Source: Thermoproteota archaeon (GTDB taxonomy: Archaea; Korarchaeota; Korarchaeia; Korarchaeales; Korarchaeaceae). From it: 64,000 bases of DNA. Position 1 is the stretch's first letter; each line of letters opens with the position of its first letter. Positions 1 through 64,000 of the stretch are shown piece after piece. The notes beneath the pieces are model-generated. The model did no database searches. It saw only the letters and a list, made by a program, of their open reading frames with translations, and was not told the origin of the DNA. The stretch is taken from the NCBI GenBank assembly GCA_026986575.1, contig JALSOH010000009.1, positions 192,001 to 256,000 of the forward strand. Direction: 5' to 3'. The position numbers and the translations under genes are program-made.

Positions 1-964
1 TCCAGCAGATAAATGGAATTACCTCCCCTCACATTCAATATCATTTCCAGTTAGATCCCGACCTAAATTTATATTATGAGATGCTATGTCAGGGTGTAAT
101 TTGAATCTTTTTTATCATTTTTAAAAAGACTGCTCGCAATAAAAGCGATGTTGAAAGCAAGCGCGCCTAAAACAGAGCTTCTCCTGACGCTTGCCGCAGT
201 TTCACCCATGTTTCTGAGCTTGTTGATCAAGCTAAAGCCAAACGGTGTGGAGCTACACCCTGAATGGATTTTGCTGTTCCCGATAACGTTGTACCTGCCC
301 AACATGAACCTAGAGGGATTACACAGGATATTCGATATCAGATGGTGCTGGAGGTCAAGGTCATCTTGAGCGAGAAGACCGACCTTTTACCATCCTCATG
401 GCCATCGCGCGCTAATCTACTCCTTGCTGTTGCTTGGTGGCACATAGAACCTGCTAGCGCTCCATAGCAACATGTGAGGAGGTGAGTGGGTAAATTAACG
501 GAGGTGAAGCGCGATTAGATACAATACAGCGAGCTATCGAGGGCATGGAGATCCATACGGGATGATGCTGATCGTTTATCCGTGAGAGGAGCATGGGGGG
601 TAAAGCAAGAGGCTTCCTCTTCCCCCAAACCTTCTACCCCTAGTATCCTCTCCATAGTTGAAGGTAGTTGAAGGTGTGAATCGGTGGAAACTAGTGAAAT
701 GTCTTACCGTTTGTAGGAGGGAACTGGAGGGTGGGTCGTGAGGGAAATCCTCTCGTAGGATCATGCCGGTGGAGCTAGAGGTCATGCTTTCCTCATTCCA
801 GCAGAATAATCCCCCCAGAACCCTTGAAAGCATCGCGCGACCATTATATACCCAAGGAACTCGTGTCCGGAAAGTGTTCGTTTCCGGACATAGTGATAGG
901 CTGGATATCGTGCCTTCCCACCGACTCCGCCTACGCGCGCGCTGCGTGAGGTGACTCCCCTAGG

Positions 965-1125
965 CAGAAAAGGAAAGGAAGTCGAAGTTTTGATGATATT
1001 CGGAATGAGTGGTGGAACGGAAGCTGGTGAACTCACAAGAGGTCGAAGAGGTGAGCAAGTGGATGTGCTCCGACACAACGCGTGCGGTTGATGGATCGCT
1101 GCAGACAACTAGAGAGGAGCTTACC
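965..1125 (+). pseudogene. Decayed copy of a vapB/vapC junction (paralogous to 6036-6290)
   Basis: DNA such as ttgatgatattcggaa...gaggtcgaagaggtgagcaagtggatgtgctccgacacaa closely matches ttgatgatagcattcggaa...gaggtcgaagaggtgggcaaatggatgcgctccttgacacaa at about 6055-6150, with indels and no intact ORF. Confidence 0.65.
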
Positions 1126-1264
1126 TCCAAGTTTACTGGGCTTGATGCTTGATGAGCGTCACTAGTTTATGCAAAGTAAAGTGAGGTAGAAGGAGAAGTG
1201 GATTATGAGGGGTTGGGGGACTAGTGTCACCTCAAGTCACGCATCGCTTATATAATAGTAATAC

Positions 1265-1288
1265 TTACTGTGTACGTAATGACAGTAA
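1265..1288. promoter_or_regulatory. Inverted repeat TTACTGT-n10-ACAGTAA over the antitoxin start; putative autoregulatory operator
   Basis: Seen in sequence, downstream of a TTATAT box at about 1248. Confidence 0.5.
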
Positions 1289-1515
1289 TTACCGTTAGGA
1301 TTGATGATGAGACCAAGAGGATGATGGAGCATATCAGAATAAACTGGAGTGAGTTCATAAGGAGCGCTATAAGGAGTAAGATAATGGAAGAGAGGAGGAG
1401 GAATCTAGCTAAGGCCGTGCTAATAACGGAGAGAGTGAGGAAGAGGAGCAGGGGAGAGGCAAAGGCTGAAGAGATAGTGAGGAGGTTCAGGGATGAGCGA
1501 GGAGGTAGTACTTGA
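1279..1515 (+). CDS. VapB-type (RHH) antitoxin
   Basis: MTVITVRIDDETKRMM...NWSEFIRSAI; overlaps the downstream PIN gene. Confidence 0.8.
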   Translation: MTVITVRIDDETKRMMEHIRINWSEFIRSAIRSKIMEERRRNLAKAVLITERVRKRSRGEAKAEEIVRRFRDERGGST

Positions 1516-1945
1516 CGCAAGCGTCGTGGTGAAGTGGTTCGTGGAGGAAGAAGGGTCTAAGGAAGCCTTAGAGATCAGGGATAGGTACGTGGAAGGAGAA
1601 ATACGGATAATCGCTCCTGAGCTCATCACGTACGAGGTGCTGAACGCCCTCTACTACAAGAGGCTCTTCTCGGAAGATGAGCTAAAACTGATTTCCGAGG
1701 CTCTGGAGGCGTACTCCTTCTCCCTTCATCCTTTAAGGGGGGAGTACGCCAAGAAAGTTGTGGAGGTTTCGTACGAGAACGATATAACCCTGTACGATGC
1801 CTCGTACGTGGCCTTAGCGATCGTCAGGGATACTTTCGCCTATACAGCTGATGAGAAGCTCATACGAAAGTTGGGAAGGGAATATAGAAGGTACGTTAGG
1901 AGATTGGGGGGTGATGCTAGCAAACAGAGATGGAGAACTGTTTAA
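1493..1945 (+). CDS. vapC: PIN-domain toxin (VapC family)
   Basis: VVLDASVVVKWF, YEVLNAL and TLYDASYVALA...TAD PIN motifs. Confidence 0.9.
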   Translation: MSEEVVLDASVVVKWFVEEEGSKEALEIRDRYVEGEIRIIAPELITYEVLNALYYKRLFSEDELKLISEALEAYSFSLHPLRGEYAKKVVEVSYENDITLYDASYVALAIVRDTFAYTADEKLIRKLGREYRRYVRRLGGDASKQRWRTV

Positions 1946-2266
1946 TGGAGGCGTGCGGTACCTGTCAACTTCAGCCATAGTAGGGGATCTCTAAGGTATG
2001 AGTTGAGAGATATTTCTGGCCATCAGAGAGTGAAGCCTGCTTTTTACGACCTATGTTCCCTTAAGCCTTCCGTGCTTGAGCTTAAAAGCAAACCGACGAG
2101 GCTTTGCATACCACTGTAAGAGGAGATAGAGGTCGTGATAAGTGAGTTCCGAGTTTTGTAGGGTGAGTAGATATACATGGTTGGGAGGAGATTGAGGAAC
2201 GTCATTTAAGTCTAGGAGGGCGACTCTATCCCTCGCTGACGTACTTCACGCGCGATCTGAGGGAGC

Positions 2267-2878
2267 CTACCTAATTCGACTTAGCCAGAGGTCTACCTCC
2301 TCCCCTACCTTCTTACGCCCCTTAACGCGCCTCTCCTCCATCTCGCGAAGGTATTCCCTTAATCTACTCACATCAACCATTTCGAGCAGCCGGGGTATGA
2401 TCTCGTCCCTCGCTGGGTACCCGAGATAAATCAGATCGATCAAGGTCTTCTCGGGATCAGAAACCCTTATCCATTCGCCTATCTCGTCCAGATACTTGTA
2501 CTCATACCCGAAGTACATCTTACCCGAGATCCTCCTGAGCACCACCTTGAAACCAGCTACTTGCCTGATGCCCCACCTCACAGTCTTGGACACGTTTGGA
2601 GAGAGCACGGTCACGGCCGTCACCTGGTTCCATGCCCCGTGGAGGAACGCCGCCGAGCCTAATCCAATGTAGGCCCTTGGAATAGCCTTTACAATCATGT
2701 AGGGGGACTTCTTAAAGGTGTAAACTCCCCTCAACAGCTCGACTATCTGCCCTTTCCTTCTCAAATTGTGGATGAGTAGCTTAGCGTAGTCCCTCCCCAC
2801 GACTGCCTCGACAGATCTGAACGTGAAGATTGATGACCTTCTAAGTCTTTCGATGAATTCTGAGTACTTAGTGGGCAA
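2267..2878 (-). CDS. abiEi: AbiEi-like type IV antitoxin / transcriptional regulator
   Basis: N-terminal wHTH (LRRKGQIVELLRGVY), YIGLGSAAFLHG and VSDPEKTLIDL motifs; overlaps the AbiEii gene. Confidence 0.8.
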   Translation of the reverse strand: MPTKYSEFIERLRRSSIFTFRSVEAVVGRDYAKLLIHNLRRKGQIVELLRGVYTFKKSPYMIVKAIPRAYIGLGSAAFLHGAWNQVTAVTVLSPNVSKTVRWGIRQVAGFKVVLRRISGKMYFGYEYKYLDEIGEWIRVSDPEKTLIDLIYLGYPARDEIIPRLLEMVDVSRLREYLREMEERRVKGRKKVGEEVDLWLSRIR

Positions 2879-3503
2879 ATCTCTCCACCTTCCTGACGAC
2901 TGTCTCGAAACTTGGAGGCCTTCCCATCAGGACGATCTCCCTCAATACGGGATAATCGCGTGGAGGTTCCCTTAATAGGGGAAGGATGTGCCTGAGCAGG
3001 TCCTTCACGCTAGCATCCTCGCATAGATCCAAGAGGTAGTATATGTCATATAGATCTCTGGCTTTCCTCCTATTCGCATAGGCATGCACCTTCTCCTCCA
3101 GAAGCGAGCAGGGCGTGAGGGTCTTGACAACGACGGTGCTACCGTCAATCAACCAAAAGTCCCCTTCGATTACTTCTCTCTCCTCGAACATGGGGGAGGC
3201 CTCAAGTTCAACCTCAGCTTCATTGCTGATCCTCAGGTAAAGGACCCTAGAGGGTGTGAGCTTCATCCGAGTGATGTTCAAAGTTGGAGAGAGTATGCTG
3301 GGGATCCTCTCAACGTCTTGGCAGTATATATCCACATCGTACGAGAACCTCTTTCCGCCGTAGATCCTCCATATGGCCGTACCCCCATGAATCACGAAGT
3401 CAACGCCTCTCAACAGTTCCAGTAACAGGACATCCTGCACCTCTGCTATTCTAAGCATGTTGCCCCTCAACACCTTCATTAGAGGGATTTTCCTATACAT
3501 CAC
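2868..3503 (-). CDS. abiEii: AbiEii-family nucleotidyltransferase toxin (type IV TA)
   Basis: HGGTAIWRIYGGKRFSYDVD and EK...R.KARDLYD motifs. Confidence 0.88.
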   Translation of the reverse strand: MMYRKIPLMKVLRGNMLRIAEVQDVLLLELLRGVDFVIHGGTAIWRIYGGKRFSYDVDIYCQDVERIPSILSPTLNITRMKLTPSRVLYLRISNEAEVELEASPMFEEREVIEGDFWLIDGSTVVVKTLTPCSLLEEKVHAYANRRKARDLYDIYYLLDLCEDASVKDLLRHILPLLREPPRDYPVLREIVLMGRPPSFETVVRKVERFAH

Positions 3504-3518
3504 AAATTCATTGACCTA

Positions 3519-3538
3519 GGTTATATTAAATTATAACC
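3519..3538. promoter_or_regulatory. Inverted repeat GGTTATA-n6-TATAACC overlapping the abiEii TATA region
   Basis: Seen in sequence, 16-35 nt upstream of the abiEii start. Confidence 0.5.
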
Positions 3539-4436
3539 CAAATCAACGATAGATGATACGCGCGAATACCGATGTAACCGGATCGCCATCCCCGCTACTG
3601 ATGGGGTTCCTAGAGCTACAAATGTTTCACGAATTGAAGTTGAAAAAAGAGAAGAAAATAGGAATATGCTGCATTATTTCAAAATATCCACGTTTCTCGT
3701 ACCTTTTCTTTTTTCTCTTAACAAACACATGCTCCCTATGCCCTGCTAACACTTGTCTTCGATAACCGGGTCTCCTCTCGTAGCTCGCTTTAGTTAGTTA
3801 TCCCGACAGTATCTAGGATCTTCTGGTATATCTTTTTTCTCACTATTCTCCAGCACTCTGGATATATCTTCCCCTTTCCCTCCCCCTCTCTCATAAGGAA
3901 AGTCTTCATAAGGGCCCCTCCTGTCCTAATAGGCTCATATAGAGGGAGAAAGCCCTTGAGCCTCCTATTATTATACCAATAATGTAGCGAATCCATCAGA
4001 GTGTGAAATCGGGAATCCGTTCTACAGCGCGTCACTCAGGCGGTTGCATTGAACTCGCTTACCTCGCGGCGATGTCGTCATCTCTCTGAAGCCTATACTA
4101 TGCTTAAGCGATAGCAGGCATGGTATGAGGAATTCGCCAGCATATACCTGTACTCCTTTACGTGGCCAATGTAACGCCTTTTAGGGTGGCCTATACTCCT
4201 TGCTCTCCTCTAGCTCTAACTTCACAGGTGTCGCCCTTCTATAGCGGAATTGCACGATCTTGGGTATCTACAGCATTATATCATTCATAACGATCCTCCG
4301 AATCACGAGTAGCGCTGGCTTAGTGTGTTCCCCAGTAATTATAGTAGATACTACCCGGCTCGGATGCAGTGCTCGGTACCACCACTAACCACGCGCGTTA
4401 TCGCGTGCTTAATAACTCTCAACCGTCTTACACCGG

Positions 4437-4670
4437 ATGGAATTCCTAAGGAGGGGGCGGAGCAATTAAAGAAGGAAGCCAGAGAGCCTTCGAGAAGGGC
4501 AATTACAACTTCACTCTCCTGTTTGTAGAGCAGGCCATGCAGTTATACCTTAAATACACTCCGGCAAATCGGTGGGTGACTTCCCCAAGGTACAGGGACT
4601 CGTCCGTTTGTTAGAAGCCCTCTCCTCGGCCTTAGGTGAAAGAGTGATAGCATTCCTGCGCTCGCCTTGA
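4437..4670 (+). pseudogene. Frameshifted HEPN-domain gene
   Basis: Fragments in different frames read MEFLRR / AFEKGNYNFTLLFVEQAMQLYLKY / VGDFPKVQGLVRLLEAL, typical of archaeal HEPN proteins. Confidence 0.7.
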
Positions 4671-4775
4671 AAGATTCGAGAGGGAGATAGAGCCGCTATC
4701 CTCTACTAGTGAGAGGAGGATAGAGGTCCTTAAAGATCTCCATGAGAGGGGAATTGTTACCCAAAATTACCTTTA

Positions 4776-4789
4776 TATACCATGGTATA
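4776..4789. promoter_or_regulatory. Perfect palindrome TATACCATGGTATA at the TA promoter
   Basis: Overlaps the TTTATA box and lies just upstream of the antitoxin GTG at 4802. Confidence 0.6.
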
Positions 4790-4801
4790 CCTTATGCTAC
4801 T

Positions 4802-5053
4802 GTGAGCGTGACCATATCCGTCAAGGTCAGGAAGGATGTTGTCGATCTGGCCGATAAGATGGTGAGGTATGGCATAGCTAGGAGCAGATCTCACGCCATA
4901 AACATCATGATAGAGAGGGGAATATCCCGAGCCAAGGAGGAAGTGGAACGCTGGGAGAGGATATATAGGGACGTTGAGAGATTGAGGAGGGAGGGATACA
5001 GGATAAGAAGGGGTGACCTCTGGAGGCTCCTCCAGGAGGGCAGATCGAGGTGA
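4802..5053 (+). CDS. RHH-type antitoxin (VapB-like)
   Basis: MSVTISVKVRKDVV...SRSHAINIMIERG; GTGA overlap with the PIN gene; start placed after the TATA box. Confidence 0.75.
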   Translation: MSVTISVKVRKDVVDLADKMVRYGIARSRSHAINIMIERGISRAKEEVERWERIYRDVERLRREGYRIRRGDLWRLLQEGRSR

Positions 5054-5457
5054 TGGGGGTGTACGTAGACACCAACGTGATCGTAGCGTTCATGGATGAA
5101 GCAGATCCCAATCACGGGAGAGCAGTAAAGGTGTTGGAGGGTTCCAATAAGGTCTCCTCCTTCCTCACACTCGTTGAACTGGCTTCAGTGTACTCTAGAG
5201 CTGGGTTTAGCGATCCTCAGGCCCTAGCAATATACTCCATGGAGGAGGCTGGGGTGGAGGTCTCAGAGGTAGGGTTTGAGGAGGTCCTCAAGGAGGCATT
5301 CAGGGTGGCTGACAAGATCAGGTTGAAGACCTTAGATTTACTCCATGTAGCCTCCTGCCTCCTGATGGGAGAGAAGGAGTTCCTGACTTTCGATGGTGAC
5401 ATCCTCAAGAAGAGGAAGGAGCTTGAAGGATTGGGGATAGAGGTCATCGGCGCATAG
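5050..5457 (+). CDS. vapC: PIN-domain toxin (VapC family)
   Basis: VYVDTNVIVA, TLVEL, LKTLDLLHVAS and FLTFD motifs. Confidence 0.9.
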   Translation: MMGVYVDTNVIVAFMDEADPNHGRAVKVLEGSNKVSSFLTLVELASVYSRAGFSDPQALAIYSMEEAGVEVSEVGFEEVLKEAFRVADKIRLKTLDLLHVASCLLMGEKEFLTFDGDILKKRKELEGLGIEVIGA

Positions 5458-5573
5458 GTTGGTAAGAGCTAATGTAGAATGGAATATCGCGCGCGATTCC
5501 TCGATGCTCACTCCACCACCATTTTATGGAGAGCTTCGTCCCTTGGACTCGTAGGTTACATATATACCTCTAA

Positions 5574-5800
5574 TCACTTTATTCTCAGATCCAAGAGCTC
5601 GGTAGCCTTCCCTGAGGATATTATATTGGTCAGTAGGAGCCCCAATACGATGAACATCCTTTCCCTGCAGGGATATGGGACGCGCTCCCAGAATATTCTG
5701 AATTCAAGTTCGCCCATTTGTTCCCTCAGCTGTCGGGATATGGGAGGCTATCCTTCTCCAAGACATCCCTGAGTTTCACCGTCAAGACCTCCACTTCCAC
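5574..5800 (-). pseudogene. Possible UPF0175-family antitoxin remnant
   Basis: Short frame reads ...LGLLLTNIISSGKATELLDL*, resembling the ISSGKAAELLG motif; upstream part disrupted. Confidence 0.35.
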
Positions 5801-5921
5801 CGAGTCGTGCAGCCAGCTTTATATCCCTGACTCCAAGAGGAATCAATCACCCGTACCATCCCGTCCTTACCCGCGCCGGACGACCCATCGGCGTGAACAT
5901 CAAACTTTTATCTCTCGGACT

Positions 5922-5937
5922 CATACATGCATGTATG
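5922..5937. promoter_or_regulatory. Perfect 16-bp palindrome CATACATGCATGTATG covering the antitoxin start codon
   Basis: Seen in sequence; TTTTAT box about 25 nt upstream of the ATG. Confidence 0.6.
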
Positions 5938-6156
5938 CCCAAGACGATAACGATATCCGATGATGTTTACGAGGAGTTGAAGAGGATCAAGGGGAGCAGG
6001 AGCTTCTCCGATGTAATAAGGTCTCTCTTGAGGAAGAAAAGCAACGCCGAAATCTTGATGATAGCATTCGGAACGAGGAGCGAAGTGGAAGCCGATGAGC
6101 TCAAGAGAGAGGTCGAAGAGGTGGGCAAATGGATGCGCTCCTTGACACAAGCGTGA
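5935..6156 (+). CDS. vapB: Antitoxin VapB (DUF217-like)
   Basis: MPKTITISDDVYEELKRIKGSRSFSDVIRSLL signature. Confidence 0.85.
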   Translation: MPKTITISDDVYEELKRIKGSRSFSDVIRSLLRKKSNAEILMIAFGTRSEVEADELKREVEEVGKWMRSLTQA

Positions 6157-6503
6157 TAATAGAGGTATTCAGGGGTAATGAAAGGGTGAGAGACCGCCTC
6201 ATTGAGCTTGGCCTGAACTACGGGATCTCTACCGTTACACTATTCGAACTGCACTGTGCCCGTCTGAAGCCTAGGGAGGAGCTCATGCTCGAGAAGCTCC
6301 CCAAGCTTCCGTTTGACGAGGGATCGGCGAAGCTAGCTGGGAACATGTACCGGGACCTGAAGAGCGAGGGACGCATTCCTCCCGCTAAGGACCTCTTCAT
6401 AGCCGCATCCGCGATAGCCCACGATAAGCTGCTCCTGACCCTCGATTCCGACTTCAGGGTATTTGAGAAGTACGGGCTCAGGTCGGAGTTCATTAGGGAA
6501 TGA
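6129..6503 (+). CDS. vapC: PIN-domain toxin (VapC family)
   Basis: LLDTSVII, VTLFEL, DLFIAASA and LTLDSDF motifs. Confidence 0.9.
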   Translation: MDALLDTSVIIEVFRGNERVRDRLIELGLNYGISTVTLFELHCARLKPREELMLEKLPKLPFDEGSAKLAGNMYRDLKSEGRIPPAKDLFIAASAIAHDKLLLTLDSDFRVFEKYGLRSEFIRE

Positions 6504-6537
6504 GGGTTACATACAAGGGTTTTGCGAGGGCGGAAAC

Positions 6538-6960
6538 CTATTTCTCTGGAGTGACTATGCAGGTCTGCCGTTCCGGACCGTCCATCAGGAGGCGGAGGAA
6601 TCTTAGCACCTCCCTTCCCACTATCATCTTCCCTTTTCCCATCAGCGGCGATTCCACGTAGGTCTCGATCCTCTCGTCACCCAGTAGGACGATAGACTTG
6701 GCTGTCCTCATGGGTATTACGCCGGACAGAGATCTGTAAATCCTCCAGTACTTTCTGGGAATCTCACCCACCTCGAAGAACCTGTAAACGTCCTCGGAAA
6801 CGAGTAGAGACCCCTCAAACCCGGTATCAACCATGAAGTCCAGTTCTTGAGGATATTCCTGCAGAAGGACGTTGAGCAATTTCAACCTCAGTCTGGGATA
6901 GGGGACTATCGATTCTCCGTATTTCATACACTCTCCAGCTCTAAAGATCCTCCCAGCCAC
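6538..6960 (-). CDS. Clan AA (retropepsin-like) aspartic protease
   Basis: FMVDTGF catalytic motif and the C-terminal IVGR motif. Confidence 0.8.
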   Translation of the reverse strand: MAGRIFRAGECMKYGESIVPYPRLRLKLLNVLLQEYPQELDFMVDTGFEGSLLVSEDVYRFFEVGEIPRKYWRIYRSLSGVIPMRTAKSIVLLGDERIETYVESPLMGKGKMIVGREVLRFLRLLMDGPERQTCIVTPEK

Positions 6961-7325
6961 TCTAGCTCCCTCCTTGTCCTATCATCCTCCCCGATCTTCA
7001 CGACCAAGGCGTTCCTGATCGGGGGCCTCAGGCCCTTGAGAGCGGATGCAACCTCCTCCAGAGAGTCGAAGAGCCCCACCAGCTTTCCCCTCGCGATCAC
7101 CGCGTACTTGCCCTCTTGCTTCCTCAGCTCTTCCTTGAGGGACTCGTAAGCCAGGTTATTGACATCCTGCTCCGTGATCAGGAGCTTATCCTTCAGGTCG
7201 AGCCACACCCTGACCGCCTCTTCGAACGCCTGGGAAAGGGTCAGCCCTCTCCTGATTGCTTCAGCCTTGAACTCCCTCACCAGCCTTTCGTCCGCGTTCT
7301 TTATCACTAGGGTCATCTGATTCAC
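6924..7325 (-). CDS. RHH + DUF5678-like protein (putative antitoxin partner of the protease)
   Basis: N-terminal RHH (TLVIKNADERLVREFKAEAIRRGLTL), then GKYAVIARGKLVG. Confidence 0.7.
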   Translation of the reverse strand: MNQMTLVIKNADERLVREFKAEAIRRGLTLSQAFEEAVRVWLDLKDKLLITEQDVNNLAYESLKEELRKQEGKYAVIARGKLVGLFDSLEEVASALKGLRPPIRNALVVKIGEDDRTRRELEWLGGSLELESV

Positions 7326-7620
7326 CTAAGTGAATTTGATTACATAGGTAATAAAGGTAATCGCGGTGGTTCGCACGCTCGGTGTAGTTTGAGTGAGCAG
7401 CTTCAGGCTAGGAGGCGACTCTCTTATCCTCACCCACTTTCTCAATGTTTTCTTTCACATTTTTCCTCTTATCCCACGCTCATGGTGTTCGAAAAGGATG
7501 CTAGCTTTGTCAGGATCGGTATAGCGTTCAGAATTAGCCCGAGTCAATGGAGGGTTGCTACACCCACCATGTAAGCTCTCGTGAGGGGAGTGATATCACT
7601 TGTAGCGGCCCGCAATCGCT

Positions 7621-8208
7621 TCATGTCTCCTGCAACCTCTGGGTCCCCTTTCTCTCTCCCCTCACAGGCCTCTTACGAGGCCTCCTCGTGATGACTTTAA
7701 GATTTCTGATTTCTGAGACATCTCTCTTCAAGATCCTCCTCATGATCCCTTTACCTTCCCTCGACAGTTCGTTCCAGCTGATCACCCCGATGAGCCGCTC
7801 TCTTAGGTACTCCCTCTCGATCTCACTGATGGCTTTCCTAACTAGAATAGTGTAACTCCAAGAGAGGACCCTGATTCCCCTCCCTTCCAGCCAGAGGCGG
7901 ATGAGATCTGCCACGAGTTTCGCCTTATCTACCTGCTTAATCACCCTCCTAGGCTTCAGGGTTGTCTTGAACTCGAAAGCGTGGAGCCATGTCATCCCAG
8001 CCTCTTGAAAGAGGACTAGATCTATCTCACCCAGGATCTTCTCATTCTCACCGGATGTGCTGATGGCCGAGATGCTATGCAGGGATCTGTAGCTGGGGAA
8101 GACCATGATGACGGAGTTCCTCATGGGCATCTCATGGAGTACCTCGACCATCCCCTCGACGAGCTTGAGCTCACCATATTGGGTTGAAGCTCTGGTGAGG
8201 ATCTTCAT
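7621..8208 (-). CDS. PD-(D/E)xK superfamily nuclease-like protein
   Basis: GEIDLVL...AFEFK...KQ motif; basic C-terminal tail; start MKILT chosen over the longer ORF (to 8355). Confidence 0.65.
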   Translation of the reverse strand: MKILTRASTQYGELKLVEGMVEVLHEMPMRNSVIMVFPSYRSLHSISAISTSGENEKILGEIDLVLFQEAGMTWLHAFEFKTTLKPRRVIKQVDKAKLVADLIRLWLEGRGIRVLSWSYTILVRKAISEIEREYLRERLIGVISWNELSREGKGIMRRILKRDVSEIRNLKVITRRPRKRPVRGERKGTQRLQET

Positions 8209-8452
8209 CCAACTCGGCCTCAATTGGATGGAATAAAAAGCAAATTGGCCGAAATTATCATGTAGTCGCCTCTCGGTGAAATTACCGGGCAGTCGTTGGA
8301 CTCGCACCCGACATGGACACAGTCCGAGCCCCTGATGCTCGCGCGAATCACGCATTCAGATGAATCCGATCGGTTAGAAGGGGATCCATCCCAGCTTCTC
8401 GGCCATCTCCCGCAAGACAGGATCTACCAGCGAGAGAAACCCGCTGGTTCCC

Positions 8453-9313
8453 TCACCCCCCCCTCTCCCTGCCGCCCAGATCGAGTCTCAAGATCTGAAC
8501 ACTTCTCGTGATGAAATGCTTGAGTATGGTGATCCTGCCCTCAAGCTCCTTCAGCAATGCGGCCAGGGATTCTATCATTTCGTTCCTCCTGAGGGTCTTC
8601 GCCTCACCTTCACTTGGTTTTCCTCTGTACCCCAGATTTCGGAGCAACCTGTACTCCATCTCACTTGGATTCGAAGGCGCCAGGTTTATTATGCCCACGA
8701 ACCTAGAGTAGAATTCCTTGATGCCTCCCATCTCATCCGCGTAGTACTGCTCCAACTTGTCGATCATCCTCAGAGTCCTCTTACAGTCTATGATGGCAGG
8801 TCTAAGCACCACCGCGTAGGAGGTGGAGAGGAAAATACTTAGAACGGTGTAACGCAGATCGAAGAAGGGAGCGCTGTCCAGTATGACGTACTTGAACTTT
8901 GAGTATACCCCGGCTTTCTCAAAGAGCCGCTTAAATATAGATCCAGGTTTCCCAGACTTCCATGCGTCGTCGATGACATCAACGAAATTCTCTCCGGGAG
9001 AGAGGATCCTGAGCGGAATGTCTCCTATCCTAGCAGGGCTCAGGTAGTCGTCCACCAGGATATTCTTCCTATGTTTGATAGAATCCTCGTACATTGCCTC
9101 TAGGGTCATCCTGCCCTCAACTACACGATCGTATGACACATTGTCCATGACAGCTAGGCTAAGACCGGCCGTGGGATCCATGTCCACCAAGAGAATGTCA
9201 TAGGGGTTGACCTTCAGGATCTTGACCAACCAGGCAGCCAGGGCTAGGGAGAGGGTGGTCTTGCCAACGCCGCCTGAGGCGGATATGAAGGATATTATCC
9301 TAGATGATGACAC
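8453..9313 (-). CDS. ParA/MinD-family ATPase
   Basis: Walker A SASGGVGKTT, LLVDMDP (A') and VILDSAP (Walker B). Confidence 0.88.
   Translation of the reverse strand: MSSSRIISFISASGGVGKTTLSLALAAWLVKILKVNPYDILLVDMDPTAGLSLAVMDNVSYDRVVEGRMTLEAMYEDSIKHRKNILVDDYLSPARIGDIPLRILSPGENFVDVIDDAWKSGKPGSIFKRLFEKAGVYSKFKYVILDSAPFFDLRYTVLSIFLSTSYAVVLRPAIIDCKRTLRMIDKLEQYYADEMGGIKEFYSRFVGIINLAPSNPSEMEYRLLRNLGYRGKPSEGEAKTLRRNEMIESLAALLKELEGRITILKHFITRSVQILRLDLGGRERGG
8456..8463. repeat. G8 homopolymer (minus strand) immediately before the ParA stop codon
   Basis: Eight consecutive C on the plus strand. Confidence 0.9.
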
Positions 9314-9695
9314 AGTTCTTATCCATGAGAGAGTAAATGATAAGTCTTATACCCAGCCTTCTCCCCATCGCGGTTACCCGTGACAGGTACCCTTCGTCCA
9401 AAGCATCAACTATATGAAGTAAACCAGCTGAGCCGATACCGGCTACCTCCTCAAGAGCCACGGCCTGACAGAATCCATAAAAGAATCTTTCGGGCTTTAT
9501 TTTCACCTCCAGAGCCTCAGTTCCCCTGAGAACATCAGCTTCAACGCCGTTGATCACTGTGTTGGCATCGCCTCCTACCGAACTTGCAAGAAGCCTGTTG
9601 AAGTCTTTCTCATCTCTCGCCATATCGAGGAGCTGGTGAAACCTGCTAGAGCGAATGAGCTGTTCGACGTCGCTCACGAGACTGGATGTCTTCAT
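9300..9695 (-). CDS. Small PD-(D/E)xK nuclease-fold protein
   Basis: DEKDF...VEADVL...ALEVK...GFCQA motif; overlaps the ParA start; alternative start at 9710. Confidence 0.65.
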   Translation of the reverse strand: MKTSSLVSDVEQLIRSSRFHQLLDMARDEKDFNRLLASSVGGDANTVINGVEADVLRGTEALEVKIKPERFFYGFCQAVALEEVAGIGSAGLLHIVDALDEGYLSRVTAMGRRLGIRLIIYSLMDKNCVII

Positions 9696-10002
9696 ATAGA
9701 AGGATCTCATGCCCCAGATATAAGTTAATTCTGGTGACGAACTCTTGACGATCTAGCATCGTTCACGACCCCCTGCGCGGTGACACATCGCCACGGCCCA
9801 CAGCTGCATCAGGCTTAAGTCCCAGTGAAGTGGCAGAGCAGCTCGAAATTTGTGGTCGCGCTTCACTATACAATGAGAGGATTTTTCCTCGAGGGTAACA
9901 GAGACGGGCTCTCAGACAATCCCCTCGAGTTGGGGAGGTCCGCAGATCGTCATCTCCTGAGGAAGGTAATAATCGATCCAAGATGAGTGGAGATGGCTGG
10001 AG

Positions 10003-11925
10003 TTAGGTCCAAGGTCTCCTCCACTTCTCCTGCCTTGGCATTAGCGATCTTACCAGCACGTATATTGTGGCCATCAGAGACGCTGCCTGCAAGAGCATGA
10101 GGAGAGGATCCCTGAACACCAGCTCCACCACATGTTTTCCCGGCTCCATGTGGATTAGTATGAGGCCCAGCTCATCCCTCTCGGGAGCCCCCGCATCACG
10201 GCCATCCACTTTGACGGTCCAGTGGGGATACCAAGCCTCCGAGACCCTCACCTCTGCGCTGGAATTGGAGCTGTACCTGAACCTTATGTAGCCATCCCTC
10301 CACTCCTCCATCTTCAGCTCGCACCCCTCGCAGCTCAGCATCGACCCCGAATCCCATCTCAGCACTTCGATGCTACCGTATCTACCCACCTCCACGAATC
10401 CCAAATCCTCAAGTAGATTCAGACCCCTGCTTACGTTCAGGTCCACCAACACGTACTTCACACCAAAAGCCGCTAGCTTCTCACCAACTTCCTTCCTACC
10501 GTTCTCGATCTCCCACTCCATCTGAACATGTTGAGGGTACAGAGGATCCCCTTGTCTGTACCATCCGTTCAAGGAGGGTTTACCAGCCAGTACTGGGGAG
10601 TAAGAGACCATGGAGCCGAGCCTGAATATGATCCCCTGCTGGTGGAACCTAAACGCGCCAGGATCTCGCCCCACCAATCGGAGCGCCCTTCCTAAGTCCG
10701 GATCGAAGTCTGTCCCTGCTAAATAGGTCATTCTTGGTGCTGATTCAACGTAGAGGGGAAATACCAAGAGGATGAGGAGGAGTGGTAGCCACCTCCTCCT
10801 CGAGAGGCCGGCAAGCATCTCAAGCAGGCCTCCCAGCGCCACTGCTGCCGACAGTTGGGTGAGGTCCAGCCACCTGTAGGGCGGGATCATACTCAGGAGT
10901 GGCAGCCTGTTCAGCCAAGGGACGGGGCCCTTAGCCCCCAAACTGAGCAGAAGGGAGACCAGAGCCAGGGACGAGGAGATTAGAGTCGATAATACCCTTA
11001 TATCCGCCTCTTGGGACCTCTTCATCACAAGTATGGAGGCTGGGAGGGAGAGGAAGGCTAGCAGCATCCTAGTGCTTCCCTGATAGAAGCTCCAAGGCCC
11101 CGAGTCGATAAAAGGAGCTACTAAGGGTACGCTCTGCCTCGTGTAGAGGTAATCAATGGAATTCTCATTCAGGAAGTGCGCCAGGTTTCTCTCTAGGATG
11201 AAAGGGAATATCCAGAAGGAAGCGATTATTAGAGCCCACACCACGGTGGAGAGAGTGTTCTTGAGTCTGAGGGCCAAGTCCTCAAGCCTCGGAGTCTCGT
11301 CGACTAGGGCAGCTAACCAGAGGAATCCGGCGAGCGGCGCCACGACTACAGCTAGGGAGTGATGCGTCAGCGGCAGTGCTGCGATCGGAAGGGCGCAGAT
11401 GGGTCTGCTGTCCCTCTCCTTAGCCAATCTTACAAAACATGCTATAGAGAGGGGTGCTAAGGAGGCGGCCACGACCCTCGGGAAGTTCCCCTCAGGTGAT
11501 ATCATTCTGAAGAGCCAGGGGTTGATGGAATAAGAGATGCCCATGATGATGGAGGGTATCTCGGAGAGCTCCAGCTCCCTACCCAGAAGGTAGGCGGATA
11601 GGGAGGCTATCACCAAGCTCAAGGTGATGATCGCCTTGTAGGCTAGAGCTGGGTCTCCCAGAGGCATGGAGGCCGCCCAGGCCATTAGATAGGAGAGGGG
11701 TGGATAGAACCTGAGGAAGGGGTAGCCGGAGTACCAGTCCTTTATCCAAGGGGAGAAGCCCTGAGAGTGCAGCTTCCATATCTTGAAGAGGTGGCCGTAG
11801 GCATCCCCTCCCCAGCCGGGGGGCAGGGGACCGGCGAGGTACATCTCCAACAATCCCGTGGCCGAGAGGAGTAGAGGAAGCGCCACTAGGCTAGCGATCA
11901 CCCCCAGCCTCCTGTCCCAGTGCAT
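10003..11925 (-). CDS. Polytopic membrane protein, PTPS-related/YfhO-like GT-C glycosyltransferase
   Basis: D..GH, WYSGYPFLRFYPPL motif, many TM helices, C-terminal SEAWYPHW.VKVDG YfhO-type domain. Confidence 0.75.
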   Translation of the reverse strand: MHWDRRLGVIASLVALPLLLSATGLLEMYLAGPLPPGWGGDAYGHLFKIWKLHSQGFSPWIKDWYSGYPFLRFYPPLSYLMAWAASMPLGDPALAYKAIITLSLVIASLSAYLLGRELELSEIPSIIMGISYSINPWLFRMISPEGNFPRVVAASLAPLSIACFVRLAKERDSRPICALPIAALPLTHHSLAVVVAPLAGFLWLAALVDETPRLEDLALRLKNTLSTVVWALIIASFWIFPFILERNLAHFLNENSIDYLYTRQSVPLVAPFIDSGPWSFYQGSTRMLLAFLSLPASILVMKRSQEADIRVLSTLISSSLALVSLLLSLGAKGPVPWLNRLPLLSMIPPYRWLDLTQLSAAVALGGLLEMLAGLSRRRWLPLLLILLVFPLYVESAPRMTYLAGTDFDPDLGRALRLVGRDPGAFRFHQQGIIFRLGSMVSYSPVLAGKPSLNGWYRQGDPLYPQHVQMEWEIENGRKEVGEKLAAFGVKYVLVDLNVSRGLNLLEDLGFVEVGRYGSIEVLRWDSGSMLSCEGCELKMEEWRDGYIRFRYSSNSSAEVRVSEAWYPHWTVKVDGRDAGAPERDELGLILIHMEPGKHVVELVFRDPLLMLLQAASLMATIYVLVRSLMPRQEKWRRPWT

Positions 11926-12020
11926 CCCTCTGTCGAGTCCCTGAACTATTTAGTAGTTTTCCCGCTCATCGACTTTGCGCCGTCCGGTGATGAGGGAATG
12001 CCAATCTTTTAGTTGAAGTC

Positions 12021-12287
12021 TTGGATGTAGGGCAGGCGTCAGTGATGCTGAGGGTGGTCCCGGTAGGTCGGGAGCTCTTGGATCTTCCCCTCCTTCTTGG
12101 GAATCCCGTCATAGAGAGGGCCTTGGGCATCCTGAAGAAGGCCCATCCCTCGCTGATATCCAAACTCTTTCTCAGAGAAGCCCCGCTAATCGTGTTCGCC
12201 AAGGAAACTGGGAGGAGGATAGCCGACATGATGGAGGAAAGGGTGATCGAGAGAGGTCATCGGAAAGCGCGAGGATGGACCTGTTGA
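12021..12287 (+). CDS. Hypothetical protein (possibly N-half of a frameshifted gene)
   Basis: ORF with host-like codon usage; overlaps the next ORF. Confidence 0.45.
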   Translation: MDVGQASVMLRVVPVGRELLDLPLLLGNPVIERALGILKKAHPSLISKLFLREAPLIVFAKETGRRIADMMEERVIERGHRKARGWTC

Positions 12288-12520
12288 GGGGGTTCTCCAC
12301 GCATTCGGACCTCCTGGTGTACCTGATGGATGCCTCGCTCAACACGACCCTCGACGCGGAACTGGAGGAAATTCACTGGTGGCTTCTCTCCAAATATGGC
12401 ATGCTATCGAGCCCTGTGGAGGAGCTGAATGCGAGGCTGATGGGTCGCCTCAACTACCTGAGGAGGCGGGTGCTCTCTTATCAGCTCACCTATCTGATGA
12501 GGGAGGGAGCCTTAAGGTAA
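12275..12520 (+). CDS. Hypothetical protein (possibly C-half of a frameshifted gene)
   Basis: ORF with host-like codon usage. Confidence 0.45.
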   Translation: MDLLRGFSTHSDLLVYLMDASLNTTLDAELEEIHWWLLSKYGMLSSPVEELNARLMGRLNYLRRRVLSYQLTYLMREGALR

Positions 12521-12582
12521 TCGCTACGTTAGGTGAGCGGTGATGGTCCAAGGGATCCCGTATCCTCCTACCGGAACCAGCC

Positions 12583-13032
12583 TCACCTCCTGAGTACCCA
12601 CTTCTCCCTTACGTGATTCCCCTCCCTATCGAATCCCAGATCTATCAGCTCTGCGGTTATGCCGTGATCCTCGAGGGCCGCGAACATGAGGTTGGTCATG
12701 TAGTGGGAGGGAGCCATCCCCGACTCCACCAGCTCTATGGAGGATTCGAGTACCGACACGCCGTACATGTCTAGAACGAGCTCGTCCTCACTTACCTTAG
12801 TCACCTCGATCCTCTCCATGTACCCCATCCTCTCTAAGAACTTGGCTACTTCCACTAGAGTATCGAGGGGGTCCTCCCTCCACCCTATCAGTCCTCCCTC
12901 CTTGGCCCTCCGGTAGCACACCCTCCCCACTTCCCTGAAGACATCCTCTGTAGCCTCCTTGCCCAACCTCTCGTTCAGGACACGACATATCCCGTAGTTG
13001 ACGAGATCCAAAAAGATGGGATCGACTGGCAT
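12583..13032 (-). CDS. V4R/H-NOX-like small ligand-binding fold protein
   Basis: Helical N-terminus with EVG, then a G-containing beta hairpin and the beta-strand pattern of V4R-type domains. Confidence 0.5.
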   Translation of the reverse strand: MPVDPIFLDLVNYGICRVLNERLGKEATEDVFREVGRVCYRRAKEGGLIGWREDPLDTLVEVAKFLERMGYMERIEVTKVSEDELVLDMYGVSVLESSIELVESGMAPSHYMTNLMFAALEDHGITAELIDLGFDREGNHVREKWVLRR

Positions 13033-13113
13033 GCTTCTACTTGAGAGGACTGCATATTAACTTTCCGACCTAGAGAGGTTATAAGGCCCTCTCTCCTTTA
13101 GTTGGGGGATGGG

Positions 13114-13632
13114 ATGAAGTGGGTGACCCGCTCTTTCCCGGGAGTTGACAGGACCGCATCGGCATGGTTGATAAAGAGATTCGTTGATCCTGAAGCTGAG
13201 TTCATCTTAATCGACTGGCCTGAGGAGGAATTGAAGCCCGAATACGGGATACCCTTCGATATCAAGGGAGTCGAGCACGGGCACAGGGATGGCAAGTGCA
13301 CCTTCGAGGTCATAGTTGAGAGGTACTCGATCGAGGATCCGTACGTGAAGCGAATGACTGAGATCGTGCATGCCGCCGACATAAAGGGAGAGGAGAAGCG
13401 AGCTCCGGAGGAGATGGGGATCAAGGCCGTTCTGGACGGTCTCAGGTTCGTCACGAGGAGCGATAGCGAGACGTTGAGGAACGGAATGATGCTATGGGAG
13501 GCCCTATATGTTCACTTAAGATTGGAGGATCTGAAGAAGGAGCTGCAGAAGGAACTGGAATCCCTATCTAGGACGGAGAGGCTCCGCCTTCTCAAGAGGA
13601 AACTTCAGGAGAATAGAGGTATCTTAGAATGA
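13114..13632 (+). CDS. Chromate resistance ChrB C-terminal domain protein
   Basis: MKWVTR...DRTASAWLIKRFVDPEAEF, PFDI.G, H....CTFE and IVHAAD signature. Confidence 0.85.
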   Translation: MKWVTRSFPGVDRTASAWLIKRFVDPEAEFILIDWPEEELKPEYGIPFDIKGVEHGHRDGKCTFEVIVERYSIEDPYVKRMTEIVHAADIKGEEKRAPEEMGIKAVLDGLRFVTRSDSETLRNGMMLWEALYVHLRLEDLKKELQKELESLSRTERLRLLKRKLQENRGILE

Positions 13633-13860
13633 TGATAGGATTCTAGGCATATCGCTCGGAGCTACGCCATCATACGCCAGCATTCCCAATAGGAGAGGTC
13701 ATTTTGGTCAAACATAGGAGTGGTATTGGATGTGAATTAGGCGTGGTGGGGTAAGCCTTATCGGCATATCTCTCAAGCACTATCTTGGGAGAAGAGAGCA
13801 CGGTTTTCATGGATATTCGGTTCGGTAAATATATATGAGAACAAGGGACTTTTGGCAGGA

Positions 13861-14397
13861 TTAATGAGGAGAGATTCGCATGTGTGGAACAAAGAGATCT
13901 CCGATAGTCCCCTCCTCGGGATGCTCATGCGCCACCCCTGACTCAGTCCTGTGTGGAGATCGGGCGTTAAGTGACTCTGCGCAATCGGAGTTTCTCTTCT
14001 TCCCGTATTGTATGTAGGCCTTTTTGATTGAGCATAGGGGTTCCAGCAACCTTCCTATCAGGAATTCTCTTATTATCGCGAGGAAGGTGACCCCAACTAG
14101 GAGAAGGGCGAAATGAACGATCCCCAGTACTATAAGGGGGGCGAAAGTCGAAACGAGCCCCAGAGTGTAGGGCACCGTGATGAATGCGGAAAGTATTGCC
14201 AGTAATATGACCAATAGAATTGAAGAGACTACCGAAAGATGGGACAGCTCTAATGCTTCCTCCAAATCTCTCCTAATGATAAGGAGCGGCGAGATGAGGG
14301 ATACAAGCGAGACGTAGGTGAAGAAATCGATCCTCCCTGCATGATGTGCCCAGCGCGCGATCCAACACCCCGACACGAGTGCGATACATGCCTTCAA
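13861..14397 (-). CDS. Hypothetical membrane protein
   Basis: Three to four hydrophobic segments; start uncertain. Confidence 0.5.
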   Translation of the reverse strand: MKACIALVSGCWIARWAHHAGRIDFFTYVSLVSLISPLLIIRRDLEEALELSHLSVVSSILLVILLAILSAFITVPYTLGLVSTFAPLIVLGIVHFALLLVGVTFLAIIREFLIGRLLEPLCSIKKAYIQYGKKRNSDCAESLNARSPHRTESGVAHEHPEEGTIGDLFVPHMRISPH

Positions 14398-14475
14398 GAC
14401 TGGGCTTCAAAGCTTCACATGAATACACGATGGTTAAGCTAAATAAGTTAATCGTTAAGTATTTTTATAAGTATT

Positions 14476-15456
14476 TTATCTGTGAGATGCTGCCCATACC
14501 GTTGTTCCACCCAAGGAAAGCTGTTCCACGAGGCCCTTCTCCTTCAAATTCTTTAGGGCTTTATATATGGTTCTCGGTGGCAATCCAGTCTTTTTCTTTA
14601 TTTCCGAGGAACTCATCGGTCCAAATTGCCTTAAAACGTATAGAACAAATTTTTCAGAGGGAGAACCCCCTGTCAGACTCTCTCTCGACTTTATCAGAAA
14701 AGTATCTCCTCTCACACCCAACCTGAGACTCTCTAGCGAGAGAACATCCTCTATCCTTATATTTCCCAAGTTCACGTTAGGTCCGAGTCTCCTTATCAGC
14801 TCGACATGCTGCTTCACCAGCGGTGCCTCGAATATGATGTCCTCATGATTGAATGTCGATATCAGAGCTGAGAACCAGTCGGACTTGAGGTTCCCCTCCT
14901 CGTCGAAAAGGCAAGACGCCTTACCGAACTCCCTGCCCTCAATAATGACCTTCCACACTCTGCTGAACTCAAGCGCCAATCTTATCTCTTCTATGACGCT
15001 ACGAAGTGGAAGTTTTCTACTGGGATCCTTCTTACCTACCTCAAAAGTCACCCTGAATCCCAAGGAATGAGCATAATCTGCCAGCTCCAGCCTCTCTTGC
15101 ATGGGAATGTCCACTATACCGGAGCTTATCTCCACTATGTTGAAGCCGAGTGACCATGCTTCCTCGAATAGATCCTTGACCCTGCCCTTCACTGTTGCCA
15201 GCTCCATTAGAGTGCCGCTCAGGCCCACATCTACGTCATGCTCGTGATACAACCGGATTCTCTCCTTCAACACATCCTCGTGGATAAGGATGGGGAGTCC
15301 CCAGCCTATCTTAACGTAATCCATGTAGGGAGCCCTATACTCAAGTCCTAGACACGAGGGGGGCTGACTGAGCTTATCGAGTACCATAGTGATGCCCTTC
15401 TCTCTCGGCTTGCTGGATCTCCTCTCTACAACGCTCCTCCTCAGATCGCTTAGCAT
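14476..15456 (-). CDS. comA: Phosphosulfolactate synthase ComA-family protein with C-terminal winged HTH
   Basis: KPREKGITMVLDK, DYVKIGWG, IIEGRE, FEAP, GPNVNLGNI and LESLRLGVRGDT; C-terminal MSSSEIKKKTGLPPRTIYKALKNLKEKGLV. Confidence 0.88.
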   Translation of the reverse strand: MLSDLRRSVVERRSSKPREKGITMVLDKLSQPPSCLGLEYRAPYMDYVKIGWGLPILIHEDVLKERIRLYHEHDVDVGLSGTLMELATVKGRVKDLFEEAWSLGFNIVEISSGIVDIPMQERLELADYAHSLGFRVTFEVGKKDPSRKLPLRSVIEEIRLALEFSRVWKVIIEGREFGKASCLFDEEGNLKSDWFSALISTFNHEDIIFEAPLVKQHVELIRRLGPNVNLGNIRIEDVLSLESLRLGVRGDTFLIKSRESLTGGSPSEKFVLYVLRQFGPMSSSEIKKKTGLPPRTIYKALKNLKEKGLVEQLSLGGTTVWAASHR

Positions 15457-15780
15457 TCACAAAGTCAGAGGTGTCTCCCAAATATAAGTTACGCTTCCTC
15501 CTCAGATTTTTAACAGGATCGTGCCATTTAGAATCACTTATTCCATGATCCCATCTTGGCAAGCAGAGGGGAGTGCATTACCGGGAAGCTCAAGCTCCCA
15601 CTAGATCAAAACGATGAAGCTTGTTCCATTGAAAGCGCATGATCGAATTGGGTATGGTACTAAGCGGTACATCATCGATCCCACTTAACTAAAACCCACA
15701 TCAAATACCCTACTGGTGCCCTCGAGCGGCCGTCTCCACACTACATATGCACATCCGCTGTCAAAAGGGCCAATTAACTC

Positions 15781-16188
15781 CTACTCATCCCCATCGATTC
15801 CCAGTACTATCGTGTCCTCAAAGAATTCAGCTATCTTTTGGTTGGAGGTCACCACGGCAGCGTCTTTGTCCATGGCCGTGGCTATCACAACGGCGTCTTG
15901 AAGAGATACCCCAGACTCCACCGCTATTCTACCGGCAGAGAGGGCTATTCCCTCATCTAACGGTACTAGGGAGATGGGCCATTTCTTCACCGCAGCCACG
16001 GTCTCGTTAGCCTTCTTAGTAGTGTACTCGCTACCTATCACGTGGTAAAGCTCTGAGATGGTTAGACAATTCACATAGATCCTCGCCTTACCTTTAGACG
16101 CCTTTTCAAGGATCTCTTCTAGGAGATCGGCCCCCTTTAAATCGGAGAGGTAAGTTATGATGGCCGTTATGTCGAGGACGAAGCTCAT
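15781..16188 (-). CDS. vapC: PIN-domain toxin (VapC family)
   Basis: FVLDITAII, ISEL and SLQDAVVIATA motifs. Confidence 0.85.
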   Translation of the reverse strand: MSFVLDITAIITYLSDLKGADLLEEILEKASKGKARIYVNCLTISELYHVIGSEYTTKKANETVAAVKKWPISLVPLDEGIALSAGRIAVESGVSLQDAVVIATAMDKDAAVVTSNQKIAEFFEDTIVLGIDGDE

Positions 16189-16397
16189 GATGATCTCTCC
16201 CTGACCCCCCTTACCAGTTCCAGCGGGTTACCCCTGAACTTCAGGATACCCCTGCCCCTACCTGGTGGCGGCGCAACGATCACTATCTCATACCCGAAAT
16301 CCAGCACCTCTACCTCCTTGCCCGGTGAGATACCGTATTTCCTTCTTATCTTCACAGGTAAGACGAGTTGGCCCTTGGTGGAGACCTTCGTCGGCAT
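16185..16397 (-). CDS. AbrB/MazE-family antitoxin
   Basis: KVSTKGQLVLPVKIRRKYGISPG; ATGA overlap with the PIN gene. Confidence 0.88.
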   Translation of the reverse strand: MPTKVSTKGQLVLPVKIRRKYGISPGKEVEVLDFGYEIVIVAPPPGRGRGILKFRGNPLELVRGVRERSS

Positions 16398-16414
16398 AGG
16401 ACTGACCGTTCAAA

Positions 16415-16441
16415 GTAATACGATCAAAATAAAAGTATTAC
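16415..16441. promoter_or_regulatory. Inverted repeat GTAATAC-n13-GTATTAC upstream of the abrB-vapC operon
   Basis: Seen in sequence. Confidence 0.5.
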
Positions 16442-16801
16442 CACAATGATGACGCTTCTCCTGCCACGTCACAGCAGATTATTATCGATTCTGTCATCTA
16501 AATGTTTTTAAATAGACTGATAATAGCAGTAACTTATAAAAAATCTTACATAATAAAAGCCATATTATCATTTTGACCCAGATGCTAATTTAGTAATACT
16601 AAATCTAGAAACGTATTACCACAGAGCACTCCCTAGTAAAGCTACCATCAGGGTGTGAAGCGGCGAATCAGCAGGTCACAACAAATCTCGAATGAAGGAG
16701 GTTACCCACTGGCATCAGGGCGGCAATCGAAGGCGAATCGTTCAACGCTTTATCACCAATAGGGTTAAATTAAGTGCGTAGTTGAACTATCTTAAGAGGA
16801 G

Positions 16802-17944
16802 TTGGCAATGGGATGGAGGTCCCTCTTTCTCCTATTGCTGCTCTTCCTCATCCTTCAAGCGTTCTTTCCTGACATATTTACCCCGAGAATCCGATCTCTA
16901 GCCTTTTCAGGGAAGGATGCTGGCTTATCCAACTCCACATTGCAAGTTCAAGGAAAGGTACTGAGGGAGATTCCCGACACCCTGCTTGTGCTCACCAGAG
17001 AAGGATTGTTGAAGATTTCAGGAGGAAGTGCGGAGGTCCTCAACAAGAATGTTACAGGGTATACTCTAACCCTTTACGGCGATAAGCTTTACACGGGATG
17101 CAGGCCTATGTACGAGATCTCTCTAGGTGGGGACATTCTCAAGGAGATAAATGTGAAAGCCCCCTATTGCCTCACCACAGTACCTCTCCCCGGTGGGAGA
17201 TTCGCCGCGCTCGATAACAAGAATGATAGAGTTTACATACTCGACGGTGAGGGCGGAGTAGTGGCGATCGCCAACCTGACCAACCAGCCCAATGAGCATC
17301 TTCAGAACATGTACGGGATAGTCGTTGGGAATAAGCTCATCGTTTCAGAGGACGGAAATGGCAGGATAATGAGTATGGACCTGAGCACATACGAGGTGTC
17401 CGTACTCAAGGACCTGTCTATGGTAGACCATAAATGGGGACCCATCACCTACGACGACGGCACTTACTACGTAGGTAGTCAGTCCATGTTGTACCGCTTC
17501 AAGGCAGACGGACCTGCAGAACCGGTCGTTGACAAGATATTCGACCACATCACCGGCATAGGCCTTGTTCAGAACAGACTCTACGTGGCTAGGTATGTAG
17601 GGGATATATATGTGGTGTATCTCGATAGCGGAGAGGTGGAGAAGGTCGTTGAGGGCTTGAATAGAGTCATGGATATGGTAGTGATCCCGGGAGCTGGATC
17701 CGGGCCGGGATCTGGAAGTGGAGAAGGGACTACAGCCAAACCATCGCCTAAGCCCGCATCAACCACTGAAATCTCCCACCCAGGTTCGGGTTCTCGACAG
17801 CCCGGTCTCACCACCATCGTCACAACGGTCATAGAGAGTGAGGGGGCCTTTGGACCCATAGAAACCGCCTTACTGGTACTGATAATGGTGCTAGCGGCAA
17901 TCATTACAGTCCTCTATCTCAGAAGGGGAAGGTCATCACCTTAA
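16802..17944 (+). CDS. Secreted beta-propeller (NHL-like) protein with Gly/Ser/Thr linker and C-terminal TM anchor
   Basis: Signal peptide, repeated short beta blades, GSGPGSGSG linker, TM helix followed by RRGR. Confidence 0.7.
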   Translation: MAMGWRSLFLLLLLFLILQAFFPDIFTPRIRSLAFSGKDAGLSNSTLQVQGKVLREIPDTLLVLTREGLLKISGGSAEVLNKNVTGYTLTLYGDKLYTGCRPMYEISLGGDILKEINVKAPYCLTTVPLPGGRFAALDNKNDRVYILDGEGGVVAIANLTNQPNEHLQNMYGIVVGNKLIVSEDGNGRIMSMDLSTYEVSVLKDLSMVDHKWGPITYDDGTYYVGSQSMLYRFKADGPAEPVVDKIFDHITGIGLVQNRLYVARYVGDIYVVYLDSGEVEKVVEGLNRVMDMVVIPGAGSGPGSGSGEGTTAKPSPKPASTTEISHPGSGSRQPGLTTIVTTVIESEGAFGPIETALLVLIMVLAAIITVLYLRRGRSSP

Positions 17945-17999
17945 CAATACCCTTAACTTTTCTGACGTGGAATCATGGAAAAAACCGGGGGTGAGGTAA

Positions 18000-19196
18000 C
18001 TAAGAGGGCACTGAGTATACCTTTTCCAATTCCTCCGGTTGAATGATACCATCCATGTCCGTATCATTCCATCCGACGACCACGAGGGTCTTGTCCACCA
18101 ACTTCCAACGGTTTTCCAACACCCATATCAGCGCCGCTCTAGTTCCTACCTTGGTCGTTCCAGCCAGCCTCGCGTTGAAACCACCCTCGCAAGTGAGATG
18201 TACTATGCCGAAATCCCTGTGCTCGTCCGAGATGAACATCGAGTTGTTCATGGTGATCCTGCCTTCACCGAGCTGGATGTTATACTTGCTCCAAGGTTGG
18301 GGTCTGACTGCCAGCCAACCGACGAACATCACATTTCCCTCTTCCCCTAGTCCGGCCTTCCCGGAGAGGTTCCCTAGGATATCTGAATTATATTCAAGGT
18401 CCTCGCTGTATCCCCTGTATTTGGCGGATCTGGGCCATCCATCGGGCAATGGACACGTTTTAATGGGCTGTGGCATGGGAATGCTGACCGTAACATGTCT
18501 CTCTTTCTTGTTGAAGTGAGCTACAGCTTTGTGATCGCTGTTCATCTTGATAGAAAGCTTCTTAGTGTACTTGGCGACTCCATCGAGTGTCCAGTGACTG
18601 AATTCCCATCCAGCGTGGGCATTGGGATTGAGGGTCACAACAAAGCCGTGAGAGAGGGTGTGGACTCCCACACCGTAGGGGCTCACTTCACCCGATCCCA
18701 CCGGGTCCACCGCCACCGTCAAGCGGTGTCCGGTCCTCTTCAGGTAGAGGGTAACCTTCGCTGACGACCCCTCGTTGATGTACACGTAAGCCCTGTTACC
18801 AGTTATAACCACGCTGGTGAGTTCCCTTGATGGTTGGGTACCGGAAATCATCGCCTCGACCGTACCTATACCGTCTGTGATGTCTCCACCGTAGGATAGG
18901 GATACCACCCAGTGATCGAAGGAGTACCCAGAACAGGGATGTGGTGTGAGTCGGTACCAGAGAGAAGGCTCCACTAGGGTTGTATCGCCGTGTCCGTAGG
19001 TCCCTGCTGGACTATAGGGTCCTGAAAGCGAGGAGGAGACCTCCATCTCTATGGGATCGCACGCCGTGATCGCGGTCCCGGCGCTCACCTCCTTCACTCC
19101 AAAGCCGATGTCAGAAACATTGATGACTATGGCTAGCCCGGTTAACGGGGTGACCAAGAGGATCGCTACTAAGGTTGCCACCAAAATGCGCTCCAT
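18000..19196 (-). CDS. Surface protein with InlB B-repeat-like domains and shared C-terminal domain
   Basis: Signal peptide; GYSFDHW and GWEFSHW repeats; C-terminal RLAGTTKVGTRAALIW...W.DTDMDG. Confidence 0.8.
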   Translation of the reverse strand: MERILVATLVAILLVTPLTGLAIVINVSDIGFGVKEVSAGTAITACDPIEMEVSSSLSGPYSPAGTYGHGDTTLVEPSLWYRLTPHPCSGYSFDHWVVSLSYGGDITDGIGTVEAMISGTQPSRELTSVVITGNRAYVYINEGSSAKVTLYLKRTGHRLTVAVDPVGSGEVSPYGVGVHTLSHGFVVTLNPNAHAGWEFSHWTLDGVAKYTKKLSIKMNSDHKAVAHFNKKERHVTVSIPMPQPIKTCPLPDGWPRSAKYRGYSEDLEYNSDILGNLSGKAGLGEEGNVMFVGWLAVRPQPWSKYNIQLGEGRITMNNSMFISDEHRDFGIVHLTCEGGFNARLAGTTKVGTRAALIWVLENRWKLVDKTLVVVGWNDTDMDGIIQPEELEKVYSVPS

Positions 19197-19453
19197 CGCT
19201 ATCTAAGATTGAATGAGCATTAAAGTAATAAAGTTTTCTGTTGGAAATTTTATATGGAAAATATCATCATCTCTTTTGGGAAATCAATTTAATTTAGTAA
19301 ATGTCTATTTTGATTTACAAATAAGCGTTCGCAAAGACCTATCAAGACACATTCTGGGTCTTCTAATGGGTTGCGAAGTTGAAGATGAGCCGCAAGCAGT
19401 TCCCACAGCGGGAGCATCAGATGATTGCTTGAAGGACATCCGATCTGATTCGT

Positions 19454-19474
19454 AAAAAAGAGGAGAAGAGGGGA
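19454..19474 (-). terminator. Pyrimidine/U-rich terminator after the 856-aa surface protein gene
   Basis: cccctcttctcctctttttt on the minus strand right after the stop. Confidence 0.5.
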
Positions 19475-22045
19475 TCACGGAACCTCATACACCACTGTGA
19501 TCTCCCCGTCCTGCACCTGATGGTCATAGTTGGCATCGATCCATTCAACCACTATAAGCAGCTTACCGCTTGCCTCGTCCGGATGATTCAGCAGCCACAT
19601 AAGCGCGGCCCTAGTCCCGAACCTGTTTACGCCCGCGACCCTCACCACCATGTTGTCGCAGTCGAAGAGTATCGCGCCATAGTCCTTCTCTCCATATGTC
19701 GCTGTGTACACTTGATCCTTGACCCTCAGAGTGTTGTCCTCGAAGTAGACCTCGTACTGCTCCCATGGATACGGGATCACGTTAGGTCCACCGAGCACGA
19801 TCACCTTCTTCTCCTCACTAGGTCCTGCCTTACCCGCCAGTCTGCTCAGCAGGTCCTGATTGAACTGAATGTCCTCGTACATGCCCCTGTACTTCATCTC
19901 CTTCGGAAATCCGAAGGGCAGGATGCATCCCTCGTAAACCGGTGCTGCGACAGGGATAGTTGGAGAAGGCGGTGGCGTTTCCCTCTCCTTGAAGTGCGCA
20001 ATGACCTCGTGATCCCTGTTCATGGAGAAGGTCAGGGTGAGGCCAGATCCCCTGTTGGAGCCATCGAGCTCCCAGTGATCGAACTCGAAGCCAGCATGCG
20101 CGGTTGGATTGAGGCTGATAACCGTGCCTCTATCTATCTGGTAAGTGCCGACGTGGTAGGTGTGAGTGTCTCCAGCGGTAGAGGGGTTCGCCTTTATGGT
20201 GAGAGTGTACTGCTTCCAGTACACGGCCTTTATGGTACGGTCGTCGTTCATGGAGAAGGTGCTGCCGGACCAATGGGAGCCGTCCAGCTCCCAGTGATCG
20301 AACCTGTAGCCAGGGCACGAGCGATAGCTGGGAGATACATCCGTTCCTCTGTAGAGATCTGTCACGCTATCTCCATCGCCGTAGTCACCGTCGGGATCGG
20401 GTGGATTGTTCTGCGCACCAGCTGGGGGTGAGAAGTCCATGTGCACCGTGCATCCCACAGGGGCACCGAGTTCGTCTCTGACCTGAACATCCAGATCCAC
20501 CAGTTTCCAATAAACCGCCCCCAGGGTCTTATCTCCGTCCATGGTGAAGGAGCATGCCCCCGTTCCGGAGCAAGGCCCACTCCAGTGATCGAAGTTGTAG
20601 CCACTGTAGGAGTTAGGTGAGGCAGTGATCTCCGTGCCGATGTCCATGGTCAGGGAATCCGAGTTGTCGTAATCTCCATCGCTGGGGATGTTGGGGTTGT
20701 GAGCTCCAGCAGGCGCGGTGAATGAGAGGTGTAAACTAGCCCCAACGGAGCCTCCTAAATCGTCCTCTATGTCGAAGTCGAGGGTCACCTGCTTCCAGTA
20801 CACAGCCTTTATGGTGATGTCGCTATCTCCCACAGTGATCCCAGCTCCAGGGTCACCGCTCGCACCGCTCAGCTCCCAATGATCAAAGCGGTAACCTGAG
20901 CATGTGCCTGGGCTTGCAGTTATCACCGTGTACTTGTACACATCCCTCAACGATGCACCATCAGCGTACCAGCCACTGTAATCGGGTGCCTGTTCTGCAT
21001 TATCCGGCAGGGTGAACTGCAGCCTCACCTTGCATGAAGAGGGCATGCTGGCTCCGTCCTGATCCACGACCTCCACATTCACGTCAACCACTTTCCAGAA
21101 GAAAGCTGCCGCGGCCTTATCCTCGGTCATGGTTAAGGTGCAGTCGCCTGTACCGGTGCAGTCGCCGGTGGTATGGCCGTTCCAGGTCCCCCAGTGGTCG
21201 AACACTCTTTGACCGCATGGCGTGTTCGGGCTGAGCGTGATGGTCGTACCGTCATCGTACACCAGAGTATCTCCGTGGTAAGCATCCGACTTCCCGTTGT
21301 TATCGGCAGGTCTCGCGTGAATGGAGCATCCAGAGAGTGGGAAACCGTCCTCATCACCTATTTTCACCTCAAGTCTCCAGGTCTTCACGAAGACCGCCGT
21401 CAGTGTGTGATCTCCATCCATGGTCACGGTGATGCTCGTATCAGTACCTGCATTGCTTCCATCCAGCACCCAGTGATCGAAGCGGTAGCCTGAGTTAGGA
21501 CTGGCTGTTACGGTGACCTCCGTTCCCTCGTCGTACGTGAGAGTGCCGTCCGCCCCGGAAACTAGGTTGCGACCGTTCACATCGCTCGGTTTGGCCTTGA
21601 CCCTTCCGGCATCGTCGGGATCGATATCGATGTAGAGATCCGCCCTCTGCTTCTTCAGATATAGGGTGGCCTCACCCACGCTTCCTTTAAGCTTGTACTC
21701 TAGGACTCCACCGCTGTTCCTTATCACATCAACGTTACCGGATGCCTTCCAGTGATCGAAATCATAACCGGCGCATTCTCCCGGCCTGTAAGTGAACCTG
21801 TAATAGCCCTTGCCCCTGTATGCCGTTTGGCCGTCCATGAAGTTACCGACTAACTGGTACGAATCGCCCTCGTGTTCCTTGAACTCGACCTTCACAGCCT
21901 TGCATCCGGTCACATGCCGGCCCGTCTCGACATCCTTGACGTGCACATTGGAGTGACAAGCGGATGCCTGCTGGAGGATGAGCACGCTGCCCAACAAAAG
22001 GAGGGCTAGTCCCAGCATCACAAGACGACGTAATTCCACTGTCAT
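19475..22045 (-). CDS. Large surface protein with about 7 InlB B-repeat-like (FDHW) domains and shared C-terminal domain
   Basis: Signal peptide; seven FDHW motifs; C-terminal VRVAGVNRFGTRAALMW...EWIDANYD. Confidence 0.85.
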   Translation of the reverse strand: MTVELRRLVMLGLALLLLGSVLILQQASACHSNVHVKDVETGRHVTGCKAVKVEFKEHEGDSYQLVGNFMDGQTAYRGKGYYRFTYRPGECAGYDFDHWKASGNVDVIRNSGGVLEYKLKGSVGEATLYLKKQRADLYIDIDPDDAGRVKAKPSDVNGRNLVSGADGTLTYDEGTEVTVTASPNSGYRFDHWVLDGSNAGTDTSITVTMDGDHTLTAVFVKTWRLEVKIGDEDGFPLSGCSIHARPADNNGKSDAYHGDTLVYDDGTTITLSPNTPCGQRVFDHWGTWNGHTTGDCTGTGDCTLTMTEDKAAAAFFWKVVDVNVEVVDQDGASMPSSCKVRLQFTLPDNAEQAPDYSGWYADGASLRDVYKYTVITASPGTCSGYRFDHWELSGASGDPGAGITVGDSDITIKAVYWKQVTLDFDIEDDLGGSVGASLHLSFTAPAGAHNPNIPSDGDYDNSDSLTMDIGTEITASPNSYSGYNFDHWSGPCSGTGACSFTMDGDKTLGAVYWKLVDLDVQVRDELGAPVGCTVHMDFSPPAGAQNNPPDPDGDYGDGDSVTDLYRGTDVSPSYRSCPGYRFDHWELDGSHWSGSTFSMNDDRTIKAVYWKQYTLTIKANPSTAGDTHTYHVGTYQIDRGTVISLNPTAHAGFEFDHWELDGSNRGSGLTLTFSMNRDHEVIAHFKERETPPPSPTIPVAAPVYEGCILPFGFPKEMKYRGMYEDIQFNQDLLSRLAGKAGPSEEKKVIVLGGPNVIPYPWEQYEVYFEDNTLRVKDQVYTATYGEKDYGAILFDCDNMVVRVAGVNRFGTRAALMWLLNHPDEASGKLLIVVEWIDANYDHQVQDGEITVVYEVP

Positions 22046-22283
22046 AGAAAGTAACCTAAAAATTCGTAGAAAGTGTTCTTATAAGTCTTTTGGTTAAATT
22101 AACTCCGAAATCTATAGTCCGAATTCAAGTTCGTACGAGCTCTCGTGAGGCCGAGGGGAATAAAGCTTCTCATGGATCGACCAGTTTCAGGAAGATCGTG
22201 GGACCAGATGCGACGAATTCTTGGAGATAGTAAGAAGGAGCGGAGGAATAGAAACTGATAATTCTCACGCATGGATGCATTTA

Positions 22284-23105
22284 CTACCACTCAACAATGG
22301 GAGAGATCTCCCAGTATTCGACCTCACCATTGTCATTTAGGTCAATCCACTCCAGTATAATGAGATCTTTACCGACAAGAAATTCATACTCCTTGAGCAA
22401 CCAGATCAGTCCAGCTCTGGTCCCGTATCTGGTGATTCCAGCTATTCGAATGTCCCCATCATCTTTTATCAGTATGACAGCGTAGTCCCTTTTACCAAAA
22501 ACAGCATTGAATCTATCATCCGCTACCACGAGGGAGCACTCTTGGAAGGACACATTATAGTTCCCCCAAGGGAAAGGGATAGCCATCGGGCCCCCTAGAT
22601 ACAAGACTCTGCTACCATTACCTTTTAAGTCGCCTATAAGATCTCCATTTAGGGATAAATCGATCTCTCCAGCGACCAACCTGTAATCCATCGGAAATCT
22701 CCATTCAGCGCCTCCGGCCATGCTTCCCGCTCCCTTTTCGTCTCCCTCACTCGAACTCACACTCTTCAAAGGAGCGACGAGGGTTTCTTTAACGAATAAA
22801 GCTCTCAAGAGGTGGTCTTCACTCATCTCAATCCTTATGATAGGTGAGTTCCTCCCGACCCTCTTGCCATCGATCTCCCACTGGTAGAAAACGTAGCCCT
22901 CGGCGGGTTCCGCCCTAACGGTGACTACCTGTCCTTCATCATATGAGTGAATGCCGGGTGGGGGAAGTGTGGTGCCCTCACCCACGACGATTATCTCCAA
23001 CGTGTGTGGGCCGGATGCCACAGTCTTAGGTACATATGCGATCAAAGATAGCAGCACCGCGACCACGATGACGACAGGGCCGAGTATACTGATTTTTCTT
23101 AGCAT
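22284..23105 (-). CDS. Surface protein with one B-repeat-like domain and shared C-terminal domain
   Basis: Signal peptide; PAEGYVFYQW; IRIAGITRYGTRAGLIW...EWIDLNDNG. Confidence 0.8.
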   Translation of the reverse strand: MLRKISILGPVVIVVAVLLSLIAYVPKTVASGPHTLEIIVVGEGTTLPPPGIHSYDEGQVVTVRAEPAEGYVFYQWEIDGKRVGRNSPIIRIEMSEDHLLRALFVKETLVAPLKSVSSSEGDEKGAGSMAGGAEWRFPMDYRLVAGEIDLSLNGDLIGDLKGNGSRVLYLGGPMAIPFPWGNYNVSFQECSLVVADDRFNAVFGKRDYAVILIKDDGDIRIAGITRYGTRAGLIWLLKEYEFLVGKDLIILEWIDLNDNGEVEYWEISPIVEW

Positions 23106-23583
23106 CGCTATTTCTGAAATTTAGGTGGTAGGGTAGTAGATTTAAAGATATCCCAAGACGCCCATCGAGTGGAAGGGAATAGGACCTTCTCTTTTTTCAT
23201 CATAACGGACGTTTAAAGTAACCAACTTCTCTATTCCATTTGAGGAAAACTACATGTCTCCACGGCTGGTGGTCCATTACGAACACAGATAGTAACCAGC
23301 TTGATGAAAGGACATCTACTCAAAGGACTTGCAGTCATAGGAGCGGAGGGGCCGATCCTGCTCTCGATGATTAGAGCGGACCTGTAAGCGATAAAGCCCC
23401 CGGTCACGTCGGTCCCCATTCTTCATGGAGTGTCTTCGCGTAAAATATTTTATCGGCTCTTCCCGACTCACCGCGATTCTCCTCCCCATGAGACACACAA
23501 CGTTCCACATTTCGTTGAATTACTTCGAAAAAAATGTAGTTTAAGGAAATATTTTTATTACATCACCGGTACAATCTTAAACG

Positions 23584-24738
23584 GTGGTGCGAGTAGGCTC
23601 CCTGCGCGTCTTGGCGATCGTTGCGGTGCTCTTTGCTTCCCTACTTCTTATAGGTCTGTTATCCTCCTTTGGGGCACCAAAAAGTTGTTCTTCAACGACG
23701 ACTGTCACAATACATGATGAGGACGAAGTCTCGAAGCTCAGAGAGGAAAACGAGAAATTGAGGAATGAAATAGCGAGATTGAGGGCCGAGATACAGGACC
23801 TCAAATCGAAGTTATCGGCTCTAAGGGAAGGTAAGATTGGGTGGAATGAGACCAGCACTAGGACTGAATCCATTAACCTAGAGGACCGCGTTCGCGAGCT
23901 CTCCGATAGAATGCAGAAATTGAATGAGAGCTACCGCAGCCTCAGGATGAAGTATGACGAACTGCTGCAGAAATACAACGAGCTCAAGACGGAGCATGAG
24001 CAGCTCAAGAGGAAGTACAACGACTTGCTGTCTAGGTATGAGAACCTGAGCGAGAGCATGAGCGTTCTGAAGAGATACAGATCCTCAGCCGTGGTCGTGA
24101 GGAGTTACGTGAAGGAGGCCAGAGATTTCCTGAACACAAGCACGTACAAGGAAGAGTTCTACGATTGGAGATTATGGATGATAGGCGAGAACTATAACTC
24201 CCAGATGAGGGGCGCCGTGGCCAACAGGAGCATCGCCAAGATATTCGCCCTCATGGTGGAGAGGGATCTCAAATACAACCACGAATTGTACAGGAAGATG
24301 TTGGAGGAATGGCTTCGTTACCATCCCGCCAATGACACCGTGCCCCTCGCTAATGAGGTTGCCAGGCTGTTCTATTCGTTGGATCACCGGTACGCAGTTC
24401 CGGGGAAGGATGAGCCCAACGCTGAACTGCCCCTGTTTCCTATCGAGCTGCTCGCCTACGGTCTGGGCGACTGTGAGGATCACGCCATGTTGATGGCGGC
24501 CCTCTACAAGGTTGCCGGGATAAGGACGGCGATAGTCGTTGTGAAGGATCACACCGATGTCGCGATAGACATCAACGGTTCATGGATTTTCCTGGAGTCG
24601 TCCCTGCATAAATCCGATCAGGAGGACATGCCCAGTGGATTCTACTCGAGCGTAACCATCTGGGAGCTCCAGAAGGAGTTCAGGGAGAGATGGGGGGGAT
24701 ATCCGGCCTACTTCGTGGAGGTAGGATCGGAAAGCTGA
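23584..24738 (+). CDS. Membrane-anchored coiled-coil protein with transglutaminase-like cysteine protease domain
   Basis: N-terminal TM, long heptad repeats, GDCEDHA...H...WIFLE catalytic pattern. Confidence 0.8.
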   Translation: MVRVGSLRVLAIVAVLFASLLLIGLLSSFGAPKSCSSTTTVTIHDEDEVSKLREENEKLRNEIARLRAEIQDLKSKLSALREGKIGWNETSTRTESINLEDRVRELSDRMQKLNESYRSLRMKYDELLQKYNELKTEHEQLKRKYNDLLSRYENLSESMSVLKRYRSSAVVVRSYVKEARDFLNTSTYKEEFYDWRLWMIGENYNSQMRGAVANRSIAKIFALMVERDLKYNHELYRKMLEEWLRYHPANDTVPLANEVARLFYSLDHRYAVPGKDEPNAELPLFPIELLAYGLGDCEDHAMLMAALYKVAGIRTAIVVVKDHTDVAIDINGSWIFLESSLHKSDQEDMPSGFYSSVTIWELQKEFRERWGGYPAYFVEVGSES

Positions 24739-24865
24739 ATAATCCGTCTCCCGAACTTATCCCCCGTCGGGGATCAATCGAGCCCCGATCCCGTCTCGAC
24801 CTTCGATGGCCACCAAGCAAAGGCAATACCTTCATTTTTAACTAAACCATCCCGGGAGAAGCTCG

Positions 24866-25996
24866 ATGGAGAATCGGAAGCTGGTGGTGAACCTTGCATC
24901 CGTGGCTCTCTACTTCCTCTCTCTATGGCTCGTAGCTTCCGTACTCGCTCGTTACGCTAGGGACCTAGGAATAGGTCTCACGGAGATAAGCGTGGTTTGG
25001 TCAGCTATCTCGCTGGTCACTCTGGTTATGAGGCCCATAACTGGCTACTTAGCGGACAGGTGGTCGAGCAATGCGACCATGTTCATAGGCTCCGTCTTTT
25101 CACTCCTGTCCTCGATCATCTTCCTACATGCATCCAACTTCACGTCGCTACTTATGGGGAGGGTTGTGCAGGGCTTGGGTAACTCTTTCTTCATCGCTCC
25201 CTCAGCCGTGGCCGTGGCATCCAGCGCATCCAGTGTGGGCCTCGCTCTGGGCCTCAGATCCATGCTCATATCCCTTGGAGGTGTACTGGGACCTCCGGCG
25301 GCTGGACTGCTGGTTGACTCCTTCGGTTACTGGGCGGTCTTCACCCTAGCTGCGATATCCTCACTGATCATAGCCGCGATGAATGTCCGCATGAGAGGTG
25401 AAACCAGCGAGAGGAGGAGGGGAAGGGCCGGATGGGGAGACGCCGTAGGTGGGGTCGTTCTCCTTACCATGTCCCTGGCCGCCTTGGGTGGGGCCGCCCT
25501 GATGGTCATCTTGGAACTGGTTCAAGTCCACTACAGGGATCTCGGCTACGGAGCTTCCATCTTCGGGTACTTCAGCATGTTCTTCGGAGCCGCTGGCCTC
25601 ATATCAAGGTACCTGTCGGGGAGGATGGCAGAGAGCAGACCCATGGCTGCCATATCTCTAGGTTACGGGATCATGCTACTCTCACTCGTGGCCCTCTCTA
25701 TCTGGTACATCCCTCCACTGAGCTACGGTATCGCCGCCCTGTTTGGCTTGGGCCTCGGATTCACGGTTCCGGCCCAACAGTACGTGACCATTGAGTTGGT
25801 CCCTGAGGGTGCGAGAAATAGGGCAATGGCCCTATACTCTATGGGGGCCGACGTGGGTCGCTTCTCAGGTCCCATAGTCATGAGCTTCGTCGCCTCGCTG
25901 TCGGATTACTCCCGAGCATATCTCTTCACGGCCTTGTTTCCCCTAGCATCGGCCCCCATGCTGATCATGCTGTCGAGGAGGATGAGGGATGCGTGA
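24866..25996 (+). CDS. MFS transporter
   Basis: About 12 TM helices; RPITGYLADRW motif A; GRVVQG. Confidence 0.9.
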   Translation: MENRKLVVNLASVALYFLSLWLVASVLARYARDLGIGLTEISVVWSAISLVTLVMRPITGYLADRWSSNATMFIGSVFSLLSSIIFLHASNFTSLLMGRVVQGLGNSFFIAPSAVAVASSASSVGLALGLRSMLISLGGVLGPPAAGLLVDSFGYWAVFTLAAISSLIIAAMNVRMRGETSERRRGRAGWGDAVGGVVLLTMSLAALGGAALMVILELVQVHYRDLGYGASIFGYFSMFFGAAGLISRYLSGRMAESRPMAAISLGYGIMLLSLVALSIWYIPPLSYGIAALFGLGLGFTVPAQQYVTIELVPEGARNRAMALYSMGADVGRFSGPIVMSFVASLSDYSRAYLFTALFPLASAPMLIMLSRRMRDA

Positions 25997-27845
25997 ACTC
26001 CAAGGTAAAAGGCTCTACCTCCGCATTCTGGGATCCTGCATCAGGATCTTAGAGGAGTACCTCGACCTCAGCGATCTCCAATCTCTGAAAATCCCGCTCT
26101 TGAGCGAACTACCACGAGAGGTTGTGGAGAGGGCCAGGGAGGAGAGACCCCTGTCCCTGCATCGATGCCAGCTCATGGTTCAGAGGACCGTTGGTTCAGA
26201 TAGGAGGAGGGAACTGGCCGTGTACTACTCGAAGGACGAGGCGCTCCGGCTCATGGAGGAGGCGCTGGACTTGGTGGAGGGCGACATAGTGCTGGGCGAT
26301 CCCTTCATGGGTTCCGGGAGAACGCTCTCCCACCTATTGTCTCTGGCTAAGGATAGGGTAATCAAGGTGTGGGGTGTGGAGAGGCTCCATCTACCGGCGT
26401 TGGTAGCGTTCACCTCTCTCCTCCATATCTTGGAGGGTGAAGGGGGAATCTTGGATGTGAGGGTGGGGGATGCCTTCACCATGTATCTCAGGGGGGAGCT
26501 CCCATCTTCCAACCTGATAGCCACTAATCCGCCCTTCACCAGGTGGGACAAGCTTCCTGAGGATTACAGGAGGGCGCTGGTGGAAACATTCAGGAGAACC
26601 CATCCGGAGTTCGTGGGTAGGGGATCCATCAGCCTCCAAGCCCTAGCGATGCTACTGATCGACGGCATTCTCGAGGACGGGGGTGTTGTGGCGACAGTGC
26701 TCCCAGCTTCCACATTTTACACGATATACGGGAGGGGGTACAAGAGGCTCCTCAGGGAGAGCTATCACTTGGCGCTGCTGGCTGAAGGACGGGACTCCTT
26801 CTCTGAGGGAAGTGGATTCAAGGAGCTGGTACTCGTGGCTATAAAAGGAGCGAGAAGAGGCCTTACAAAGGTCCTGAACGCGTCGGGTAAACGCTCTCTC
26901 CTCGACTTGAGGGAAATACCCACATTCTTTGACAGGAATTGGCTGTCCCTCTTCGACCGGGATCTTCGCGATCTCGTGCTCAAGTTCGTTGGTCCGGCAC
27001 TCAGGGCCGGGACCCTCGTGAGGCTCTCGGATTTGGGAGTGCGAGTGGTCAGGGGAGTTGAGATGTATGGCCCCCAGTTCTTCTTCCTCCCCAACGGGTA
27101 CTGGGATCTCAAGCCGGGCGACTCGGACTTCATCCTCTCTGACGGTCGGGAGCTTAGGATAGGCGGGAAATACTTGGTGAAAGCCCTGAGGAGGCCATCC
27201 CTGTACTCAAGCTCAATAGAGGTGGATGTAGGGACCTATTTGCTCGCCGTGCCCCCCGTACCATTGGAGGACCTTCCAAGGGACTTGGTGGAATTCATCA
27301 GGTGGGGCTTGGAGGAAGGCACCGCCGCCCCGGCAGTCAAATCTAAAGGAAGCAGGTGGTACAGCCATGTCTGGAGACAGCTCAGGACTAAGAAGCCCTT
27401 CGGATACCTCTTCCTCCCCGACAAGGTGGGCGATCCCCTTAGGAGATCCTCCTTGGCCAACCTGACGGGAGAGAAAGTGACAGCCTCCAAGAACTTCTAC
27501 ATTGTGATCACGAGTAGGATGAGGTCTTTGATGTTGGCAGCGTGGTACAACAGCACGTTCTTCGCTTCGCTGCTCACGCTCATGGGTAGGAAGATATCGG
27601 GGAGGTGGACCCGCTTCCTCCTCGCTGACTACTTGGAGATGCCTGTGCCGAGGGGGGAGGATGAAGGAGTAATAAGCGCCTTCAGGGAGCTCTCGAAGGA
27701 CCCGAGGCCTATTGAAGAGGAATTATCCGCCGAGGGAAGCAGGTATCGTCTGGATATGGCCCTAGGCAGGGCTCTATCTGTACCAAAGGTGGACCGGCTA
27801 CTGGAATCACTGTATTCGAAACTGGCGGACCTAGCGATGGAGTGA
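25989..27845 (+). CDS. N6-adenine DNA methyltransferase (gamma class, TaqI/Eco57I-like), no nuclease domain evident
   Basis: DPFMGSG (motif I) precedes NPPF (motif IV); C-terminal TRD-like region with AWYNSTF. Confidence 0.85.
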   Translation: MRELQGKRLYLRILGSCIRILEEYLDLSDLQSLKIPLLSELPREVVERAREERPLSLHRCQLMVQRTVGSDRRRELAVYYSKDEALRLMEEALDLVEGDIVLGDPFMGSGRTLSHLLSLAKDRVIKVWGVERLHLPALVAFTSLLHILEGEGGILDVRVGDAFTMYLRGELPSSNLIATNPPFTRWDKLPEDYRRALVETFRRTHPEFVGRGSISLQALAMLLIDGILEDGGVVATVLPASTFYTIYGRGYKRLLRESYHLALLAEGRDSFSEGSGFKELVLVAIKGARRGLTKVLNASGKRSLLDLREIPTFFDRNWLSLFDRDLRDLVLKFVGPALRAGTLVRLSDLGVRVVRGVEMYGPQFFFLPNGYWDLKPGDSDFILSDGRELRIGGKYLVKALRRPSLYSSSIEVDVGTYLLAVPPVPLEDLPRDLVEFIRWGLEEGTAAPAVKSKGSRWYSHVWRQLRTKKPFGYLFLPDKVGDPLRRSSLANLTGEKVTASKNFYIVITSRMRSLMLAAWYNSTFFASLLTLMGRKISGRWTRFLLADYLEMPVPRGEDEGVISAFRELSKDPRPIEEELSAEGSRYRLDMALGRALSVPKVDRLLESLYSKLADLAME

Positions 27846-27875
27846 TTTTTAGGGTATTATGGAGGGGGCGGGCAC

Positions 27876-28415
27876 ATGCAACCATGGGCGCTGCTTCTCG
27901 GCTCGGCATTCGGTGCCTTCATAGGGTACGCGGCCAACAGGGTGGCGATATGGATGCTCTTCCATCCTAGGAAGGCCATACGGCTGGGTCCCATTAGGGT
28001 GCAGGGGGTGTTCCCCAAGAGGAGGAGGGAAATTGCCGAGAACATAGCCAATACTGTTGAGAGAAATATCCTCTCCCCGGAAGATGTTAGGGAGATGATC
28101 TCGGAGGCCGTGGAACTAAAACTGAGGGAAGTTAAGTTGCCAATCCCGCTTCCTTCGGAGACGAGGGAGATGTTGGAACTAGCTATAATAAGGGTCGTGG
28201 TAACTGTGACTACGTCTCTTCTCTCTCAGATGAGCGAGAACATGAGCGTGAGCGAGTTCATTTTAAGGAAGTTCGAGGAGGTGAGCGATGAGGAACTTGA
28301 GAGGATGTTTCTAGATGCCGTGGGTAAGGAACTCAGGTACATCGCTCTGAACGACGCCCTCATCGGTGCCCTAGTTGGCGCCCTTGAGATGGCCCTCCTC
28401 TCGTTCCTCCACTGA
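27876..28415 (+). CDS. DUF445-family membrane protein
   Basis: GAFIGYAANRVAIWMLFHP...QGVFPKRR and ELRYI...G.LVG. Confidence 0.85.
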   Translation: MQPWALLLGSAFGAFIGYAANRVAIWMLFHPRKAIRLGPIRVQGVFPKRRREIAENIANTVERNILSPEDVREMISEAVELKLREVKLPIPLPSETREMLELAIIRVVVTVTTSLLSQMSENMSVSEFILRKFEEVSDEELERMFLDAVGKELRYIALNDALIGALVGALEMALLSFLH

Positions 28416-28482
28416 TTTCTTTAACATTCGATGACGTAGAAGAATTATGGGCTGATGTGGGGCCATCAATGAGCAGTTCAGG

Positions 28483-28830
28483 ATGGAGGGAAGCGTTCGA
28501 TTTCTTGAAGAAGGGACCACCTCAATAAAATCAGGTGCGAACCTGAAAGAGGCAGCTAGACTCAGAAAAGAGCATGACATCGGTTTTACCGATAATTGAA
28601 GAGTCGGGGCCACTTGGTTGGTGTCCTATCTGAGGGGGACACAACTAGGCTCTCATCTAGGGCGAGGTGTACTCCAAGGTATTTGGAAGTCGTGAGGACC
28701 GACATGATCATAGCGAGCGACGATACCGTAGCTATTACTGCCTAACTCCTAGACGAATAGGGATCGGGAACCTAGTAGTGGTAGGAAGGTGAATTGGAGG
28801 GGGTTTCCCACAAAGGCCTCCATAGGGTCC
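28483..28830 (+). pseudogene. Degraded CBS-domain gene
   Basis: Fragments TTSIKSGANLKEAARLRKEHDIG / HLVGVLSEGD / GIGNLVVVG interrupted by stops and frameshifts. Confidence 0.6.
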
Positions 28831-28875
28831 TGACCTGCGGTGAGGAGCCCTCCTCTCGTTCCTCTTCCAACCCTT

Positions 28876-29325
28876 TTAGGATGAGGGCACCATACGCTGA
28901 AACTCGTAGGGCGTGATTACAAGGGAAGTGGACCATCCTCTATCTTCTAGGAATTTAATGAAGCTCCTGTCAATTGTCAGGAAAAAGAGGTTTGATTCCT
29001 TGGCTGATGCATAGAGGAGGTTATCTATTAAGTCCTTGTGGCCAGAATCGTAAATTCTGAACGCCAGAGAGTAGGCGCTAGGTCCTGGAATCAGCAGGTC
29101 GTAAGTAAGCCTCACAGCCTCTAATCCCAGTTCAAACGGCTCAGAATTGAGTCCCAGTTTAGTATAAATCCAAGAAGCCTCCAACAGGCTCACTTCCATG
29201 TAATGGACCCTCACTTCCCTGAATAGGGGGATCACCTCTTCAGCTTCCCTTTCAACCTCCATGCCAAGGGTGGGTAGGAGGAATGTCGTGTCAATCAGCA
29301 CGTCCAGCTTCTTCCTGTCTCTCAA
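28876..29325 (-). CDS. vapC: PIN-domain toxin (VapC family)
   Basis: VLIDTTFLLP, SLLE, GHKDLIDNLLYA and LTID motifs. Confidence 0.88.
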   Translation of the reverse strand: MRDRKKLDVLIDTTFLLPTLGMEVEREAEEVIPLFREVRVHYMEVSLLEASWIYTKLGLNSEPFELGLEAVRLTYDLLIPGPSAYSLAFRIYDSGHKDLIDNLLYASAKESNLFFLTIDRSFIKFLEDRGWSTSLVITPYEFQRMVPSS

Positions 29326-29539
29326 GACTCTCCTCCTCCAGCTCTTCTAGGGTCACTTTGGCGACCTTCTTCCCATGTAAAGCCAACCAGACCGCGTCCT
29401 TCTTGGGTTCTATGATAATCTTCTCACCCTCGACCTTCATAGCTACTAAGGTTCCCTCCTCAATTCCCACACTCTGGGCGATCTTCTTGGGGATCACTAT
29501 AGTCCGACGCCTCCCGACCCTTACCTCTACTACTGACAT
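29291..29539 (-). CDS. AbrB/MazE-family antitoxin
   Basis: VRVGRRRTIVIPKKIAQSVGIEEG. Confidence 0.88.
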   Translation of the reverse strand: MSVVEVRVGRRRTIVIPKKIAQSVGIEEGTLVAMKVEGEKIIIEPKKDAVWLALHGKKVAKVTLEELEEESLERQEEAGRAD

Positions 29540-29560
29540 CAGAAAACAACAACTTTCTGA
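29539..29560. promoter_or_regulatory. Inverted repeat TCAGAAA-n8-TTTCTGA at the abrB start
   Basis: Seen in sequence; a third TTTCTGA half-site at about 29571. Confidence 0.55.
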
Positions 29561-29597
29561 AAATATAATATTTCTGATTCTGATGCGTTCTACCAGC

Positions 29598-30290
29598 TCA
29601 TTCAGTGGCCCTGCCGAGGAACGTCATTCCTGCCATCTTCCTCCTGTAGTCCTCCCTAGTGTATTCTCTGATGACCCCCCATCGCTTTGCGTCCTCTTCC
29701 TTGTCGAAAACTTCGAGTTCGAATAGATCGTAGGTCTTGCAGTTCTTCAGCTCCTCCTCCGACAGTTCCCCGCCCTCGAGTATTATCTTCTGGAGCCTGT
29801 TACCCACTACCCCATTGATCTCTCCCTCAATCCTTATGGCCTCGCCCTTTGCCTTCTTCAGGTCACCTTCCACCACGATCATGCAGTCTATGTCCCTTCC
29901 CATGTAGTAGCGGAACTCGTGGAGTCCCTCACCGCCCATCCTGTCGGCTATGATGAACTTCCTTACCTTCACCTCCCTCAGCTCGAAGAGGCGCCAGATG
30001 ATGAACCAGCACCTTTCCTCCAAGTACTTCTTGAAGAACTTGTAGAACTCCAAGTAAACGAGGTCCAGCTTCTCTAAATCCTCGAACTCGAAGCCAGTGG
30101 TGAAGAGATACATGCACCTCAGGAACGTGCGTGGGACATCTGATCTACTCAATTTCATTCCGTTATGGCTCAGTCGGGAGAGGGCGTAGTCAACAGCCTC
30201 TTCAACCATCCTCTCCAGCTTGTAAAGATAGTAATACTCTTCGCTCTCCTCTCCGATCTTGGTACCCTCTCCCGACATCACACGGCTCAC
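29598..30290 (-). CDS. Hypothetical protein, possible divergent nucleotidyltransferase fold
   Basis: GRDIDCMIVV (DxD on a beta strand) and a later FELEVF; GS motif not evident. Confidence 0.55.
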   Translation of the reverse strand: MSRVMSGEGTKIGEESEEYYYLYKLERMVEEAVDYALSRLSHNGMKLSRSDVPRTFLRCMYLFTTGFEFEDLEKLDLVYLEFYKFFKKYLEERCWFIIWRLFELREVKVRKFIIADRMGGEGLHEFRYYMGRDIDCMIVVEGDLKKAKGEAIRIEGEINGVVGNRLQKIILEGGELSEEELKNCKTYDLFELEVFDKEEDAKRWGVIREYTREDYRRKMAGMTFLGRATE

Positions 30291-30394
30291 TACACCCTAC
30301 CAGTAAAGAACATTTCGCTGTGGTAAGTTAACAAGGACCTTGAGGAACCGCTCGTTCGAGGAACACTTATATAAGCTCGAAGGAGGAAGATTCG

Positions 30395-31078
30395 ATGTCT
30401 CTCTCGGCCGAGGAGAAGAAAAAGTTCTTGAAAGCATTGGAGGAGGATGAAGAGTTCAAATTCGCAGTAGCTGGCCTGATCGGTTACAGGGAAATTCTTG
30501 AGCGCATAGTCGAGCTGGAGAGCGGCCAGAAGGAGCTGAAGGAGAGCGTGGAGGGGTTAAAGGAGGGCGTTGAGGGACTGAAGAAGGGGCAGGAGGAGCT
30601 GGAGAGCGGCCAGAAGGAGCTGAAGGAGAGCGTGGAGGGGTTAAAGGAGGGCGTTGAGGGACTGAAGAAGGGGCAGGAGGAGCTCAGGAGGACAGTCAAC
30701 GTCATAGCCCACAGGTTCGGGGTTATATCAGAGATGTCATTCAGGGAGGGGTTGAGGCATGTCTTGGAGGAGGAGTTCGGCGTCGCTGATGTGGGCAGGT
30801 TCGTGATGGAGGACGATGAAGGTCAGGTCTACGGCCATCCGAGTGAGGTGGAGGTCGATGTACTGGTCAAGGACGGCAAGCACATCCTCATAGAGGTGAA
30901 GTCGAGGGTCTCGAAGGGAGACGTGGCCGAGCTCCACAGAGTCGGGAAACTTTACGAAAGGAAAATTGGAATTAAACCTTCTCTGGTGATAATAGGTGGT
31001 TTAATTGATGAAGGGGCCAAGGAACTGGCGGACAGACTAGGCGTGAGGATAATACCCGCTGTCGATTCATCTAGATGA
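30395..31078 (+). CDS. Coiled-coil + PD-(D/E)xK nuclease-domain protein (DUF3782-like)
   Basis: LEEDEEFKFAVAGLIG N-terminus, heptads, EVDVLV...LIEVKSR. Confidence 0.85.
   Translation: MSLSAEEKKKFLKALEEDEEFKFAVAGLIGYREILERIVELESGQKELKESVEGLKEGVEGLKKGQEELESGQKELKESVEGLKEGVEGLKKGQEELRRTVNVIAHRFGVISEMSFREGLRHVLEEEFGVADVGRFVMEDDEGQVYGHPSEVEVDVLVKDGKHILIEVKSRVSKGDVAELHRVGKLYERKIGIKPSLVIIGGLIDEGAKELADRLGVRIIPAVDSSR
30512..30679 (+). repeat. Exact 84-bp tandem duplication (2 copies) encoding ELESGQKELKESVEGLKEGVEGLKKGQE
   Basis: 30512-30595 is identical to 30596-30679. Confidence 0.92.
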
Positions 31079-31177
31079 CGACACACTTGGGTAATCTCAC
31101 CACCTTCTAAACCCCCTGATAGTCCCTTGGAGGGGGAACTCCATCCCTCTCGACCTGGATTCGCCCAGAAAGAGCTC

Positions 31178-31555
31178 CTAACCCGATAAGCTCAGGAGGC
31201 GAAGATCATCCCTCAATACCACCGCCTCCCTCAGTATCCTCTTCCACCAAGCTTTCTTGAATTGAGAGAGGGCTTCTTGGGGTGTGAGGCACCTTATCTC
31301 GAATCTCGGAGGAAGGAGATCCACTATTAGGTCCACCCTCTCGAGGAACGGTACTCCCCCAAAGGCATCTGATATAACGATCAGGTCCACATCGCTCCAT
31401 AGGTTGAAGTCGCCCCTAGCGTAGCTGCCGTATAGCAGGATCGTAACCTCTCCAAGCCTCTCTTTCAGTTTATTAGATAACCTCACAGCCTCTTCAATAA
31501 CCGCCCTTCTCTCATCCCTCCTCCTCTCCAGCAATTTCCTCAATCCTCGATGCAC
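31178..31555 (-). CDS. Minimal nucleotidyltransferase (MNT) antitoxin
   Basis: LYGSYARGDFNLWSDVDLIVIS. Confidence 0.9.
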   Translation of the reverse strand: MHRGLRKLLERRRDERRAVIEEAVRLSNKLKERLGEVTILLYGSYARGDFNLWSDVDLIVISDAFGGVPFLERVDLIVDLLPPRFEIRCLTPQEALSQFKKAWWKRILREAVVLRDDLRLLSLSG

Positions 31556-31934
31556 ACCTCTTCACCCCCTCCAGAACTTTCCTCGCCATGTCACGGGCAG
31601 CTTCGGCATCCTCCAAGCTGAAGAACTCGTAGGGAGATCCTCCGGGGAAGGCGTCAGGATATCTGGCCGGTATGTAGAACTTGCTCAGGTGAAGGACTTC
31701 CCCCTCGAGGTCGGAACCGCATATCTCCTTGAACTCCTCATGTAGCTTCTTGAGATCGTGGCTGAAGGCCTCCCTTCCAGCTCCCCTCAGGAGAGCCTTG
31801 AATGCTAGTTCAGCGGCCTGTTGAGCCTTGAAGCACGCCCAGTCGAAGCTGCCGTTCCTGATATCCGCTTCAATTGACCTGAGCGTATGTTCCGCCTGAG
31901 CGATCCACCTCCTGTACTCCTCCCAGTCAAACAT
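31512..31934 (-). CDS. HEPN-domain protein (HEPN-MNT module)
   Basis: WACFKAQQAAELAFKALL, SHDL and YIPARYPDA. Confidence 0.9.
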   Translation of the reverse strand: MFDWEEYRRWIAQAEHTLRSIEADIRNGSFDWACFKAQQAAELAFKALLRGAGREAFSHDLKKLHEEFKEICGSDLEGEVLHLSKFYIPARYPDAFPGGSPYEFFSLEDAEAARDMARKVLEGVKRCASRIEEIAGEEEG

Positions 31935-31992
31935 CCGGTGAAATGGGACTTTCTCTCCAATTAAAAATTCCTGATCGTGTTAACTAGCCTCT

Positions 31993-32571
31993 CTAGCAAC
32001 CCGGCCTGACCAGCTTTCTCGTCACGGTTATGTGGTTGAAAGGCCTACCGTGCACCTCTTCGAAGACGAAGGATCCCATCTCAAGGCGAGGGGTAGTGTA
32101 TTCCGGTCCCTCGGGTTTGCCCACAGTAATTATAGCGACTGGAACCCTGTCTCTAGGAGCTCCGACAATCCTCAATACCTCTTGATCGCGAAATGCTCCC
32201 ACCCAACAGGTCCCGTAGCCCAAAGCGTGGGCTGCGAGCATAGCGAATGTGGCAGCTATGGCGGCGTCCTGCAGCGAGTAGAGCCTCGCCCCTCTCCTCC
32301 CATAAATGGCCGCGGACCTCTCAGGGTATGCTAAGAAGACTAGGTGCACTGGTGCTTGGGCCATGAACATCTGATTTAGGGATGCCTTGGCCAGCTCAAC
32401 CCTCCTCTTCCTATCCCTTACCACGACTATCTCATAGGCCTGAAGATTACCAGCTGAAGGAGCGGAGCATGCAGCCTCTAGTATCAGGTTCAAGTCATCT
32501 TCACTCACTTCCTCACTGGAATACCTTCTAACGGACCTACGCCTCGCCATTACGTCGAAGATGTCCGGCAT
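31993..32571 (-). CDS. Nitroreductase-family protein
   Basis: RRSVRRY, APSAGNLQ and LGYGTCWVGAF. Confidence 0.92.
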   Translation of the reverse strand: MPDIFDVMARRRSVRRYSSEEVSEDDLNLILEAACSAPSAGNLQAYEIVVVRDRKRRVELAKASLNQMFMAQAPVHLVFLAYPERSAAIYGRRGARLYSLQDAAIAATFAMLAAHALGYGTCWVGAFRDQEVLRIVGAPRDRVPVAIITVGKPEGPEYTTPRLEMGSFVFEEVHGRPFNHITVTRKLVRPGC

Positions 32572-32840
32572 CTCCCCTTCATAACTGACCGAGAATAAAT
32601 ATGTTCAGTTGCGATGACATAATGACTCATTGATGTAGAATTTCCGGTCGGTGATACGCGTAAATTCAGTTATTTCTCACACAAGAACAATTAAGAGGTT
32701 CTATCGCGTCACCACGGCATCTTTTCACGATTTCCGTCCTCGTACTAATTTGCAATAATTTTGATTTGTCAAGGGATCTGAGATAAATGCGGAAGCTTAA
32801 TATTAGAACGGTTCGTCCAAAAACAAAAGGAGGTGTTCTT

Positions 32841-33782
32841 ATGGATTCTAAGGGAGTTTTAGCCATAGGTCTGATTGTGGCCTTCATAATAGGTGCCGCG
32901 GTGGGCTACATTGCGAAGCCGAGCGCCCCAGCTGAGGTCAAGACTGTCACAGTTACGAACACCATCACTCAGGGCGCTCCTGGGGCCAAGACCGTTACCC
33001 AGACCGTTACGAAGACGGTAACGCAGGCTGGAGCTGCGCCAGGAGGAGTGCTAGCAGAGATAAAGAAGAAGGGCAAGATAGTTGTGGCCACCTCACCTGA
33101 CTGGCCACCGTTCGAGTTCATTGACCCCAAGACTAACAAGATAGTGGGTTACGAGGTCGACATAATGGAGGAAGTGGCGAAGAAGCTGGGGGTCAAGGTT
33201 GAGTGGAAACCCATGGACTTCGATGCCATAATCCAGGCGGTCAAGAACAAGGAGGTCGACATGGGAGTCAGCGGCTTCTCGGTCACTCCCGAGAGGTTGA
33301 AGGAGGTCCTGTTCACCATGCCCATTCACATAACCAAGGTCCAGCTCATAATGCTAGAGCCCAAGGCCAAGGAGCTAGGCATAACCACCCTTGGTTCGTT
33401 GGAGGAGGCGTTCAAGTACAACTTGGTAATAGGAACCGGTAGCGGAACCACCGAGGAGGACGAGCTGCTCCAGCTGGTGAAGCAGGGCAAGCTGAAGTCC
33501 TCGCAGGTGAAGTCCTACCCGGACTTCGAGGTGGCCCTCGAGGACATGAAGAAGGGAACCATAGATGCCGTTTACGCGGAGACCCCGATCACCACCTACT
33601 GGAACTCCACCTCCGAGGTGCCGCTGAAGGTGGTGTACAGCAGGAGTTACTGGCCCGTGGCCTTCGTCCTACACAAGGATGCCATTGACCTGATGAAGGA
33701 GATCGACGGCATCCTAGCTGAGATGTACGCCAACGCGAAGATCGACGAGATAGCCGACAAGTGGGGAGTGCCCAAGGGCTGA
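32841..33782 (+). CDS. Polar amino-acid ABC transporter substrate-binding protein
   Basis: N-terminal TM, Thr/Val-rich stalk, ATSPDWPPFE, GYEVD and SVTPER. Confidence 0.92.
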   Translation: MDSKGVLAIGLIVAFIIGAAVGYIAKPSAPAEVKTVTVTNTITQGAPGAKTVTQTVTKTVTQAGAAPGGVLAEIKKKGKIVVATSPDWPPFEFIDPKTNKIVGYEVDIMEEVAKKLGVKVEWKPMDFDAIIQAVKNKEVDMGVSGFSVTPERLKEVLFTMPIHITKVQLIMLEPKAKELGITTLGSLEEAFKYNLVIGTGSGTTEEDELLQLVKQGKLKSSQVKSYPDFEVALEDMKKGTIDAVYAETPITTYWNSTSEVPLKVVYSRSYWPVAFVLHKDAIDLMKEIDGILAEMYANAKIDEIADKWGVPKG

Positions 33783-33814
33783 GAGAGGCAAGGTAAGTTG
33801 AGGGAGGTCAGGCT

Positions 33815-34468
33815 TTGTTCACCCTCGAGAACTTCCTTTTTTTACTCCAAGGAGTACCCAATACTCTGGCAATTTCTTTCCTCTCGTTCGCTCTAGGTTT
33901 CGCCCTCGGCATACCTACAGCCATAGTCAAGCAGTTTTCCCCATACGGTCTGGGGCATGTGGCCGATGCCTACATTAGCGTCATGAGGGGGATCCCCGTT
34001 CTAGTGATAATGCTCCTCTTCCACTTCGGTATGGCAGGGATAATCCCCGTTTTCAAGAGCGCTTTCCTATCCGCCACATTCGCCCTAGGATTAAGGAGCG
34101 GCGCCTTTCAGTCCCAGATATTCAGGGGTGCGATAAATTCCGTGGGTAGGCAGCAGATGATGGCTGCCACCTCACTGGGAATGAACAGATGGCAGGCATT
34201 CAGGTACGTGATCCTTCCGCAAGCCTTCATAGTGGCCCTTCCCGGGCTGGGCAGTGAGATAGCTTTGCTGATAAAGGACTCATCCTACGCATTCGTATTG
34301 GGTGTCTTGGAACTGACCAAGTATTCGGATATAGTGAGGAAGGCGACCAGATCCTTCCTTTACCCCTACCTGATAGCGGCCATCCTGTACATCCTGATCA
34401 CCTTCCCGGTGGCCAATTACCTCGACAGGCTCGGGTCGAGGCTGAAGACAAAGTACGGTTTGAGGTGA
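33815..34468 (+). CDS. Polar amino-acid ABC transporter permease
   Basis: RGIPVLV, EAA-like loop (QMMAATSLGM) and IKDSS. Confidence 0.92.
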   Translation: MFTLENFLFLLQGVPNTLAISFLSFALGFALGIPTAIVKQFSPYGLGHVADAYISVMRGIPVLVIMLLFHFGMAGIIPVFKSAFLSATFALGLRSGAFQSQIFRGAINSVGRQQMMAATSLGMNRWQAFRYVILPQAFIVALPGLGSEIALLIKDSSYAFVLGVLELTKYSDIVRKATRSFLYPYLIAAILYILITFPVANYLDRLGSRLKTKYGLR

Positions 34469-34472
34469 TTCG

Positions 34473-35216
34473 ATGGGCGAGGTAGTTCTCGCGTGTGAGG
34501 GGTTGAAGAAGAGGTATGGGGACCTGTGGGTCCTCAAGGGTATTGACTTCGAGATAGAGAAGGGGCAGACCAAGGTGATAATCGGGCCCAGCGGGTCCGG
34601 TAAGTCCACCTTCCTAAGGCTGATGGGCTTACTAGAGCCACCGACCGAGGGTAAGATATACTTCGAGGGGAAGGATGTGTACGGCTCCGGACTGGACCTG
34701 AACATGATCAGAGCGAAGATAGGCTTCGTTTTCCAAGAACCGAGCCTCTTCAGGCACCTCACAGCGTTGGGGAATGTGAAGCTCGGCCCCAAGGTCGTTC
34801 TCAAGATGAAGGATGACGAGGCAGAGAGGAAGGCCTTAGAGGCCCTTAAAACGGTCAGATTGGAGGAGTGGTCCCATCATTACCCGGCCCAGCTCTCCGG
34901 CGGACAGCAGCAGCGGGTGGGTATAGCTAGGGCCTTGGCGATGGATCCGGACATAATACTGTTCGACGAGCCCACCGCCTCTCTGGACATAGAGCTCACT
35001 TGGGAGGTCATCGATGTAATGAAGGATCTAGCCAGAAGGGGCGTCACCATGCTAGTGGTCACTCACGAGCTCGGGTTCGCGAAGGAGGTGGCCGATGAGA
35101 TCTTATTCATGGATGACGGGCGCATAATAGAGTCAGGTCCTCCGGAGGAGCTCTTGAAGAATCCGAAAAGTCCGAGGGCAAGGGAGTTCCTAAGGAGGCT
35201 CATCGGGGGGGTCTGA
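34473..35216 (+). CDS. Polar amino-acid ABC transporter ATP-binding protein
   Basis: GPSGSGKST, LSGGQQQRV, FDEPT and VTHE. Confidence 0.95.
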   Translation: MGEVVLACEGLKKRYGDLWVLKGIDFEIEKGQTKVIIGPSGSGKSTFLRLMGLLEPPTEGKIYFEGKDVYGSGLDLNMIRAKIGFVFQEPSLFRHLTALGNVKLGPKVVLKMKDDEAERKALEALKTVRLEEWSHHYPAQLSGGQQQRVGIARALAMDPDIILFDEPTASLDIELTWEVIDVMKDLARRGVTMLVVTHELGFAKEVADEILFMDDGRIIESGPPEELLKNPKSPRAREFLRRLIGGV

Positions 35217-35230
35217 AGACGGCGGCACCT

Positions 35231-35914
35231 CTGGATCCCGTATCATTCATCATCAGCTTCGTCACCGAGTACTATCCTTTCATCATAGAGGGGTTCCTCA
35301 CTACCGTGGAGATGACGTTCTTGGGCTTGGCTGGGGGCTTCGTGCTGGGAATCCTCTCCGCTCTGGGGGATGTCTACGGAACCAAGCTGATGAAGGTGAT
35401 TATCGCCGGCTATGTGGAGTTCTTCAGGGGAAGCCCACTGATAGTCCAACTCCTGTTCTTCTACTTCTCCATACCGGCCCTGACAGGCCTTAACTGGGAC
35501 GCGTTCACCGCGGGCGCCGTGACGCTCATGCTGAACAGCGGTGCCTACCAGAAGGGCTACTTCAAGGGGGCGATAGAGGCCGTCTTCAAGGACCAACTGA
35601 TGGCCGCCAAGTCGCTGGGGATGACCTTCAGGCAGACGCTGAGGCATGTGGTCCTACCTCAGGCCCTCAGGATAGTCATACCACCGTGGACCAACGAGTA
35701 CATATCCCTCGGTTTAAGCACCTCCGCCCTCATAGTCCTCGGTATCAGGGAACTCACTAACATATCCAAGAGCATCGCTGCCCAGACCTTCAGGCCGTTG
35801 GAGGTCTACCTCTTCGCTTCCGCGATATACTTCATCTGGATAACTGTGTCGATGAAGGTATTCGACTGGATATACGAGAGGGTGAGGATCCCGGGACTGG
35901 AGGTGAACATATAA
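35231..35914 (+). CDS. Polar amino-acid ABC transporter permease (probable CTG start upstream of the ORF-track start 35306)
   Basis: FRGSPLIVQL and QLMAAKSLGM; frame open upstream with permease-like YYPFIIEG. Confidence 0.88.
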   Translation: MDPVSFIISFVTEYYPFIIEGFLTTVEMTFLGLAGGFVLGILSALGDVYGTKLMKVIIAGYVEFFRGSPLIVQLLFFYFSIPALTGLNWDAFTAGAVTLMLNSGAYQKGYFKGAIEAVFKDQLMAAKSLGMTFRQTLRHVVLPQALRIVIPPWTNEYISLGLSTSALIVLGIRELTNISKSIAAQTFRPLEVYLFASAIYFIWITVSMKVFDWIYERVRIPGLEVNI

Positions 35915-36102
35915 AAACAACGCGAGCCAGGCTAAGGACATCCCTCTTAACCTAATTTTGTATCTCGTAATAAGTAAGACGTCCCTGAGCGATCGCAATC
36001 AGCAGGTAGGGTGACGGATAAGGGACAACGGATCTTCCATATATGAGGGAGTTTACTTTATTAAGAATAAATTTAAGTTAATAAAGAGCTATACTTTCTC
36101 GG

Positions 36103-37389
36103 ATGGACATGCGTTCCACCACGATAATACTCATGTTGTTGCTAGTTGTCCCCTCCATCGCCGCCTTAGCAGTACATCCCGGTGACTCTGAAATGGCAAC
36201 ACTCACGTTAAATGAGGATCTGGAGGAGGTGACTCCCTCGGGACCCACTTTCATTGTATACATTTATGAAGGAGGCAGCTGGAGGAATTATTACGAGGGG
36301 AGCAATCCGCCTGATGTGGAGGTCCCTCCTGGATCTTCCGTCCAACTGGCAGTCAAGATGAATGTAAGTAGGAGAGGGGAGTATCGTATCGGCAGCGGCG
36401 TGTATACAATTACCGATCTACCTGATGACGAAGCCAATGACATAGTGAGGGTCTCGGCTCACGCTTTCATTTACAGGCCACTAGGAGTGCTAAGTGCCAC
36501 CGCGACCGCCGGTATATTAAGGTGCTACCCTAACCTCAGGGTTAGGCTCTCGGTGAGCTACAGCAAGAGGTACGAGGGCGAGACTCGTGAGCATATCGGA
36601 GGGAGGACGATCACAGTGACCTGCAGGTCCTCAGGAATGCCCCCTTGGATCCATCCCCCCACGACTCCTCCACCGACCTCCCCACCCATCCCACCGTGGC
36701 TCACCTCCACAGGCACGGGGACAGCTACCTCAACTACCTCGTCATCCACAAGTACTTCCTCGTCCTCCACAGCATCGACCTCGACTACCCAAGGATCGAC
36801 CGAGACCCAAGGTTCCGGAACCGCATCCATGCCCGCATCAGGATCCACGTCCACATCCGGGTCCAGTTCAGGCTCAGGCCTCTCACTCAACCCGACCTCC
36901 CAAGAGGTGGACGCAGGAGACGTAGCTTATTACGACTTCTGCACTCCCCTGAGCAATCCCTCCTTTAGGGTGGAGGGGTTGCCCACTGGCTACAGGTACG
37001 TCATATCCAAGGAGGGGAGCTGTTACAGGCTGAAGATATTCACCCATCCCCTCTCCTATGGGAGGTTAGATATGACCCTGGTCGTGAGGTCCGGGGGCAG
37101 CGAGGAGAGAGCTGATTTCTCCGTGCTGGTGAGGAAGGCTACCACCAGCGCGACGGCTGGTGCTGGTGGTACATCCGGACCCACATCGCCCATACCCACC
37201 ATGGAGATGGGCACCGGGACGGGCGGCAGCTTCTCGCCTTCGCAACTTACTCGATCATCTCCATCCCCCCAAGTGGTCACCGTCACAACCGTGGTGGAGG
37301 AACCGGGTGGAGATCTGCTCCTTCCCCTAGGAGGGATCGCTGGAGTGCTGACCCTGCTCGTGGTGCTCATGATCAAGAGGAGGAGATAA
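36103..37389 (+). CDS. Secreted protein with Pro/Thr/Ser-rich linkers and C-terminal TM anchor
   Basis: Signal peptide, low-complexity S/T/P tracts, TM helix followed by KRRR. Confidence 0.8.
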   Translation: MDMRSTTIILMLLLVVPSIAALAVHPGDSEMATLTLNEDLEEVTPSGPTFIVYIYEGGSWRNYYEGSNPPDVEVPPGSSVQLAVKMNVSRRGEYRIGSGVYTITDLPDDEANDIVRVSAHAFIYRPLGVLSATATAGILRCYPNLRVRLSVSYSKRYEGETREHIGGRTITVTCRSSGMPPWIHPPTTPPPTSPPIPPWLTSTGTGTATSTTSSSTSTSSSSTASTSTTQGSTETQGSGTASMPASGSTSTSGSSSGSGLSLNPTSQEVDAGDVAYYDFCTPLSNPSFRVEGLPTGYRYVISKEGSCYRLKIFTHPLSYGRLDMTLVVRSGGSEERADFSVLVRKATTSATAGAGGTSGPTSPIPTMEMGTGTGGSFSPSQLTRSSPSPQVVTVTTVVEEPGGDLLLPLGGIAGVLTLLVVLMIKRRR

Positions 37390-37408
37390 CTCCTCCTTTT
37401 TTTGTTTG
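37390..37408 (+). terminator. U-rich terminator
   Basis: Pyrimidine run with a T7 tract immediately after the stop. Confidence 0.55.
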
Positions 37409-37797
37409 GATCTATCATGCATCTCAGAGGGGAATCCGCCTATCAGCCCTCCATCACCAGTTAGGGACTCTCTAGGATGGGTGAGATGCCAGAATCTGGA
37501 TCGATTGCTGAATTATCGCAAATCAGGGTTCGCTCGCCTCCATTCACTTGGACGGATAGGTCCGAACCCCCCATTACGATGAAATAGATCACCAAGCGCG
37601 GAAAGTAAGGCATCACCACTGGTCTCCTATAGGAGACTGTATAAAACGTGCTTCGGGACGATCCAAAGGTTAGGTAGCTGAAGAGAAAAGGTTATATTGG
37701 CTAAGTATGGAGATCCTTACAGGAAAGGCTCTCTCGGAGCCCTCACGTTCGTTTCTCGTCCTCAATATTGAAAATTCTTTTACAGGGGGGTGAGAGG

Positions 37798-38022
37798 TTG
37801 AAGACTAGGCTCGTCAGGGGTCTAGTGAGATTGCCTAGCGATGTGCTCGAAGCTCTGGGGTGGAGGGAGGGCATGGTCGTTAGGATAGAGGCTGACGGGG
37901 ATAAGGTGGTGATAAGACCAGCCTTCCCCACCAGCTGCACGGGGTGGTCGGCTGACGCAAGCCCTCCACCCTCATCACTTCATCTAGTAAGAGTCACACA
38001 TCAATTCCCTCAGCCGATGTAA
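37798..38022 (+). CDS. Orphan AbrB-family DNA-binding protein
   Basis: GLVRLPSDVLEALGWREGMVVRIEADGDKVVIRP; GGGGTGA SD before a TTG. Confidence 0.65.
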   Translation: MKTRLVRGLVRLPSDVLEALGWREGMVVRIEADGDKVVIRPAFPTSCTGWSADASPPPSSLHLVRVTHQFPQPM

Positions 38023-38285
38023 ATAAAGTGTTCCCAATATACGAGTTAGGAGGATCTGTATTGAGGGAACAAAGCCATTCCATGCAAAGGGAAATCTCTA
38101 GCATAGGTCCACTCATTTGGATTAATAAATATATTTTCATATGTAATAATAATTATTGTTATATTACATTTAGATTATTTCTATCCCTAATAAAGCTAAA
38201 CGCAGTTCTATCTAAATTAAATTTCCAAAAATGCTGTTATAACATAATCTATTTAAGCATTCCAAGGAAGCGGTCGAGGGAGATC

Positions 38286-39461
38286 ATGAGAAAGGTCCTA
38301 ATTCTAGGTGGTGGTCCGGTAGGATCTATGGTCGCCAATAAACTCTCCCGCGAGTTTAGAAGGGAGATAGCTAAGGGTGAGCTCGAGGTAACTCTTTTGG
38401 ACAAAAGTTCAATGGGCATCAACAGGGCTGGCTTCACATTCATTCCCTTTGGTTACTACGCCTCGGACGATCTGGTCAGGCCCATCAGATCCTACATAAG
38501 CCCCAGAGTAAAGACATATTTGGGCGAATATTTCAAAGTTACCGACGTGGACTTGGGAGAGAGAAGAGTGAAGACCAAAGGAGGCAAGGTCTTCGAGTAT
38601 GACTACCTTTTAATAAGTACTGGTGCAAGTTTCGATCCTACTTCCGTGCCTGGAATGAGGAGACACTTCAATAGCTTCTACACGAGTCTAGAAGACTCCA
38701 TATCGTTAGGAAGAAAGATAAGGGAGATGGATGGTGGTAACATCGTCATCTTAACGCCTAAGATGCCGATAACGTGTCCTGGCGCTCCGAGCAAGTTTAC
38801 CGTGATTCTCGATGATTACCTCAGGTCGTTTAAAGAGAGGGAAAAGTTCAAGATCACGTACCTGTGGCCAGTACCTAACATAGGTCCCCCAGCTTACAAC
38901 GAGAACATAACAAGGAACTTGAAAGAAAGGGAAATAAAAGATGTGAGGGACTTCAAGCTTGTTGAGGTCGATGAGAAGAGAAAGCTGGTAGTGGGTGAGG
39001 ATGGAGAGTACTCCTATGATCTCCTCATAACCATACCACCTCACATGGGATCGTTGAAGGGACTAAGCATAGCTGATGAGGAAGGATGGGTTCCCAACGA
39101 CAAATTCACTCTCCAATACAGGGGACCCGCTGGCAATTACGACGAAGTTTACGTGGCTGGAGACGCTGGGTCCAAGAGCCTGCTTAAGACCGGAGTTACC
39201 TCTCACTTCCAAGCTCTTGTAGTGGGGGAAAACATAGCTAGGGACCTTCAAGGCGTAGAGGATAAGGTCTACTACAGAGGACACATGGGATGTCCCTATG
39301 TGGAGGAGGCACCGAGTCCGAACAGTAGAGGCAAGGGGATGCTAGCGGTCTGGAAATACGGTGTGCCTCTTAATCCCTTTAGACCTGCTAGATCCGGGTG
39401 GAAGATTTACAGGATGTACTACTACCTTTTCTGGGATACTACTGCTAAGGCCCTGCTATGA
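38286..39461 (+). CDS. sqr: Sulfide:quinone oxidoreductase-like FAD oxidoreductase
   Basis: ILGGGPVG, YDYLLISTG, CPGAP, VYVAGD and C-terminal GCP; the ORF-track extension to 38028 is AT-rich non-coding DNA. Confidence 0.8.
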   Translation: MRKVLILGGGPVGSMVANKLSREFRREIAKGELEVTLLDKSSMGINRAGFTFIPFGYYASDDLVRPIRSYISPRVKTYLGEYFKVTDVDLGERRVKTKGGKVFEYDYLLISTGASFDPTSVPGMRRHFNSFYTSLEDSISLGRKIREMDGGNIVILTPKMPITCPGAPSKFTVILDDYLRSFKEREKFKITYLWPVPNIGPPAYNENITRNLKEREIKDVRDFKLVEVDEKRKLVVGEDGEYSYDLLITIPPHMGSLKGLSIADEEGWVPNDKFTLQYRGPAGNYDEVYVAGDAGSKSLLKTGVTSHFQALVVGENIARDLQGVEDKVYYRGHMGCPYVEEAPSPNSRGKGMLAVWKYGVPLNPFRPARSGWKIYRMYYYLFWDTTAKALL

Positions 39462-39473
39462 GGAGGTGATCCC

Positions 39474-39830
39474 ATGAGTGTGAAGATTATGGGTTTGTCT
39501 GAGGAAGATTTAAACACCCTCTCCGATATGTTGACTCTCTATCGTCTACTAATGGACATGATGAACGATCAGGTCATTGAAGAGTTGAGTAAACAGCTCT
39601 CTGTTTTAGCCAGGCTCCTGAACGGATTGATAAGCAGTGATCTCCCATCACTAATTGAGAGAGCGTTGCAAGATCCTGAGCTTGATAGGGCCCTGATTGA
39701 TCCGCCCAAGATGGGACTCTCTGGCCTCCTTGGGGCTCTAAGAGATGAGGATTTTCAGAGAGGATTAGGCATAGCTGTTGAGCTGCTGAAGGCTTTGGGA
39801 AGGGCTTCTAAGGGGATGGAAGAGGTTTAA
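39474..39830 (+). CDS. DUF1641-family protein
   Basis: GLSGLLGALRDEDFQRGLGI...LKALG; usual SQR neighbour; GGAGGTGA SD. Confidence 0.85.
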   Translation: MSVKIMGLSEEDLNTLSDMLTLYRLLMDMMNDQVIEELSKQLSVLARLLNGLISSDLPSLIERALQDPELDRALIDPPKMGLSGLLGALRDEDFQRGLGIAVELLKALGRASKGMEEV

Positions 39831-40111
39831 TTCCCGCTGTAGAACGGTCACCCCTTCCTTCTTTTTGAAACCGTTAAAATTGCCCTCCTACTGAACATCC
39901 AAAATGCGCGACACTAGGCAAGGCCTCCCTGTGAGGAAAGTTTTTCAGAGAACTGGAGCTATATACTAGAATGTTTAACGAGATTCGCCCTACTCGCGCG
40001 ATCCGAATTTGCTTGCGCTCCATGAGATGTTTAGTGTTTAAGGAAGAATGATTGAAACGTCTTCATAAATGATTAATTATCTTATAATCCTTACTCTCTA
40101 ATTGGGGGAAG

Positions 40112-40888
40112 ATGAGAGTAAGGGAGTTCATGAGTAGAGATCCGCTAGTGGTGAGTCCCGATATCACGGTAGCTGAGGCACTGGAGCGGATGAGCGAGAG
40201 AGATGTCTGGAGTCCGATCGTTCTGAAGGAAGGCGAGATTATTGGATTTCTTACGGAGAGGGATGTAATGACCGGAATAATCGCAGCTAGGCTGACTCCT
40301 CACCAAGTAAAAGTGGAGGATGTCATGAGCAGGAGATATGGGGTGCTCAGGCCGGACGAGACGGTGGCCGATGCTGCTAGGGCGATGATGAAGGTGAAGG
40401 CCAGGCTCGTGGTGCTAGATAATGGACAGCTTGCTGGCGTCGTTACGGCAGCTGACATAGTGAGGGCATACGCTGAGACCACCACGACAAGTCCTCCTCT
40501 GAAACCCTACGCCACATGGGAGGTCCTGAAGATCCATTCTCAGGCCAGTGTCAGGGAGGCCGTTAGGATAATGAAGGCGGAGAGAGTTGGTAGCCTCTTG
40601 GTAGAGGAGGAGAGAAAAATCAGGGGCATATTCACCGAGAGGGACGCAGTGAAGAGGTTCCTTGTAGGTGGAGGTGATCCCTGTGATCCGGTCGGCCGGT
40701 ACTCCACCTATGATCTCGTGACCCTAGATGCAGGCGCCACACTAGTTGATGCTGCGAGGTTGATGGCCAGTTCGAGGATAAAGAGGCTCCCCCTCACCTC
40801 TGAGGGAGAGGTAAGGGGAATAATAACGGCTAGGGATGTGGTGGAAGCCATATGGCGGATGACGACGGAGGAGGAGCTGGTGCCCTGA
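40112..40888 (+). CDS. CBS-domain protein (four CBS repeats)
   Basis: GFLTERD, GVVTAAD, GIFTERD and GIITARD. Confidence 0.92.
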   Translation: MRVREFMSRDPLVVSPDITVAEALERMSERDVWSPIVLKEGEIIGFLTERDVMTGIIAARLTPHQVKVEDVMSRRYGVLRPDETVADAARAMMKVKARLVVLDNGQLAGVVTAADIVRAYAETTTTSPPLKPYATWEVLKIHSQASVREAVRIMKAERVGSLLVEEERKIRGIFTERDAVKRFLVGGGDPCDPVGRYSTYDLVTLDAGATLVDAARLMASSRIKRLPLTSEGEVRGIITARDVVEAIWRMTTEEELVP

Positions 40889-40923
40889 GGTCATCCCAGC
40901 TCCAATCCCTGAAGGGTATCAAG

Positions 40924-41157
40924 GTGGTCGGAAAGGTAGTTATGACCAGGCGGCAGTACAAGTGCAACTACGTCCCGCTCGTGAAACTTGCCAGCCTCCT
41001 CACCAAGCTAAAGGAGGGAGAAGGGATACTCGTGGCTATCGAGACTGCTAGATTTAGTATAGAATCAGTTGCAGCCCTGGCGAAGGCTTACGGGGCGAAG
41101 ATAGAGGCCCTGTCATCTGAAGAGGGGCTGGTCACCCTACTCATTAGGAAGGGTTGA
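40924..41157 (+). CDS. TusA/SirA-like sulfur carrier (divergent)
   Basis: YKCNYVPLVKL...LKEGEGILV...LLIRKG matches the TusA fold pattern; start uncertain. Confidence 0.6.
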   Translation: MVGKVVMTRRQYKCNYVPLVKLASLLTKLKEGEGILVAIETARFSIESVAALAKAYGAKIEALSSEEGLVTLLIRKG

Positions 41158-41178
41158 AGGTTTATAGCAGCATTACTC

Positions 41179-41817
41179 GTGAATCGGCCGGATGATGTAG
41201 ATCGTTTTAACATTCCCCTTCCACTCTCACTGATGCATCTTGGAGATTACATCTTCCTCCTGCTGACTGCGGTCATGGGGATTGCGGACTTCATCCCCAC
41301 ACTCCTATACTGGATTCAATCCTTGATGAGTAAGGGTGTCGCTAGGGCCCTAAATGCACCCATAGCCAAAAGGAACTGGCTGGACCGGATCTTTACGATC
41401 ATTTGGGTTGCTGTAGGAGCCGTCAGCCTGCTGGTGAGTAGACCTCCGTCTATCTACACCCTGTTCGTCTTCCTGGCCTTCAAGGGGGGCGCTGACCTAG
41501 GTGCCAAGGTCCTCTACAGCATCCACGACTTCAGGGTACTCAAAGCTGGAACCCCCATGAGGGGAGCACTGCTCATGGCTGTCCTGGTGGCAGCACTACC
41601 CAGCATCATCTTCCTATTGACTTGGAAGCTCTTCTATCAGCTCCTCCTGAACGTGAGCGCCGGTCTTCTCGGGGCCTCGGTCTCCAGAGTCTCGTTGTAT
41701 CTATGGCTTGCTGGGATGGTCTTCGGTGCTGTTTTCGGTGCTCTCAGGTCCCGAGGAGAGGGAGGCATCCTCTTGAGGGGTGAGTTGGCTTTGGTGATGG
41801 GCTCCGTGTTTCTCTGA
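41179..41817 (+). CDS. Hypothetical membrane protein
   Basis: About 5 hydrophobic helices. Confidence 0.7.
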   Translation: MNRPDDVDRFNIPLPLSLMHLGDYIFLLLTAVMGIADFIPTLLYWIQSLMSKGVARALNAPIAKRNWLDRIFTIIWVAVGAVSLLVSRPPSIYTLFVFLAFKGGADLGAKVLYSIHDFRVLKAGTPMRGALLMAVLVAALPSIIFLLTWKLFYQLLLNVSAGLLGASVSRVSLYLWLAGMVFGAVFGALRSRGEGGILLRGELALVMGSVFL

Positions 41818-41860
41818 CCGAAAGGTTTTCAGCCTCTCCCTTCGAAAACTATCGTTGTAG

Positions 41861-43087
41861 GTGTGGCTCATGGACTTGGGTGTGAGGGAGGACTTCCCAA
41901 TCCTACGAATTGAGGTTAACGGTCATCCTCTCATCTACTTCGATAACGCTGCCACAACCCAGAGGCCCATCCAGGTAATAAACGCCATAAAGGAATTTTA
42001 TGAGACCCTCAATGCCAACGTCCACAGGGGGATACACTACCTGAGCAGGGAGGCATCTGAACTCTACGAGGGGGCCCACGAGACCTTATCCAAGTTCATA
42101 AATGCCGACTTCGATGAGGTGGTCTTCACATCTAACACCACGGAGTCCATAAACATGGTGGCATGGGGCTGGGCCATTCATCACCTGGGGGAGGGGGACA
42201 GAATAGTCACCACGGTGATGGAGCATCACAGCAACATGCTACCTTGGAGAACGATAGCCGAGTTGACCGGGGCCGAGGTGGTCTACGCCGATGTGGATGA
42301 GGAGGGAATGCCCCTCATGGACGAACTTGAATCCTTGATAGACGAGAGGACCAAGATTGTGGCTATATCGGGCATGTCCAATGTGACTGGTGCGATTCCC
42401 GACGTTGAGAGGGCCGTCAGGGCCGCTCATCAGGTAGATGCTATCGTGGTGCTCGACGGCGCCCAGATGGTGCCTCACATGCCTGTCGATGTAAGGAAGC
42501 TGGATACGGATTTCCTAGCATTTTCGGGCCATAAGATGCTCGGGCCAACCGGCACGGGAGTCCTCTACGGGAAGAGAGATCTCCTAGAGGAGATGAGACC
42601 GGCTAGGCCCGGAGGGGGTACGATAAGGGATGTCACGCTCGAGGGGGTGGAGTGGGCCGAGCTGCCGTGGAAGCATGAAGGTGGAACTCCCAACATAGCT
42701 GGGGGCATAGGGCTAGCCGAGGCTGCTAGGTACCTCATGAGGGTGGGCATGGACAGGATAAGGGAGCACGAGAAGGAGCTCACTAATAAGGGGATGGAAC
42801 TGCTCTCTGAGATGGAGGGTGTGATCGTCTACGGTCCTAGAGATGTGGAGAGGAGAGGAGGCATCCTCACGTTCAACGTTGAGGGTATGGATCCCCATAT
42901 GGTAGGAGCTCTGCTTGACGCTCGGGGGGTAGCTGTCAGGACCGGGTTGCACTGCGCTCATCCACTACACAGGCGACTGGGAGCTGAAGATGGCACCGTG
43001 AGGGCCAGTCTCTACCTGTACAACACCATGGAGGAGGTTGAGAGGTTCGCCAGCATCCTCAGATCCATCGTTGAGGGAGGGTGGTAA
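41861..43087 (+). CDS. sufS: Cysteine desulfurase (SufS group II)
   Basis: YFDNAATTQ, MEHHSN, FSGHKMLGPTG and RTGLHCA. Confidence 0.95.
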   Translation: MWLMDLGVREDFPILRIEVNGHPLIYFDNAATTQRPIQVINAIKEFYETLNANVHRGIHYLSREASELYEGAHETLSKFINADFDEVVFTSNTTESINMVAWGWAIHHLGEGDRIVTTVMEHHSNMLPWRTIAELTGAEVVYADVDEEGMPLMDELESLIDERTKIVAISGMSNVTGAIPDVERAVRAAHQVDAIVVLDGAQMVPHMPVDVRKLDTDFLAFSGHKMLGPTGTGVLYGKRDLLEEMRPARPGGGTIRDVTLEGVEWAELPWKHEGGTPNIAGGIGLAEAARYLMRVGMDRIREHEKELTNKGMELLSEMEGVIVYGPRDVERRGGILTFNVEGMDPHMVGALLDARGVAVRTGLHCAHPLHRRLGAEDGTVRASLYLYNTMEEVERFASILRSIVEGGW

Positions 43088-43126
43088 TCTTTATCTAAAC
43101 TTGTTTCTTATAACAATGGTGAATTA

Positions 43127-43582
43127 ATGATAGGCGTCGGATCCGAGGCACCCGACTTTACTCTCCCCGATCAGTTCGGCGAGGAAGTGAGCCTCTCGAA
43201 CTTCAGGGGAAAGAGGGTCGTTATATCCTTTCATCCACTCGCTTGGACGAGCGTCTGTGAGGAGCAGGTGAGGGATCTCGAAAGCCTCCACAGTGAGCTG
43301 ACGGAACTCAATGCTGTAGCCCTGAGTATAAGCGTGGATCCCGTTCCCACGAAGAGGGCGTGGGCCAAGCACATGGGCGTGGTGAAGACACCCCTACTAT
43401 CGGACTTCTGGCCCCATGGAGAGACTGCTCGCGCGTACGGGCTGTTCGATGAGGAGAGGGGGATCTCAGGAAGAGCTGTTGTGGTTGTCGACGAGGAGGG
43501 CAGGGTGATCTACGCTAGGGAATATCCCCTTAGGGAGAAGCCAGATATGAGGGAGGTCCTCGAGTTCCTCAGGTCCAAGTGA
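43127..43582 (+). CDS. Peroxiredoxin (AhpE-like)
   Basis: FHPLAWTSVC and SDFWPHG. Confidence 0.9.
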   Translation: MIGVGSEAPDFTLPDQFGEEVSLSNFRGKRVVISFHPLAWTSVCEEQVRDLESLHSELTELNAVALSISVDPVPTKRAWAKHMGVVKTPLLSDFWPHGETARAYGLFDEERGISGRAVVVVDEEGRVIYAREYPLREKPDMREVLEFLRSK

Positions 43583-43787
43583 CGCGGTCAGCGCCCTTAG
43601 GAGGACGGGGTGATCTCCACCAGAAGCAACTCCCCATCCCGAACTCGCTTGATCGATTCAATGATCTTCAATTAGTTCGTCCGAGGCCGTTTCCGTGCAG
43701 GCCGTGCGTATCCGACTGTACTCAAGTGCAAATAAGACAGATGCCTGCTTATAAACAGCGTAATATCGTCAAGTGCCTAGTGAGATT

Positions 43788-45377
43788 ATGAGCTTCCTGA
43801 AGAAGCAGTGGCCTTGGTGGACCGCCGGTGTACTGACCGGCCTTGCTGAGGCCATAAATTACTGGTTCCTCCCCTTAGGGCACCCTAAGCACAAGTTCAT
43901 AGGCGTGACTTCAGGAATGGCTAGGATGCTGGCCGGCTTGGAGGCCAGGCTCACGGGGCACAGCCTAATCGCCACCAAACCGGACTACCAGCCCGACATA
44001 CAGTGGGTGATACTAGGTGCTATTCTGACGGGGCTTGTTCTGGCCTACCTAGAGGAGGACATAAGGAGCTGGGTGAGGTATCCCAAGGGCTTCCTCGTAT
44101 TCACCGCTCTAGGAGCCTTCATGTTCGCTTGGGGCACCAGGGTTGCAGGAGGGTGTACGCTGCACCACCTCCTAGGAGGCTGGGCGGCGATGAATGTGAA
44201 GAGTTTCGTGGTGATGATCACCGCGACGATTGCAGCAGGGATAGGCATAATGATAATGAGCAAGTTCGGACTGGTCCAGTACTTCAAGTCCCAGGACACC
44301 AAGTGGTACGTGGAGGATGCGAAGAAGAGGGGATGGGCTGATGGCCTTACATTGGACTTCAACTACAACCCAGGGAGGGATTGGCTGAGGGTCCTGCTCT
44401 ATGCGTTCTGGGCTGTTTTCGCGCTGGTCATACTAGCCAACGCCCTGTTCGGCATTGACTATGCTGTCCAGATGGGATGGGCAGAGAGCTTGGCCAAGAC
44501 CAAGATAGCGAAGCACATGCTCACACCTCAGAACCTGCCCAACATAATCATGCTAATGGTGGTCGGTGGTCTCCTTGGTGCAAGCGTGGCCAAGACCGGA
44601 ATAGGTACTGAGTGCGCCGTTTTGAACGCGGAGATGGGTCCCATAATAGAGAAGGACGAGTTGAAGTTCGCGAGGAGATGGAAGATGCCCTACTCGATAA
44701 GGACCATATTCATGGGGATGCAACCCTTCACCGCCCTCGCGGTTCACATAATCATAGCGAGCACGGCGTTTTTCGTGGGCTTTGCCCTCTTCGGTATCAT
44801 GGAAGGCCATCACTGGGCCACGAAGGAGTTCGCAGAGGCCTTCGCCCGCGCCACCGGTTTGGAGTTCCACAAGACGGGTGTGGCCATAAGGGAGATGACT
44901 ACCCTACCGATGGACATATTCGGCGGCTTCCTCTTGGGGATGGGCACCGTGTTCATGCTGGGGTGCGAGTTCAGGAACTACGGAAGGACAGGTCTCCTCT
45001 ACATAACTGGACTACTGATATGGCCGTTCTTCTATCTAGGTTACCTGCCTTACACCCTTGCTAGAGACTTCTGGGATGGTCTGATGGCTTGCTGCTCTTA
45101 CTCCCCGACCACGTTCCTGCCAGCGCTCATAACCATGGACAGAACTGGGCAGATAGTGGTGTGGGCCCTGTACATCCTGCTCTGGGTGGCTTTGCTGGTG
45201 TGGGCCCTCAGGTTTGGGGCCAAGAAGCTCGGCGTCTCTGTGAAGGACTTACTCACTAAGAACTCCGAAGAGCTCTACATTCAGAGGATAAAGCTTCTCC
45301 AAGAGAGAGATCCTAAGTACTTCGAGGAGCTCGGCAGGGTGGAGAGGGAGCTAGCCAAGGAGGCAGCTTCCCTCTGA
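43788..45377 (+). CDS. YeeE/YedE-family sulfur-compound (thiosulfate) transporter
   Basis: GTRVAGGCTLHH, GTECA and GMG...LGCE conserved Cys motifs; multiple TM helices. Confidence 0.85.
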   Translation: MSFLKKQWPWWTAGVLTGLAEAINYWFLPLGHPKHKFIGVTSGMARMLAGLEARLTGHSLIATKPDYQPDIQWVILGAILTGLVLAYLEEDIRSWVRYPKGFLVFTALGAFMFAWGTRVAGGCTLHHLLGGWAAMNVKSFVVMITATIAAGIGIMIMSKFGLVQYFKSQDTKWYVEDAKKRGWADGLTLDFNYNPGRDWLRVLLYAFWAVFALVILANALFGIDYAVQMGWAESLAKTKIAKHMLTPQNLPNIIMLMVVGGLLGASVAKTGIGTECAVLNAEMGPIIEKDELKFARRWKMPYSIRTIFMGMQPFTALAVHIIIASTAFFVGFALFGIMEGHHWATKEFAEAFARATGLEFHKTGVAIREMTTLPMDIFGGFLLGMGTVFMLGCEFRNYGRTGLLYITGLLIWPFFYLGYLPYTLARDFWDGLMACCSYSPTTFLPALITMDRTGQIVVWALYILLWVALLVWALRFGAKKLGVSVKDLLTKNSEELYIQRIKLLQERDPKYFEELGRVERELAKEAASL

Positions 45378-45400
45378 ACACCTTCCTTTTACCTTTTTAT
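45378..45400 (+). terminator. U-rich terminator
   Basis: ccttccttttacctttttat after the stop. Confidence 0.5.
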
Positions 45401-45410
45401 CTGACCATCC

Positions 45411-45968
45411 TTGCTGAGAGGGAGTTGGATGGAGGTAAAGGCCATCTGGTTGAGGAGGCTCGCGGACATTTCGGGGATGATGGCCTTCTTCCCGCTGCTG
45501 TCCCTGATATCCTACGTATCCGAACTGGTTGGACTGACCTTGGCGCTCCACCTCTACTTGACACTCACCGTCGCATTAGCTTCAATATTTCTCTGGAAGG
45601 TCAGGTGGCCGGATCCACGGAGGACCACGCTCTCGGCTCTGGTGATGGGCCTGAGCGCGGTCCTACTGATCGCCGCCCTAGTCCCAAATACACATTCCGG
45701 GATGATGTCCAACTTGGGCACCGTCGCTTCCATGCTCGTGATGGGGTTATACGCCCATAGCGTTGCTAGAGTGACCGGCATCAGGAAGTTGGATAGATTT
45801 GGAGGTCTGGTCGTTCTGGGGTCATTCCTCATCGTGATAAGGGAAAGCTTGATTGTCCTGATCGCGCTGCTCCTCCTCAGCTTGGGATTAGGAGGGATAA
45901 GTCAGTATCTCAGGATGGTTCTGGCCCTATCCAAGCAGGGAGGTTGGAAAGGAGCGAGTGGGGGCTGA
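45411..45968 (+). CDS. Membrane protein (DUF996-like)
   Basis: About 6 TM helices; resembles the downstream paralog. Confidence 0.65.
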   Translation: MLRGSWMEVKAIWLRRLADISGMMAFFPLLSLISYVSELVGLTLALHLYLTLTVALASIFLWKVRWPDPRRTTLSALVMGLSAVLLIAALVPNTHSGMMSNLGTVASMLVMGLYAHSVARVTGIRKLDRFGGLVVLGSFLIVIRESLIVLIALLLLSLGLGGISQYLRMVLALSKQGGWKGASGG

Positions 45969-46061
45969 GCCAAGATCTAGGGAATGGTGGAGATGCAACC
46001 AAAGATAGCCTGAGGATGTCCCCTCTTTGCTTTTTATTATACTAGGGGGTATGGGATTAGA

Positions 46062-46583
46062 ATGGATCCTCTGGAGCACATGTCAGCCGCGCTTATGATG
46101 GCCTCTCTCTATCCAGTGCTGGTCGTCGTTGCGGTCCTCATGATAAGCCTGCCCGTGTTGGCCATAGTTGAGATGTACTTCCTCATCACCTTCCTCTACC
46201 TCTCCGCATCCACTTACATGACGGGGAAATCCTTGGGTTCCAAGAGGCTCACCGTCTACTCCTCACTCGTGATCCTAGTCTTGGCAGTAAGTGAGATAGC
46301 TATATGGATTGTCAGACCTTCGGAGATCACGGGTCTATCTGTCCTCCTATCCAAGGCGGTGGTCTACCTGCTCACTGGTTCGTCCCTCATGCTCCTGTCC
46401 TCGCTGCTCCGAATAGACAGGTTGAAGATCCAAGGGCTCGTGGTAGTCGTGGGAAGCGGCCTGGTAGTGATCCCCTATCCGATCTCTGCCATCACCGGCC
46501 TCGTACTCATGTTCTTGGGATGCTGGTCATCCTCGCATCTAATAGCGATGACTCGAGGGAAGGCACGAGAAGGGGAGCAGTAA
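46062..46583 (+). CDS. Membrane protein (DUF996-like)
   Basis: About 6 TM helices; resembles the upstream paralog. Confidence 0.65.
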   Translation: MDPLEHMSAALMMASLYPVLVVVAVLMISLPVLAIVEMYFLITFLYLSASTYMTGKSLGSKRLTVYSSLVILVLAVSEIAIWIVRPSEITGLSVLLSKAVVYLLTGSSLMLLSSLLRIDRLKIQGLVVVVGSGLVVIPYPISAITGLVLMFLGCWSSSHLIAMTRGKAREGEQ

Positions 46584-46613
46584 GGCTTATCCGGTCTTGG
46601 GAGGGGTGGTCCC

Positions 46614-47411
46614 GTGGGCTCGGTGCTCGATCTCGCCATCTCGGTGCTAAGGGATCTGTCCGGCGATGATGTGATAGTGGCGAGCTTCTACTCCGGCCTT
46701 TTCGTAGCCATGACCACCACCTTGGGCTCTGTACCTGTTCTCGCTAGGAGAAAAGGTAAGGATATGGAAATGACACTCTCCTTGGCGTTTGCAGCCGGGG
46801 TCATGCTCGTAGCGAGCTTCACCAGCCTGATACTGCCAGCCCTCGAGATGACGGACTTCTACGTGGTGGGCGTTGGGATACTTCTGGGGGTCCTCACCAT
46901 ATTCGCCGTGGACAGGTTGATCCCACACGAGCACTTCCTCAAGGGATACGAGGGTCCCGAGCATGGGAGGAGGATGTTGAAGAGGATCTGGCTGATAGCG
47001 ATGGCGATGTTGATACATAACCTGCCAGAGGGCCTTGCGGTTGGGACGACGATGGCCTACTCGGTCCCGGTGGGCGTGGCCACGGCAGTGGCAATAGGCG
47101 TTCAGGACATGCCCGAAGGGCTAGCAGTAGCCCTTCCCGTCGCCGAACTCAGAGGCAGGTGGATGGGATTCGTGATTGGGGCCCTCAGCGGTTTAAGTGA
47201 GATGATCATGGTCCTAGTAGGTGCATCCCTCTTCTCTCACTTCAAGGTGATCCTCCCTCTCGGCATGGCCTTCTCCGGGGGGGCGATGCTATACGTAACC
47301 CTCAAGGAAGCTATTCCCGAGATATACGGGGAGGGCTCGTCCGAGCTAAAGGCCACTATCGGATTGCTGGCGGGCTTCTACCTGATGCTCTTCTTGGATT
47401 CAATGCTCTGA
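46614..47411 (+). CDS. ZIP-family metal transporter (GufA/ZupT-like)
   Basis: FAAGVML, PHEH, IHNLPEGLAVG and QDMPEG. Confidence 0.93.
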   Translation: MGSVLDLAISVLRDLSGDDVIVASFYSGLFVAMTTTLGSVPVLARRKGKDMEMTLSLAFAAGVMLVASFTSLILPALEMTDFYVVGVGILLGVLTIFAVDRLIPHEHFLKGYEGPEHGRRMLKRIWLIAMAMLIHNLPEGLAVGTTMAYSVPVGVATAVAIGVQDMPEGLAVALPVAELRGRWMGFVIGALSGLSEMIMVLVGASLFSHFKVILPLGMAFSGGAMLYVTLKEAIPEIYGEGSSELKATIGLLAGFYLMLFLDSML

Positions 47412-48314
47412 TTCCCCACTGTCCAGAGCTGGGGTCGGAAGCTTCTCCTCAATCACGTAGGGCATCCTCGCCCTAGATACCACGAACGGAGACTTCATCT
47501 CCTCTAGGTATCGGAGGGCTATCCTCTTCCCCAGCCTGGTGAGCGCGAACACCGGTATCCCTATCCCCAGCTGCATCAGGGCCCTCCTCCTAATCCTCCT
47601 GAGGACAAGCCTCGAGGCGCTCGAGCATACTATGTCAGCCATCTCCAAGTACCTTAAATGCTCCTCAGGGACCAAGGTGTTGCATGTCGAGAAGATCGCT
47701 AGTTTCGCTCCCTCAACACTCTCCTCCAATTCCCTCAATTGCGGGATTATCTCCGCGTTCAATCCGATTACGGTAACAGCCACCCTCCTGAAACCCTCCC
47801 GGAAGGCCCTCCTCACCCCTTCAACCTGATCTATCCTCGGCGGATCGAGCACCTCCCCACCCATACCCTCTACCCTCCTGACCACCTTGAGTATCGGAGT
47901 TGTCCTGATGAGACCGGTCATGGCGGCGCCTATGCCTTGCACCAATTCCGGGTTCTCGGTGATCACGGTACCGACCCCATCGCAAACCACCACCGCCGCA
48001 TCGAGGATCTCACCCATGACCGCACTTATCATCTCTGAACTTCCGAACGGAACGATCCTGTCGGACTTCAAGGACCTGTGCGGACAGAAGTGACCGTACT
48101 CCTCGATCTTTCTCTTTATTATCCTCCTGACAGCTTCCCTGTCCACCCTATCTATCCCATAAACGGCCCTGACGTAGGGACAGCTGACTACAGCGGGATC
48201 AGTAAGTACCTCGACTTTACAGCCCCTGATTCTCACCCTAGCTCCTCTGCAGAGGAGTTCGTGGACCGGTTCCCCCAATCTCTGATCCGCCTTCTCGTCG
48301 GTCAAGCCACTCAC
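47400..48314 (-). CDS. DUF2099 / methanogenesis marker 8 family protein
   Basis: FGSSE, AAVVVCDGVGTVI..NPELVQGIG..M.GL..TTPI and IDQVEGV. Confidence 0.85.
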   Translation of the reverse strand: MSGLTDEKADQRLGEPVHELLCRGARVRIRGCKVEVLTDPAVVSCPYVRAVYGIDRVDREAVRRIIKRKIEEYGHFCPHRSLKSDRIVPFGSSEMISAVMGEILDAAVVVCDGVGTVITENPELVQGIGAAMTGLIRTTPILKVVRRVEGMGGEVLDPPRIDQVEGVRRAFREGFRRVAVTVIGLNAEIIPQLRELEESVEGAKLAIFSTCNTLVPEEHLRYLEMADIVCSSASRLVLRRIRRRALMQLGIGIPVFALTRLGKRIALRYLEEMKSPFVVSRARMPYVIEEKLPTPALDSGESEH

Positions 48315-48480
48315 CAGTACGTAGGACGACTCCTGACAAAAGGGATAAAGATTGTCGGTGATTTATCCCAACTTAGGATGGGACTGCCCGTTCGTCCAAT
48401 AGAAAGGTAGTTTTGTGTTAGAGTTGATTGACTGTTTGCAAGGGCTCTCATTAACTTTATTGATCCAAAATCCTCGGGGA

Positions 48481-49653
48481 TCAACTTCCGCCCGACCCTA
48501 TAGAGTTCAGCCTGTAAATGCACGCAAGATCCTCGCCCAGTATGTCCCCAGTCAATGCAAGGGCCCTAGCTCTACTACCGCCGCATACGTGTCTGTACTC
48601 GCAGCTCCCGCATCTCCCCCTGAATTCAGCCCTCTTAATCCTTCTCAGGATCTCGTTCTCCCTGTATATCCTCACGATGTCCTCAGACCTCACGTTACCC
48701 AGTCTGTAAGGCGCGAAACCGCTGGGGTACACATCCCCGTTGTATGAGACGAATAGAATACCATATCCGTCCCTAGTTTGAGCTGATCTCATTGAGGGCT
48801 TCCCCATTTGAGGACCCATCAGGTCTGTGAGTCTCCTCGTGAGCCTTCTGTAGAGGTCTCCCAACCCGTGCTTCCGGGCGATCCTGTCCACGTAATCACC
48901 ACCGCCACTCACATCCTCCACCATCTCCCCCCTCCTAGTGAGGTAGACCCTTCTGAAGAACGGAGCCTCGACGGTCCTCACCTCAATCCCGTACTTGGAG
49001 ACCTCGAAGAGGAAGTGAACCACATCCTCGTACTCCCGGGGGGATAGGTCCGTTAGCTCCACCCCCCTACCCACCTTGATTAGGAAGAAGAGCTCCCAGA
49101 TCTTCACGCCCAGCCCGGTGAGGAGGTGAGCTATTTCCGGGAGATCGATCACGCTCTCCTTTGATACGAGGGTGTTAACTTGAAGTATCCACCTATCGCC
49201 GTCATCAGCGAGCCCCCTTAGAACCTCAAGCGTGGCCTCGAAGTGGCCCCGAACCCCTCTTATGTAATCGTGCGTCTCACGCATGCCGTCCAGGCTTATT
49301 GATATGAAGCGAACTCCGTACCTCGAGAGCATTTCCAGCGAGCTCAAGAGTTTCTCGGTTACCGCCGGGGCTATGCCCACCCTCAAGCCCGAATTCCTCG
49401 CGTACCTCAAGATCTCCTCCAAGTCCTCCCTCATTAGTGGATCCCCGCCGGTGAGAATCAACACAGGATAGGGCTCGCCGAATCCCCTGATCTGATCGAT
49501 CAGCTCCTTACCCTCCTCCGTAGAGAGTTCCCCAGGCAGAGGATTGGGAATAGCCTCGGCACGACAATGCCTGCACTTCAGGAGGCAGGCCTTGGTCATC
49601 TCCCAGAAGATTAGTATGGGTTTCTCATCTAAGTTCAGTCTTGAATGAGGCAT
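48481..49653 (-). CDS. Radical SAM/SPASM protein (TIGR04053 / AhbD-NirJ-like)
   Basis: WEMTKACLLKCRHCRA, TGGDPLMR, DG..ILFVSYNGDVYPSGF and CGSCEYRHVCGGSRARA; start MPHSRL inferred. Confidence 0.88.
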   Translation of the reverse strand: MPHSRLNLDEKPILIFWEMTKACLLKCRHCRAEAIPNPLPGELSTEEGKELIDQIRGFGEPYPVLILTGGDPLMREDLEEILRYARNSGLRVGIAPAVTEKLLSSLEMLSRYGVRFISISLDGMRETHDYIRGVRGHFEATLEVLRGLADDGDRWILQVNTLVSKESVIDLPEIAHLLTGLGVKIWELFFLIKVGRGVELTDLSPREYEDVVHFLFEVSKYGIEVRTVEAPFFRRVYLTRRGEMVEDVSGGGDYVDRIARKHGLGDLYRRLTRRLTDLMGPQMGKPSMRSAQTRDGYGILFVSYNGDVYPSGFAPYRLGNVRSEDIVRIYRENEILRRIKRAEFRGRCGSCEYRHVCGGSRARALALTGDILGEDLACIYRLNSIGSGGS

Positions 49654-50744
49654 GTGGGATCCTCTCCCAGTAGGTCTCCAGTGTAGATGTATGCCTTCAC
49701 CCTCGATCCCCCGCACATGTCTCTGTAGGGACAGGAGCCGCACCTACCCCTCAGCTGCGAGGAGTCGCCAGCGGCCCTGTATAGTGGATGGTTCAGAAGC
49801 TCCCTGAGATCATCTTGGAGGGCGTTCCCCAGTCTGAAATCCGTCAGGTAGTTGCTCAGGTAAACATCGCCGGTGGGCGAGATCGAGATGAAACCCCTGC
49901 CCTCCACGGAGAGCCTCCTAGTCCGCATTCTCTCCTCAGCGGAGGAAGTATCGTAGCCCTTCTCCCTGAGTCTCTCCATAACGTAGATGGCGGTGGATGG
50001 GTGCAATCCAATATCTATCTCCGCGCCTCCATGAGCATCACCCAAGATCATCTCATCTATGAACCAGTCGAGCAAGGACCTCCATTCATCCTTAGAAGGG
50101 ATCTCCTCCCTAAGTAAGGCCCCTCTACCCACCGGTATGAAGTCGCAGAGGTAAACCGCCTTGGCCCCATACCTCTCGGCCACGTCGAAGAGGTACCTGA
50201 TATGGGGGAGCACCCTCCTCGCCACCACGGTCTTTATGGTCAGGTTCAAGCCGTGGTCCCCCAGCAGCTTGAGCGCCTTGATTACCCTTTCGTGGGAACC
50301 GGGCATCCTAGTGAAGGCATCGTGCACATCCTCGGGTCCGTAGAGCGGGATAGCCACGTTGTCCACCCCCAGGTCGGCCAGCTCCCTTGCCACCTTCTCA
50401 TCAACAAGGGTCCCGTTGGTGCTCAGGATGACCCTGATGCCTAGATCCTTCAGCTTCCTCAGCAAGATCATTATATCATCCCGGAGGAGGGGTTCCCCTC
50501 CGGAGACGAATGTAAGGGGTCGCCCAGCCTCCCCCAGTCTCTCAGCTATCTTGAGCACCTCCTCAGTGGAGAGCTCGGGCGTGACCCTGCCCCCCTCGTA
50601 GCAATGGATGCACCTGAGGTTGCACCGCTCGGTGACGACCCATATCACCGAGCTGATCCCTCCCATCCTCAGGGAGGCCATAGCCGCCCTCTCCGCGGCC
50701 GAGAGGGCATCATTACCCGCGAACAGGGACTTGAGATGGGTCAT
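49635..50744 (-). CDS. Radical SAM/SPASM protein (AhbC/NirJ-like)
   Basis: CNLRCIHCY, SGGEPLLR, STNGTL and CGSCPYRDMCGGSR. Confidence 0.88.
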   Translation of the reverse strand: MTHLKSLFAGNDALSAAERAAMASLRMGGISSVIWVVTERCNLRCIHCYEGGRVTPELSTEEVLKIAERLGEAGRPLTFVSGGEPLLRDDIMILLRKLKDLGIRVILSTNGTLVDEKVARELADLGVDNVAIPLYGPEDVHDAFTRMPGSHERVIKALKLLGDHGLNLTIKTVVARRVLPHIRYLFDVAERYGAKAVYLCDFIPVGRGALLREEIPSKDEWRSLLDWFIDEMILGDAHGGAEIDIGLHPSTAIYVMERLREKGYDTSSAEERMRTRRLSVEGRGFISISPTGDVYLSNYLTDFRLGNALQDDLRELLNHPLYRAAGDSSQLRGRCGSCPYRDMCGGSRVKAYIYTGDLLGEDPTCLIQD

Positions 50745-50748
50745 AGCA

Positions 50749-51306
50749 TCACCAGCGCATCTCGATCCGTGGCATGATGTACTTGGGGACGAGGATACCA
50801 GCCAGCAAGTTGGATGCTAGGGCCACCAGGAAGATGGTAGAGACGATGAAGGCGCCGAAGTCTACCAACTTCCCTAGGAAGAGGGTTATGAAGAGGTACT
50901 GGTAGATGCCCGCGAGGAAGCTGGAGATAACCATGGTGAGGGCTATCGGCACTACCCTGTATCTGCCCTCCTCTGCCTCCCTGTAAACTCCCGTGAGCCA
51001 GAAGGCGGCATCTATCACCACACCTCTGACGAGGAAGGCCCCCAAGATCAGGAGGAAGAGGATGGATTGGAAGCTGTATAGAAGTCCCGCGACGAACGAT
51101 ATCGCAGTAGCCGAGTAGGGTTCCCTGATGACCAGAGCACCGATCAGGAGCACGATCGCGTAGACTATGGCCCCGTAGCTGACGGTCAGCTTGACGAAAA
51201 GGGCCGCCAGGAAGGCCAGAACGGAGAACATGGCAATTAAACTAACCTTCACGCTAACGCTACGGCTGCGAGGGACCCCCATGCTCCCACTTGGCGGGAT
51301 CAGCAA
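50749..51306 (-). CDS. Membrane protein, ECF S-component-like
   Basis: About 6 TM helices; VSLIAMFSVLAF AxxxA-like N-terminal helix. Confidence 0.55.
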   Translation of the reverse strand: MLIPPSGSMGVPRSRSVSVKVSLIAMFSVLAFLAALFVKLTVSYGAIVYAIVLLIGALVIREPYSATAISFVAGLLYSFQSILFLLILGAFLVRGVVIDAAFWLTGVYREAEEGRYRVVPIALTMVISSFLAGIYQYLFITLFLGKLVDFGAFIVSTIFLVALASNLLAGILVPKYIMPRIEMRW

Positions 51307-51376
51307 TTGCTTTTATATAATAGTTGCGTGTTCGGCAAAAGAGTACGTAGACCCCACACTTTGGAGGACTCTTGGG

Positions 51377-51781
51377 CTAGGGTTCCAACCTCCTCAACCC
51401 TCCCACTTTATCGAAATCCGTATCGTAGCTGACTAGGGTCGTTATACCATTCTCAAAGGCGGATGCAGTGTGTATAGAGTCTCTAGGTTTCATTCCGTAC
51501 TTCTCCATGATCTCCTGAGCCCTTAACAGGGTATTCTTGGTCACAGCCAAGAACCTCAGGTGAGGAAAGTTCAGGAAGAGTCTACCAGCTCTTACAGATG
51601 ATTCCACACCATCCACCTTCCGGACCACCCAGACCAGTTCGTCCCAGCTCAATGTGGAAGTGTAGGCCATCACCTCACCCGATGCTATCCTCTTCAGGAA
51701 CTCCCTCGACCTTCTTGCCTCCTCCACCTCGGTGTCGTATATGAGAGGGTAAATGAAGACGTTCGAATCAACGTAGAGCAA
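51377..51781 (-). CDS. vapC: PIN-domain toxin (VapC family)
   Basis: YVDSNVFIY, WDEL, PRDSIHTASA and SYDTDFD. Confidence 0.92.
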   Translation of the reverse strand: MLYVDSNVFIYPLIYDTEVEEARRSREFLKRIASGEVMAYTSTLSWDELVWVVRKVDGVESSVRAGRLFLNFPHLRFLAVTKNTLLRAQEIMEKYGMKPRDSIHTASAFENGITTLVSYDTDFDKVGGLRRLEP

Positions 51782-52025
51782 ACCTCTCCTCCACCTCCTC
51801 CTCGATAACGCGCTCCAGGTCCACTTTCTCCCTCAGCTTGTTTCGGACTATCCCACAGAATTCCTCTAAAAATTTCTCAGGATCCTTCCCTGGCCTTATC
51901 ACGATCTCTCCTTCCCTCACCTCGATCAGCACATCATCGCCGGGGCCTATGCCGAGGGCATCCCTGAACAGCTTCGGTATGACTATCTGACCCCGGGGTC
52001 CCACTCTCTTCCTGACTGTAATCAT
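51768..52025 (-). CDS. AbrB/MazE-family antitoxin
   Basis: VGPRGQIVIPKLFRDALGIGPGD. Confidence 0.9.
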   Translation of the reverse strand: MITVRKRVGPRGQIVIPKLFRDALGIGPGDDVLIEVREGEIVIRPGKDPEKFLEEFCGIVRNKLREKVDLERVIEEEVEERFALR

Positions 52026-52240
52026 ACTGGTCGATATGAATAATTCCTACACCATAGTTAAATTTTGCTTCGGTCCCGTCCCCGCCGTTAGGAGCACCTC
52101 CGATAATGTAGAGGCGCGCTCTGGCATGCATGTTGCATACATGAAATGGGAAGAGGCGCCATGCCGGCGGTAGAAGCTACGAGATGAATTTTAGTGCCTG
52201 AATCCGGGTAGATGAAAAAGCAGAAAAGGTAGAGGGGGAT

Positions 52241-54115
52241 TCAGGAGGGTAGGACCCCCATCTGCTCCATCCTGTCGGCCACTTCCTTCAGGCCGAGCCT
52301 CTCTAGGGTCTCCCTGGTGGGCCTGCCCTTGATCCAGCCCCTCACTTGGTAATACTCGGGAAGCATCTCGCCCAGCCTAGCTACGTGTCCCTTAGAGGGG
52401 CCGCCAGGTATGGGCACCTTGGTCAACCTGTCAGGCAGGGTATCATACTCCTCCCCATCCCCGAAAGCCATTGCGTTAAATGCCCTCTCGGCGTTGTAGA
52501 TGCGCTCTCCCACGGTCCTGAACTCCTCGGGAGTCATGTCCCATCCGGTCACGGCGCTCACTTGGGCAGCGAGCTCCTGATCCCAGTAGGCGAAAGTGAC
52601 GAACTTGCACACCACCATGCTGTCCAACGCCGCGAACACGTCCTGGAACTCCTTCAGGAGCTCAGCTTTGCCCTCGGTGGTGTATGGGTCGAGCTTCTTG
52701 GGAACTCCCAATATCTCGGGGGAGATCATGTAGGCCCTGAGATGGCATCCTCCCCTGTTGCTGGTCGCGTAACCGAGAGCGTGACCCTGCACCCCTCTCG
52801 GGTCGTAAGCGGGAAGGGACTGCCCCCTCACATGCATGGAGAACTCAGGCTTTCCATACTTCTTGGCCAATCTGTAGCCTCCGAGCGAGATGTCATCTCC
52901 GAAACCGCTCCTGTAGGCGGCGCGCCATGTCATCTCCACCACTGCCTGTGGGTTTCCGAAGTTAAGCTCCACACCGTCCAGCCTCTCCTTCTCCTCTTCC
53001 GGTATGGCTCCCTTCTCGTAGAGCTCCATCGCAACCGCTATTGCATTTCCGGTCTCTATAGTGTCCATCCCTAGCTCGTTGCACAGGAAGTTCGCCTTGG
53101 TGACGGCATCGAGATCGCCAGTTCCCGTGTTAGCACCGAGGGCCCAGACCGTCTCGTACTCCGGTCCATCACCGATCCCGGCCCAAGGTTTCTTCGTCTT
53201 GGAGAACCTGCCGCACGCTATTATGCATCCCCAGCACGGTTGCTTCTTCAGCAGGATCTCAGCAGCGATCCTCTCACCGCTGAGGTTCTCCGCCTCCTCA
53301 AACACGGCCTCCTGGAAGTTCCTGGTCGGGAATATGCCCGCCTGGTTAATTATGTTCACGAGAACGGCGGTTCCATAGTTCGGAAGTGCCTCGTTGGTGA
53401 CACCGCTCTGCTTCTTCTTGTCCACGGCATCCCTCAGCACCTCCTGGAACTTCTGCTCGTCCCCTATCGGCACCTTCATGCTCCCCACAGCAACTATGGC
53501 CTTCAGCTTCTTGGAGCCCCAAACGGCGCCGTGAGCGCCCCTACCAGCGGCTCTCCCCATGTCGTTTATTATCGCTGCCAGCAGGGAGAGCCTCTCACCG
53601 GCGGGCCCTATGCAGGCCACCTTTGCGTTCTTCCCATGCCTCTTCTCCAGTATCCTAGTGGTCTCGTGAGTGTCCTTGCCCCAGAGGTCCTTGGCGTCCC
53701 TCAGTTCAGCTTTCCCTTCCTCCAGCACGAGGTACACGGGCTCCTCTGATGCTCCCTCCAGTATGACCAGATCGAAGCCAGCGAACTTCATGTAGGGCCC
53801 GAAGTGCCCTCCGGACTGGGAGTCGTGCACCGTGTTTGTCAGGGGTGACTTGGTCACGCTCGTCCATCTGCCGGCCTCCAGTCCAGCAGCAACACCAGTT
53901 ACAGGTCCGGTGAGGACGAAAGCCTTGTTCTCAGGGCTCAGGGGATCTACTCTAGGATCCACTTCCTTCAGCATCAGGTAAACTCCTAGACCCCTGCCTC
54001 CAATCCACTGCCTCATTACCTCCTCGGGTACTAGGTCGAAAGTGTTCCCGACGGTGACCTTGCCCGAGGTCAGATCGACCCGGGCGTACCTACCCATATA
54101 CCCGCCTTTGGGCAG
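52241..54115 (-). CDS. aor: Tungsten aldehyde:ferredoxin oxidoreductase
   Basis: IGGRGLG, KSPLT, CIGPAGE, GSKKLKA, CWGCIIAC, GPEYET, LGMDTI and SNRGGCHL; probable CTG start giving MPKGGYMGR (ATG alternative at 54097). Confidence 0.93.
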   Translation of the reverse strand: MPKGGYMGRYARVDLTSGKVTVGNTFDLVPEEVMRQWIGGRGLGVYLMLKEVDPRVDPLSPENKAFVLTGPVTGVAAGLEAGRWTSVTKSPLTNTVHDSQSGGHFGPYMKFAGFDLVILEGASEEPVYLVLEEGKAELRDAKDLWGKDTHETTRILEKRHGKNAKVACIGPAGERLSLLAAIINDMGRAAGRGAHGAVWGSKKLKAIVAVGSMKVPIGDEQKFQEVLRDAVDKKKQSGVTNEALPNYGTAVLVNIINQAGIFPTRNFQEAVFEEAENLSGERIAAEILLKKQPCWGCIIACGRFSKTKKPWAGIGDGPEYETVWALGANTGTGDLDAVTKANFLCNELGMDTIETGNAIAVAMELYEKGAIPEEEKERLDGVELNFGNPQAVVEMTWRAAYRSGFGDDISLGGYRLAKKYGKPEFSMHVRGQSLPAYDPRGVQGHALGYATSNRGGCHLRAYMISPEILGVPKKLDPYTTEGKAELLKEFQDVFAALDSMVVCKFVTFAYWDQELAAQVSAVTGWDMTPEEFRTVGERIYNAERAFNAMAFGDGEEYDTLPDRLTKVPIPGGPSKGHVARLGEMLPEYYQVRGWIKGRPTRETLERLGLKEVADRMEQMGVLPS

Positions 54116-54274
54116 AAAACATCACCTATTGAGAATGAAGGGAAATCTAATATAACGTTTTAGAGTAAATAGTTCATACGGTTTCCTTTTAGTGATAACG
54201 TTAGAACATTCTCATTATCTTCCAATGAGATAACGCGCGTGGGATCTGGTGGGTGAAGAGGGAGGAGGGGACCC

Positions 54275-56128
54275 CTAACCGGATGAGTCCCTCCACGCCC
54301 TGAATCTCTCACTCAGGAGGCCAAAAAATTCGAACGCGGGCTTTATTATGATGAGGGCGGTTCTCCTATTTTTAACCAGCAGGTAGGCCGTTAGCATGAA
54401 GGTAGAGATGGCCAGTATATCTAAAGCTATCTGGGCGAATGGGAGGAAAGCCACTATCGTAGGCGGCAGAGCTCCCATCGCGGAGAGGCCCTTCATCGCC
54501 TCTATGACCGCTGGCGAGGAGATTAGCGCTATGAGAGAGGTGACGAGCGTTAGGAGCTCCACAACCTCAAGCTCGTATGCCACCACACCTAGAGAGATGG
54601 TGGCGGCTAGGATGAATAGCACCCCACCGAAGGCCACATCCGGGGACACGACGGCCAGTACAAAGGCAGCCATACCCGTCAGGAGTACAGAGGTCAGAGG
54701 AAGAGCCACCTTCTCCTCCATGCCCGCCATCTTCTCTAGCCTCGTCACGCTCCAAGCTATGGCGATCATGGAAATTAGTACACCGAAATCGGTGAGCTCC
54801 ACGAGGTAAGTGGCATCCGCGGATAGGAGGATGAGCACGAAGAAGGCCACCAGGTACCTGCCCACCGGAGATTCAGCCACCTCCCTCCTGACATCGAAGA
54901 TGTCGATCAGCATCTCCCTTAGGTGATTTGATGCAGTGACCAGGGCAGGGATGAACGTGGTCGCTATGCCCAAGAGTAGTGCTCCCTCGGTCAGGGCCCT
55001 AGCCCAGCCGGTGGTCAGGTCCACGGCTGGTATGGGTGTCTCGGGAACCTCTCCAAGCAGGTAGATAGCGAGCGAGTACACGATGAAAAGAGCCGCGGGC
55101 AGCACCACGCTGATGGCGAGAGCGTTCTTCAACAACCTCTCCCTCTCATCCCCCGTTCCCGGGATCCCCTCTGCTAGACTCTGTATCTCTTGAAAACCGA
55201 AAACGACCATATACACGAAGGCCATCGCTGGCAGGGCATCAAGCGAGAGGAGGGGGCCGGGAGAGGGATGACCACTCGCAGGTGACGCTAGGAGGGTTCC
55301 TATGTGTACCACGAAAAGTAAAACGAAGAAGGGACCCAGTACGTACTGAAGCTTAACGAGCGACGCCTCGTCGTTGGCGTACTTGAGGGCGACCAGGGTG
55401 AGAACGAATATGAGGATCTTGAGAGGGGTGTTCAGGCCAGGCGCCATGTCCTCCCTGCCGATGAGGGCTAATGCGTCCGGTACTATGTATGAGGTGACGA
55501 CGTCCATCAGGACTAGCATGTTGAAGGCCGCTAGGGATGTGTTGGCCACCCACATGCTGAACCTGGACGCCAAGTAGGAGGGGTGCTTGGGTCCGTAGGC
55601 CCTCCTGACGAAGGCCGGTCCGCCCACGGCCGAGCCGCCCATATCTTGGGTGAGCCTGTCCATCCTTGCATAGAGGAGCGCGAGGAGGAGGGCCGATGTG
55701 GAGGCTAGCACCACTCCCCAGATCGAGCTGAAGCCGTACCTCTTGACGGCCTCGGGCAGTACCACGAAGACGGATGGGCCAAGTGTAGCCCCTATTCCGA
55801 ATATTATGAGTTGGCCTAGACCATACTTTGCTCCCAGATGGACCCTCGCACCCGTCCTCTCCTCGCCCCCGAAGTTGATGAGTATCCTAAGAGCTAGGGC
55901 GAGGGTGAGCAGCAAAGGCACGATGAGCAGCACCAAGTAGAGTAGGGGGATCCCCGGTGACAGGACGAATATGTCTACCAGCAGGGGGAAGGCCATGAAG
56001 AGACTCAGTAGCCCCGGGCTCTCCTCGAAGGAGAGAAGACCAAAGGCTACCAGCAGCACCAGCGCGGCCAGAGCCGCCAAGACACCTATGACCACCATCA
56101 GGTAGTCCATCACACCTCTTATCCTCAT
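54275..56128 (-). CDS. APC-superfamily amino-acid permease with extra N-terminal TMs
   Basis: GIGATLGPSVFV, GGPAFV and VFGFQEI; many TM helices. Confidence 0.8.
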   Translation of the reverse strand: MRIRGVMDYLMVVIGVLAALAALVLLVAFGLLSFEESPGLLSLFMAFPLLVDIFVLSPGIPLLYLVLLIVPLLLTLALALRILINFGGEERTGARVHLGAKYGLGQLIIFGIGATLGPSVFVVLPEAVKRYGFSSIWGVVLASTSALLLALLYARMDRLTQDMGGSAVGGPAFVRRAYGPKHPSYLASRFSMWVANTSLAAFNMLVLMDVVTSYIVPDALALIGREDMAPGLNTPLKILIFVLTLVALKYANDEASLVKLQYVLGPFFVLLFVVHIGTLLASPASGHPSPGPLLSLDALPAMAFVYMVVFGFQEIQSLAEGIPGTGDERERLLKNALAISVVLPAALFIVYSLAIYLLGEVPETPIPAVDLTTGWARALTEGALLLGIATTFIPALVTASNHLREMLIDIFDVRREVAESPVGRYLVAFFVLILLSADATYLVELTDFGVLISMIAIAWSVTRLEKMAGMEEKVALPLTSVLLTGMAAFVLAVVSPDVAFGGVLFILAATISLGVVAYELEVVELLTLVTSLIALISSPAVIEAMKGLSAMGALPPTIVAFLPFAQIALDILAISTFMLTAYLLVKNRRTALIIIKPAFEFFGLLSERFRAWRDSSG

Positions 56129-56622
56129 CTCCCGCCGCCCCAGTGCTCCTCATACGCCTGTCTCAGGATGTGGGCCTGATAGAAGGCGACGACAGCGACT
56201 ACGAGCATAGCGAAGCCGAGCAGCTTCATGACAGGATCGGCGACTCCCAGCAGGTCAGGGTTCTGGGCCACAGCCTCCAAGAACGAACGCATCATCTGGG
56301 AAGTGTTACCCGAGACGGCGTAAGCCGGTGTGAGCAGATATATGCCGGCTATAAGGGACATAGCAGCTACGACCACCCAAGCCACTTGGAGCAGAAGGAA
56401 GTAGATCCTGTTCACCATCCAAGGATTGCAGATCAGTATCCTCAAGCTCCTCATTCTCCTAGTCTCGGACTTCCTCAGCTCCTCCGCCAGCTCCCTCGCT
56501 TCTCGGGGGGTGAGGGAGTCCAGCGCTCTCATAATGTCCGCTACCTTCTCGGACCTCGACCCCAACTCGGACATCCCGCTCACTCCTGGGTCTAAAAGAT
56601 AAACACTCCGGCCAGCGACCAC
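56125..56622 (-). CDS. Hypothetical membrane protein (2 TM)
   Basis: ATGA overlap with the permease; start uncertain. Confidence 0.65.
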   Translation of the reverse strand: MVAGRSVYLLDPGVSGMSELGSRSEKVADIMRALDSLTPREARELAEELRKSETRRMRSLRILICNPWMVNRIYFLLLQVAWVVVAAMSLIAGIYLLTPAYAVSGNTSQMMRSFLEAVAQNPDLLGVADPVMKLLGFAMLVVAVVAFYQAHILRQAYEEHWGGGR

Positions 56623-56661
56623 CTATGGGTGGGAGGAGATGTAGCCAGGTAAGAAAAAGGA

Positions 56662-58866
56662 TTATGGGGTGATGATGGTCAGCTCAAAACTCTCCACCAG
56701 ACCGTTCCTGTTAGTGTCCGACCACTTCACCAGAAAGATGCCCTCGTATCCTAGACTCCTCACATGGTTTACAGCCCATATTAGCCCTGCCCTCGTCCCA
56801 TACCTGGTGACCCCGGCGACCCTTACATCCCTCGTCGAGCAGTCCACCAGCACGACGGCGTAGTCCTCGTGACCGTAGGCGGCCCTGTAAACTCTCCCCC
56901 CGTACTTCATGGCCGTGTACTTCCTCCCCTCTCTGATGAACGTGACGCCGTATCTCTCCCAGCGGAAAGGGATCTTGTCCGGTCCACCTACGTAAAGGAA
57001 GGGCCCGTGGTAAATCCCACTGCTCCAGTTAACGTTGATTATGTAGCCCCTCAGCATTGAGAGGATGTCCTCGTTGAACCTGAAATCGGAGAGGGCAGTC
57101 ACATAGTAGTGAGATCGAGGGAACTGGTTCATTGAGAGAACGCACTGCATCCTGCCTGGATCGGGCGTCTTGATCCTCCTTCTCGGTTCTTCCTCCGATA
57201 CTTCAGGGCCTAAATGGCCCTTCAAGTCAGGTGTCTTCCTTAGGAATGTCCTGCTGAGCGAGAGGGATGAATCGCTGACTAATAGGGAGCTGTCGCTGGC
57301 CGTGAGGGCGGGCGTCACGAGAGTCAGGGTGCTGTCGGTCATTGAGAGGGATATGATTTGATAGGTCAGAGAGGAGTTCTCGAAGGTGAATTCGGGATCT
57401 ATGGATACTTGGTTGAGGAGCCAGTATATCCTCGTCACCATGGCGTCCTTCGCACCCGAGCCCATGGTGTCGGTGAATCCTCCCAGGTATATGTAGTCGT
57501 CCAAGCCAATTATCTCATTCATCCACTCGTTTCCCGCTCCTCCGTAGCGCCTCGATGCAACCAAATTCAGATCCGCGTCCAGCTTCAGGACTAGAGAATC
57601 CCTGCTCCCCCTACCCTCGGAATCGGTGAAGCCGACGACGTATATGTGTCCCTTGTAGGGCCTCAGGGTCGCGAAACCGTCATCAGCAGCTCCCCCATAG
57701 GCCCTCTGATCTATGAGGTTCAGGTCCCTGTCGAACTTGACGAGCAAGCCGTCGTGTCCTCCCGAACCGGCGGAATCGACCCAGCCAGCCACGTAAAGAT
57801 ATCCTCCTGAAGCCGCCACTCCGTAGAAGAAGTCGTAACTTGGCCCCCCGTATATCTTCGCCGCTATGAGGTTCAGGTCCCTGTCGAACTTGACGATAAG
57901 CCCGTCTTCGTTACCGAAACCGTTTTTGGTCACACCCACGGCATAGATGTAGTCACCGCTGAGGGTCACATAGTGGAAGCCATCGTAGGTTGAGCTTCCT
58001 AAGGCCTTCACGGCTAACACATTCAGGTCCTTGTCCATCTTCACGATATACGCGTCGTAATCTCCCAATCCAGCGGATAAGGTGTAACCCACCGCATAGA
58101 GGTACTGGTCGTCGCCTGTTATCTCGTAGAACCAGTCGTGAGTAGCGCCTCCTATCACCTTCTTTGCCACCACGTTCAGATCCTTATCGAACTTGACGAC
58201 GAACGCATCGTATCCGCCGGCCCCCTCGGAGTAGGTGTAACCGACTGCATAGATATACTCCCCGTCGGAGTGGGCGCCGTAGAATCCCTCCCAGCTTGAG
58301 CCACCGTAGATCTTAGCCTTGACGGCGTTCAGTTTCTCATCAAACTTCACTATCAGCCCGTCATAACCGCCGAATCCGGTCGAGAGCGTGTAACCCGCCA
58401 TGTAAATACTCTCCCCATCCGTGGTCGCTGCGTAGAACTCGTCATAATTTCCCCCACCGTAAGCGATGCCCCTGTCCATAGTGGCGACCTCGTCGCTCTC
58501 GCTTCCTGCCAGTGGGTTCCCGTAGTGCATTAGGATTCGGTTGTCACCTGGCATCACCTCCGGAACTTGAATCCAGACCTTGGTGTTGAACGTCCCGCAG
58601 CCAGACTCTATCCAGTAAGGGAGCGGATTTCCATCGAGATCGGCGAATCTGAGGTCGCCGCAGTCAGGCCTCATCAAACCATCGTCTATTAGCTTCTTGG
58701 AGTTCATGGTGAGTAGTATCTGATGATCGATCAACTTGTTGTATGGATTCTTGATTTCAACGTATCTTGCCTTCTCCCATCCAGCGTAATCAGATCCACC
58801 AGCGGGGAGCACCATTATCAGGGTGATGATGAGCAGTATTGCACTGCCCACTTGCCCTTTAAGCAT
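56662..58866 (-). CDS. Secreted protein: DUF2341-like domain, beta-propeller repeats and shared C-terminal domain
   Basis: CGDLRF.D..G..LPYWIE...KVWI...HYGNP; repeated DGLIVKFD.DLN...YGG blades; VRVAGVTRYGTRAGLIW...KWSDTNRNG. Confidence 0.85.
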   Translation of the reverse strand: MLKGQVGSAILLIITLIMVLPAGGSDYAGWEKARYVEIKNPYNKLIDHQILLTMNSKKLIDDGLMRPDCGDLRFADLDGNPLPYWIESGCGTFNTKVWIQVPEVMPGDNRILMHYGNPLAGSESDEVATMDRGIAYGGGNYDEFYAATTDGESIYMAGYTLSTGFGGYDGLIVKFDEKLNAVKAKIYGGSSWEGFYGAHSDGEYIYAVGYTYSEGAGGYDAFVVKFDKDLNVVAKKVIGGATHDWFYEITGDDQYLYAVGYTLSAGLGDYDAYIVKMDKDLNVLAVKALGSSTYDGFHYVTLSGDYIYAVGVTKNGFGNEDGLIVKFDRDLNLIAAKIYGGPSYDFFYGVAASGGYLYVAGWVDSAGSGGHDGLLVKFDRDLNLIDQRAYGGAADDGFATLRPYKGHIYVVGFTDSEGRGSRDSLVLKLDADLNLVASRRYGGAGNEWMNEIIGLDDYIYLGGFTDTMGSGAKDAMVTRIYWLLNQVSIDPEFTFENSSLTYQIISLSMTDSTLTLVTPALTASDSSLLVSDSSLSLSRTFLRKTPDLKGHLGPEVSEEEPRRRIKTPDPGRMQCVLSMNQFPRSHYYVTALSDFRFNEDILSMLRGYIINVNWSSGIYHGPFLYVGGPDKIPFRWERYGVTFIREGRKYTAMKYGGRVYRAAYGHEDYAVVLVDCSTRDVRVAGVTRYGTRAGLIWAVNHVRSLGYEGIFLVKWSDTNRNGLVESFELTIITP

Positions 58867-59007
58867 TATACCACGTGACGGATTGGCCCGGATTTTATAA
58901 TTAGATTGGTGAGAAGATATCTTCAAGGGATATAACGCCATTATTATCCCGTGATACCACTAGCAAGTTTTAATTAAATAATTGGTTTATTTTACTTAGG
59001 TGAGGGT

Positions 59008-60636
59008 TTGAGGAGTTTACTGCCAATAGCCCTGATGATGGTTTTCCTCGTCCCACTAGTACTGGCGGCACCTTCGCCTGACACCTACTACGTGGCTCCT
59101 TGGGGAGATGATAACAACCCAGGAACGAGAGACAGACCCTGGAAGAGTCCCGGACTAGCCACTAGGAGGATGAAGCCCGGAGACACGCTGATAATACTAG
59201 AGGGGAAGTACATCCTGAGCGAGTACGATGCCGATATACTCATGCCACCATCGGGAAGGGAAGGCGCTTGGACCCTGATCCGGGGTGAGGGAAGCAGGAA
59301 ACCCGTGCTGGCGGGCAGGAACAACCTGTTGACTGCTATAGATATATCGGGAAGGAGCTATATCAGGATCGAGAACTTGGAGATCACCAGCGATGATGGT
59401 GCCCAGTTCAGGGATGGAATCGAGGCCCTCGGAGGGCCAGTGAGCCATGTCGTGCTGAAGGACCTGTACATCCATCACATTGATGAGATGGGCATAAACA
59501 TGGCGGATGTGGAGGACCTGAAAATAATCAACTGTTCGATCACCTACTGCGGCTTTGGATCCATAGGGGGGCCAAAAGGGGAGCATGGTGGATGGAGGAA
59601 TGTCCTCATCCAAGATTGTTACTTGGCCTACGCGGGACACTACTATCAGGGGGGACCTGGACCATCTCCGTATGATAGGCCGGACGGCTTCGGCATTGAA
59701 CCCTCCTCCGGTCCCATCGAGATAGCCAGAACCATTGTGGAGCACAATAGAGGAGATGGTCTCGACTCCAAGGCGGACAACACTTACATACACGAGTGCG
59801 TGGTGGCTAACAACTTCGCCGATGGGGTGAAGCTTTGGGGACCGGGTAGCAGGCTGGAGAACACCTTGATCTATGGGAGAGGGGATGGGAGCACCCAAGT
59901 GACTCCCTGGTCGCCCATCGTCGTGGCTTCTCAAAGACCGGGGAAGTTCGAGATCGTCGGAGTGACGGTGGACGACGAGGTCGGCGGGAACTACATCATG
60001 CACGTTCAGTACGATTACGACGTGCCTATAGAGCTTACCGTGAAGAACACCATATTCAGCGGGAGAGGACCCAGCTCGCCAATATTCGTGAGGAAAGGGG
60101 TTAAATTCAAGTTCGATAGGTGCCTATTCTACTTCCCTAGGAGTGAATTCGTCCTGACGGTTGGGGAGGAGCAGTACAGCCCCGAGGATGTGCCCAAGCT
60201 GGGAAATAACTTTTGCGGAGATCCCATGTTCGTGAGGACCGGATTCGGCGGGAATGGAGACTACCATCTGAGGAAAGGCAGTCCAGCCATAGATTCTGGC
60301 GTGGGAGTGCTTATCAGAGCGGATTTAGATGGGTGTCCTAGGCCTCAAGGTCAAGGGTATGATATAGGTGCATATGAGTCGGGAACATGCACCGATAGGG
60401 TAGTCACTAGCATCCCTCGTGAAGCTAGAGGTGATCAATCAACCTCCAAGTCCACGGAATCCGAACCATACACAAATCCCCCTCATAAATACGAGAGAAC
60501 TATTACTGTGATAGAGAAGATCCGCGAGGGGAGGGGGCTAACTACTTATCTGCTGGATGCAATAGTGATACTTCTGTCCGCTCTGATAGTATTCATAATC
60601 TTAAAAATATCACTCAAATTCGCGCGCCGAATGTAG
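59008..60636 (+). CDS. Secreted right-handed parallel beta-helix protein with C-terminal TM anchor
   Basis: YYVAPWGDDNNPGT...PW, PbH1 repeats, DYHLRKGSPAIDSG...D.DG.PRP.G..YDIGAYE and a TM helix. Confidence 0.88.
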   Translation: MRSLLPIALMMVFLVPLVLAAPSPDTYYVAPWGDDNNPGTRDRPWKSPGLATRRMKPGDTLIILEGKYILSEYDADILMPPSGREGAWTLIRGEGSRKPVLAGRNNLLTAIDISGRSYIRIENLEITSDDGAQFRDGIEALGGPVSHVVLKDLYIHHIDEMGINMADVEDLKIINCSITYCGFGSIGGPKGEHGGWRNVLIQDCYLAYAGHYYQGGPGPSPYDRPDGFGIEPSSGPIEIARTIVEHNRGDGLDSKADNTYIHECVVANNFADGVKLWGPGSRLENTLIYGRGDGSTQVTPWSPIVVASQRPGKFEIVGVTVDDEVGGNYIMHVQYDYDVPIELTVKNTIFSGRGPSSPIFVRKGVKFKFDRCLFYFPRSEFVLTVGEEQYSPEDVPKLGNNFCGDPMFVRTGFGGNGDYHLRKGSPAIDSGVGVLIRADLDGCPRPQGQGYDIGAYESGTCTDRVVTSIPREARGDQSTSKSTESEPYTNPPHKYERTITVIEKIREGRGLTTYLLDAIVILLSALIVFIILKISLKFARRM

Positions 60637-60900
60637 GTGGACATCACGATCTTAGAAGCTAACTTAACGGCCCCTTAGAACCGAGGTAGCATCCTCACGC
60701 GAACACTGTAATGAGCTTGGAGGCATTACCAACCGCATCTCACGATTTTCCAGATGCGAATTGGATAGGCTAAACTCACACTTCCCCTCTTAATATTGTG
60801 AGTATTATGAGATTAGCGAGCTTCTGAGCCAAGGTACACGGTGCCTCGTAGCTACTTTGGGCAGTTGCCATCCTATCCTGGTACATTTAAATAAAGTTAA

Positions 60901-60930
60901 ATATTTATATATATTAATATATATAAATAT
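60901..60930. repeat. Perfect 30-bp A/T-only palindrome
   Basis: ATATTTATATATATTAATATATATAAATAT equals its own reverse complement. Confidence 0.9.
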
Positions 60931-61058
60931 AACTATAATAATTTACCTATCACTTCGTAAAAAATTCGGGTTAAATGATTACTATATTCTTAGATCTGTT
61001 TAATCGTAATCTTTTTAATTTTTACATTTGCTATACCGATCCTACGGGTGATGGTAGC

Positions 61059-62081
61059 TTGGTTACTAGGAGGGAGTTCCTCAAGGGAGCCTCAGTTGTT
61101 GTGCTGGGAAGCATCGTAGGCAATGCTGTCGGGGAAGTAGTTCCGGTGTTGGCTGAAGAGAAAAAGGAGGTCCCTCATCTTCCTTGGCCGTATGAGGAGT
61201 TGGATCCGGAGTACGTAAGGAAACTCGGGCATCTAGGATACTACGCCTTCGAATGCGCTGGCGGATCATATTGGGCCATAATGGAGGCACTCAGGGAGAA
61301 GATAGGCTTCCCATATACCTTACTTCCCATACCGACGAAGGAGGAAGTCGAAGCCGCTGTGGAGAAACATGAGGAACTGCATCAGATACCCATGCAGTAT
61401 GGAGCAGGAGGTGTCGCTGGTTGGGCATCCCTCTGCGGAGGGTTAAATGGCTCCATTTCTGCTATAACAATGGCCTCCAAGAACTACAAGACTATAGCCA
61501 AAATGCTCCTTAGATGGTATGAGATAACTCCTTTTCCCAGCGATAAGAGCAACGAGTATGCGAGCAAGCACGAGTTCTTCGTTAAGAAGTACAAGAGCGA
61601 CAAGGTGTTACCCCAGAGCGTAAGTCACTCGGTTCTGTGCCATGTCTCGGTAGGTAAATGGTGCGAGGTCTCGGGGTATGCCAGTGGATCCCCAGAGAGA
61701 TCAGAGAGATGTGCGAGATTAACTGGAGATTCGGCTGCTAGAGCCGTTGAATTGTTGAACGCCGACCTAAGGGGAGAATTGAAGAGTGTAGGAACTATCC
61801 CGCTATCTCAATTTACTGCGGACTGCAGGACCTGCCACTACAAAGGTAAGAACTACGAGGGAGGCCAGTTCACGAGGGGCCTAATGCAGTGTGAGTCGTG
61901 CCACCAAGACATGAGGCCTCACGCTAGCACGGTACTCCGACTCTCGCCTCAAGGCCTTAGCACAGATCCTGAAGATAAAGGCAGGCTGGACACATTACTT
62001 GGCGGAGCTGGTCTAGCCGCAGCTGCCGGTGTCGTGGGAGGTATATGGTCCTACTCCAAGTCAAAGTCCGAGAAGGACTGA
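61059..62081 (+). CDS. Tat-exported split-Soret cytochrome c / C-GCAxxG-C-C family protein with two CxxCH motifs and C-terminal anchor
   Basis: TRREFLK Tat motif; LPWPY, ECAGG, YGAGGVAGWASLCGGLNG and LCHVSV; CRTCH and CESCH; GGTGA SD before the TTG. Confidence 0.85.
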   Translation: MVTRREFLKGASVVVLGSIVGNAVGEVVPVLAEEKKEVPHLPWPYEELDPEYVRKLGHLGYYAFECAGGSYWAIMEALREKIGFPYTLLPIPTKEEVEAAVEKHEELHQIPMQYGAGGVAGWASLCGGLNGSISAITMASKNYKTIAKMLLRWYEITPFPSDKSNEYASKHEFFVKKYKSDKVLPQSVSHSVLCHVSVGKWCEVSGYASGSPERSERCARLTGDSAARAVELLNADLRGELKSVGTIPLSQFTADCRTCHYKGKNYEGGQFTRGLMQCESCHQDMRPHASTVLRLSPQGLSTDPEDKGRLDTLLGGAGLAAAAGVVGGIWSYSKSKSEKD

Positions 62082-62095
62082 GCAAAAGGGGGTGA

Positions 62096-63103
62096 ATGGG
62101 GCTCTTGTCCGAGAAGTCCTCCATTCCAAGGCTCGTGGGCAGCATAATTTCCACGGCCATCGTGGTGAGCTTAGGGTGGTTGCTCGTATACCATTACGCC
62201 ATAAAGTCCCTCATAGCTAGGGGAGCTGGGATCACTGAGATACTCCTCTCAGTGAACCTAAGTAGTGCTGCTTGGTGGAGGGATTTCATAGCAGTTGCTT
62301 TCGATGTACTCATCCTGATAATTGCTTTCTTCGGTACATGGTGGGTTTTAGGGCATTTGGCCTTAGAGGCTGCCGAGGCGGGGAAGTGGAGAAAGTATTA
62401 CAAGAGCGCTGAGGCAAAGGACGATGTGTGGGTGGAAAGGCTCAGCCTCTGGCAGCGGATCCAGCACATATGGATAATGCTCACCTTCATAGCATGCGCT
62501 TACACCGGACTCGCACTTAACCTAAAGCTTTACACTACTAGGGCTGATTTCCTAGTTATTCATGTCTACTCTGGATTCGCCATGGGAGTCCTAGTAATCA
62601 TACACTTTCTCCAGTACCTAATTGATGCCATACTGTCTAAGGCCGCAGGCCAGAGTCTTAGGAGGAAGTACCCTATGTTAGAATTCTACAGTCTGAGGTT
62701 CGTAAGAAACTTCTTCAAGGCCCTAGTCCGCACGATCTCTTCAAAGGTAAAGCCAGATCCATATGGCAAATACGATCCCGAGCAACTATTCGAGTACTGG
62801 GGAGTTTACTGGGGTATGGTCGTGCTCGGGATACCCGGAGTGATAATGGCGCTATACGGCCCCAATGTACTAGAGGGTCTGCTCTGGGTGATGCACACCA
62901 AGGAGGCAATCTTGGCAATAATGTTTATACTAGTAGTCCATATGGGCTATACACACCTCAGACCAAAGGTGTTTCCCATGGATTCAACTTACTTGAGTGG
63001 TAAGATGCCGATGAAGAGAATAAAGGAAGAACATCCACTTTGGGCTGAAGAGCTGTTGAGGAGAGGAAAGAACAAGGAGAAAGCTTTAGCTGTGATAAGA
63101 TAA
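62096..63103 (+). CDS. Di-heme cytochrome b membrane subunit (FdnI/HyaC-like)
   Basis: QRIQH, IHVYSG, GKYD..Q.FEYWG, HTKEA and EEHPLW motifs with TM His ligands. Confidence 0.82.
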   Translation: MGLLSEKSSIPRLVGSIISTAIVVSLGWLLVYHYAIKSLIARGAGITEILLSVNLSSAAWWRDFIAVAFDVLILIIAFFGTWWVLGHLALEAAEAGKWRKYYKSAEAKDDVWVERLSLWQRIQHIWIMLTFIACAYTGLALNLKLYTTRADFLVIHVYSGFAMGVLVIIHFLQYLIDAILSKAAGQSLRRKYPMLEFYSLRFVRNFFKALVRTISSKVKPDPYGKYDPEQLFEYWGVYWGMVVLGIPGVIMALYGPNVLEGLLWVMHTKEAILAIMFILVVHMGYTHLRPKVFPMDSTYLSGKMPMKRIKEEHPLWAEELLRRGKNKEKALAVIR

Positions 63104-63447
63104 TTTTGCAATACTTTTTCTTATTATATCTAGTTCCTAATAGATCTGTGGTTGTTGGTCGCCGCCCATGCAGGCTGCGTGGCAAGGGTCAAGGCTTCAC
63201 AGTCTTCATAGGAGAGGAGCCAATAAGGTAAGAAGCAGAGTAAATAGGGCAAGGTGTGTGGAACAGGCCTTTACTTCTTTAATCTTTGTGACTATCTGAC
63301 CCTTAACTAGAGATTTTTCTGAAATATACTGCACAAATATAAATCGAGATCACGCTGAGCTAAGGAATCTGGGAATAGTCTAAGAGCTCTCGGGCACTTG
63401 ATTGCCTAAAGGTTAAATTAAATTAATTCATAGATATTTGAGTTTAG

Positions 63448-64000
63448 ATGCGGATAACTAAACCCCTTTCCACCCTCCTGATAGCCATAGCGATTGTGCC
63501 CTTAGCTTGGGCTGCCGCTGCCCCTCTGAGGAGCTCCTGCCAATGTCGAATGACCATCGATAGCGAGATCATCGTCGCTACCATCTCCCCTAGGTTCGTC
63601 CTAGAGGTGAGGTATCCGGATGGGGGCTCCACCCTCTACGAGGGGAATAGGATCCCCTCGACTTTGACCGTTGACTTGGGAACGCGAGTCGAGCTGAGGT
63701 TCATGGCAAGGGTCAAAGAGCCGGGGACCTACTCCGTGAGCGCGGAATCCTACTCCCTAATCGATACCTCCGGAATGGATGCGAGTACTGGGGCTAGTTG
63801 CGAAGCCAATAATCGGACGGGCAATGTAGACGCACGCGCTTTCTCCATAGCCCGTGACTACGTGAGGGGGCTCGGTTTCAGGCTAGAGGTTTCCTATCGA
63901 GCATCCCTAAGGGATGGATCTTCCCGCAACATGCACAAGGCCGTCACGGTGTGGGTGAGAGCTCCAACCTCATCGACCCAATCGGGGACCCTCGCAACCC
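63448..64000 (+). CDS. Secreted protein, partial (runs off the window); paralog of 36103-37389
   Basis: Open frame MRITKPLSTLLIAIAIVPLAWAAA... with signal peptide, LYEGN and RLEVSY segments like the 36.1-kb protein. Confidence 0.7.
   Translation, partial: MRITKPLSTLLIAIAIVPLAWAAAAPLRSSCQCRMTIDSEIIVATISPRFVLEVRYPDGGSTLYEGNRIPSTLTVDLGTRVELRFMARVKEPGTYSVSAESYSLIDTSGMDASTGASCEANNRTGNVDARAFSIARDYVRGLGFRLEVSYRASLRDGSSRNMHKAVTVWVRAPTSSTQSGTLAT

Follow-up and report, generated by a model that had tools for sequence, protein, structure and literature searches.

An unusual ParA-type ATPase and a small nuclease-fold protein form a conserved archaeal gene pair beside an unrelated nuclease gene

The locus described here lies in a window of 64,000 nucleotides (the whole stretch of DNA that was analysed) from a Thermoproteota archaeon of the Korarchaeota (GenBank assembly GCA_026986575.1, contig JALSOH010000009.1). 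As the initial annotation had described, it comprises three co-oriented open reading frames (ORFs) at the edge of a toxin-antitoxin (TA) island. The ORFs are on the minus strand, at 9300-9710, 8453-9313 and 7621-8355, and the island contains AbiEi/AbiEii genes and three PIN genes, one of the latter with a VapB-type antitoxin. From the upstream end of the locus, its features are:

9300..9710, minus strand: small PD-(D/E)xK nuclease-fold protein (ORF of 136 aa), cognate partner of the ATPase
8453..9313, minus strand: ParA/MinD-like ATPase, 286 aa as encoded, with a GTG start
8456..8463, minus strand: G8 homopolymer in the ATPase gene, where the frame is shifted; the stop codon TGA (8453-8455) follows directly
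8374..8439, minus strand: out-of-frame remnant of the conserved C-terminal helix of the ATPase (FLSLVDPVLREMAEKLGW), including the stop codon of the full-length gene
8229..8240, minus strand: T/A-rich box (CTTTTTATTC) that precedes the M50 ATG by 21-32 nt, read from the sequence
7621..8208, minus strand: solitary PD-(D/E)xK nuclease-fold protein, 195 aa from M50; the ORF, of 244 aa, is open to 8355

The gene for the small nuclease overlaps the ATPase gene by 14 nt, and its translation probably starts at M6 (position 9695). The downstream nuclease gene is preceded by a separate spacer, in which a TATA-like box lies, and most likely starts at M50 (position 8208), the start that matches those of its relatives; the T/A-rich box at 8229..8240 may be an archaeal TATA box, that is, a separate promoter for this gene.

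The upstream protein carries the PD-(D/E)xK catalytic motif, D...(D/E)xK with an upstream Glu: among eight homologues, E34, E57, D59, E68, K70, G79 and Q82 are invariant. In its AF2 model (pLDDT 90.3), the catalytic residues E34, D59, E68 and K70 are placed on a helix (34-44) and two strands (56-62 and 65-71). The best VIA matches to this model were NucS (Z 7.5), BstYI (7.0), OkrAI (7.0) and BglII (6.9), with BamHI also within Z 6.6-7.5; 16 of the 17 top matches are PD-(D/E)xK-type nucleases or nuclease-fold proteins, at Z values (5.5-7.5) in a range that is common for this tool. Foldseek returned weak nuclease matches only, none of them at E <= 0.001. Since such Z values are common and a strong Foldseek match is lacking, the assignment rests on fold and motif jointly; taken together, the predicted model and the motif indicate a restriction-endonuclease-like PD-(D/E)xK fold. 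The invariance of the residues expected in the active site (E, D, ExK and Q) would, moreover, argue for an active enzyme.

In terms of sequence, the small nuclease has few relatives. A word-based search with the single sequence recovered one protein and a profile search ten, two relatives bearing the JGI name "predicted RecB family endonuclease"; no Pfam, PADLOC or NCBIfam family matched, and the profiles of both nucleases of the locus gave chance-level matches only against PDB chain sequences. Its weak relatives are a coiled-coil protein with a C-terminal PDDEXK_10 match (19.2 bits, cut-off 21.2) and two similar coiled-coil proteins. The protein Atlas contains, at 0.90-0.91, unnamed clusters and one cluster with 14% Mrr_cat, which serve as a lead only. 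The small nuclease shares its fold and the E...D...ExK...Q arrangement with (i) the nuclease domain of NucS/EndoMS; (ii) BamHI/BglII/BstYI-type enzymes; and (iii) Pfam PDDEXK_10. It differs from these small enzymes in being a single domain of 130 aa, without a DNA-recognition or PCNA-binding extension, and in sitting beside an ATPase gene, the exceptions being a pseudogene (genome G025) and a locus with a fragmented ATPase (L095).

The second gene encodes an atypical ParA ATPase, as had been noted initially. It matches the Pfam families AAA_31 (45.4 bits, cut-off 27) and CbiA (40.6 bits, cut-off 25.4), and its Walker A motif reads SASGGVGKTT. The P-loop GxxGxGK[ST] is therefore present, as a GGVGKTT that is invariant in the family alignment, but the signature lysine of the deviant Walker A motif, KGGxxGK[ST], is absent, being Ser or Pro in 20 of 20 aligned members of a family that was recovered with the search pattern SA[SP]GGVGKT. 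The invariant residues of this 20-sequence alignment are S11, A12, G14, G15, G17, K18, T19, D44, D46, D146 and N210, of which D44 and D46 are the switch/Walker A' DxD, and D146 the Walker B Asp. The profile of the ATPase is equidistant from ArsA, Soj, PF-32, P1 ParA and McdA (E 1e-13 to 1e-9), and the NCBIfam partition models score far under their cut-offs (29.9 bits versus 180; 30.4 versus 348). Compared with the closest relative (G020), dN/dS is 0.05 for the ATPase and 0.11 for the upstream nuclease, values which indicate that both genes are under purifying selection.

The copy of the ATPase in the window carries a frameshift. DNA alignment with the closest relative and with G010 reveals four extra bases at 8456-8463, and the conserved last ~20 residues of the ATPase sit in another frame: a tblastn search with the orthologue of the closest relative recovers 17 of 18 residues from a second frame (8386-8439), and the TAA that would stop the full-length gene is at 8374-8376. 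The lost C-terminal segment is present in relatives, according to the family alignment. The sequence of the G8 run is identical and gapless in contigs of two of four sequencing runs, from two studies; these two runs are those that cover 8300-8600, and only contigs were compared, so that minor variants at the G8 run would be invisible. Both matching runs may themselves be sources of the window DNA. As read from the assembled sequence, the frameshift removes the conserved C-terminal helix of the ATPase and, in consequence, the nuclease-ATPase module may be impaired here.

The downstream protein had also been proposed to be a nuclease-fold protein with a basic tail, and this description holds. 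Its invariant residues are G60, E61, D63, E79, F80, K81 and Q92, among which E61, D63, E79, K81 and Q92 form a PD-(D/E)xK motif; in the model of the 195-aa protein (pLDDT 87.7), which has the corresponding fold, the basic tail is disordered, and the best structural matches are Can2 (Z 10.3), AF1548, VC1899 and Cdn1 (9.1) and NucS (8.1). What does not hold is the claim that the three genes form one system: the triad is not co-conserved, a result that the initial annotation itself had named as a refutation. The family of the downstream nuclease has 8 representatives among 1.84 billion proteins, and 8 of the 40 related genomes carry it, adjoining the ATPase only in that of the window (G000) and in its closest relative (G020). 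Its loci elsewhere have no shared neighbour, and it is missing from the next relative, although the ATPase there is 75% identical by tblastn. Between the genomes G000 and G020, its dS (0.82) is about twice that of the dyad genes (0.25-0.39). The downstream nuclease is thus an unrelated solitary gene, a bystander in the species of the window and in its closest relative.

By contrast with the triad, the dyad of upstream nuclease and ATPase is co-conserved. Among 44 archaeal loci with the ATPase, 26 have the nuclease family directly beside it and six more have a diverged form (D...ExE...GQ); hence, the small nuclease or its diverged form is adjacent to the ATPase in 32 of the 44 loci, in Thermofilaceae, Thermoproteaceae and Asgard lineages. 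The two nuclease forms align with each other in hhalign at E 2.9e-4, with their catalytic columns in register. In Thermoproteaceae, where the nuclease adjoins the ATPase in 21 of 29 loci, ExE replaces ExK, as it does in BamHI. The order of the two genes is variable (the nuclease can be upstream and overlapping, divergent, or downstream) but the adjacency is kept, and the type of nuclease follows the ATPase clade on a quick IQ-TREE tree, from which the truncated or fragmented L065, L095 and L097 were excluded, as were sequences that scored less than 80 bits, were shorter than 200 aa or had no GGxGK[ST]. The ATPase family is present in 23 of 29 Thermoproteaceae genomes (E <= 1e-20), and strong nuclease matches occur in 8 of 36 Thermofilaceae genomes, one of which is the pseudogene of G025. 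A genome can carry up to three paralogous dyads (two in G010). From these comparisons, the upstream nuclease and the ATPase are the only conserved unit at the locus. The small nuclease and the unusual ParA-type ATPase are, then, a conserved, previously uncharacterised archaeal pair: a literature search on ParA-plus-nuclease pairings in archaeal defence and repair did not return a description of the dyad, nor did look-ups in PMC4158269, PMC12988326 and PMC3396285, while supplements may list the family by arCOG number.

The two genes are lost asymmetrically. Every intact nuclease gene that was seen is accompanied by an intact ATPase, except at L095, where the ATPase is fragmented over four frames, and the only nuclease copy without an ATPase, that of G025, carries two stop codons; the ATPase, on the other hand, often stands alone, and ATPases that lost the nuclease remain under purifying selection (dN/dS 0.04-0.12). 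This asymmetry, the compact operon of two overlapping genes that borders a TA island and the multiple specific paralogous pairs would be in line with a toxin-antitoxin-like addiction module, in which a nuclease toxin is neutralised or sequestered by the ParA-like ATPase. To our knowledge there is no ParA-class antitoxin, and an ATPase of 290 aa that is found across phyla with its nucleotide-binding motifs intact is more than a neutraliser needs. Orphan ATPases are, besides, syntenic and conserved over species, and the window itself pairs a truncated ATPase with an intact nuclease gene, a state which strict addiction would not tolerate. An addiction module is, for these reasons, quite improbable.

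The surroundings of the dyad were also compared in other genomes. In Thermoproteaceae the ATPase adjoins radA in 5 and nurA in 4 of 29 loci: the radA adjacency is that of Pyrobaculum, while in Thermoproteus the ATPase lies between herA-mre11 and nurA. These repair-gene adjacencies represent synteny within two genera, in a clade other than that of the window, and count as two independent events at most. HhH-GPD glycosylases are found within ~3 kb of the dyad in one Heimdallarchaeota and one Thermocladium locus, and the neighbours in Infirmifilum are genes for thermosome, RNA polymerase subunits, arcadin-1 and a class II aminoacyl-tRNA synthetase. In the clade of the window itself, several loci are near TA or CRISPR-accessory genes: (i) PIN and HepT/MNT (L143); (ii) HEPN/MNT (L066); (iii) Cas6, a HerA-like ATPase and Cas_APE2256 (L145); and (iv) PIN with ATPase_2 (L060). 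The annotated dyad loci showed neither integrases nor other mobile-element genes in their vicinity. On the whole, the neighbourhoods of the pair in other genomes suggest DNA maintenance no less than they suggest virus defence.

The initial annotation had interpreted the locus as a defence system against foreign DNA, and this reading can be reformulated for two genes, without the third: foreign DNA would be sensed or coated by the ATPase, which would license the nuclease to cut it. NTPase-plus-nuclease pairing is indeed a recurrent architecture in defence (a preprint on nuclease-NTPase systems has appeared), the distribution of the dyad is patchy and includes pseudogenes, several paralogous pairs can coexist in a genome, related copies occur in Asgard lineages, some loci are near TA or CRISPR-accessory genes as listed above, and the family has no match among known systems. 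The paralogous dyads, the restriction of strong nuclease matches to 8 of 36 Thermofilaceae genomes, the occurrence in Asgard lineages and the decay within the family (the G025 pseudogene, the fragmented ATPase of L095 and the frameshift in the window) are more in keeping with a conflict or addiction system than with a core repair factor. However, the family is nearly universal in Thermoproteaceae, where it is syntenic beside radA or herA/nurA and housekeeping genes; purifying selection retains the ATPase after loss of the nuclease; mobile-element genes are not seen around the annotated loci; and proximity to the TA island is only weakly informative, given that the source genome has 54 PIN matches in 1.9 Mb. 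No specific support for defence was thus obtained, the pair being found elsewhere among housekeeping and DNA-repair genes with an ATPase that persists without the nuclease. A dedicated two-gene defence system is possible but rather unlikely, and a role on host DNA is favoured over it by the presence in 23 of 29 Thermoproteaceae genomes, the repair-gene neighbours and the selection on orphan ATPases.

Regarding known systems, the layout of the dyad is that of a par operon, that is, the gene of a ParA-type ATPase and, next to it, a small partner gene that often overlaps it. Bacterial type I ParAB, archaeal SegAB and the AspA-ParB-ParA system of pNOB8 likewise combine a ParA/MinD-class ATPase with a small partner, and the ATPases have in common the AAA_31/CbiA matches, the Walker A GKT, the DxD and the Walker B Asp. 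But the partner in the dyad has a PD-(D/E)xK nuclease fold, instead of being a ParB, SegB, RHH or wHTH protein, and is usually upstream; centromere-like repeats are missing and, throughout the family, Ser or Pro takes the place of the signature lysine. As had been noted initially, no ParB gene is adjacent (the two ParB_N matches of the genome lie on contigs C4 and C1, and the dyad on C9) and no repeat array is present in 7300-10100, so the locus is not of the pNOB8 AspA-ParB-ParA or ParABS type. The accompanying statement that SegB is missing finds support in the conservation and the fold of the neighbours: in SegAB a co-conserved gene for the site-specific DNA-binding protein SegB follows SegA, while here the gene that follows is not co-conserved and the conserved partner is a nuclease-fold protein, usually upstream. 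In one relative (L069) a ParB_N protein is encoded ~1 kb from the dyad.

These comparisons bear on a further reading of the dyad, as a cassette for partition or segregation that belongs to the chromosome or to a present or former mobile element and uses the nuclease-fold protein only as a DNA-binding adaptor. Apart from the shared operon layout, the paralogous, co-diverging pairs resemble incompatibility groups. Nevertheless, repeats are missing in and around the operon, its vicinity contains no genes for integrases, replication or plasmid functions, the signature lysine is absent from the family, and the invariant catalytic E, D, ExK and Q would argue for an enzyme that is active; a partition cassette is, in consequence, very improbable.

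With McrBC, PARIS AriAB and Septu PtuAB the dyad shares the combination of an NTPase and a nuclease in a compact operon, and the structural neighbours of the two nuclease models include McrC, SduA, NucC, Can2 and Card1. Those systems use AAA+ or ABC ATPases, whereas the NTPase of the dyad is of the SIMIBI ParA/MinD class, and many dyad loci are in housekeeping or DNA-repair surroundings. At E <= 1, neither the ATPase nor the upstream nuclease had a match among the PADLOC-DB v2 models, in agreement with the earlier statement that no named system fits; the downstream ORF had one chance-level match (PDC-M41A, E 0.031, 25 residues).

Known ParA/MinD ATPases are positioning or segregation switches whose partners are DNA-binding adaptors, and the signature lysine drives their ATP switch. 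In the mechanism proposed here, the ATP-bound ATPase would sit on DNA in the manner of ParA and recruit or license its partner nuclease, which would occupy the place that ParB-type adaptors have in partition systems and might also stimulate ATP turnover; as the signature lysine is missing, this turnover should be partner-dependent. The module would process the DNA of the cell itself, in recombination, repair or chromosome maintenance. The physical interaction, the ATP gating, the substrate and the biological role of the dyad are what we infer from the data above; a prediction of the complex of ATPase and nuclease scored 0.00 and gave no answer, which speaks neither for nor against binding. The preferred reading of the locus, a conserved nuclease-ATPase module that is more likely to process the DNA of its own cell than to be dedicated to virus defence, plus an unrelated solitary nuclease, is given a probability of roughly 0.4. 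A broader proposal is put forward more tentatively: the ParA ATPase without signature lysine and its cognate mini-nuclease could be an unrecognised archaeal DNA-transaction machine, common to Thermoproteales, Thermofilaceae and Asgard lineages, in which DNA cleavage is licensed not by an AAA+, ABC or SMC motor but by a ParA-type switch on the nucleoid. Such a machine would work together with RadA/HerA-NurA when breaks are repaired and DNA is recombined, or else would represent a new class of innate immunity.

For the window, the three-gene "system" is corrected to a two-gene unit plus a bystander, with a local copy that is possibly impaired. More generally, the widely conserved pairing of a ParA-family protein with an apparently active nuclease, in a family without the lysine on which the ParA ATP switch centres, would extend the uses of this class of ATPases. 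Many homologous recombination factors are still missing in hyperthermophiles, and the radA adjacency and herA-nurA position in Thermoproteaceae offer a testable link to this process. If, on the other hand, the dyad were defensive, it would represent an archaeal system undetected by current catalogues.

Finally, a VirC1/ParA-like ATPase has been reported in the Ted (Thermoproteales exchange of DNA) loci (Beltran et al., 2023; PMC9905601). The ATPases of the Ted loci and of the dyad are both MinD/ParA-family proteins that occur in Thermoproteales with HerA and Rad50-type recombination genes, as far as the available part of PMC9905601 describes them, and the taxonomic ranges of both overlap; that same part of the paper mentions no partner nuclease for the ParA-like ATPase. 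The annotated dyad loci have no VirB4-, VirB6- or pilin-type Pfam match, with several neighbouring ORFs lacking any Pfam match, and four Pyrobaculum genomes contain weak AAA_10 matches at 61-158 kb from the dyad.

The window (contig C9, 192001-256000) comes from a 1.9 Mb genome (G000, 99.7% complete), assigned to the Thermofilaceae from the source names recorded for relatives of the ATPase. The initial annotation described three co-oriented genes, with an atypical ParA ATPase between two nuclease-fold proteins. These genes are found, all on the minus strand, and the description of their products is borne out: the signature lysine (the deviant Walker A lysine of the ParA class) is absent across 20 aligned family members of the ATPase, and both flanking proteins have invariant motifs and confident models with nuclease matches. 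The locus is laid out as follows:

9300-9710, minus strand: upstream small nuclease ORF, 136 aa
8453-9313, minus strand: ATPase ORF, 286 aa
8456-8463, minus strand: eight-G run, with four extra bases by comparison with the two closest orthologues
7621-8355, minus strand: downstream nuclease ORF, 244 aa as an open frame
21-32 nt before the downstream nuclease ATG: T/A-rich box, inside the gap between the ATPase and downstream nuclease genes

The upstream nuclease and ATPase ORFs share a 14-nt overlap. Among the three products, only the ATPase has curated family matches (Pfam, NCBIfam), exceeding the cut-offs for Pfam AAA_31 and CbiA. In the 20-sequence alignment, the P-loop SA[S/P]GGVGKT, D44, D46, D146 and N210 are invariant, and the relatives bear a conserved C-terminal segment. 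The family profile is about equidistant from ArsA, Soj, PF-32, P1/P7 ParA and McdA (E 1e-13 to 1e-9), and by its sequence the family is a separate branch of its class. The ATPase of the window genome is damaged: four extra bases in the G run, relative to the two closest orthologues, shift the frame and bring a TGA into it; the conserved end, FLSLVDPVLREMAEKLGW, lies in a different frame (8386-8439). The frameshifted sequence is identical in contigs, which mask minor variants, from two of four runs (two studies), both of which may be assembly sources.

In the upstream protein, E34, E57, D59, E68, K70, G79 and Q82 are invariant among eight aligned homologues, and the AF2 model has a pLDDT of 90.3. 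Compared with 48,161 chains, 16 of its 17 best rows are PD-(D/E)xK-type nucleases or nuclease-fold proteins: NucS is the best match (Z 7.5, 86 residues, 2.3 Å), and BstYI, OkrAI, BglII, PaqCI, AF1548 and BamHI also match (Z 6.6-7.0). Since these Z values fall within the search tool's "common" range and Foldseek alone returned nothing for the model at E <= 0.001, the assignment rests on fold and motif jointly. Two family members carry the JGI label 'predicted RecB family endonuclease'. Three coiled-coil proteins are weakly related to it in sequence, and one of them has a sub-threshold C-terminal PDDEXK_10 match. Such proteins form a family of 250-330 aa in this genus (G000:C10:21110-21238, i.e., L054; L049, L052 and similar), in which a long coiled coil precedes a C-terminal domain with weak similarity to the dyad nuclease.

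The downstream protein has eight relatives among 1.84 billion representatives. Most of these, and the orthologue in the closest relative genome (G020), begin to align near M50 of the ORF; therefore, the gene is probably 7621-8208 (195 aa). Residues G60, E61, D63, E79, F80, K81 and Q92 are invariant in the alignment with relatives, and the model (pLDDT 87.7, with a basic, disordered tail) matches Can2 (Z 10.3), AF1548, VC1899 and Cdn1 (9.1), and NucS (8.1).

The third gene is unrelated to the nuclease-ATPase pair. The proposal that all three act as one unit is not sustained: (i) the downstream family is present in 8 of the 40 genomes of the class and adjoins the ATPase only in G000 and G020; (ii) it is absent 3' of the ATPase in the next relative (G010), where the ATPase is 75% identical by tblastn; and (iii) synonymous divergence between G000 and G020 is 0.82 for the downstream nuclease, higher than that of the ATPase (0.39) or the upstream nuclease (0.25). 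In its other six loci, the downstream family has no shared neighbour and is surrounded by Fur, ferritin, AIM24, dehydroquinase, aldolase or PIN genes. In the gap of ~170-245 nt that separates the gene from the ATPase, the T/A-rich box is a candidate promoter.

The upstream nuclease and the ATPase (the dyad), by contrast with the third gene, are a conserved pair, and for these two the proposed co-conservation holds. Among the first 13 family loci, the small nuclease gene lies directly upstream of the ATPase in eight, and in a ninth its C-terminal end is lost at a contig edge. A wider scan, with one genome per species, gave 44 archaeal ATPase loci from Thermofilaceae, Infirmifilum, Caldivirga, Vulcanisaeta, Thermocladium, Pyrobaculum and Thermoproteus, and from Heimdall-, Njord-, Baldr- and Promethearchaeota. 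A nuclease HMM match directly adjoins the ATPase in 26. Six more (Pyrobaculum, Thermoproteus) have an overlapping upstream gene whose 121-133-aa product, with D41, E50, E52, G62 and Q63 invariant, aligns with the nuclease profile in its catalytic columns (hhalign E 2.9e-4, probability 40%); two of the 12 left over begin at a contig edge. Adjacency is maintained despite varying gene order: the nuclease gene is mostly upstream and overlapping, but two Vulcanisaeta loci are divergent and four loci have it downstream. In Thermoproteaceae, 23/29 genomes contain the ATPase family (E <= 1e-20), with as many as three copies per genome, and a nuclease adjoins it in 21/29 loci. In a quick maximum-likelihood tree (70 rows), nuclease type tracks ATPase clade; the window sits beside G020, G010 and Infirmifilum, and their clade includes Njord/Baldr and Caldivirga/Vulcanisaeta/Pyrobaculum copies. 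Nuclease-less ATPases are common and retain purifying selection (dN/dS 0.04-0.12); the values for the window dyad genes are 0.05 and 0.11. The sole nuclease copy without an adjacent ATPase (G025:C9:322117-322461, L028/L035) is a decayed homologue interrupted by two TAA stops. In another Thermofilaceae genome (L095, 5953-6875), the ATPase gene next to a nuclease ORF is broken up over four reading frames.

The pair matches no known defence or partition system. No PADLOC model matches the ATPase or the upstream nuclease at E <= 1, and no description of the dyad was found in the article texts searched. The ATPase scores far below the cut-offs of the NCBIfam partition models. A partition cassette is improbable. 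At L069 (G039:C10, 3638-4360 and 7927-8370), a second ATPase, of the canonical MinD/ParA type (KGGVGKT), and a protein with a ParB_N domain lie ~1-2 kb from the dyad; no other locus showed a ParB-like gene nearby.

We favour a role on cellular DNA (recombination, repair or maintenance), in which a ParA-type switch on DNA would recruit or license the partner nuclease, because (i) nearly all Thermoproteaceae carry the ATPase family, and in syntenic positions; (ii) radA or herA/nurA adjoin it there; and (iii) selection holds the ATPase even without the nuclease. In Pyrobaculum, the RadA gene is directly upstream of the dyad (5/29 loci); in Thermoproteus, the dyad lies between herA-mre11 and nurA, with NurA adjacent in 4/29 loci. 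Counting against this role, these adjacencies represent at most two independent events, in another clade than that of the window. At L080 (Thermoproteus sp. UBA157, 462-8096), L115, L117, L129 and L130, the ATPase, with or without the nuclease, is on the opposite strand between herA-mre11 (a large unannotated ORF upstream) and nurA, a placement that splits the usual break-resection gene cluster. HhH-GPD glycosylases occur ~3 kb or less from the dyad in one locus each of Heimdallarchaeota and Thermocladium. In the most divergent Thermoproteaceae clade, the neighbours are H+-PPase, a V-ATPase subunit and ribosomal proteins, with XPF ~4 kb off in one locus; those in Infirmifilum are thermosome, RpoK, arcadin-1, a class II aminoacyl-tRNA synthetase and RpoH. 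Ted DNA-exchange loci of Thermoproteales are reported to combine MinD/ParA-like ATPases with HerA and Rad50 genes (PMC9905601). In the dyad loci examined, VirB4-, VirB6- or pilin-type Pfam matches were not found.

A defence system is a possible, though rather unlikely, alternative: a conflict system fits the patchiness, decay and paralogy of the dyad and some of its TA (toxin-antitoxin) or CRISPR-accessory neighbours. Several loci of the window's clade are near PIN, HEPN/MNT or HepT/MNT genes, archaeal ATPase_2 genes, or Cas6/HerA-like/Cas_APE2256 genes; none of the annotated dyad loci showed integrase or plasmid genes. A Pyrobaculum copy of this clade (L145, G074:C1, 8528-14277) has Cas6, a HerA-like ATPase and a Cas_APE2256 protein at a distance of 1.3 kb and an AAA_15/AAA_21 ATPase upstream. 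The window dyad itself sits between a PTPS-related membrane protein gene, kept in G020 and G010, and a TA island with AbiEi/AbiEii and three PIN genes. However, this proximity carries little weight, because PIN genes are frequent in the genome (54 matches in 1.9 Mb). That the dyad is an addiction module is improbable.

Window 1946-7620 is a variable island: G020 is without the ~5.6 kb of TA genes found between 1945 and 7621, and in that genome the downstream nuclease comes immediately after the PIN gene (window 1493-1945). Within the block lie:

2267-3503: AbiEi/AbiEii
4742-5457: PIN gene and upstream partner ORF (no Pfam match)
5893-6503: VapB-type antitoxin and PIN gene

An overlapping minus-strand gene pair at 6538-7325, without Pfam matches, may be another TA-like pair. 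Read by eye, the N-terminus of the first protein (133 aa) resembles a ribbon-helix-helix antitoxin, and the MVDTGFEGS motif of the second (140 aa) recalls retropepsin-like aspartic proteases. Elsewhere in the window (18000-23105), three minus-strand genes encode proteins of 398, 856 and 273 aa with Flg_new_2 / InlB B-repeat domains, which are probably surface proteins.
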